45,029 nucleotides of DNA from positions 1 to 45,029 of the forward strand of contig NIVC01003545.1 of the NCBI GenBank assembly GCA_002269645.1. The letters are read 5' to 3'. The notes under the pieces are model-generated. The model was not told the DNA's origin and ran no database searches. It saw nothing but the letters and a program-made list of their open reading frames with translations. This DNA comes from Macrostomum lignano (lineage: Eukaryota). Numbering within the stretch: position 1 is the stretch's first letter; every line of letters starts with the position of its first letter. The position numbers and the translations under genes are program-made. Shown piece after piece: positions 1 to 45,029 of the stretch.

Positions 1-1378
1 AATTTTGCCAATGTTGGTGGTTTTTGCCTACAGACACCCCAAGGAGAATTGTTGAATATCTCTATGATTCTCGAAGTTGCTTTATCAAATAGAGCAGAAA
101 ATTTAGCCAATGTTCTGGATTTTAATGGAAATTGGTTGAATATTTTAGAGATATAGACAAAAGAAAAATATGTGTCTTTGAAATACACTCCCATGGTCTT
201 TCTACTGTTAAGGACAAGAAACCCAAGGATAAAATAACATCAAATGGGTGGTTACCAAAGCTTTTATATAATAGCATATAAATGGCAATATATTGACCAA
301 ATACAACCTTAAAAATAAAAAGATAAAGACCAATATAAAAGAGCAATAGCCCAAAGAAAACATTTCCAACATAATCTTTGAAAGCAAAATAATAAGCAAA
401 TCTGGTTAGCAGCCTCCGCTTGTTCAGTCTGTACCAGAATGGGCATTAATTGAGTACTAATTTCTATTTAGTAAGGTTGCTTAAACTACCAAATAAAAAA
501 AGCAAATATAAATTACTTAATGATATAAATATATGCTATGATTTTCTTGCATACAACAAGGGTGCTTGCTATTTTTTAGCATATATTAATATATATCCTA
601 GCATATATAACATGGGTACTAGTTGACTTTTTAACATTTTTATCAATTGGTCTAGCTATAGGCCTAATATATACAAAATGAGATTCTACTTTTTTCTAGC
701 ATTTACTATACTATCTAAATCTAAACTATGGCCTTTTTCCAGCCTTTACTACTTAGGCAAGGCAATATCTATATATTTGATATGAAATCAGCCCTAGTTG
801 GCTTATTGCATTAGGCTTATATAGCTATTAGTATTGGCCTAGTATTAGGCCTATGCAATATACTTGTAGTAATATTAATAGGCTAGGGCTTAATCTTTAG
901 TTTTATATAGACCTAAAATATCTATGACACTGGCTGCTATATTTAGAGTATCTTTACTTTATTTTGCTGCCACTAGCATAAGAAAATAATACTTTGAAAT
1001 ATTCACCATACAAACTATGGGCATGGCATTTGAATGAAACAACAAAACTTTCAAAAATCTACTTCTAGGCCTAGTCAAGTTACTTTCAGTAACAAAGAAA
1101 ATAACTCCTAGCGATTTTTATGGTAGGGCCTATTAGTTGGTATCCTTTGAAATAGGCCTAAATTGTTCTGATAGCGGATAGCCTAGGCCCAGCTACTATT
1201 TTAGTCTACTTTAAAGAACTGCAAATTAAGGTGCTGAAGGGATCATCATGAGGGTCATGAATGATCAATGAAGTCCACCATCTTTTACGGAAAGACAAGG
1301 TGCTTAAGCTTCTTATACCAAAATCATTGTCTTTGACAAATAAAAAATAAAAAACAATTAATGCATATTTAATCAAAT

Positions 1379-1407
1379 GGGCGAGGCCGCCGGACGTGCA
1401 CGCTAGT
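1379..1407 (+). mobile_element. Possible Helitron-like 3' terminus (GC hairpin, then CTAG|T) closing the AT-rich block 1-1380
   Basis: GGCG-aggc-CGCC stem (1380-1391), then 11 nt, then CTAG (1403-1406) followed by T. It coincides with the switch from CpG-poor to ordinary composition. Confidence 0.35.
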
Positions 1408-1997
1408 CGCTACGCCTCCGACTGTTCTGTCTAAGAAAATCGAATATTTTCGATGAAAATTAACAAAAGTATTTTGCTAGCTACTTTTGTGCACACGGTC
1501 CACTTTTGCTCTAGAAACTTGCATATGTATTGTTGGCTCACTCATCACGATTAAATAAATCTGGCCCGACTCACCGGTTCAAACAGATATCCAAAATTCA
1601 CACTATTGAAATCAAACGACCATGCCTTGGGTTTACAATACCCAAGGCCCTGCCCTGCATGAAGCCCGTAGGCATGTAAATCAGGGTCTTTGTCTATTTA
1701 CGCGGTAATTCTCTCGGATCTTAACATAAACATGTAATCATTAGCTACCACGTAACAGTACCAAGGACTTCTCCTACGTACATTTATAATTAATGCGATG
1801 TACATTTATATGCACGTGTATTTTTCAATCAACCTCCTAAAATTTACACGATCTTCGAGTTTTACGTCCTGTTATATACAGTGGTCCTTGGTCAATGCAA
1901 CGGCCACCAAAAGTAGTTACATGTATTTCTGAACTACATGTAACTACTCAATGCCGGTTAGTCGATGATTACCCTAGAAGACATTGACTTGTTGATT

Positions 1998-2331
1998 CTT
2001 AGCAGAACTTGTCTATAATCTTGGGTTGCTGCGCAAGTACTTGCAAGAAAGTGCAAGATCTTTGCTATAATAATACTTAGGTAAACTTACCAGATCTGAG
2101 AGACTTGCTACATCGTACAATATCTTAGCTTTATATCTTTTTATAGCTTCGAATCGCATATTTTCTTAAATTTATTGCCATATTTTGTCATAAAATAAAA
2201 TATTGTTCAGCTAGAACACTTTAGCCAAATGAATAACAAAACAAATGTACCTCACATCTTAGAAGATCCTGCAAGAACCGAGCAGATTGAGAAGATCTTC
2301 TAAGAATGGCACAGAGACAAGATCTGCTAAG
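1998..2331. mobile_element. Small degenerate inverted-repeat (MITE-like) element
   Basis: CTTAGCAGAACTTGTCT (1998-2014) matches the reverse complement of AGACAAGATCTGCTAAG (2315-2331) at 16/17. No TSD found. Confidence 0.35.
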
Positions 2332-2373
2332 TTTGAGAAACAGAATGTCCTCTAGGGTACTGCAGCGTTAGTG

Positions 2374-2575
2374 CAGGTGCGGATCCAGAAAATTTTGACT
2401 GGAGGGGCGCAGATTGCTATAAGGTAATATATGTACCATGTCATGTATATATATCATGTACATGTATATGTCAAGGAACTATGGACTCGATAATGTGTGC
2501 ATTTTCCATAAAAAATACAAAACTCAAACTCGACGGGGTGTGCGCCCTGTGCGCCTCCACCTAAATCCGCCCCTA
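2374..2575. mobile_element. Short non-autonomous element with AGGGGCGGAT-type inverted ends
   Basis: Left end CAGGTGCGGATCCAG; right end CTAAATCCGCCCCTA (reverse complement TAGGGGCGGATTTAG). Confidence 0.45.
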
Positions 2576-2626
2576 GGTGACGTTATATACCTAATAGTAT
2601 ATGCCTGATACTTCATATTAACAGTA

Positions 2627-3525
2627 GAACTACCAAGGGGGGAGGAAAATTCCCCCCCTGACAATTTTTTTGCTGCGCCGGAACGGAGCAACGCAGGCAC
2701 ACGAAATTCAAGAACACGGGCTAAATTTTTGTTGCGCACCTTCTCAAACAAGAATCAAGTCGCCAGCCCTTCGGACCGTCGAGATATTCGACGATTCTGC
2801 AAGAAGGTCGGATTTTCCCCATAAGCGCTAGTGTATTCAGTACACCCCTGTGCGCCAATCAGCACTGCGTCTCAGTGCAGCCTTGCCAAGTCTCCAAATT
2901 TCATCAGCACGTCGACCACATGTGTCTGCATCAGTTCTGACTTCGTTGGTCACTAGCCTTCACCCAGGTGGAGCTTCTGGACCCTCAACAGATGTGGCAC
3001 CAGGTGACTATGGACACCCTGATGCGGATGTCTCTAGTTTCGCCGATCAAGCCTCGACAGTGGGCAAGAATCAACCGTCAGACATTCTCAGCTAGTCTCT
3101 CAAGCATTCCGTCATCATCCCGACGCCGTCGGCTCCTTCAACAGATTACACCAGATGACTATGGACAGCCTGATAAGAATTTCTCTAGTTTCGCTGATCA
3201 AGCCTCGACAGTGGGCAAAAATCAACTGCTGGACATTCTCAGCTAGTCAGTCAAGCATTCAGCCATCACCCCGACGCCGTGCTGAGACGCAGTGCTGATT
3301 GGCGCACAGGGGTGTACTGAATACACTAGCGCTTATGGGAAAAATCCGACCTTCTGGCAGAATCGCCGAATATCTCGACGGTCCGAAGGGCTAGCGACTT
3401 GATTCTTGTTTGAGAAGGTGCGCAAAAAAAGTTGGCCCGTGAATTTCGTGTGCCTGCGTTGCTCCGTTCCGGCGCAGCAAAAAAATTGTCAGGGAGGGGG
3501 GAAATTCCCCCCCCCTTGGTAGTTC
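2627..3525. mobile_element. Foldback/MITE-type element with ~250-bp terminal inverted repeats and two internal 151-bp direct repeats
   Basis: 2627-2875 is the near-perfect reverse complement of 3282-3525. Internal repeats lie at ~2985-3129 and ~3138-3280. Weaker inverted similarity extends to ~2603 and ~3575. Confidence 0.85.
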
Positions 3526-3997
3526 GAGGGGCGGAAAAATGGCTTGGTATTCCTACTGTTAAATATGTTAAGGGATAGGCAAATCCCCAGAACAAGTACT
3601 AGGCCAACGTAATCGAACAGATAAAGATTAATATAACAGGTCTTGGAAATTACTACGAATATATAGTTGAAAACGGGTCTCGAAGGGAAAATATACTTGA
3701 ATATGTAACCTAGGAAGAAATTTCAGACCTGGGACGAGCCTGCAAGCATATGGAGCAGTATAATTCCTACAATACAATAAAAAAATATACATGTAACTTC
3801 AGCGCAGTTGCAGGTACATGTTGCAGCTTAACCTCCAGGAGGAACATTAGCTATAGGCAATGCCAAAATGCATATTAAGATTGCTAAATTACATGTACAT
3901 GTATCTATCTACAAAAGAATTTGAATTAAAGATAAAACGAGACGTACACTGTACAATACATTATATAGGACTGTGATTACGGATTGTACTTTCTACG

Positions 3998-5890
3998 CTA
4001 CCTCTGGTTTTTATTGTGCATCCGGCGCGCACTCATCTCATCAATATTTATTACGCACTCTCCGCTCTCAGTTTTGCTGACGCCAATGGCGACCGCTGTC
4101 GGATCTTTGTCGTCGGACTCCCGCCCCTGACGGCCAGTCTGAGCTGCAGTAGAAATGCCGCTCAGCAAGTGGTAGGCCAGCTCCAGCAGCTCGCAGACCG
4201 TGAGCAGGCTACAGCCGATGTACAGGCCGAGGAGGCCGCCGACGTCTGCAAGGAAGGCCGTCCACGAGTAGGAGTAGGCAATGACAATCCTCGCTGACTG
4301 ATGACTTTTCACGGCAATCTTGACCTCTATCATAGACTCCTCAACAAAGTTCTTGAACAGGAGCTTTTCATGAGCTGTGCAGTTGTCTAAAAAGAAGATT
4401 CAAATATGTACTTTGATAATTCCTTGTATATGCAAAACCTCGATGATAAAGATAACATTATTCAGGAAATAAATGGTTCTTGCCTAGCAGAATCCGTTTT
4501 GACAGTTTGACCAGTTGCTTAGTAGCAGGGCGGCCATAAAAAGAGTACTCCGGGTGTGCTCGAAGTCCGATGTCTTTATCATATTCTCTCACGAACCATT
4601 GGGCGAGCGGTCGGCCAGCACGCGGCCACTTCACGGACGTGGAGGTCGCAGTGTATTCATTATATACACAAGGTTGCTCTTTCAAGCAATCGTTTACTAC
4701 CTTCTGTGTGTGACTATCAATGAAATATCGAACCTCATGCAGGGATAAATTTGCAACTGAAAGCTTCTTTATGCCGATCTCGGTCATATTTTCGAATCTG
4801 GGTACGTTCCTCAGACTCCAAGGTTTCGGGTACAGGGAAAACACAAACTGGAACTTTTTCTGCAGCAGACTGTTCATTCTTGTGTAGAAGCAGGACGCTC
4901 TGCTGCTTTTAAACTCCTGTCTTTCACCAGTAAGTTGGTTCTGGAAGATGGCAACTTCCTGGTTGGGATTGCAGTACTTGCCGTAGAGTTCCGGACTATG
5001 AATTGTCTCTTCCATGCTGATAGTCACGTGATAAGATCTCCCAGCCGCCAGACTTAGCTTGGTCTCGTGCAGCATGGACGGGTACGTTCCCTTGGGAACC
5101 ACCTGCAGAGTGAATCCCAGACTCTCCACGCTATGGTAGCGACGGTTGGCTTGCCAGAATTGAAACGGAATGCTCTCGTTGAGCCACGGGTTCACTATTG
5201 GCCTGATCTCTGCTCCAGAATAAACTAACTCGGGAATGTGCGGATCAACAAACAGCATCGAATAGAGAACAGCTCGCTTGTAGCACAGGCTCTCTAAATT
5301 ATTTTCCGGCACAGTCACCTTGAAGCAATGCTGTTGTCCGGGTGTATGAAGACAGCTCGGTCGGCGTAGTCGATGTCCTCCGAGTAGGTCTGGTACAGGT
5401 TGAACGGCCACACAAGAAAGGACTGGTTCTCATGCTGCAGCAAGTTCTTGCTGAGGATTTCACTGGCATGGACAGCTGGATTCGGGCTACTCTTCGAAAC
5501 GTGGCATCCTCTCCTCGAGTACAAAAGTCGGGCTATTGGCGCAGTAGAGCTCGTCATATAGCTTGCTCAGCCTCTCGACTTCTTCATTTATTGCCTTAAC
5601 TTCGACTCCGTCAGTGTGTATGGAATGCTACCTGAGTATATTAGATTCGGGCAGAAGTACAGGTCGGGAGTCTCGAACGACACCGCGTCAGACTCGTAGG
5701 TTTTGACCACGGAGATGTTGATGAGCCTGTCCACCATGTTCGACGCGCTTTTGCAGCACAGAATAAGAAATACAAAGAAGAGAAGCGTCCACATGACCCT
5801 CAGGACTGGCGACCTAGAACCGACTGCTCTGCTGATGCCATGAGCAGAGCTGCTAGCGATGGCGTCCTCCACCGCTTTCCTTGCAGACAT
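3998..5890 (-). CDS. DEG/ENaC (amiloride-sensitive sodium channel family) subunit, ~600 aa; frameshifted as assembled (pseudogene or consensus errors)
   Basis: Pre-TM1 HG motif (SSSAHGISR), TM1 WTLLFFVFLILCC, post-TM1 TPDLYFCPN, FIHPD.QHCF, PC..NEY...S.KWP, and TM2 FLADVGGLLGLYIGCSLLTVCELLEL with GxS filter. ATG at 5890. Exon 5890-4484, intron 4483-4387, exon 4386-3998. Frame changes near 5600, 5495 and 5335. Confidence 0.9.
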
Positions 5891-6289
5891 GCTCACTCCA
5901 GGCAAACCGGGGCTTTCTGAGAATCTTTCAGAGAATTCGACAGTTTAGCCGGACTTTATACTGTAGCTTTATACCGAGTTTGAGCGCATTTTGTAGATGC
6001 ATGCATAGTATGCAGCTTGTAGTATGCAGCAAAACTCATTCCACGTATACGAGAGTATCTACTGAATGCATGTAAATAGCTAAATTGCCCTTCAACTGTA
6101 GAGCAAAAAATTGAGCCTTTCCGGCTCAAAAAATAATCGAGTGTAATTATCTGATGACAAACTAACTGGCATGGCTGCGGAATCAGTCTGGTTCCTCGTG
6201 GCCCTTACAGACTTACAGACATTTTTACAAGCGTAACATATGAATACGGAAGTCGCTTGATGGCAATTGGACTCGAGATTTACTGCTAG

Positions 6290-6639
6290 CAAAGGGCCTG
6301 TCAGCTTAAGCTCATAAAGTGGAGTTCGAGTAACCTATGCACAGAAATGATATGTCATTCTGCTCACAATGACACCAGGAAGCGAGTTTGGTAAAAAGCG
6401 ACGAAAATTGGACTTGAGATAGGGAGAGCAAGCAAGGGGATAATTAGGGACTCTACTTTAGGAGCTTAAGTTGACAAAATAGTCCCTAATTATCCCTATT
6501 GCTTGTTGTCTTAAGTTCAATTTTTGTCGCTTTTTGCCAAATCCTGCTTCCTGGTGTCACTGTGAGCAGAATGACGCATCATTTTTGTACATAGGTTACT
6601 CGGCTCCACTTTATGAGCAATTAAGTTGACAGCCCTTTG
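6290..6639. mobile_element. Palindromic MITE (~165-bp arms, ~20-bp loop)
   Basis: CAAAGGGCCTGTCAGCTTAAGCTCATAAAGTGGAG... is mirrored by ...CTCCACTTTATGAGCAATTAAGTTGACAGCCCTTTG. The inner arms GGGATAATTAGGGACT and AGTCCCTAATTATCCC also pair. Confidence 0.85.
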
Positions 6640-6725
6640 ATGTCAGACACATCGAAATGAACTAGCGGTGGTTCGAGTCCACCACGTGCGTCAAAAGTTA
6701 TTTGGAATTCATTGTGAGGTATGAA

Positions 6726-7082
6726 GGGGCGCAGCCCAGTGGTCCAGCGCGGCGCTCTGATGTATCAGCGGCCCAGGCTCGATTCCAAGTAGTCACATTA
6801 ACTTGGGGCTAAATTGGGATATCTCGGCTTGGCTCTGCTCGTGTAATTAACCCCATGGAGGGCCAACCCCAATGTACAGTGAAGTGTACATGCCTCACGA
6901 TGAATAAAGTTAGGTTCGCTCTATACGAGTGTATATATGAGTGTGTGCCTGTGCGTATGACTGCGTACGTATCGCGCGCTTGTGTGCCTGCTCTGTGCCT
7001 GTGCCTCTCGCCGGTTGTGACAATTACAATGTCGCTGAAAGTGCACCAGGGTGCACACAGCCCCTGCCTCTAATAAAATAAT
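6726..7082 (+). mobile_element. tRNA-derived SINE-like element
   Basis: Pol III A-box-like CAGCCCAGTGG (6732-6742) and B-box GGCTCGATTCC (6776-6786) at tRNA-like spacing. A non-tRNA body follows, ending in an A-rich tail (CTAATAAAATAAT). Confidence 0.5.
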
Positions 7083-7950
7083 ATTTCATACTACATTTCG
7101 TCAAAACACATTTATATTTGCTTACCTGCTTGAAGGCTAATAAAATCTCTATTGCTACTAGAGAGTATTCAATAATTTTACACCAATTTATAGAATTGAG
7201 CGGGACTCACGGATACTGTGTGGTAGTGCTGTCAGTGATCAGGGATAATGATGCTGAGGGGAACGATGTGTAAGGGATGTCTGGGGGGGGGTGATGCTGA
7301 GATGCTGAACTTTGTTGAGTGAGATGCTGGTGGCTGGGATTTTATCAGCTGGTCTTTGGTCCTATGTTGTGGTTGAATCGCCTAGTTAAACCTATAGACA
7401 TCAGACTTTCAACTATTTGCTCAGAGGCAGCTTCGCGAGCTCTCCGCACCTGAAGCATTGCTAAGCATTGCTCAGAACAAGAGCTTCCGACAAAGGGAAT
7501 GCCTTACTTAATTTTTATTAACCCAGTTACATTCTTGCTTTTAGTTTTTAAAGAACAATTACCAAATGTACATACAAGAAATTGTGATTTGCGACAACAA
7601 AAAATGCAATGTATTAGGCATTCTGTCAAAACTGAATACACGGCGTCAACATTTAATGCAAATTGTCGTTATTGACATGAAGATAGTCAAAATTGATAAG
7701 GAATCCGATTTTGGTGCTGCCAAAGCTGCCACAATTGATTGGGAATCCAATTCGTTTTGTTATTGTGTCAGAATTGATTAACAATTTGTCAATTTTGTTG
7801 CTTCTGGTTCAAATTTGAATGCAGCAGATGTAGAAATAATATATTTACACCCTAGAAACCGCTGAACTCAAGATCTAAGTTTTGAGTAGCAGTTTAAGCT
7901 TCACAGTTTTACTTTACACTGTAAGGTATCTACAACTATTGATAAATTAT

Positions 7951-8525
7951 GGAAGCTTAGCAGAAGATTGAGTCTTGATGGGAGCTTAGCAGAAGATTGA
8001 GTCTTGATGGGAGCTTAGCAGAGGGCTGAGTCTTGATGGGAGCTTAGCAGAGGGCTGAGTCTTGATGGGAGCTTAGCAGAGGGCTCGATGAGTCTTGATG
8101 GGAGCTTAGCAGAGGGCTCGATGAGTCTTGATGGGAGCTTAGCAGAGGGCTCGATGAGTCTTGATGGGAGCTTAGCAGAAGATTGAGTCTTGATTGGAGC
8201 TTAGCAGAAGATTGAGAGCTTAGCAGAAGATTGAGTCTTGATGGGAGCTTAGCAGAAGATTGAGTCTTGATGGGAGCTTAGCAGAAGATTGAGTCTTGAT
8301 GGGAGCTTAGCAGAAGATTGAGTCTTGATGGGAGCTTAGCAGAAGATTGAGTCTTGATGGGAGCTTAGCAGAGGGCTGAGTCTTGATGGGAGCTTAGCAG
8401 AAGATTGAGTCTTGATGGGAGCTTAGCAGAAGGGCTGAGTCTTGATGGGAGCTTAGCAGAGGGCTGAGAGTCTTGATGGGAGCTTAGCAGAGGGCTGATA
8501 GTCTTGATGGGAGCTTAGCAGAGGG
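7951..8525. repeat. Satellite A array 1 (29-33 bp unit, GAGTCTTGATGGGAGCTTAGCAGAAGATT)
   Basis: About 19 tandem copies, directly visible. Confidence 0.97.
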
Positions 8526-9388
8526 ACTTGCAGCGACCAAGTCAGGAGAAATAGGACTGACTGAATGAGGTGACATATTGCTGGTTTTGACTGCTGTAAT
8601 AGAATGCCCAAAAAACGTGGGAAAAGCCGCAAATTTGAAACGAAAATCTACGAAATGCAACGAATATCGAATGTTTATTTGCTAGAACAATAACTGACTG
8701 AAAGCCTATTAAATTGGCAACTACTGGATAATTGGTTATAAAATCAATTAAATATTTTAGGAATAAAAACGCGAAAGTCACATGGAAATAAAAAATGGGA
8801 TCGATCTATTGTTTTTCTCAAATTAGCACAAAACGAAGTCTCGTTGCATAAAATATCAACTTTGCGCAGGGCATTCTGAACGACACTAATTATATGAACA
8901 TTGACAATAGCTTAACAAAGACCACAGCTCATGAACTCAAAAAAATTCGGATACTTTACGCCTGTTACAAAAATTAAAGTTTCTAAGAAGCTTCAAAATG
9001 CCCGTTGCACAAATCTTGATTTCATGGCGCTATATGGACAGTGCAAACTGAATTAAAGTGAATATACAAGTAGAAAGCGGAGCTTGAGATATTGTAATTC
9101 ATTAGTTTTTTCATTAATTCACCAATCACCTGAAAACCAATTGAGCAAATTCAAATCTGCGCCAAAGTTTTCAACACCTTCTAAACGCAGGATTCGCAAG
9201 CTTCTCTCAGAACTCAAATGGAAATTTTGACGCAGCTTTGATTTCGATAAAACTGAACGAACAAAGCTGCAGGATCTGAGGAGATGCAGCAGAAGGGTAA
9301 AAAGTGAAATGAAAAGCGTCGTACTGAGAAAATATGCAACAGTTTGTCCTCATTATGGACTGAGTCAGCAGGTGATCGCGAAGGCCAC

Positions 9389-11234
9389 TCAGAAACCAAT
9401 GCGAATGTAACCCTGGCAGGGTCGTTTGAAAGTCTCAGAGTAGCAAAACAGCTCCACTGCGCGAGCATGCAGTGACTCTGTCAGCTCGATAAGCTCCTTT
9501 TCGATCGAATCCCAATTCTTCTCGTCCTGCACCATCTCTGCAGTCTGATTCAACACATTTCTCGCATAGGCATCCAACGCATTGAATAGCGAATTGAATT
9601 CAGCGTGCACTGGTTTGGTAGCGATCACGTTCACTAAATCCAGCATTAGGCCGCGCAGATTTGTGAAGGCAGCTCGCAGTAGCTTGTCTGCATGGCCTCG
9701 CCCCACCAGGGGCTTGGCCAACTCGGTTATCTCATTGCGCAGGTTCAGCAGCTGCTCGTCGATTTCCAGGGCGTTCGGTAATTCCTTCACCAAATTCGCT
9801 TTCCGAAACATTTTCAGACTCTTCTTTGAGCTCCTGTCTTTGAGGTCACTCAGCAGCTCCTTGGATTCCACTATGCTGTGTGTACCAACTAACACGAACC
9901 AGAGTGTTCTACTGCTAGCGCACTCGGTCCATTGAGCTGGCACTCGCTCACTTAACGGAAAGCCGGGCTCAAATAGGCGCATCTGCTCCTCGGAGATTCT
10001 GCCAACTGCCTGTGCAATTTCCAGCAAGCTCGACCTCAGAAAACTCGGAACTCGACCTAACTGAACTTCAGCGAACTTGTTGGAAAGCTCCATCACTGCG
10101 GAGGCCTGTTTGAGTAGAGCAGCTGAGATGTTCTTTGACTCTAGGATTTCCGTGCTCATCTCCTTGGAGCACATTGCTTTATAGTACTGCATTAGTTGCT
10201 CAGAGCGATCGCGCCGCCTCTTGGTCTGATGACGGAAATCACTTAGCTTTCCAAGCTGTTCGTGCAACGGAATTGAGTCATTTACGAACTTCTCCAGTTT
10301 TTTGGTCAAGGATAGAACAACGCTGTCCGGGCTTCTGCTTTTCGGCGGGAATATTTGACGAATCACGAGACTCTCTTTGCTTGTTTTCGAAATCTTCTCA
10401 AGAGTATCTGCGTGCGGCTTCAGCTCCTTGCTTAGACTCGTGGCTTCACCCTTAGTTGTCAGGTCCAATTCCGGTTCTTGAATAAAAGCCGCCAGGACGT
10501 CTTCACCAGCTTTCGCTCGGTCTGCGTAAGTCAGCAACAGCTTGCATTTCTCTTTTACTGTTTCGTAGTCGATCCATCGTGTTCGTAGCACCTTCAGCGA
10601 TGCAACTATGTTCACGACGCTCTGGCTGCTAGATTTGCTCAGCCCTTGAATGAGGAGGTCCCAGTCTTGCTCTATGGAATTCATTAATTCCTTGATGTTT
10701 TTACGAGTGGATTTTATGTCACAAACAATGCAATGGAGCTCGAAGGCGAAGTCAGGAAGACACTTGGCGCGCAAAGAGAGGTCCTTTACAGCAGTCAATA
10801 CTGAACAGATTGCGTTGTTTGCTCTGTCCGGATGCCACGAACGTTTCGACTCGTCGCTCAGGCGTTTGGCAATCTCTTGCGGCTGATTCACTCTGATGTT
10901 ATAAACAGTAGCAATTTCGTTCCGCAATGACCTGCCCACAGCTGCGAAAATTCTCGCCGCAGAAAGTGTCAGAAATGGCGCATAGGCCCTGGTGTTTATC
11001 GTCTGCTGAGCCCAGTTATTCATGGCATCGGGCTTGTCAATATTTTCATCGAAGAGCGCCACCACACAGATCCGGCCATCGCCATTTGCTTCAAGCGGCA
11101 GCAGAAGGCTGATGCTGACGCCCACCGACGTGCAATTCTCGCTGGTCAGCTGTTCGTAGAAGCCTTTCTGCAGGTCTGGCTGACCCGCAGCTGCCATCCG
11201 CCTCCGCGGTTGGGCCTCCTGTTGCTCTGGTTCT
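9389..11234 (-). CDS. Exon 2 of uncharacterised ~787-aa alpha-helical protein (paralog 1), with a degenerate J-domain-like HPD segment
   Basis: 602-aa ORF that stays open 37 nt upstream to the acceptor AATCTTTCGCAG| at 11235/11234 (phase 2). The paralog is also intact. Confidence 0.85.
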
Positions 11235-11936
11235 CTGCGAAAGATTTAACTTTTCATTTTGCTTAAAGCTGCATTTTTTGCATAGACAACTGAGATAGAA
11301 GGAAATGCATTGTCTAGCAATTTGACGATCATTATTCACATTTTTAATGCAGAACAATCCATTACTGCAAGCAATGGATAAATAACCGGCGCTCGCCAGA
11401 CAATCGTTGTCACGCACTGGGACCGCTGATTATTTATCCATTGGCTGGATAGTCTAATTTAGTTCTCTAGCACTGTTTGCATCCTACGAGAAAGCATCTT
11501 CCAAGCCACAAGTTTAATGCAAAACCAGTGGAGTTATTAATGTTTTTTTAGCTTTTTTGTTTCTTAGTGTTTGTTAAAACGGTATGTTAGCATATCTCAT
11601 AATGCCTACCTACTTTTATCAGAACCCCCGCCACGCCCAACTTTTCTTCACTTCCTGCTGAAATTTTAAGCTTTCAAAGATTTCATGAAACTTCGCTAAT
11701 TTTAAGCGACATGCTACTGCTATGAAAACTTACAATTTTTTTTCCAAACTTGTACTCGTATTTAAGATATAAATTGATGTCCCGTGACAATGCCATTCGT
11801 AGCTGGATATTTTGGTGTACGTGTTTTTATGCCAAAAATTCGTCCTATATCGGGAGTGTATTTCTTTCATCCGCCAGTGATGTGAGGGCGGTTTAATTAA
11901 CTTATCAACTATAGCAAAATGACAGCTCTGCCTTGG

Positions 11937-12819
11937 CTCGCTAATGCTCACCTTTGTCTCTCTAATGCTCTCCCCGTCTCTCTAATGCTCACCTTTGTCT
12001 CTCTAATGCTCCCCCCGTCTCTCTAATGCTCTCCCCGTCTCTCTAATGCTCTCCCCGTCTCTCTAATGCTCACCTTTGTCTCTCTAATGCTCTCCCCGTC
12101 TCTCTAATGCTCACACCTTTGTCTCTCTAATGCTCTCCCCGTCTCTCTAATGCTCACCTTTGTCTCTCTAATGCTCTCCCCGTCTCTCTAATGCTCACAA
12201 TTGTCTCTCTAATGCTCTCCCCGTCTCTCTAATGCTCACCTTTGTCTCTCTAATGCTCTCCCTGTCTCTCTAATGCTCTCCCCGTCTCGCTAATGCTCTC
12301 CCCGTCTCGCTAATGCTCTCCCTGTCTCTCTAATGCTCTCCCCGTCTCTCTAATGCTCTCCCCGTCTCTCTAATGCTCACCTTTGTCTCTCTAATGCTCT
12401 CCCCGTCTCTCTAATGCTCACCTTTGTCTCTCTAATGCTCTCACTGTCTCTCTAATGCTCTCCCCGTCTCGCTAATGCTCTCCCCGTCTCGCTAATGCTC
12501 TCCCTGTCTCTCTAATGCTCTCCCCGTCTCTCTAATGCTCTCCCCGTCTCTCTAATGCTCACCTTTGTCTCTCTAATGCTCTCCCCGTCTCTCTAATGCT
12601 CACCTTTGTCTCTCTAATGCTCTCACTGTCTGTCTAATGCTCTCCCCGTCTCTCTAATGCTCTCACTGTCTCTCTAATGCTCTCCCCGTCTCTCTAATGC
12701 TCTCCCCGTCTCTCTAATGCTCACCTTTGTCTCTCTAATGCTCTCCCCGTCTCTCTAATGCTCTCCCCGTCTCTCTAATGCTCACCTTTGTCTCTCTAAT
12801 GCTCTCCCTGTCTCTAATG
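11937..12819. repeat. Satellite B array 1 (20-21 bp unit CTCTCTAATGCTCTCCCCGT / CTCACCTTTGT variant), intronic
   Basis: Tandem copies visible. This array is absent from the second duplication copy. Confidence 0.97.
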
Positions 12820-13284
12820 TTTTGCATGGACAATTGAAATAGAAGGAAATGCATTGGCCGGATAGGAAGTCTCCAGTTCTCTAGCACTGTTTGCATCCTA
12901 CGAGAAAGCATCTTCCAAGCCACAATTTTAATGCGTTTTTATAAAATGGTACCAGCGAGTTCCGGCAATATTACAGTTGTCTTGTTGGGGCATTTTTGAG
13001 CTGATTTGAACGAAACACACTCGCTTCATTTTTTGACTTGGAATGTCAAGACGGTGGAATTAGGTGAGGAGACATTGGGAGCTTAGTACTAAAACCCTGA
13101 AAATTCCCAATCTGGCCAATGCATTTTGCCATGAAGACCTGCATCCTACCCAGTAGAATTGTTACAATCGACAGTCTTTTCAAAACATAGCATAATGCAT
13201 AAAGAGTATTTTCGTATGAAACCGATTCATCAAAAAGTGCGCACTACGATTAATGCATGACTAAAACAAAAGACAAAACACAGT

Positions 13285-14818
13285 GTCTATCTCGCTAATA
13301 GTCACCCTGTCTGTCTAATGCTCTCCCTGTCTCTCTAATGCTCTCCCTGTCTCTCTAATGCTCTCCCTGTCTCTCTAATGCTCTCCCTGTCTCTCTAATG
13401 CTCTTCCTGTCTCTCTAATGCTCTCCCTGTCTCTCTAATGCTCTCCCTGTCTCTCTAATGCTCTCCCTGTCTCTCTAATGCTCTCCCTGTCTCTCTAATG
13501 CTCTCCCTGTCTCTCTAATGCTCTCCCTGTCTCTCTAATGCTCTCCCTGTCTCTCTAATGCTCTCCCTGTCTCTCTAATGCTCTCCCTGTCTCTCTAATG
13601 CTCTCCCTGTCTCTCTAATGCTCTCCCTGTCTCTCTAATGCTCTCCCTGTCTCTCTAATGCTCTCCCTGTCTCTCTAATGCTCTCCCTGTCTCTCTAATG
13701 CCCTCCCTGTCTCTCTAATGCTCTCTCTGTCTCTCTAATAGCCACCCTGTCTGTCTAATGCTCTCCCCGTCTCTCTAATGCTCTCCCTGTCTCTCTAATG
13801 CTCTCCCCGTCTCTCTAATGCCCTCCCTGTCTCTCTAATGCTCTCCCTGTCTCTCTAATGCTCTCCCGTCTCTCTAATACTCTCCCTATCTCGCTAATAG
13901 CCACCCTGTCTGTCTAATGCTCTCCCTGTCTCTCTAATGCTCTTCCTGTCTCTCTAATGCTCTCCCTGTCTCTCTAATGCTCTTCCTGTCTCTCTAATGC
14001 TCTCCCTGTCTCTCTAATGCTCTCCCTGTCTCTCTAATGCTCTCCCTGTCTCTCTAATAGCCACCCTGTCTGTCTAATGCTCTCCCTGCCTCTCTAATGC
14101 TCTCCCTGTCTCTCTAATGCTCTCCCTGTCTCTCTAATGCTCTCCCCGTCTCTCTAATGCTCTCCCTGTCTCTCTAATGCTCTCCCTGTCTCTCTAATGC
14201 TCTCCCTGTCTCTCTAATAGCCACCCTGTCTCTCTAATGCTCTCCCTGTCTCTCTAATGCTCTTCCTGTCTCTCTAATGCTCTCCCCGTCTCTCTAATGC
14301 TCTCCCTGTCTCTCTAATGCTCTCCCTGTCTCTCTAATGCTCTCCCTGTCTCTCTAATAGCCACCCTGTCTGTCTAATGCTCTCCCTGCCTCTCTAATGC
14401 TCTCCCTATCTCGCTAATAGCCACCCTGTCTGTCTAATGCTCTCCCTGTCTCTCTAATACTGTCCCTATCTCGCTAATAGCCACCCTGTCTGTCTAATGC
14501 TCTCCCTGTTTCTCTAATGCTCTCCCTGTCTCTCTAATGCTCTTCCTGTCTCTCTAATGCTCTCCCTGTCTCTCTAATACTCTCCCTATCTCGCTAATAG
14601 CCACCCTGTCTCTCTAATGCTCACCTTTGTCTCTCTAATGCTCTCCCTGTCTCTCTAATAATCTCCCTATCTCGCTAATAGCCACCCTGTCTCTCTAATG
14701 CTCACCTTTGTCTCTCTAATGCTCAGCCTGTCTCTCTAATGCTCTCCCCGTCTCTCTAATGCTCTCCCTGTCTCTCCAATGCTCTTCCCATCTCGATAAT
14801 AGTCACCCTGATTCTCTA
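13285..14818. repeat. Satellite B array 2 (20-bp unit CTCTCTAATGCTCTCCCTGT), intronic
   Basis: About 76 tandem copies, with ATAGCCACCC variants. Confidence 0.98.
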
Positions 14819-14820
14819 AC

Positions 14821-14947
14821 ACGGGCGTAGGAGCGGAGAATGTGGCGATGTATCCCCCGAACAGCCTAAAAAGTTTTTGAGAAATCAGGTTTTTCTTTAC
14901 GGATGGCCAACCCCCCCCCCTCGAGAAAATTTCAGACTACGCGCCTG
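14821..14947. mobile_element. Short element with GGCGTAG / CTACGCGCCTG inverted ends (copy 1)
   Basis: Imperfect terminal inverted repeats. The matching element in copy 2 is at 31386-31673. Confidence 0.45.
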
Positions 14948-15221
14948 ATCTCTACTGAATCTCCTTGTCTCTTCAACAAGTTAAAGGAACTTGTAGGTTG
15001 AATCTCCTATCAGACTCATAGCAGTCTCATATGCGTACTGGAATCTTGGAAGGTGAAATATTGACCATTTTTCGTGCTAAAATGTAAAAAATGAAAATCT
15101 TGCAAATGCTTTTTTATTTAGTCTTCAAAAAAATCCCGCTTGTTGTGTGCCTCTGGTTGGACAAAACATGAATGCGCATTTTATTCGGTAACGAAAGAAA
15201 AGCTTTTGGTTAAGAACTCAC

Positions 15222-15739
15222 CGTCTAGACCAGAACCTCACTGCCTCTTCGGGATACCTAGACACATCGTAGTCGAAATTTTTGACGCGGGGCGTGCAGT
15301 AGACCAGGCAGCCGTAGGCCTGGGCAGTAAAATAGTGGGTGCAGCTGGTGTCTGATTTGTTTTGTTGAATCAGAACCGTGCAGCGCGGCATCGAGCTCAA
15401 GCGGTCTCGATATGCAGTGCGGCGTTCCATGTAGTGAAACACTTTCTTGGCCTCAAGGCTCAGAGAATTGCTAAGACAAAGCTGTGGCAATTCTTTATCA
15501 GTTTTGTGATAATATCGAGTCCTGTTGATTTCCCAGCCAACTCTCTCCTGAAGACGCAAACGCTCGTGCTGGATGAAGTTGTTAGTGTCGCTGTGCCTCA
15601 AACGTCGAAGAATTTTATCGTAGGCTTCCTCAGACACATCCGGCCTTGGGTCCAGACAGTGCAGCGTTGCCTTCAGGCTGACTCTGATTTTGGCCGCTAG
15701 CCGCTCTCTTTCACTTCTCGAGGTGCGCTGCTCAGCCAT
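15222..15739 (-). CDS. Exon 1 of uncharacterised ~787-aa protein (paralog 1)
   Basis: ATG in CACCATGG context at 15739. The ORF runs into the consensus donor AGACG|GTGAGT (phase 2), which matches the phase-2 acceptor at 11234. 518+1846 = 2364 nt = 788 codons including the stop. Confidence 0.8.
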
Positions 15740-15791
15740 GGTGTGAGACTCGGGCGCCAAGCTCAGAACAGGCGGGCAGGCCTGTTTGCCG

Positions 15792-15990
15792 CTATAATAT
15801 ACCACAGTGTCTGCAGCTGGTGTCAACTTTTATTCGATCAATATTTAGAAGCACTCACGACAGCACCCTCGATTCAACTTGTACTCTGTCTGAGGCCTGC
15901 CCAACCAATCATGTTGCTCACTCATTTACTCATTCTCAGGAATGTACACAGCCAGACTTTCGGGGTTGGCCCTCATTGGTTTGAATCGTA
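15792..15990 (-). promoter_or_regulatory. Putative promoter/5' UTR: two CCAAT boxes and a possible 67-nt 5' UTR intron
   Basis: CCAAT at 15905-15909 (+) and 15975-15979 (-), both conserved in copy 2 (32642 and 32774). GTGAGT...ATTATAG spans 15858-15792 and is also conserved. Confidence 0.35.
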
Positions 15991-16209
15991 CGCCAAGCGC
16001 CCCTCCTCATTTTGGAATTGAAAATGGCTAATTGGTGCCCGACCCCAAATGTACACTCGGCAGCAGTCGAAACCGCCACCCCAGAGAATTGGCAGAGCGT
16101 TTGACTTCAGCACACTGCACTTCAATGACGCAAGGCTTTCCTGCTCTCGCTCAGGCACACGGGTGGCGGTTTTGACTATTGCTGAGTATATTCTCAGCTA
16201 TTGTTGACA

Positions 16210-16957
<748 letters not shown>

Positions 16958-17218
16958 TTGAAGTTGAAGTGAATGCGTTGCTTCAGAGCGAGTAAAATGG
17001 ACATGCGCAGCTGATAAAAGCATTTTATGATTTCTTGAATGCCGAAAAGCATTTCTAAGAAGTACCGGGATAGTGCAATTGCAATGATTATACAGATTTT
17101 GTTCCCATCCGTATAATTTACAGCCTGTTCAATTCTAATGTGTCTAAATGATATAATAGCAAGAAATCAGTCCCCATCAAGATCAGCTAACCCCCGACTC
17201 ACTGTGTGCAGACTTGAG

Positions 17219-17400
17219 AATTGAATGGGCACCCGAATCGGTGCTGCTAAATGTGTCACAATTGAATGGGCACCCGAATCGGTGCTGCTAAATGTGTCAC
17301 AATTGAATGAGAACCCGAATCGGTGCTGCTAAATGTGTCACAATTGAATGAGAACCCGAATCGGTGCTGCTAAATGTGTCACAATTGAATGAGAACCCGA
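17219..17400. repeat. 41-bp minisatellite (AATTGAATGGGCACCCGAATCGGTGCTGCTAAATGTGTCAC), ~4.4 copies
   Basis: Copies start at 17219, 17260, 17301, 17342 and 17383. Confidence 0.95.
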
Positions 17401-17497
17401 AGTAGAGTAGTAGAGAGTAAAGTAGCAGAGTAGTAGTAGAGTAGAGTAGAGTAGTAGTAGTAGCTAAAGTAGTAGACTAACTGAGTCTACTACTACT
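17401..17497. repeat. Degenerate (AGTAG/TAG)n simple repeat
   Basis: Directly visible, abutting the 3' side of the RT fragment. Confidence 0.85.
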
Positions 17498-18945
17498 AAT
17501 GCAGTCCGAGGCCAGGTAACTGCAGGGCTGCCCTCACAGAACGAAAGGCAGCCCAGGCAAGCCCGCGGCGACGCCGAAAATCCTCGCGGACGCCGGGAAC
17601 CAGACCGCCGAGGTAGACGAACTGCTGACTACGCGGAAGCTCTGTCGCCTGTCCATCAGCGCCTCGGCACAAAATCGCTGCCTCGATATCGCCCGGCACG
17701 CAGAGCACGACGGTCTTCTGCGTGTTGACCACCAGGCCGACAGTCGCCGCAACAGCAACTGGCTTGTCCAGTTGTCGCTCGGCGCCCTCGACAGTTGAGG
17801 ACAGTAGGGCGAGGTCGTCGGCGTAGCCAAGCACGCTGAGCCGCCTCTCCGGTTGACGTCGACCCACGCGTGGCAAACAGAAAGCCGTCGTCGTTGGTAA
17901 GAAGAGCGGTCCGAAACACCCTGTCAAGCACCAGAACGAACAGGAACGGCGCAAGCGTATCTCCTTGAAGCACTCCGGAGGATGTCTCAAAAAATTCCGA
18001 TAGGCCATCCGGTGTTAAAACAGCAGCTTTCGTATCATGGTACATCGCCATGATGGCGGAAATCAGCTGCTCTGACACGTTTTACGCTCGGAGCACCTTT
18101 AGGAGCACAGACCTGACGACCGAGTCGAATGCCTTCTTGAAATCTATGAAGATAACAATCAGGATCGACTGGCGTGTCCGTGCTTCCTCGATGACTCGCC
18201 GAAGAGCCAGGATCCGCGTCACAGTGCGGCGATGGGGCCGGAAGCCGTTCTGCTCAGGATGCAGGTATCCAGCACGGGCTGCAACAGCGATAGCAGCAAC
18301 CGGTTGAACAACTTCGCAGCGCAGGATTGAAGGCAGATACCTCGATGCTCCTCAAGGCTCGTGGTGCCCGGCTTCCTAGGAACTGCGACGATGTGCGCCG
18401 TGGTCCACTTTTTAGGTGCCTCCTCACCGAAGAGCACGCGATTCATCACTCTGGCCACCTCAGTGGCCACATTGGATGCGCAGCGCCTTGATGGGCACCT
18501 CGTCCGGACCACAAATACTATAATAATCCCTATAATAATCCCTATAATAAGCCCTATAATAATCCCTATATTAATCCCTATAATAATCCCTATAATAATC
18601 CCTATAATATTCCCTATAATAATTCCTATAATAATCCCTATAATAATCCCTATAGTAATCCCTATAATAATCCCTATAATAATCCCTATAATAATCCCTA
18701 TAGTAATCCCTATAATAATCCCTATAATAATCCCTATAGTAATCCCTATAATAATCCCTATAATAATCCCTATAGTAATCCCTATAATAATCCCTATAAT
18801 AATCCCTATAATAATCCCTATAATAATACCTATAGTAATCCCTATAATAATCCCTATAGTAATCCCTATAATAATCTCTATAATAATCCCTGTAATAATC
18901 CCTACAATGGTCCGGCGCAGAAGCTCGACGGGCAGCACCACAAAA
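17496..18945 (-). mobile_element. Non-LTR retrotransposon (RTE-type) reverse transcriptase fragment, frameshifted and interrupted
   Basis: Motifs across frames: PDEVPIKAL, WTTAHIVAVPRK, HRGICLQSCAAKLFNR, QNGFRP, IFIDFKKAFDSV, GVLQGDTLAPFLF, LGYADDL, FVYLG. Confidence 0.92.
18508..18911. repeat. 404-bp insert made mostly of a 12-bp minisatellite (ATAATCCCTATA)n, flanked by duplicated CCGG
   Basis: CCGG at 18504-18507 and 18912-18915. Removing the insert restores RASAPDEVP in the RT frame. Confidence 0.9.
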
Positions 18946-18960
18946 TTAAACCCAAGAGAT

Positions 18961-19081
18961 GAAGGCTTAGAAGAGGGCTGAGAGTCATGATGGGAGCTTA
19001 GCAGAGGGCTTGATGAATCTTGATGGGAGCTTAGCAGAGGGCTTGATGAATCTTGATGGGAGCTTAGCAGAGGGCTCAATG
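18961..19081. repeat. Satellite A short array
   Basis: About 4 copies of the GATGGGAGCTTAGCAGAGGGCT unit. Confidence 0.9.
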
Positions 19082-19124
19082 GCAGATTGTATAGTATTCA
19101 ACGAAGTTGCATACTATACAAGTG

Positions 19125-20142
19125 CATTGTATTTATACTTTCACTCAGCGCTCAGTCATTATTCCACACTTTTGCGGCCATTATTCCACACTTTTGCGGC
19201 CATTATTCCACACTTTTGAGGCCATTATTCCACACTTTTGCGGTCATTATTCCACACTTTTTATCATGCTTCAATTGGCTGTTTTAAGAGTTGTTTTACC
19301 CATAGACGACTGAGTTGTGTGGCTTAGTTTGACCATAGACAACACTGTGATGAGTGCTGATTTTGCTTGCGTCTTGCAAGAAATCAGGAAAGCGAGTAGT
19401 GGGAGAAAAAGCTATTTGTCTTGTCAAACAACTATGGCTGGTGCATCTCGTCAAACAGCCGAGCTTATTAATTGAAAAAATCTTCCTGTCGACGACTGAA
19501 CGAACCGTGCGACGCTACCTAGGAAGAAAACGCGACCATGCAGTCCTCAACGCCTCGACGGCTATAAGCGATGCCTCAAAGCGGCCAATCGATTCAGTCG
19601 AGCAGCCGGCAGTCCCAAAGAATCCCAGCTTGGATACTGCGGTACCAAAGAAGCTCATCAGACGAAGCTCATCAGCCGCAAGCCAACTTAACCAAGACGT
19701 GCATCTTTCAAATGGTAAGTTCGGCAACTATACTTGAGCACCTGTATTTCTCTTTCATAGAAAACATTCAACATAGACCAACTCCTTTTGCAGTGCCAAA
19801 TCATCAGGCTAGAGTGTCGAGCATCTTTGGAAACTGCGGCTTTGAGAACTGTGTATGTTTCACTTTTGGGTGACAAATTGATTTTTACATTGTCAAATTT
19901 TGACTACAAACTGATAAACTGCACTACCTGTGACATTTATTATGAACTCTTTTCGTGTAGCTGGTACTTTAGTTTCAATGATTTTTCTTTTTGTTCATTT
20001 ACTTCTTGTTGTTCTGTATTTATTAACAAAAATACTAAGCGATGGATTTTTTCAATCCAAATGTCTATGGTACACATCAAAACTGTGGAATAATGGCCAA
20101 AATATTTTTTCATTGCGTCTGGGTAAAAGTATAATTACAATG
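19125..20142 (+). mobile_element. Non-autonomous DNA-transposon-like element with imperfect long TIRs and a frameshifted HTH-containing ORF
   Basis: The left end CATTGTATTTATACTTTCACTCAG...CATTATTCCACACTTTT...CCATAGAC is mirrored by the right end GTCTATGG...AAAACTGTGGAATAATGG...GGGTAAAAGTATAATTACAATG. ATG at 19350 gives MSADF...QTAELIN, which shifts into FLSTTERTVRRYLGRKR (transposase-type HTH). A donor G|GTAAGT lies near 19714. Confidence 0.6.
19157..19261. repeat. 22-bp subterminal tandem repeat (CATTATTCCACACTTTTGCGGC), ~4.8 copies
   Basis: Directly visible. A single inverted copy lies at ~20079-20100. Confidence 0.95.
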
Positions 20143-23100
20143 AGTCTTGATGGCAGCTTAGCAGAGGGCTGAGAGTCTTGGTGACAGCTTAGCAGAGAGC
20201 TGAGAGTCTTGGTGGGAGCTTAGCAGAGGGCTGAGAGTCTTGATGGCAGCTTAGCAGAGGGCTGAGAGTCTTGGTGGCAGCTTAGCAGAGGGCTGAGAGT
20301 CTTGGTGACAGCTTAGCAGAGGGCTGAGAGTCTTGGTGGCAGCTTAGCAGAGGGCTGAGAGTCTTGATGGCAGCTTAGCAGAGGGCTGAGAGTCTTGATG
20401 GGAGCTTAGCAGAGGGCTGAGAGTCTTGGTGGGAGCTTAGCAGAGGGCTGAGAGTCTTGATGGGAGCTTAGCAGAGGGCTGAGAGTCTTGGTGGGAGCTT
20501 AGCAGAGGGCTGAGAGTCTTGGTGGGAGCTTAGCAGAGGGCTGAGAGTCTTGGTGGGAGCTTAGCAGAGGGCTGAGAGTCTTGATGGGAGCTTAGCAGAG
20601 GGCTGAGAGTCTTGATGGCAGCTTAGCAGAGGGCTGAGAGTCTTGATGGCAGCTTAGCAGAGGGCTGAGAGTCTTGGTGGCAGCTTAGCAGAGGCCTGAG
20701 AGTCTTGATGGGAGTTTAGCAGAGGGCTGAGAGTCTTGATGGCAGCTTAGCAGAGGGCTGAGAGTCTTGGTGGGAGCTTAGCAGAGGGCTGAGAGTCTTG
20801 ATGGCAGCTTAGCAGAGGGCTGAGAGTCTTGATGGGAGCTTAGCAGAGGGCTGAGAGTCTTGATGGGAGCTTAGCAGAGGGCTGAGAGTCTTGGTGGCAG
20901 CTTAGCAGAGGCCTGAGAGTCTTGATGGGAGCTTAGCAGAGGGCTGAGAGTCTTGATGGGAGCTTAGCAGAGGGCTGAGAGTCTTGGTGGGAGCTTAGCA
21001 GAGGGCTGAGAGTCTTGGTGGGAGCTTAGCAGAGGGCTGAGAGTCTTGATGGCAGCTTAGCAGAGGGCTGAGAGTCTTGGTGGGAGCTTAGCAGAGGGCT
21101 GAGAGTCTTGGTGGCAGCTTAGCAGAGGGCTGAGAGTCTTGATGGGAGCTTAGCAGAGGGCTGAGAGTCTTGGTGGCAGCTTAGCAGAGGGCTGAGAGTC
21201 TTGATGGGAGATTAGCAGAAGGTTAAATCTTGATGGGAGCTTAGCAGAGGGCTGAGAGTCTTGATGGCAGCTTAGCAGAGGGCTGAGAGTCTTGGTGGCA
21301 GCTTAGCAGAGGGCTGAGAGTCTTGGTGGCAGCTTAGCAGAGGGCTGAGAGTCTTGGTGGCAGCTTAGCAGAGGGCTGAGAGTCTTGGTGGCAGCTTAGC
21401 AGAGGGCTGAGAGTCTTGATGGGAGCTTAGCAGAGGGCTGAGAGTCTTGGTGGCAGCTTAGCAGAGGGCTGAGAGTCTTGATGGGAGATTAGCAGAAGGT
21501 TAAATCTTGATGGGAGCTTAGCAGAGGGCTGAGAGTCTTGATGGGAGCTTAGCAGAGGGCTGAGAGTCTTGGTGGCAGCTTAGCAAAGGGCTGAGAGTCT
21601 TGGTGGCAGCTTAGCAGAGGGCTGAGAGTCTTGATGGGAGCTTAGCAGAGGGCTGAGAGTCTTGGTGGCAGCTTAGCAGAGGGCTGAGAGTCTTGGTGGG
21701 AGCTTAGCAGAGGGCTGAGAGTCTTGATGGGAGCTTAGCAGAGGGCTGAGAGTCTTGGTGGCAGCTTAGCAGAGGGCTGAGAGTCTTGGTGGCAGCTTAG
21801 CAGAGGGCTGAGAGTCTTGGTGGCAGCTTAGCAGAGGGCTGAGAGTCTTGGTGGCAGCTTAGCAGAGGGCTGAGAGTCTTGATGGGAGCTTAGCAGAGGG
21901 CTGAGAGTCTTGGTGGCAGCTTAGCAGAGGGCTGAGAGTCTTGATGGGAGATTAGCAGAAGGTTAAATCTTGATGGGAGCTTAGCAGAGGCCTGAGAGTC
22001 TTGATGGCAGCTTAGCAGAGGGCTGAGAGTCTTGGTGGCAGCTTAGCAGAGGGCTGAGAGTCTTGGTGGCAGCTTAGCAGAGGGCTGAGAGTCTTGGTGG
22101 CAGCTTAGCAGAGGGCTGAGAGTCTTGGTGGCAGCTTAGCAGAGGGCTGAGAGTCTTGATGGCAGCTTAGCAGAGGGCTGAGAGTCTTGATGGGAGATTA
22201 GCAGAAGGTTAAATCTTGATGGGAGCTTAGCAGAGGCCTGAGAGTCTTGATGGCAGCTTAGCAGAGGGCTGAGAGTCTTGGTGGCAGCTTAGCAGAGGCC
22301 TGAGAGTCTTGATGGGAGCTTAGCAGAGGGCTGAGAGTCTTGGTGGCAGCTTAGCAAAGGGCTGAGAGTCTTGGTGGCAGCTTAGCAGAGGGCTGAGAGT
22401 CTTGATGGGAGCTTAGCAGAGGGCTGAGAGTCTTGGTGGCAGCTTAGCAGAGGGCTGAGAGTCTTGATGGGAGCTTAGCAGAGGGCTGAGAGTCTTGATG
22501 GGAGCTTAGCAGAGGGCTGAGAGTCTTGGTGGGAGCTTAGCAGAGGGCTGAGAGTCTTGGTGGCAGCTTAGCAGAGGGCTGAGAGTCTTGGTGGCAGCTT
22601 AGCAGAGGGCTGAGAGTCTTGGTGGGAGCTTAGCAGAGGGCTGAGAGTCTTGATGGGAGCTTAGCAGAGGGCTGAGAGTCTTGGTGGGAGCTTAGCAGAG
22701 GGCTGAGAGTCTTGGTGGAAGCTTAGCAGAGGGCTGAGAGTCTTGATGGGAGCTTAGCAGAGGGCTGAGAGTCTTGGTGGCAGCTTAGCAGAGGGCTGAG
22801 AGTCTTGATGGGAGCTTAGCAGAGGGCTGAGAGTCTTGGTGGCAGCTTAGCAGAGGGCTGAGAGTCTTGGTGGGAGCTTAGCAGAGGGCTGAGAGTCTTG
22901 ATGGGAGCTTAGCAGAGGGCTGAGAGTCTTGGTGGCAGCTTAGCAAAGGGCTGAGAGTCTTGGTGGCAGCTTAGCAGAGGGCTGAGAGTCTTGATGGGAG
23001 CTTAGCAGAGGGCTGAGAGTCTTGGTGGCAGCTTAGCAGAGGGCTGAGAGTCTTGGTGGCAGCTTAGCAGAGGGCTGAGAGTCTTGGTGGGAGCTTAGCA

Positions 23101-23322
23101 GAGGGCTGAGAGTCTTGATGGGAGCTTAGCAGAGGGCTGAGAGTCTTGGTGGGAGCTTAGCAGAGGGCTGAGAGTCTTGGTGGAAGCTTAGCAGAGGGCT
23201 GAGAGTCTTGATGGGAGCTTAGCAGAGGGCTGAGAGTCTTGGTGGAAGCTTAGCAGAGGGCTGAGAGTCTTGATGGGAGCTTAGCAGAGGGCTGAGAGTC
23301 TTGGTGGCAGCTTAGCAGAGGG
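20141..23322. repeat. Satellite A large array (31-bp unit GAGAGTCTTGATGGGAGCTTAGCAGAGGGCT), ~100 copies
   Basis: Tandem copies with GAT/GGT and GGA/GCA variants. Confidence 0.99.
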
Positions 23323-24167
23323 ACTTGCAGCGACCATAAGTGAGGCGCAAATGAGCTGAGACAGACTAAATGAGCTGAGATTGCTGGTTTTGACTGCTGT
23401 AATAGAATGCCCAAAAATGTAGAAAGGCGCAAGTTTAAAACGAAAATCTACGGAATATCGAAAACGAAAATCGAATGTTTATTTGATGCAAACAACAACT
23501 GAGTGAAGGCCTATTGAATTGGCAACAATTTAATAATCGGTTATCCGTTATCAATATTTTAGGAATAAAAAAGGAAAAATCGCATGGAAATAAAAAACAA
23601 TCTTGTTGCAGTTGTTTGTATATTCTTTATTACGAGCGTAGTGTCGTTGCATAAAACGTAATCTCCCATATTAAATTTGTGCGCAGGGAATTCTGAACGA
23701 CACTAATAATCAACGATGGTTCTTGTACTCCGAAATTCGGTTCAGTATTAAACACGTATTTCATCAAAACGTACCACCATTCCCGTGAAAGTTTTAATAT
23801 GAAGCTTCAAAATGCCCTTTGCACAAAATCTGATTTCTTGGCGCTATACGGACAGTGCAAAATGAATTAAAATCAAAACACGAGTAGAAAGCAATGCTAG
23901 AGACAAATAATTCGTTTTTAATAATAAAGACGTTCGTCAAATTCAAATTCAACACCTTCTAAACGCCGGATTCGCAAGCTTCTCTCAGAACTCAAATAGC
24001 AATTTTGACGCAGCTTCGATTTCGATAAAACTGAACGAACAAAACTGCAGGATCTGAGGAGGTGCAGCAGAGGGGTAAAAAATTGAAATGAAAAACGTCG
24101 TACCGAGAAAATATGCAACAGTTTGTCCTCATTGTGGACTGAGTCAGCAGGTGATCGCGAAGGCCAC

Positions 24168-26019
24168 TCAGAAACCAATGCGGATGTAATAATCGTACTG
24201 GCAGTGTCGTTTAAAAGTTTCAGAGCAGCAAAACAGCACCAGTGCGTTAGCCTGCAGTGACTCTGTCAGCTCGATAAGCTCCTTTTCGATCGAATCCCAA
24301 TTTTTCTCGTCCTGCATCATCTTTGCAGTCCGATTCAACACGTATCTCACATAGGCATCCAACGCCTTGATTAGCGAGCGGAATTCATTGTGCACTGGTT
24401 TGGTAGCGACCAAGTTCATAAAATTCGGTGTTAGGCCGCGCAGCCTTGCGAAGGCAGCTCGCAGTATTTTGTCAGCACTGTCTGGCCCCACCAGGGACTC
24501 GGCCAACTTGGTTATCTCATCGCGCAGGTTCAGCAGCTGCTGGTTGATTTCCAGGGCGTTCGGTAATTCCTTCACCAAATTCGCATCCCGAAACTCATTC
24601 AGACTCTTCTTTGAGCTCCTGTCTTTGAGGTCACTCAGCAGCTCCTTGGATTCCACTATGCTGTGTGTACCAACTAACACGCACCTGAGCGTTCTACTGC
24701 TAGCGCACTCGGTCCATTGAGCTGGCACTCGCTCACTTAACGGAAAGCCGGGCTCAAATAGGCGCATCTGCTCCTCGGAGATTCTGCCAACTGCCTGTGC
24801 AACTTCCAGCAATTTCGATCCCTCGGAACTCGGAACTGGATCCAAAGGAATTGCAGGCAACCTGTCGGAAAGCTCAAACACTACGTAAGCCTGTTCGAGT
24901 AGAGCAGTTGAGATGTTCTTTGACTCTAGGATTTCCGTGCTCATCTCCTTGGAGCACATTGCATTATAGTACTGCATTAGTTGCTCAGAGCGATCGCGCC
25001 GCCTCTTGGTCTGATGACGGAAATCACTTAGCTTTCCAAGCTGTTCGTGCAACGGAATTGAGTCATTTACGAACTTCTCCAGTTTTTTGGTCAAGGATAG
25101 AACAACGCTGTCCGGGCTTCTGCTTTTCGGCGGGAATTTCTGACGAATCATGAGACTCTCTTTGCTTGTTTTCGAAATCTTCTCAAGAGTATCTGCGTGC
25201 GGCTTCAGCTCCATGCTTAGACTCGTGGCTTCACCCTTAGTTGTCAGGTCCAATTCCGGTTCTTGAATAAAAGCCGCCAGGACGTCTTCACCAGCTTTCG
25301 CTCGGTCTGCGTAAGTCAGAAACAGCTTGCATTTCTCTTTTACTGTTTCGTAGTCGATCCATCTTGTTCGTAGCGCCTTCAGCGATGCAACTATGTTCAT
25401 GACGCTCTGGCTGCTAGATTTGCTCAGCCCTTGAATGAGGAGGTCCCAGTCTTGCTCTATGGAATTCATTAATTCCTTGATGTCTTTACGAGTGGATTTT
25501 ATGTCACAAACAATGCAATGGAGCTCGAAGGCGAAGTCAGGAAGACACTTGGCGCGCAAAGAGAGGTCCTTTACAGCAGTCAATACTGAACAGATTGCGT
25601 TGTTTGCTCTGTCCGGATGCCACGAACGTTTCGACTCGTCGCTCAGACGTTTGGCAATCTTTTGCGGCTGAATTACTCTGGTGTTATAAACAGTAGCAAC
25701 TTCTTTCTGCAATGACGTGCCCACAGTCATGAAAATTCTCGCCGCAGAAAGTGTCAGAAATGGCGCATAGGCCCTGGTGTTTATCGTCTGCTGAGCCCAG
25801 TTATTCATGGCATCGGGCTTGTCAATATTTTCATCGAAGAGCGCCACCACACAGATCCGGCCTTCGCCTTTTGCTTCAAGCGGCAGCAGAAGGCTGATGC
25901 TGACGCCCACCGACGTGCAATTCTCGCTGGTCAGCTGTTCGTAGAAGCCTTTCTGCAGGTCTGGCTGACCCGCAGCTGCCATCCGCCTCCGCGGTTTCGC
26001 CTCCTGTTGCTCCGGTTTT
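24168..26019 (-). CDS. Exon 2 of uncharacterised ~792-aa alpha-helical protein (paralog 2)
   Basis: 604-aa ORF, open upstream to the conserved acceptor AATCTTTCGCAG| (26020/26019, phase 2). WHPDR is retained. Confidence 0.85.
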
Positions 26020-26184
26020 CTGCGAAAGATTTAACTTTTCATTTTGCTTAAAGCTGCATTTTTTTGCATAGACAACTGAGATAGAAGGAAATGCATTGTC
26101 TAGCAATGTGACGATCATTATTCACATTTTTAATGCAGAACAATCCATTACTGCAAGCAATGGATAAATAACCGGCGCTCGCCA

Positions 26185-26400
26185 GACAATCGTTGTCACG
26201 CACTGGACCACTGATTCTTTGCATTGTTTTTCTGTTTGACGATCCTACAGACAATGCATTGTTTGTAGTAATGGATTGTCCTGCATTAAAAATGTGAATA
26301 ATGATCGTCAAATTGCTAAACAATGCAATATCTGTAGGATCGTCAAACAGAAAAACAATGCAAAGAATCAGCGGTCGCAGCACGTGACAACGATTTGTCT
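26185..26400. repeat. Inverted-repeat insertion in the intron of paralog 2
   Basis: ~65-bp arms at 26185-26247 and 26330-26400. The core is an inverted copy of 26090-26160, and 26175-26218 recurs directly at ~26412-26458. Confidence 0.8.
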
Positions 26401-26896
26401 ATGGCTCGCCTAGCGGCGCTCGCCAGACAATCGTTGTCACGCACTGGGACCGCTGATTATTTATCCATTGGCCGGATAGTCTAATTTAGTTCTCTAGCAC
26501 TGTTTGCATCCTACGAGAAAGCATCTTCCAAGCTAGAAATTTAATGCGTTTTTATAAAATGGTACCAGCGAGTTCCGGCAAAATTACAGTTGTCTCTGTT
26601 GGGGCATTTTAGAGCTGATTTGAACGAAACACACTCGCTTCATTTTTTGACTTTGAAAGTCAAGACGGTGGAATTAGGTGAGGAGACATTGGGAGCTTAG
26701 TACTAAAACCCTGAAAATTCCCAATCTGGCCAATGCATTTTGCCATGAAGACTGCATCCTACCCAGTAGAATTGTTACAATCGACAGTCTTTTCAAAACA
26801 TAGCATAATGCATAAAGAGTATTTTCGTATGAAACCAATTCATCAAAAAGTGCGCACTACGATTAATGCATGACTAAAACAAAACACAAAACACAG

Positions 26897-29800
26897 TGTC
26901 TATCTCGCTAATAGTCACCCTGTCTGTCTAATGCTCTCCCTGTCTCTCTAATGCTCTCCCTGTCTCTCTAATGCTCTCCCTGTCTCTCTAATGCTCTCCC
27001 TGTCTCTCTAATGCTCTCCCTGTCTCTCTAATGCTCTCCCTGTCTCTCTAATGCTCTCCCTATCTCTCTAATGCTCTCCCTGTCTCTCTAATGCTCTCCC
27101 TGTCTCTCTAATGCTCTCCCTGTCTCTCTAATGCTCTCCCTGTCTCTCTAATGCTCTCCCTGTCTCTCTAATGCTCTCCCTGTCTCTCTAATGCTCTCCC
27201 TGTCTCTCTAATGCTCTCCCTGTCTCTCTAATGCTCTCCCTGTCTCTCTAATGCTCTCCCTGTCTCTCTAATGCTCTCCCTGTCTCTCTAATGCTCTCCC
27301 TGTCTCTCTAATGCTCTCCCTGTCTCTCTAATGCTCTCCCTGTCTCTCTAATGCTCTCCCTGTCTCTCTAATGCTCTCCCTGTCTCTCTAATGCTCTCGA
27401 TGTCTCTCTAATGCTCTCCCTGTCTCTCTAATGCTCTCCCTGTCTCTCTAATGCCCTCCCTGTCTCTCTAATAGCCACCCTGTCTCTCTAATAGCCACCC
27501 TGTCTGTCTAATGCTCTCCCTGTCTCTCTAATAGCCACCCTGTCTCTCTAATAGCCACCCTGTCTGTCTAATGCTCTCCCTGTCTCTCTAATGCTCTCCC
27601 TGTCTCTCTAATAGCCACCCTGTCTGTCTAATGCTCTCCCTGTCTCTCTAATAGCCACCCTGTCTGTCTAATGCTCTCCCTGTCTCGCTAATAGCCACCC
27701 TGTCTGTCTAATGCTCTCCCTGTCTCTCTAATACTCTCCCTGTCTCTCTAATGCTCTCCCTGTCTCTCTAATGCTCTCCCTGTCTCTCTAATGCTCTTCC
27801 TGTCTCGCTAATTGCAACGCTGTCTGTCTAATGCTCTCCCTGTCTCTCTAATGCTCTCCCTGTCTGTCTAATGCTCTCCCTGTCTGTCTAATGCTCTCCC
27901 TGTCTCTCTAATGCTCTCCCTGTCTCGCTAATAGCCACCCTGTCTGTCTAATGCTCTACCTGTCTGTCTAATGCTCTCCCTGTCTCTCTAATGCTCTCCC
28001 TGTCTGTCTAATGCTCTCCCTGTCTCTCTATTGCTCTCCCTGTCTCTCTAATGCTCTCCCTGTCTGTCTAATGCTCTCCCTGTCTCTCTAATGCTCTCCC
28101 TATCTCGCTAATAGCCACCCTGTCTGTCTAATGCTCTCCCTGTCTCTCTAATGCTCTCCCTGTCTCTCTAATGCTCTCCCTGTCTCTCTAATGCTCTCCC
28201 TGTCTCTCTAATGCTCTCCCTGTCTCTCTAACGCTCTCCCTGTCTCTCTAATGCTCTCCCTGTCTCTCTAATGCTCTCCCTGTCTCTCTAATGCTCTCCC
28301 TGTCTCTCTAATGCTCTCCCTATCTCGCTAATAGCCACCCTGTCTGTCTAATGCTCTCCCTGTCTCTCTAATGCTCTCCCTGTCTCTCTAATGCTCTCCC
28401 GGTCTCGCTAATAGCCACCCTGTCTGTCTAATGCTCTCCCAGTCTCTCTAATGCTCTCCCTGTCTCTCTAATGCTCTCCCTGTCTCTCTAATGCTCTCCC
28501 TGTCTCTCTAATGCTCTCCCTATCTCGCTAAAAGCCACCCTGTCTCTCTAATGCTCTCCCTATCTCGCTAATGCTCTCCCTGTCTCTCTAATAGCCACCC
28601 TGTCTGTCTAATGCTCTCCCTGTCTCTCTAATGCTCTCCCTGTCTCTCTAATGCTCTCCCTGTCTTTCTAATGCTCTCCCTGTCTCTAATGCTCTCCCTG
28701 TCTCTCTAATGCTCTCCCTGTCTCTCTAATAGCCACCCTGTCTCTCTAATGCTCTCCCTGTCTCTCTAATGCTCTCCCGGTCTCTCTAATACTCTCCCTA
28801 TCTCTCTAATGCTCTCCCTGTCTCTCTAATGCTCTCCCTGTCTTTCTAATGCTCTCCCTGTCTCTAATGCTCTCCTTTGTCTCTCTAATGCTCTCCCTGT
28901 CTCTCTAATGCTCTCCCGGTCTCGCTAATAGCCACCCTGTCTGTCTAATGCTCTCCCTATCTCTCTAATGCTCTCCCTGTCTCTCTAATGCTCTCCCTGT
29001 CTCTCTAATGCTCTCCCTGTCTCGCTAATAGCCACCCTGTCTGTCTAATGCTCTCCCTGTCTCTCTAATGCTCTCCCTGTCTCTCTAATGCTCTCCCTGT
29101 CTCTCTAATGCTCTCCCTGTCTCTCTAATGCTCTCCCTATCTCGCTAAAAGCCACCCTGTCTCTCTAATGCTCTCCGTATCTCGCTAATGCTCTCCCTGT
29201 CTCTCTAATAGCCACCCTGTCTGTCTAATGCTCTCCCTGTCTCTCTAATGCTCTCCCTGTCTCTCTAATGCTCTCCCTGTCTTTCTAATGCTCTCCCTGT
29301 CTCTAATGCTCTCCCTGTCTCTCTAATGCTCTCCCTGTCTCTCTAATAGCCACCCTGTCTCTCTAATGCTCTCCCTGTCTCTCTAATGCTCTCCCGGTCT
29401 CTCTAATACTCTCCCTATCTCTCTAATGCTCTCCCTGTCTCTCTAATGCTCTCCCTGTCTTTCTAATGCTCTCCCTGTCTCTAATGCTCTCCTTTGTCTC
29501 TCTAATGCTCTCCCTGTCTCTCTAATGCTCTCCCTGTCTCTCTAATAGCCACCCTGTCTGTCTAATGCTCTCCCTATCTCTCTAATGCTCTCCCTGTCTC
29601 TCTAATAGCCACCCTGTCTGTCTAATGCTCTCCCTATCTCTCTAATGCTCTCCCTGTCTCTCTAATAGCCACCCTGTCTCTCTAATAGCCACCCTGTCTG
29701 TCTAATGCTCTCCCTGTCTCTCTAATGCTCTCCCTGTCTCTCTAATACTCTCCCTATCTCGCTAATAGCCACCCTGTCTCTCTAATGCTCTCCCTGTCTC

Positions 29801-31375
29801 TCTAATGCTCTCCCGGTCTCTCTAATACTCTCCCTATCTCTCTAATGCTCTCCCTGTCTCTCTAATGCTCTCCCTGTCTTTCTAATGCTCTCCCTGTCTC
29901 TAATGCTCTCCTTTGTCTCTCTAATGCTCTCCCTGTCTCTCTAATGCTCTCCCGGTCTCGCTAATAGCCACCCTGTCTGTCTAATGCTCTCCCTATCTCT
30001 CTAATGCTCTCCCTGTCTCTCTAATGCTCTCCCTGTCTCTCTAATGCTCTCCCTGTCTCGCTAATAGCCACCCTGTCTGTCTAATGCTCTCCCTGTCTCT
30101 CTAATGCTCTCCCTGTCTCTCTAATGCTCTCCCTGTCTCTCTAATGCTCTCCCTGTCTCTCTAATGCTCTCCCTATCTCGCTAAAAGCCACCCTGTCTCT
30201 CTAATGCTCTCCGTATCTCGCTAATGCTCTCCCTGTCTCTCTAATAGCCACCCTGTCTGTCTAATGCTCTCCCTGTCTCTCTAATGCTCTCCCTGTCTCT
30301 CTAATGCTCTCCCTGTCTTTCTAATGCTCTCCCTGTCTCTAATGCTCTCCCTGTCTCTCTAATGCTCTCCCTGTCTCTCTAATAGCCACCCTGTCTCTCT
30401 AATGCTCTCCCTGTCTCTCTAATGCTCTCCCGGTCTCTCTAATACTCTCCCTATCTCTCTAATGCTCTCCCTGTCTCTCTAATGCTCTCCCTGTCTTTCT
30501 AATGCTCTCCCTGTCTCTAATGCTCTCCTTTGTCTCTCTAATGCTCTCCCTGTCTCTCTAATGCTCTCCCTGTCTCTCTAATAGCCACCCTGTCTGTCTA
30601 ATGCTCTCCCTATCTCTCTAATGCTCTCCCTGTCTCTCTAATAGCCACCCTGTCTGTCTAATGCTCTCCCTATCTCTCTAATGCTCTCCCTGTCTCTCTA
30701 ATAGCCACCCTGTCTCTCTAATAGCCACCCTGTCTGTCTAATGCTCTCCCTGTCTCTCTAATGCTCTCCCTGTCTCTCTAATACTCTCCCTATCTCGCTA
30801 ATAGCCACCCTGTCTGTCTAATGCTCTCCCAGTCTCTCTAATGCTCTCCCTGTCTCTCTAATGCTCTCCCTGTCTCTCTAATGCTCTCCCTGTCTCTCTA
30901 ATGCTCTCCCTGTCTCTCTAATGCTCTCCCTGTCTCTCTAATGCTCTCCCTGTCTCTCTAATAGCCACCCTGTCTGTCTAATGCTCTCCCTGTCTCTCTA
31001 ATGCTCTCCCTATCTCTCTAATGCTCTCCCTGTCTCTCTAATGCTCTCCCTGTCTCTCTAATGCTCTCCCTGTCTCTCTAATAGCCACCCTGTCTGTCTA
31101 ATGCTCTCCCTGTCTCTCTAATGCTCTCCCTGTCTCGCTAATAGCCACCCTGTCTCTCTGATGCTCACCCTGTCTCTCTAATGCTCACCTTAGTCTCTCT
31201 AATGCTCTCCCTGTCTCTCTAATGCTCTCCCTGTCTCTCTAATGCTCACCTTAGTCTCTCTAATGCTCTCCCTGTCTCTCTAATGCTCTCCCCGTCTCTC
31301 TAATGCTCACCCTTGTCTCTCTAATGCTCTCCCTGTCTCTCTAATGCCCTCCCCATCTCGCTATTAGTCACCCTG
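26897..31375. repeat. Satellite B array 3 (20-bp unit), ~220 copies, intronic, with higher-order repeats
   Basis: Tandem copies. Diagnostic variants recur at 617-bp and 1036-bp spacing. Confidence 0.99.
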
Positions 31376-31385
31376 TTTTTCTAAA

Positions 31386-31673
31386 AGGGGCGTAGGCAAC
31401 AGAAGATGTGGTGATGTATCCCCCGAACAGCCTAAAAAAGTTTTTAAGAAATCAGGTTTTTTACGGATGGCCAACCCCCCTTCGTATAAAATTTCTCTCC
31501 CTAGGGGCGGCCAATCCACCCCAAATAAATTTCGACTCTCCCTAGGGGCGGCCAATCCACCCCAAATAAATTTCGACTCTCCCTAGGGGCGGCCAATCCA
31601 CCCCAAATAAATTTCGACTCTCCCTAGGGGCGGCCTATTTCCCCTCTCAAGAAAATTTCAGGCTACGCGCCTG
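31386..31673. mobile_element. Short GGCGTAG / CTACGCGCCTG element (copy 2) containing a 41-bp tandem repeat
   Basis: Counterpart of 14821-14947 plus an internal expansion. Confidence 0.45.
31495..31635. repeat. 41-bp minisatellite (CTCTCCCTAGGGGCGGCCAATCCACCCCAAATAAATTTCGA), ~3.4 copies
   Basis: Copies start at 31495, 31536, 31577 and 31618. Confidence 0.95.
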
Positions 31674-31949
31674 CTCTCTACTGAATCTCCCTGTTTCTTC
31701 ATCAAGTTAAAGGAACTTGTAGGTTGAATCTCCTATCAGACACATAGCAGTCTCATATGCGTACTGGAATCTTGGAAGGAGAAATATTCACCATTTTTCG
31801 TGCTAAAATGTGAAAAATGAAAATCTCACAAACGCCTTTTTTGTTTAGCATCCAAATGAAATCCCGCTTGTTGTGTGCCTCTGGTTGGACAAAACATGAA
31901 TGCACATTTTATTCGGTAACGAAAGAAAAGCTTTTGTTTAAGAACTCAC

Positions 31950-32476
31950 CGTCTAGACCAGAACCTCACTGCCTCTTCGGGAACTTCAGACACGCGGCGG
32001 TAGATGCCCATGATGCTTTCGATGCGGGGCGTGCAGTAGACCAGGCAGCCGTAGACTTCGGCAGTAAAATGGTGGGTGCAGCTGGTGTCCGATAGGTTTT
32101 GGTGAATCAGAACAGTGCTGCACGGCATCGAGCTCAAGCGGTCTCGATATGCAGTGCGGCGTTCCATGTAGTGAAACACGTACTTGGCCACAATGCTCAG
32201 AGAATTGCTAAGACAAAGCTGTGGCAATTCTTTATCAGTTTCGTGATAATATCGAGTCCTGTTGATTGCCCTCACAATTCTCTCCTGAAAATGCGAGCGC
32301 TCCCCCTGGAGGAAGTTGTTAGTATCGCTGCGCCACAAACGTCGAAGAATTTTATCGTAGGTTTTTTTAGACACATCCGGCCTTGGGTCCACACAGTGCA
32401 GCGTTGCCTTCAGGCTGGCTGTGATTTTGGCCTCCAGCCGCTCTCTCTCGCTTCTCCAGGTGAGCTGCTCAGCCAT
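31950..32476 (-). CDS. Exon 1 of uncharacterised ~792-aa protein (paralog 2)
   Basis: CACCATGG start at 32476 and donor AGACG|GTGAGT (phase 2). 527+1852 = 2379 nt = 793 codons including the stop. Confidence 0.8.
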
Positions 32477-33199
32477 GGTGTGAGATTCGGGCGCCAAGCT
32501 CAGAACAGGCGGGCAGGCCTGTTTGCCGCTATAATATACCACAGTGTCTGCAGCTGGTGTCAACTTTTAGGCGATCAATATTTAGAAGCACTCACGACAG
32601 CACCCTCGATTCAACTTGTACTCTGTCTGAGGCCTGCCCAACCAATCATGTTGCTTCTCCAGTCATGCCCATCCACCTACTCGCAGACCCGCAGTCACAC
32701 AGGGTGTACAGTAGCCCTATAAACTGACTCATTCTCAGGAATGTACACAGCCAGACTTTCGGGGTTGGCCTTCATTGGCTTGAATCGTACGCCAAGCGCC
32801 TGCCACTCCTCATTTTGGTATTGAAAATGGCTGCACTGTTCACAATGAAATTGCATTTGTTACGATCTGGATCACTTGGCATGCTTCACTGGCTGCAGTT
32901 AAAATTTGATATTCTTGAGCTTCACTGAGGGTGATCGTGCCTGACCCCAAATGTACACTCAGCAGCAGTCAAAACCGCCACCCCAGAGAATAGGCAGTGC
33001 GATTGACTTCAGCTCACTACACTGCAATGACGCAAGGTTTTCCAGCTCTCGCTCAGGCACACTGGGTCTGGGGTGGCGGTTTTCACTATTGGTGAGTATA
33101 TTCGGACTGAGGCTGACCCCATAAAAATGCTAATCCGTGTCGCTGCTGTAGCGGCTCCATCCATTTATTAGACGATAGCCATGAATACTACTACTTATA

Positions 33200-33660
33200 C
33201 TAGTACTGCTGTTGTTTTTGTTGTTATTATTGTTGTTGGCTGTTACTGTTGTTGTTGTTGCTGTTGCTGCTGTTGTTTTAGTTTAGTTTTAGTTTTTAGC
33301 AAACTGGGAAGTCGCTCCATCCACCTCTCTAACTCTTTCCTTAAACTCCGCCCAGAGTTTTCGACCAGCGTCGGGGCTGCTGCACAGGTCTGCGAGGCAC
33401 GTGATACCGAGGATGCGGCGAGCCTTTTCTATCTTGTCGCACTCCAGAACCACGTGGGTGTTAGTCTCCGGTGCCCTCATACAGAGTGTGCAGGTATCGG
33501 AGTCGTCCAGGTCCAGCCGGTTAGCATAGGCTCTAAGACCTGTGTTGTGTCCTACTCTGAATTTGGTGTACTCAGCTCTCTCATACGCAGGCCACATGCA
33601 CTCCGTGCGGCAGTTTGGGCCGGTGGTTCCGTAGGTGTCCCGGGAGCGGTCATGGCTCCA
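33200..33660 (-). mobile_element. 5'-truncated non-LTR retrotransposon 3' end (C-terminal CCHC region) with (AAC)n-type tail
   Basis: KFRVGH...RAYANRL..DSDTCTLC...ETNTHVVLEC, stop at 33289, then an A-rich/(AAC)n tail to ~33200. Confidence 0.85.
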
Positions 33661-33985
33661 TTGTTGTTGTTGTTGCTGTTACTGTTGTTTTTGTTGTTTT
33701 TGTTGTTGTTTTTGTTGTTTTTGTTGCTGTTGTTGTTGTTGTTTTTGTTGTTTTTGTTGTCGTTGTTGTTATTGTTGTTTTTGTTGTTGTTGTTGTTGTT
33801 GTTGATACTACCTTCATCTTCCCGACTCTTCCGACGGTGGATGCTTCTTTAGCCACTCCCAGAACTCGAGAGCTTCCTTTGGCCGCGCGCTGAGGTCGTT
33901 CAGCCCTATCAGCCCCCACGTCCTCCTCTGGAGCTCCGTGGCCGCGCACACAAACAGGTGGTCCGTCAGTTGGGCTACTGCTATA
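33661..33985 (-). mobile_element. Second, related non-LTR retrotransposon 3' end with (AAC)n tail
   Basis: DHLFVCAATELQRRTWGLIGLNDLSARPKEALEFW aligns with THVVLECDKIEKARRILGITCLADLCSSPDAGRKLW of the neighbour. Stop at 33814, tail at 33661-33805. Confidence 0.7.
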
Positions 33986-35076
33986 ACATGTGTCACAATC
34001 GATAAAGTCGCTCTGGCTTTGACTGACTACTGTTAGTAGCTACAATGCACCGTGTAAAGATTTAGAACCGCATCATTAGAAGATCATGCTGCGGATAACT
34101 CCGTTGACAAAAGACGTCCTATTTGATATTTTTTATCCGAGCGAGCAGTTTGCACTTCAATGTTGTTTTCAAGTCGAGAGCGAATGCACTGCAGGGCAGC
34201 AGTGATGCAGCGCCCAAGCCAGGCGTGAGCAGCCCGCCTTTGTGCTCGCCATTATCTGAGCAGCATCGCTGCCTACCTACCTCACTCTGCATCAAGCTTT
34301 CATCCCTTCATATTTGCTGCCTGTTTCCATGCAGTGTCCAACTGCGTGGGGCAATCGAAATCCTGAGCACTTTTACCAACCGAGCAAGCTCAGGACCGTC
34401 TGCTCCGCTGCATGAGCACTTTTCCCCCCACCCGCTGGTCAATAAAGTCTTCTTCCGGGGATTTCGCTCCACCGCCGCAGCTCAAATATCCCGGCAGCTG
34501 AGCCGGTCTGGTCGGCGGGGGCAGACAAATTTTCATAAAACTGCGGACCGCGGGCTGCAGAATCCCCACCAGGATCGCACCGGGGGGAGGGGGTGGGCGG
34601 GGAGGTTCCAAATTTGGTCCGGCGGATGAGAATGGGATTTTGGGAATCGAGACTTGGGGCGAGCTGGGGAAGGGGGAACATGTGTGAGCAGGGCGGGAGC
34701 ATGACAAATTAAGATGGAGATTTGCAAACTCAAGCCGCTGAGCCGGAGCGACTTCCCGAACAGGGGCAGCTCTGAGAGGCCGGCTGAGCAGTCCCTGAGC
34801 AAGGCTTGAGCTATTTTTAGAGCTCATCTCGGTCCGAGAATAGCTGAGCTGCGCTGATGAGTGCGGAGTCATTCAGTGCTGCTGGAGCTGGGCCCTCAGC
34901 CATTCACTGCGGCCAGGGCTGGAGTGGCTTTGAGTGAGGCCCGGCTTTGACGGGTTCGGTGCGAAAGTCCTCGCAATAAGTCCCTTCTCACTCAGTCAGT
35001 TCAAGTGGCTTTTGGCGCTACAATGAGATTAGCAGCTGCTGATTCAGGTCAGTGGGGGCGAGTTCAGGGCGCCTGG

Positions 35077-35086
<10 letters not shown>

Positions 35087-35172
<86 letters not shown>

Positions 35173-35180
35173 GTCTGTCT
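35087..35180. repeat. (ATCT)n / GATA microsatellite
   Basis: About 21 ATCT units followed by GTCT units. Confidence 0.98.
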
Positions 35181-35559
35181 GGTGGAACTTTATTCCAGCT
35201 ATTGAGTGCAGCTCACCCAGACGGGCTGCCGCAATCGATCGTTCTCTGAGTTTTCTCCATCGCAGCCAGACTGACTGGCAGCCAAGTGGCTCATCCAGTT
35301 GCAGAGGCTATATTTAGCACACGGACATTGGTGTGGTAGCGATGCCCCTCCAGTTACGCTCTACCAACTCAGCGTGACGAAAATTCATGGAACAGTTTTG
35401 ATTTTGTTTGCATTTTTCTGCCCCTGTGAGAATTTGAATGAAGCGAGTTTCATGAAAATTCAAAGTCAGTTTAACATGGGTAAAACAGAGTTTGGAAGAT
35501 GATGGGAACAGGAATGCATTCAGATAATGAGTGAAAGCAAAGTACAACGATGGCAGAGG

Positions 35560-36035
35560 GAAGGCGAATCGCGAGATAAAGGGATAGACGATGAGAGGGA
35601 GATAGGAGAATGGCGAGTGAGAGCCTGAAACGGGAGAGACAGAAGAGAAGTGGAGAGTAGAAGGGAGGGAAAGAGGGAGAGTAGATTAAGGAGTGGAGAA
35701 CGATTTCAGAGGTTTAAGAGGGAGAGGGTTGGGAGATGGGGAGGAAGAGTGGACGAGATAGGGGGAGAGGGGAGAGAGGGGAAGAGAGATGGAGAGGGGG
35801 AGAGAGGGGAAGAGAGATGGAGAGGGGAGAGAGGGGAAGAGAGATGGAGAGGGGGAGAGAGGGGAAGAGGGAGGGAGAGGGGGAGAGAGGGGAGGGAGAG
35901 AGGGGAGGGAGAGAGGAGAGGGAGAGAGGAGAGGGACAGAGGGGAGGGACAGAGGGGAGGGAGAGAGGGGACGGAGAGAGGAGAGGGAGAGAGGAGAGGG
36001 ACAGAGGGGAGGGAGAGAGGGGAGGGGAGGGGCAG
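35560..36035. repeat. GA-rich polypurine low-complexity tract with short internal tandem units
   Basis: Almost pure A/G on the + strand. It explains the ERG/PLS ORFs. Confidence 0.92.
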
Positions 36036-36594
36036 GAGACAAAGCCACTCAGAGGCCGCAGTCTGCACAACAATGAATCGCAGTCCAAGCAGTGGCAGCC
36101 AAAATCTACCATAGGAGTCTCAATGCTGTTGTATATTCAGTATACTTTTCTCAATGTTGATGGCACAGCACAGTGGTTATAATTACACAGCACGGCTGTC
36201 ATCGAAGATATCTAATTAGAGCAGTGGCTCATTCTTCACTGAAGTTACCGAGGCGCAATGAAAAATAGTTTTGCAGAGAGCAGGGCAGAGAACGCACTCT
36301 GCAATATAGAGTGCTCTGAGCTGGGAGCTGACCGAGTGACCAGCGATTCGCTGCTTTCAATTTCAGCTGCTGCTACAAATTGGCTGCGGATTAGAGTAGT
36401 TTTAAGCCAACAGCAGTGCCAGGCACAGTTAGGGAGCCCTGGCAAACTTGGAAAACTAGTTATGGTAGCACAACTGCCGGGATCAGGCCACTGACGTCTC
36501 GCCACCCCACTGCAATGCAGGCAGTGCCAGTGGCATGAGCTGCAGGAGCTGCACCCGTCTCGGAAGTAAACAGAGGGTGCTGACTGATGGCTGG

Positions 36595-37020
36595 GTGACT
36601 GAGGGACTGTGAGAGTGACTGAGGGACTGTGAGAGTGACTGAGGGACTGTGAGAGTGACTGAGGGACTGTGAGAGTGACTGAGGGACTGTGAGAGTGACT
36701 GAGGGACTGTGAGAGTGACTGAGGGACTGTGAGAGTGACTGAGAGACTGTGAGAGTGACTGAGGGACTGTGAGAGTGACTGAGGGACTGTGAGAGTGACT
36801 GAGGGACTGTGAGAGTGACTGAGGGACTGTGAGAGTGACTGAGGGACTGTGAGAGTGACTGAGGGACTGTGAGAGTGACTGAGGGACTGTGAGAGTGACT
36901 GAGGGACTGTGAGAGTGACTGAGGGACTGTGAGAGTGACTGAGAGACTGTGAGAGTGACTGAGGGACTGTGAGAGTGACTGAGGGACTGTGAGAGTGACT
37001 GAGGGACTGTGAGAGTGACT
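36595..37020. repeat. Satellite C1 (20-bp unit GTGACTGAGGGACTGTGAGA), ~21 near-identical copies
   Basis: Directly visible. Confidence 0.98.
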
Positions 37021-40000
37021 GAGGGAAAGATGGAGAGACTAAGGGAAAGATACAGTGACTGAGGGAAAGATGCAGTGACTGAGGGAAAGATGCAGAGACT
37101 AAGGGAAAGATACAGTGACTGAGGGAAAGATGCAGTGACTGAGGGAAAGATGCAGTGACTGAGGGAAGATGCAGTGACTGAGGGAAAGATGCAGTGACTG
37201 AGGGAAAGATACAGTGACTGAGGGAAAGATGCAGTGACTAAGGGAAAGATGCAGAGACTAAGGGAAAGATGCAGTGACTGAGGGAAAGATACAGTGACTG
37301 AGGGAAAGATACAGTGACTGAAGGAAAGATGCAGTGACTGAGGGAAAGATGCAGTGACTGAGGGAAAGATGCAGTGACTGAGGGAAAGATGCAGTGACTG
37401 AGGGAAAGATACAGTGACTGAGGGAAGATGCAGTGACTGAGGGAAAGATGCAGTGACTGAGGGAAGATGCAGTGACTGAGGGAAAGATGCAGTGACTGAG
37501 GGAAAGATGCAGTAACTGAGGGAAAGATACAGTGACTGAGGGAAAGATGCAGTGACTGAGGGAAAGATGCAGTGACTGAGGGAAAGATGCAGTGACTGAG
37601 GGAAGATGCAGTGACTGAGGGAAAGATGCAGTGACTGAGGGAAAGATACAGTGACTGAAGGAAAGATGCAGTGACTAAGGGAAAGATGCAGAGACTAAGG
37701 GAAAGATGCAGTGACTGAGGGAAAGATACAGTGACTGAGGGAAAGATACAGTGACTGAAGGAAAGATACAGAGACTGAGGGAAAGATGCAGTGACTGAGG
37801 GAAAGATGCAGTGACTGAGGGAAAGATGCAGTGACTGAGGGAAAGATGCAGTGACTGAGGGAAGATGCAGTGACTGAGGGAAAGATGCAGTGACTGAGGG
37901 AAGATGCAGTGACTGAGGGAAAGATGCAGTGACTGAGGGAAAGATGCAGTAACTGAGGGAAAGATACAGTGACTGAGGGAAGATGCAGTGACTGAGGGAA
38001 AGATGCAGTGACTGAGGGAAAGATGCAGTGACTGAGGGAAAGATGCAGTGACTGAGGGAAAGATGCAGTGACTGAGGGAAAGATGCAGTGACTGAGGGAA
38101 AGATGCAGTGACTGAGGGAAAGATGCAGTAACTGAGGGAAAGATGCAGTGACTGAGGGAAAGATACAGTGACTGAGGGAAAGATACAGTGACTGAGGGAA
38201 AGGTGCAGTGACTGAGGGAAAGATACAGAGACTGAGGGAAAGATACAGTGACTGAGGGAAAGATGCAGTGACTAAGGGAAAGATGCAGTGACTGAGGGAA
38301 AGATGCAGTGACTGAGGGAAAGATGCAGTAACTGAGGGAAAGATGCAGTGACTGAGGGAAGATGCAGTGACTGAGGGAAAGATGCAGTGACTGAGGGAAA
38401 GATGCAGTGACTGAGGGAAAGATGCAGTGACTGAGGGAAAGATGCAGTGACTGAGGGAAAGATGCAGTGACTGAGGGAAGATGCAGTGACTGAGGGAAAG
38501 ATGCAGTGACTGAGGGAAAGATGCAGTGACTGAGGGAAGATGCAGTGACTGAGGGAAAGATGCAGTAACTGAGGGAAGATGCAGTGACTGAGGGAAAGAT
38601 GCAGTGACTGAGGGAAAGATGCAGTGACTGAGGGAAAGATGCAGTGACTGAGGGAAGATGCAGTGACTGAGGGAAAGATGCAGTGACTGAGGGAAAGATG
38701 CAGTGACTGAGGGAAAGATGCAGTGACTGAGGGAAAGATGCAGTGACTGAGGGAAAGATGCAGTGACTGAGGGAAAGATGCAGTAACTGAGGGAAAGATA
38801 CAGTGACTGAGGGAAGATGCAGTGACTGAGGGAAAGATGCAGTGACTGAGGGAAAGATGCAGTGACTGAGGGAAAGATACAGTGACTGAGGGAAAGATGC
38901 AGTGACTGAGGGAAAGATGCAGTGACTGAGGGAAAGATGCAGTGACTGAGGGAAAGATGCAGTAACTGAGGGAAAGATGCAGTGACTGAGGGAAAGATAC
39001 AGTGACTGAGGGAAAGATACAGTGACTGAGGGAAAGGTGCAGTGACTGAGGGAAAGATACAGAGACTGAGGGAAAGATACAGTGACTGAGGGAAAGATAC
39101 AGTGACTAAGGGAAAGATGCAGTGACTGAGGGAAAGATGCAGTGACTGAGGGAAAGATGCAGTAACTGAGGGAAAGATGCAGTAACTGAGGGAAAGATAC
39201 AGTGACTGAGGGAAAGATGCAGTGACTGAGGGAAGATGCAGTGACTGAGGGAAAGATGCAGTGACTGAGGGAAAGATGCAGTGACTGAGGGAAAGATGCA
39301 GTAACTGAGGGAAAGATGCAGTGACTGAGGGAAAGATACAGTGACTGAGGGAAAGATACAGTGACTGAGGGAAAGGTGCAGTGACTGAGGGAAAGATACA
39401 GAGACTGAGGGAAAGATGCAGTGACTGAGGGAAAGATGCAGTAACTGAGGGAAAGATGCAGTAACTGAGGGAAAGATACAGTGACTGAGGGAAAGATGCA
39501 GTGACTGAGGGAAGATGCAGTGACTGAGGGAAAGATGCAATGACTGAGGGAAAGATGCAGTGACTGAGGGAAAGATGCAGTAACTGAGGGAAAGATGCAG
39601 TGACTGAGGGAAAGATACAGTGACTGAGGGAAAGATACAGTGACTGAGGGAAAGGTGCAGTGACTGAGGGAAAGATACAGAGACTGAGGGAAAGATACAG
39701 TGACTGAGGGAAAGATACAGTGACTAAGGGAAAGATGCAGTGACTGAGGGAAAGATGCAGTGACTGAGGGAAAGATGCAGTAACTGAGGGAAAGATGCAG
39801 TAACTGAGGGAAAGATACAGTGACTGAGGGAAAGATGCAGTGACTGAGGGAAGATGCAGTGACTGAGGGAAAGATGCAGTGACTGAGGGAAAGATGCAGT
39901 GACTGAGGGAAAGATGCAGTAACTGAGGGAAAGATGCAGTGACTGAGGGAAAGATACAGTGACTGAGGGAAAGATACAGTGACTGAGGGAAAGGAGCAGT

Positions 40001-43000
40001 GACTGAGGGAAAGATACAGTGACTGAGGGAAAGATACAGAGACTGAGGGAAAGATACAGTGACTGAGGGAAAGATACAGTGACTAAGGGAAAGATGCAGT
40101 GACTGAGGGAAAGATGCAGAGACTAAGGGAAAGATACAGTGACTAAGGGAAAGATACAGTGACTGAGGGAAAGGTGCAGTGACTGAGGGAAAGATACAGT
40201 GATTGAGGGAAAGATACAGTGACTGAGGGAAAGATGCAGTGACTGAGGGAAAGATGCAGTGACTGAGGGAAAGATGCAGTAACTGAGGGAAAGATGCAGT
40301 GACTGAGGGAAAGATACAGTGACTGAGGGAAAGATACAGTGACTGAGGGAAAGGTGCAGTGACTGAGGGAAAGATACAGAGACTGAGGGAAAGATACAGT
40401 GACTGAGGGAAAGATACAGTGACTAAGGGAAAGATGCAGTGACTGAGGGAAAGATGCAGAGACTAAGGGAAAGATACAGTGACTAAGGGAAAGATACAGT
40501 GACTGAGGGAAAGGTGCAGTGACTGAGGGAAAGATACAGTGATTGAGGGAAAGATACAGTGACTGAGGGAAAGGTGCAGTGACTGAGGGAAAGATACAGA
40601 GACTGAGGGAAAGATACAGTGACTAAGGGAAAGATGCAGTGACTGAGGGAAAGATGCAGAGACTAAGGGAAAGATACAGTGACTAAGGGAAAGATACAGT
40701 GACTGAGGGAAAGGTGCAGTGACTGAGGGAAAGATACAGTGATTGAGGGAAAGATACAGTGACTGAGGGAAAGATGCAGTGACTGAGGGAAAGATGCAGT
40801 GACTGAGGGAAAGATGCAGTAACTGAGGGAAAGATGCAGTGACTGAGGGAAAGATACAGTGACTGAGGGAAAGATACAGTGATTGAGGGAAAGATACAGT
40901 GACTGAGGGAAAGATGCAGTGACTGAGGGAAAGATGCAGTGACTGAGGGAAAGATGCAGAGACTAAGGGAAAGATGCAGTGACTGAGGGAAAGATACAGT
41001 GACTGAGGGAAAGATACAGTGACTGAGGGAAAGGTGCAGTGACTGAGGGAAAGATACAGAGACTGAGGGAAAGATACAGTGACTGAGGGAAAGATACAGT
41101 GACTAAGGGAAAGATGCAGTGACTGAGGGAAAGATGCAGAGACTAAGGGAAAGATACAGTGACTAAGGGAAAGATACAGTGACTGAGGGAAAGATGCAGT
41201 GACTGAGGGAAAGATGCAGTGACTGAGGGAAAGATGCAGTAACTGAGGGAAAGATGCAGTGACTGAGGGAAAGATACAGTGACTGAGGGAAAGATACAGT
41301 GACTGAGGGAAAGGTGCAGTGACTGAGGGAAAGATACAGAGACTGAGGGAAAGATACTGTGACTAAGGGAAAGATGCAGTGACTGAGGGAAAGATGCAGA
41401 GACTAAGGGAAAGATACAGTGACTAAGGGAAAGATACAGTGACTGAGGGAAAGGTGCAGTGACTGAGGGAAAGATACAGTGATTGAGGGAAAGATACAGT
41501 GACTGAGGGAAAGATGCAGTGACTGAGGGAAAGATGCAGTGACTGAGGGAAAGATGCAGTAACTGAGGGAAGATGCAGTGACTGAGGGAAAGATACAGTG
41601 ACTGAGGGAAAGATACAGTGACTGAGGGAAAGATGCAGTGACTGAGGGAAAGATGCAGAGACTAAGGGAAAGATACAGTGACTAAGGGAAAGATACAGTG
41701 ACTGAGGGAAAGGTGCAGTGACTGAGGGAAAGATACAGTGATTGAGGGAAAGATACAGTGACTGAGGAAAGATGCAGTGACTGAGGGAAAATGGAGTGAC
41801 TGAGGGAAAGATGCAGTGACTGAGGGAAAGATACAGTGACTGAGGGAAAGATACAGTGACTGAGGGAAAGGTGCAGTGACTGAGGGAAAGATACAGAGAC
41901 TGAGGGAAAGATACAGTGACTAAGGGAAAGATGCAGTGACTGAGGGAAAGATACAGTGACTGAGGGAAAGATACAGTGACTAAGGGAAAGATACAGTGAC
42001 TGAGGGAAGATGCAGTGACTGAGGGAAAGATACAGTGATTGAGGGAAAGATACAGTGACTGAGGGAAAGATGCAGTGACTGAGGGAAAATGGAGTGACTG
42101 AGGGAAAGATGCAGTGACTGAGGGAAAGATACAGTGACTGAGGGAAAGATACAGTGACTGAGGGAAAGATACAGAGACTGAGGGAAAGATACAGTGACTG
42201 AGGGAAAGATACAGTGACTGAGGGAAAGGTGCAGTGACTGAGGGAAAGATACAGAGACTGAGGGAAAGATACAGTGACTGAGGGAAAGATACAGTGACTA
42301 AGGGAAAGATGCAGTGACTGAGGGAAAGATGCAGAGACTAAGGGAAAGATACAGTGACTGAGGGAAAGATACAGTGACTGAGGGAAAGGTGCAGTGACTG
42401 AGGGAAAGATACAGAGACTGAGGGAAAGATGCAGTGACTGAGGGAAAATGGAGTGACTGAGGGAAAGATGCAGTGACTGAGGGAAAGATACAGTGACTGA
42501 GGAAAGATGCAGTGACTAAGGGAAAGATGCAGAGACTAAGGGAAAGATACAGTGACTGAGGGAAAGATACAGTGACTGAGGGAAAGATGCAGTGACTGAG
42601 GGAAAGATGCAGAGACTAAGGGAAAGATGCAGAGACTAAGGGAAAGATACAGTGACTGAGGGAAAGATACAGTGACTGAGGGAAAGATACAGAGACTGAG
42701 GGAAAGATGCAGTGATTGAGGGAAAGATGCAGTGACTGAGGGAAAGATGCAGTGACTGAGGGAAAGATACAGAGACTGAGGGAAAGATGCAGTGACTGAG
42801 GGAAAATGGAGTGACTGAGGGAAAGATGCAGTGACTGAGGGAAAGATACAGTGACTGAGGGAAAGATGCAGTGACTAAGGGAAAGATGCAGAGACTAAGG
42901 GAAAGATACAGTGACTGAGGGAAAGATACAGTGACTGAGGGAAAGATGCAGTGACTGAGGGAAAGATGCAGTAACTGAGGGAAAGATGCAGAGACTAAGG

Positions 43001-43576
43001 GAAAGATGCAGAGACTAAGGGAAAGATACAGTGACTGAGGGAAAGATACAGTGACTGAGGGAAAGATACAGTGACTGAGGGAAAGATGCAGTGATTGAGG
43101 GAAAGATGCAGTGACTGAGGGAAAGATGCAGTGACTGAGGGAAAGATACAGAGACTGAGGGAAAGATGCAGTGACTGAGGGAAAGATGCAGTGACTGAGG
43201 GAAAGATGCAGTGACTGAGGGAAAGATGCAGTGACTGAGGGAAAATGCAGTGACTGAGGGAAAGATGCAGTGACTGAGGGAAAGATGCTGTGACTGAGGG
43301 AAGATGCAGTGACTGAGGGAAAGATGCTGTGACTGAGGGAAAGATGCAGTGACTGAGGGAAAGATGCAGTAACTGAGGGAAGATGCAGTGACTGAGGGAA
43401 AGATGCAGTGACTGAGGGAAAGATGCAGTGACTGAGGGAAAGATACAGAGACTGAGGGAAAGATGGAGTGACTGAGGGAAAGATGCAGTAACTGAGGGAA
43501 AGATACAGAGACTGAGGGAAAGATGCAATGACTGAGGGAAAGATGCAGTGACTGAGGGAAAGATGCAGTAACTGAG
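37021..43576. repeat. Satellite C2 (20-bp unit GAGGGAAAGATGCAGTGACT), ~330 copies
   Basis: Directly visible, with variant monomers arranged in recurring blocks. Confidence 0.99.
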
Positions 43577-43589
43577 GAGGAAGATGTAC

Positions 43590-43923
43590 ACGCAGCCAGC
43601 ATCCTCCAGCCCCATCCTCTGCAGGTAGTGGAGTGAGGAGTCGCTATGTCGCAGACCCTGCAGCCCACCAACTGGCACTGAATAGCAAATCAGATGGGGT
43701 GCGGGAGACGCAGTTAATGGGGCGACAGAAAGGCTGGCAGCCGTTATTAATTATTTATTTAACCGCCTTTGGAACAAATTCAGTGCGCATTTTCCCTATT
43801 GGGGCTCTTTGAGCAGTTTTTTACAGAAAGAAGAAGTGCCAACCTGCCCGCGGATTCTGGGGCTTGAGGATGTTGAACGGCAACACATCTACCCTCAGAT
43901 GCCGGTTCGAGGACAGATATAAA
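43590..43923 (-). CDS. Two putative exons (~43923-43844 and 43677-~43590) of an unidentified gene embedded in satellite C
   Basis: Unique-sequence island. LYLSSNRHLRVDVLPFNILKPQNPRA G|GTTGGC ... TTGCTATTCAG| joins in phase 1 to VPVGGLQGLRHSDSSLHYLQRMGLEDAG. No family recognised. Confidence 0.35.
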
Positions 43924-43949
43924 CTTGAGTGACAGAGCGAGTGATGGAG

Positions 43950-44895
43950 TGACTGAGGGAAATATGGAGAGACTGAATGAACCAGAGAGAGAGTGACTAG
44001 GACATTGACTGAGGGAAAGATGCAGTGACTGAGGGAAAGATGCAGTGACTGAGGGAAAGATGCAATGACTGAGGGAAAGATGCAGTGACTGAGGGAAAGA
44101 TGCAATGACTGAGGGAAAGATGCAATGACTGAGGGAAAGATGCAGTGACTGAGGGAAGATGCAGTGACTGAGGGAAAGATGCAATGACTGAGGGAAAGAT
44201 GCAGTGACTGAGGGAAGATGCAGTGACTGAGGGAAAGATGCAATGACTGAGGGAAAGATGCAGTGACTGAGGGAAAGAGTGACTGAGGGAAAGATGCAGT
44301 GACTGAGGGAAAGATGCAGTGACTGAGGGAAAGATGCAGTGACTGAGGGAAAGATGCAGTGACTGAGGGAAAGATGCAGTGACTGAGGGAAAGATGCAGT
44401 GACTGAGGGAAAGATGCAGTGACTGAGGGAAAAAAGTGACTGAGGGAAAGATGCAGTGACTGAGGGAAAGATGCAGTGACTGAGGGAAAGATGCAGTGAC
44501 TGAGGGAAAGATGCAGTGACTGAGGGAAAGATGCAGTGACTGAGGGAAAGATGGCAGTGACTGAGGGAAAGATGCATGACTGAGGGAAAGATGCAGTGAC
44601 TGAGGGAAAGATGCAGTGACTGAGGGAAAGATGCAGTGACTGAGGGAAAGATGCAGTGACTGAGGGAAAGATGCAGTGACTGAGGGAAAGATACAGTGAC
44701 TGAGGGAAAGATGCAGTGACTGAGGGAAAGATGCAATGACTGAGGAAGATGCAATGACTGAGGAAAGATGCAGTGACTGAGGGAAAGATGCTGTGACTGA
44801 GGAAAGATGCAGTGACTGAGGGAAGATGCTGTGACTGAGGGAAAGATGCAATGACTGAGGGAAAGATGCAGTGACTGAGGGAAAGACGGAATGAC
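43950..44895. repeat. Satellite C2, second array
   Basis: Same 20-bp unit. Confidence 0.98.
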
Positions 44896-44912
44896 TGAAG
44901 TGACGGAATGGA

Positions 44913-45029
44913 GGCCCTGAGAAGTGAGCACTGAGACAGCAGTGGAGAAGAGCTGAGGCCCGAGAAGTGAGCACTGAGACAGCAGTGGAGAAGAGCTGAG
45001 GCCCTGAGAAGTGAGCACTGAAGACAGCA
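44913..45029. repeat. ~44-bp tandem repeat (GGCCCTGAGAAGTGAGCACTGAGACAGCAGTGGAGAAGAGCTGA), running to the window end
   Basis: About 2.7 copies visible. Confidence 0.9.

What the first reader, a model, noticed from the sequence alone, without database searches (positions are those of the whole stretch)
9389..15739. Two apparently separate ORFs form one ~790-aa orphan-like gene spliced across a satellite-filled intron, present in two intact copies
Seen: the 202-aa ORF ends at AGACG|GTGAGT (phase 2). The 602-aa ORF stays open upstream to TTTCGCAG|A, also phase 2. The join reads ...VRFWSRR-EPEQQEAQPRRR-MAAAG. The Kozak-type start, donor, acceptor and frame are all conserved in the paralog (32476-31950 joined to 26019-24168). 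Its indels of 9 nt and 6 nt preserve the frame. Inference: an expressed lineage-specific gene family that I cannot assign to a known family. It has a mixed alpha/beta N-terminal part and a long helical C-terminal bundle.
Basis: partly seen in the sequence, partly recalled or inferred. Interest (0 to 1): 0.72.

Follow-up and report, generated by a model that had tools for sequence, protein, structure and literature searches.

The report
Annotated flatworm orphan gene, duplicated
The two open reading frames are the two coding exons of one real gene of the flatworm Macrostomum lignano, present as a tandem pair; public databases already list it as a hypothetical protein, and it has no detectable relatives outside this species, so it is an ordinary species-restricted gene of unknown function.

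Summary
The window is contig NIVC01003545.1 of the Macrostomum lignano Mlig_3_7 assembly. Joining 15739..15222 to 11234..9389 (minus strand, GTGAGT...CAG, phase 2) gives a 787-aa protein identical over its full length to GenBank PAA50879.1 (hypothetical protein BOX15_Mlig030318g3). That annotation was built from RNA-seq transcript assemblies. The paralog model (792 aa) is 791/792 identical to UniProt A0A1I8J233. So the spliced gene is real but already annotated.

No family could be assigned:
- Pfam and PDB searches (single sequence and profile) found nothing.
- A 5.8-billion-protein word search and an exhaustive HMMER scan of 1.84 billion representatives found only this M. lignano family.
- Two AlphaFold2 runs gave unusable models (pLDDT 36 and 38).

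The two copies differ by 175 substitutions and two in-frame indels. dN/dS is about 1.2, yet neither copy has a stop codon (simulated P = 0.002). A 179-nt promoter block is 98% identical, and the central coding part looks homogenised by gene conversion.

Best reading: a transcribed, fast-evolving, species-restricted gene for a soluble, mostly helical 90-kDa protein. Low interest.

The parts
15740..15918 (-). Copy A: conserved 179-nt upstream block (putative core promoter and 5'UTR) with a TATA-like GTATATTATAG about 55 nt upstream of the ATG and an ATTGG motif. The duplication ends sharply at its distal edge.
   Evidence: 98.3% identical between A and B, against 92.6% for the CDS. Nearly invariant in 5 copies from 3 contigs, and similarity stops abruptly upstream. 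The promoter function is inferred.
15222..15739 (-). Copy A coding exon 1 (518 nt, aa 1-172 plus 2 nt). ACCATGG start at 15739, donor AGACG|GTGAGT.
   Evidence: Identical to the N-terminus of PAA50879.1. The donor fits the M. lignano cis-donor motif GT[G/A]AG (PMC8629364).
11235..15221 (-). Copy A intron (3987 nt). Contains two blocks of a 20-nt satellite (TRF 11925-14785, about 140 copies) separated by a unique island of about 470 nt.
   Evidence: The annotated gene spans it.
9389..11234 (-). Copy A coding exon 2 (1846 nt including the stop, aa 173-787). Acceptor TTTCGCAG|A. An internal in-frame ATG at 11197 starts the mechanical 602-aa ORF.
7949..9388 (-). Copy A 3' flank (8526-9388, part of the duplicated unit) followed by a 29-nt satellite (7949-8522).
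   Evidence: The self-alignment runs 7950-11435 against 22716-26220. Satellite from TRF. The flank is about 77% identical to that of B and has many indels that are not multiples of 3.
32477..32655 (-). Copy B: the same conserved 179-nt upstream block.
31950..32476 (-). Copy B coding exon 1 (527 nt). Same start context and donor. Carries a 9-nt insertion relative to A.
   Evidence: Included in UniProt A0A1I8J233. Not included in the Mlig_3_7 model of copy B.
26020..31949 (-). Copy B intron (5930 nt). The same 20-nt satellite at 26903-31353 (about 223 copies) and a 41-nt repeat at 31495-31635.
24168..26019 (-). Copy B coding exon 2 (1852 nt including the stop). Carries a 6-nt insertion near the C-terminus. 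Annotated on its own as the 604-aa PAA50882.1 (Mlig002417g1).
20142..24167 (-). Copy B 3' flank (23323-24167) and a 31-nt satellite (20142-23322) related to the 29-nt satellite that lies 3' of copy A.

Best explanation
What it is. This is a real, transcribed, two-coding-exon nuclear gene of the flatworm Macrostomum lignano. It sits in a tandem duplication of about 8-10 kb. Each unit holds a 179-nt promoter block, exon 1, an intron that has filled with a 20-nt satellite, exon 2, a 3' flank and a 29/31-nt satellite. Ordinary GT-AG cis-splicing removes the 4-6 kb intron and joins the exons in phase 2, giving 787-aa and 792-aa proteins.

The protein. It is restricted to this species as far as the databases reach. 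It is a basic (pI about 9), soluble protein of about 90 kDa with no signal peptide and no membrane segment, and it is predicted to be mostly alpha-helical.

Likely role (inferred, low confidence, about 0.25). It is most likely a non-enzymatic intracellular scaffold or adaptor protein. A conserved KRRRDR motif hints that it may be nuclear.

How it evolves. Selection keeps the reading frame and the promoter, but amino-acid replacements accumulate as fast as silent changes. The central third of the two paralogs is kept nearly identical, most simply by gene conversion.

Shown here: the gene structure, its identity to the annotated coding sequences, the absence of detectable homologs, the substitution pattern and the preserved ORF. 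Inferred: transcription (from how the annotation was made), promoter function, gene conversion and the type of protein function.
For: Gene model and transcription:
- The spliced translation equals PAA50879.1 at 100% identity and coverage, and a second contig carries the 787-aa model PAA50883.1.
- The annotation is RNA-seq derived (PMC5730564).
- The copy B model equals UniProt A0A1I8J233 at 791/792 residues.
- Donor, acceptor, phase and ACCATGG start are intact in every full copy on three contigs.

Selection on the reading frame and promoter:
- No stop codon after 175 substitutions. Simulated P = 0.002 overall, 0.10 for exon 1 alone and 0.017 for exon 2 alone.
- Only two indels in the CDS, both multiples of 3, against 26 in the non-coding flanks, mostly not multiples of 3.
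- The upstream 179 nt are 98.3% identical.

Rate and pattern of change:
- dN = 0.081, dS = 0.067, ratio 1.2.
- Substitutions are strongly clustered. Identical runs of 174 and 162 nt exceed the simulated 99.9th percentile of 149 nt, and dS falls to 0.02-0.04 in the centre.

Orphan status:
- No Pfam hit and no PDB hit by sequence or profile.
- Only M. lignano proteins among 5.8 billion and among 1.84 billion representatives scanned exhaustively with HMMER.

Protein properties:
- pI 8.95; the highest 19-residue Kyte-Doolittle mean is 1.23; no internal repeats.
- Helices are predicted over about 240-770.
Against: - I saw no RNA reads. Transcript support is second-hand, through the published annotation method.
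- The same annotation models copy B on three contigs as exon 2 only (604 aa), so exon 1 may not always be joined.
- dN/dS of about 1 is also what a non-functional sequence would show. The excess over 1 in the C-terminal part (63 non-synonymous against 13 synonymous changes) does not look significant by my own rough hand estimate.
- Exon 1 alone has only weak evidence of ORF preservation (P about 0.10).
- The functional guess rests on composition and on low-confidence models (mean pLDDT 36 and 38). The Foldseek matches are generic helical bundles with E > 0.01 and query-normalised TM-score at most 0.14.
- The databases may not hold proteomes of other Macrostomum species, so 'species-restricted' may really mean 'genus-restricted'.
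Confidence: 0.85

Rival explanations
1. Two products rather than one. The exon-2 ORF is expressed on its own as a 602/604-aa protein starting at the ATG 37 nt after the acceptor. This could happen by spliced-leader trans-splicing onto the same acceptor or from a start site inside the intron. Exon 1 would then be a separate short cistron (174 aa, with the stop overlapping the GTGAGT) or non-coding. The full-length 787-aa form would be absent or a minor isoform.
For: - Mlig_3_7 annotates copy B as a 604-aa exon-2-only gene under a different transcript-cluster name (Mlig002417g1) on three contigs.
- The annotation pipeline cuts transcriptional units at trans-splice sites.
[quoted passage not shown] Operon spacers are often inflated by repeats (PMC8629364).
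- After subtracting the satellite, intron A is only about 1.1 kb, close to that paper's 1-kb operon threshold (my arithmetic).
Against: - Copy A is annotated as the spliced 787-aa CDS on two contigs, and copy B as 792 aa in the older annotation.
- A consensus cis donor GTGAGT sits upstream in cis, which favours cis-splicing (rule quoted).
- The acceptor TCGCAG does not fit the trans-splice-enriched motif [T/C]TNCAG.
- The exon-1 ORF, its phase and its Kozak-type ATG are kept in all copies.
- The near-identical central regions and the satellite intron could easily have fragmented the copy B transcript assembly.
Confidence: 0.1
2. Non-functional sequence. The ORFs are decaying or neutrally drifting relics, for example a dead gene or a passenger of the surrounding repeats and retroelements. 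They are transcribed only incidentally, and the open frames have survived by luck or because the duplication is recent.
For: - dN/dS is about 1.0-1.2 between paralogs and 0.8-2.4 among near-identical copies.
- No homolog anywhere.
- The gene sits among satellites and reverse-transcriptase fragments.
- AlphaFold2 finds no confident fold.
Against: - The probability of no stop codon after 175 random substitutions is 0.002.
- Indels in the CDS are 13-fold rarer than in the flanks and are only multiples of 3.
- The promoter block is conserved at 98%.
- All full copies on three contigs are intact.
- Copy number is low (only the A and B types), and the protein has no transposon domain.
- The frameshifted copies on two other contigs look like unpolished contig-end errors: 7 indels against 3 substitutions, and 14 against 19.
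Confidence: 0.05

Closest known systems
GenBank PAA50879.1 / PAA50883.1 (hypothetical proteins BOX15_Mlig030318g3 / g2, M. lignano; UniProt A0A267DQP5 / A0A267DNL0)
   Same: PAA50879.1 is the very protein encoded by copy A: 787 aa, 100% identity and coverage, same gene span 15739..9389. PAA50883.1 is the near-identical copy on contig NIVC01003544.1.
   Different: Nothing differs; this is the same gene. The records carry no function, no domain and no literature.
UniProt A0A1I8J233 (792 aa) and A0A1I8GBJ1 (776 aa), both named 'DHC_N1 domain-containing protein', M. lignano, from the older ML2 annotation
   Different: The dynein-tail name is not reproducible: current Pfam gives no DHC_N1 hit even at E <= 10. 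A0A1I8GBJ1 is a chimeric model. It fuses a reverse-transcriptase zinc-finger tail encoded at 33669-33331 to exon 1 and skips part of exon 2.
GenBank PAA50882.1 (BOX15_Mlig002417g1, 604 aa)
   Same: Exon 2 of copy B, starting from the internal ATG.
   Different: It omits exon 1, which is intact and in phase in the genome. It is either a truncated model or a real shorter isoform.
Fast-evolving, taxonomically restricted genes of Macrostomum (reproduction-related genes in PMC7336406; the flatworm-specific gene studied in PMC5816591)
   Same: No homologs outside the lineage and rapid protein divergence. In this genus, reproduction-related genes are the class shown to evolve fastest and to be hardest to find across species (abstract of PMC7336406).
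   Different: No expression or phenotype data could be found for this gene. The searched supplements, some of them truncated, do not list it. The link to reproduction is only an analogy.

Membership tests
Annotated M. lignano gene Mlig030318 / Mlig002417 (hypothetical protein) | Full-length identity of the spliced translation to the deposited protein, and the same genomic span | tested here: met
   Copy A: 100% identity and coverage to PAA50879.1. Gene range 10001-16351 of the reversed locus equals window 15739..9389. Copy B: 791/792 to A0A1I8J233.
Spliceosomal GT-AG intron (cis-spliced) | Consensus donor and acceptor, compatible phase, conserved in paralogs | tested here: met
   Donor GTGAGT fits the M. 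lignano motif GT[G/A]AG and the acceptor ends in CAG. The sites are identical in A, B and the copies on L001 and L003.
Spliceosomal GT-AG intron (cis-spliced) | Junction-spanning RNA reads | not testable with these tools
   Only indirect support: the GenBank CDS comes from an RNA-seq-based transcript assembly.
Dynein heavy chain N-terminal region 1 (Pfam PF08385, DHC_N1) | Match to the family HMM at or above the gathering score | tested here: not met
   No DHC_N1 hit for either the A or the B protein, even at E <= 10.
Taxonomically restricted (orphan) gene | No detectable homolog outside the lineage in sensitive sequence searches | tested here: met
   Only M. lignano proteins were found in a word-indexed search of 5.8 billion proteins, by single sequence and by profile, the latter down to E <= 10, and in an exhaustive HMMER scan of 1.84 billion representatives. 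PDB profile search: nothing.
Taxonomically restricted (orphan) gene | Absence, or presence only as a diverged ortholog, in sister species (M. cliftonense and other Macrostomum species) | not testable with these tools
   No flatworm genome or transcriptome collection is searchable here.
Retrotransposon or transposon protein | RT, endonuclease, integrase, transposase or gag-like domain in the protein, and high copy number | tested here: not met
   The protein has no such Pfam domain. The family has only A-type and B-type members (8 database sequences). The RT fragments nearby are separate: 17496-18078 and 33289-33669.
SL trans-spliced downstream cistron of an operon | Trans-splice acceptor motif [T/C]TNCAG, no cis donor upstream, repeat-corrected spacer under 1 kb, SL-containing reads | tested here: inconclusive
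   The motif is not matched (TCGCAG) and a strong cis donor is present. The repeat-corrected spacer is about 1.1 kb, which is borderline. SL reads cannot be checked.

The most novel reading that the evidence does not exclude
The family could be a young, rapidly diversifying gene pair under positive selection rather than drift. Amino-acid changes are concentrated in tight clusters in exon 1 and in the C-terminal helices, while gene conversion homogenises the core. Such a gene might act in a conflict-prone process: reproduction (sperm, seminal fluid or the egg-sperm interface) or chromosome and heterochromatin biology, given its satellite-rich setting and its basic protein with an NLS-like motif. 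It would then be a tractable case of an essential or adaptive orphan gene in a flatworm in which RNAi and transgenesis are available.
Probability: 0.12. Interest if true: 0.5.

Novelty: already known. Interest (0 to 1): 0.15.

Why it matters
It matters little beyond bookkeeping. The result shows that reading raw sequence recovered a correct two-exon gene model across a 4-6 kb satellite-filled intron. It also suggests two corrections to public annotation:
- The Mlig_3_7 model of copy B (604 aa) probably lacks its first exon.
- The UniProt name 'DHC_N1 domain-containing protein' is unsupported.

For orphan-gene research it is a tidy example. The paralog pair has a preserved ORF and promoter, dN/dS near 1 and mosaic homogenisation, in an organism where RNAi, in situ hybridisation and transgenesis are routine. 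Such genes are very common in this genome: Table 3 of the genome paper lists 72,846 genes against a PFAM-domain count of 5,819. The case is therefore not surprising.

Tried and rejected
- Pfam scans of both proteins at E up to 10 gave only sub-threshold noise: T4_UVSX_C at E 0.022 and VMAP-M1 at E 0.21.
- PDB sequence search with the single protein and with a family profile found nothing usable.
- AlphaFold2 without an alignment gave mean pLDDT 35.8. With the 6-sequence family alignment it gave 38.1, and only residues 335-518 reached 50-78.
- Foldseek of the better model against the PDB gave only designed helical bundles, BAR domains and similar folds, with E > 0.01 and query-normalised TM-score at most 0.14. 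I treat these as meaningless.
- A profile search of the 5.8-billion-protein set at E <= 10 added nothing.
- Literature searches for the gene and protein identifiers found no paper.
- Supplement searches of four M. lignano papers for Mlig030318 and Mlig002417 found nothing, some tables being truncated in storage. A fifth paper has no supplements held.
- Rfam over the whole window found nothing.
- I considered that the divergent amino-acid blocks were compensated frameshifts. The nucleotide alignment shows clustered substitutions instead, so I rejected this.
- I considered that the frameshifted copies on NIVC01004269.1 and NIVC01002296.1 were pseudogenes. Their indels rival or outnumber their substitutions and lie at contig starts inside the satellite, which is typical of unpolished long-read consensus. 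I judged pseudogenes unlikely.
- I considered a link between the gene and the neighbouring reverse-transcriptase fragments. The fragments lie outside the duplicated unit and differ between the two copies, so I rejected this.


Full report
**Source and observation.** The window is the whole 45,029-bp contig NIVC01003545.1 of the Macrostomum lignano assembly Mlig_3_7 (GCA_002269645.1). M. lignano is a free-living flatworm.

On the minus strand, the 202-aa mechanical ORF (15826..15218) holds a conserved ACCATGG start at 15739. It runs into ...TCTAGACG|GTGAGT at 15222. The frame of the 602-aa ORF (11197..9389) stays open upstream to TTTCGCAG|A at 11234. Joining 15739..15222 to 11234..9389 gives 2364 nt, which translates to 787 aa plus a stop.

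The second copy, 32476..31950 plus 26019..24168, gives 792 aa with identical donor, acceptor and start contexts.

The introns are 3987 and 5930 nt. Most of each is a 20-nt satellite: 11925-14785, about 140 copies, and 26903-31353, about 223 copies.

**The gene is already annotated.** The 787-aa translation is 100% identical over 100% of its length to GenBank PAA50879.1, 'hypothetical protein BOX15_Mlig030318g3' (UniProt A0A267DQP5). The annotated gene span is exactly 15739..9389.

The genome paper states that the GenBank annotation was made from a genome-guided RNA-seq transcript assembly. It used StringTie and TACO, then cut gene boundaries with TBONE using trans-splicing and poly(A) reads, then called ORFs with TransDecoder (PMC5730564). 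The splice junction therefore has transcript support, but I could not inspect the reads myself.

The 792-aa copy B model is 791/792 identical to UniProt A0A1I8J233 from the older ML2 annotation. In Mlig_3_7, however, copy B is modelled only as the 604-aa exon-2 ORF (PAA50882.1, Mlig002417g1) on three contigs.

**Extent of the duplication and other copies.** Self-alignment shows a tandem duplication: 7950-15918 against 22716-32655, at 87-91% nucleotide identity. Each unit contains, in order:
- a 179-nt upstream block;
- exon 1;
- the satellite-bearing intron;
- exon 2;
- about 860 nt of 3' flank;
- a related 29/31-nt satellite.

The same B-then-A pair occurs on contigs NIVC01003544.1 (L001) and NIVC01000578.1 (L003). 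All visible exons there are open and all splice sites are intact. This fits the known redundancy of the assembly, which has 180 Mb in duplicated blocks because the DV1 line carries extra large chromosomes.

Two more contigs start inside the satellite intron and carry A-type exon 2 with many 1-2-nt indels but few substitutions: 7 indels against 3 substitutions, and 14 against 19. I read these as unpolished contig ends rather than pseudogenes.

**Is it a functional coding gene?** The A and B coding sequences differ by 175 substitutions and two indels of 9 and 6 nt. The evidence points in two directions.

Evidence for constraint:
- Random placement of 175 substitutions on the CDS creates a mean of 6.2 stop codons. 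It leaves the frame open in only 0.2% of 20,000 trials. The figure is 9.8% for exon 1 alone and 1.7% for exon 2 alone.
- The non-coding parts of the duplicated unit are more diverged (69-85% identity in global alignments). They carry 26 indels in about 1980 aligned nt, of which only 3 are multiples of three.
- The 179 nt upstream of the ATG are 98.3% identical between A and B and nearly invariant in five copies. They contain a TATA-like GTATATTATAG about 55 nt from the ATG. Similarity ends abruptly beyond this block.

Evidence of little constraint on the amino-acid sequence:
- dN = 0.081 and dS = 0.067, a ratio of 1.2. By region the ratio is 0.99 for exon 1, 0.89 and 1.99 for the two central segments (codons 174-400 and 400-560), and 1.5 for the C-terminal part.

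The changes are strongly clustered. The central 960 nt have about 25 differences. Identical runs of 174 and 162 nt exceed the simulated 99.9th percentile of 149 nt. dS itself drops to 0.02-0.04 in the centre. A drop in silent divergence points to gene conversion between the paralogs rather than to protein-level constraint. The divergent blocks are runs of clustered substitutions, not compensated frameshifts.

My reading is that selection maintains an expressed open reading frame, but most replacements are tolerated or favoured. This is the usual picture for a young, fast-evolving gene.

**What is the protein?** Nothing recognisable was found:
- Pfam gave no hit near threshold for either paralog, even at E <= 10. 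The UniProt name 'DHC_N1 domain-containing protein' is therefore not reproduced.
- The PDB gave nothing by single sequence or by family profile.
- A word-indexed search of 5.8 billion proteins, by single sequence and by profile (the profile run down to E <= 10), returned only the three M. lignano clusters.
- An exhaustive HMMER scan of 1.84 billion cluster representatives also returned only those M. lignano clusters.
- AlphaFold2 gave mean pLDDT 35.8 without an alignment and 38.1 with the six family sequences. Only residues 335-518 reached 50-78, all helical.
- Foldseek against the PDB gave only generic helical bundles, with E > 0.01 and query-normalised TM-score at most 0.14. This is uninformative.

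From the sequence itself, the protein is 90 kDa with pI 8.95. It has no hydrophobic segment that could be a signal peptide or membrane helix (highest 19-residue hydropathy mean 1.23) and no internal repeats. Helices are predicted for residues 1-115 and most of 240-770. A KRRRDR motif is conserved in both paralogs.

I therefore commit, at low confidence, to a soluble intracellular and possibly nuclear non-enzymatic helical scaffold or adaptor. This is inference only.

**Rivals.**
- *Exon 2 expressed on its own.* It could be expressed by SL trans-splicing at the same acceptor or from an intronic start. This is suggested by the 604-aa models of copy B and by how TBONE cuts transcription units. 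Against it stand the spliced models of copy A, the strong cis donor, an acceptor that does not fit the trans-splice motif [T/C]TNCAG, and the maintained exon-1 ORF. It may exist as an extra isoform.
- *Neutral relic.* This fits dN/dS of about 1. It does not fit the absence of stops and frameshifts or the conserved promoter.
- *Transposon protein.* This is excluded by the lack of any such domain and by the low copy number. The reverse-transcriptase fragments nearby lie outside the duplicated unit.

**Novelty and interest.** The gene model is already public, so the finding is already known as an annotation. The protein family is uncharacterised and restricted to this species as far as these databases reach. 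That is common here: Table 3 of the genome paper lists 72,846 genes against a PFAM-domain count of 5,819. Fast-evolving genes that are hard to trace between species are documented in this genus, especially reproduction-related ones (PMC7336406). No paper or searchable supplement mentions this gene.

The practical yield is small:
- The copy B model in Mlig_3_7 probably lacks exon 1.
- A UniProt name is unsupported.
- The pair is a neat candidate for orphan-gene work in a tractable flatworm.

Interest is about 0.15.

Noticed in passing
window 3998-5890 (-): An apparently unannotated DEG/ENaC (amiloride-sensitive sodium channel) gene. Three same-strand ORFs (5588-5905, 4458-5411, 3998-4333) hit the N- and C-terminal ends of Pfam ASC. 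A GT..AG join gives an intact protein of about 513 aa that scores 96.9 bits (E 1.8e-27) against ASC. Only two genes are called on this contig, and neither is this one. The exact splice sites are uncertain.
   Followed up: partly
window 17496-18078 (-) and 33289-33669 (-): Reverse-transcriptase remnants lie upstream of each gene copy, on the same strand and outside the duplicated unit: RVT_1 (E 1e-5) and a zf-RVT tail. The older UniProt model A0A1I8GBJ1 wrongly fuses the second one to exon 1 of copy B.
   Followed up: partly
window 36595-44898; 16210-16957; 20142-23322 and 7949-8522: The contig is largely tandem repeats. These include an 8.3-kb array of a second 20-nt satellite (GTGACTGAGGGAAAGATGCA, about 416 copies), an (ACT)n run of about 249 units, and a 29/31-nt satellite immediately 3' of each gene copy that has expanded from 0.6 kb (A) to 3.2 kb (B).
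   Followed up: no
window 26096-26188 (-): ARAGORN calls a 93-nt tRNA-Ala(tgc)-like sequence inside the intron of copy B, about 77 nt upstream of the acceptor. There is no call at the matching place in copy A and no Rfam hit. It is probably spurious or a tRNA-derived repeat fragment.
   Followed up: no
L004 1-1876 (NIVC01004269.1) and L006 1-2253 (NIVC01002296.1): Two other contigs begin inside the satellite intron of an A-type copy. Their exon 2 carries 7 and 14 small indels against 3 and 19 substitutions, which produced the truncated gene models PAA47991.1 (246 aa) and an 85-aa ORF. The pattern suggests unpolished contig ends where the assembly broke in the satellite.
   Followed up: partly
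L003 20092-20608 (NIVC01000578.1), exon 1 of the A-type copy: This A-type exon 1 is 91% identical in protein to the window's copy A, while the neighbouring B copy is almost identical to the window's B. At 8 of the 61 sites where A and B differ it carries the B state, including a small cluster, and it shares two promoter variants with B. This hints at exchange between the paralogs.
   Followed up: partly
window 2627-2875 / 3282-3525 and 6290-6639: There is an inverted repeat pair (92% identical, about 250 nt arms) flanking a 151-nt tandem duplication, and a 350-nt palindromic segment. Both lie near the DEG/ENaC-like gene. Their nature was not examined.
   Followed up: no
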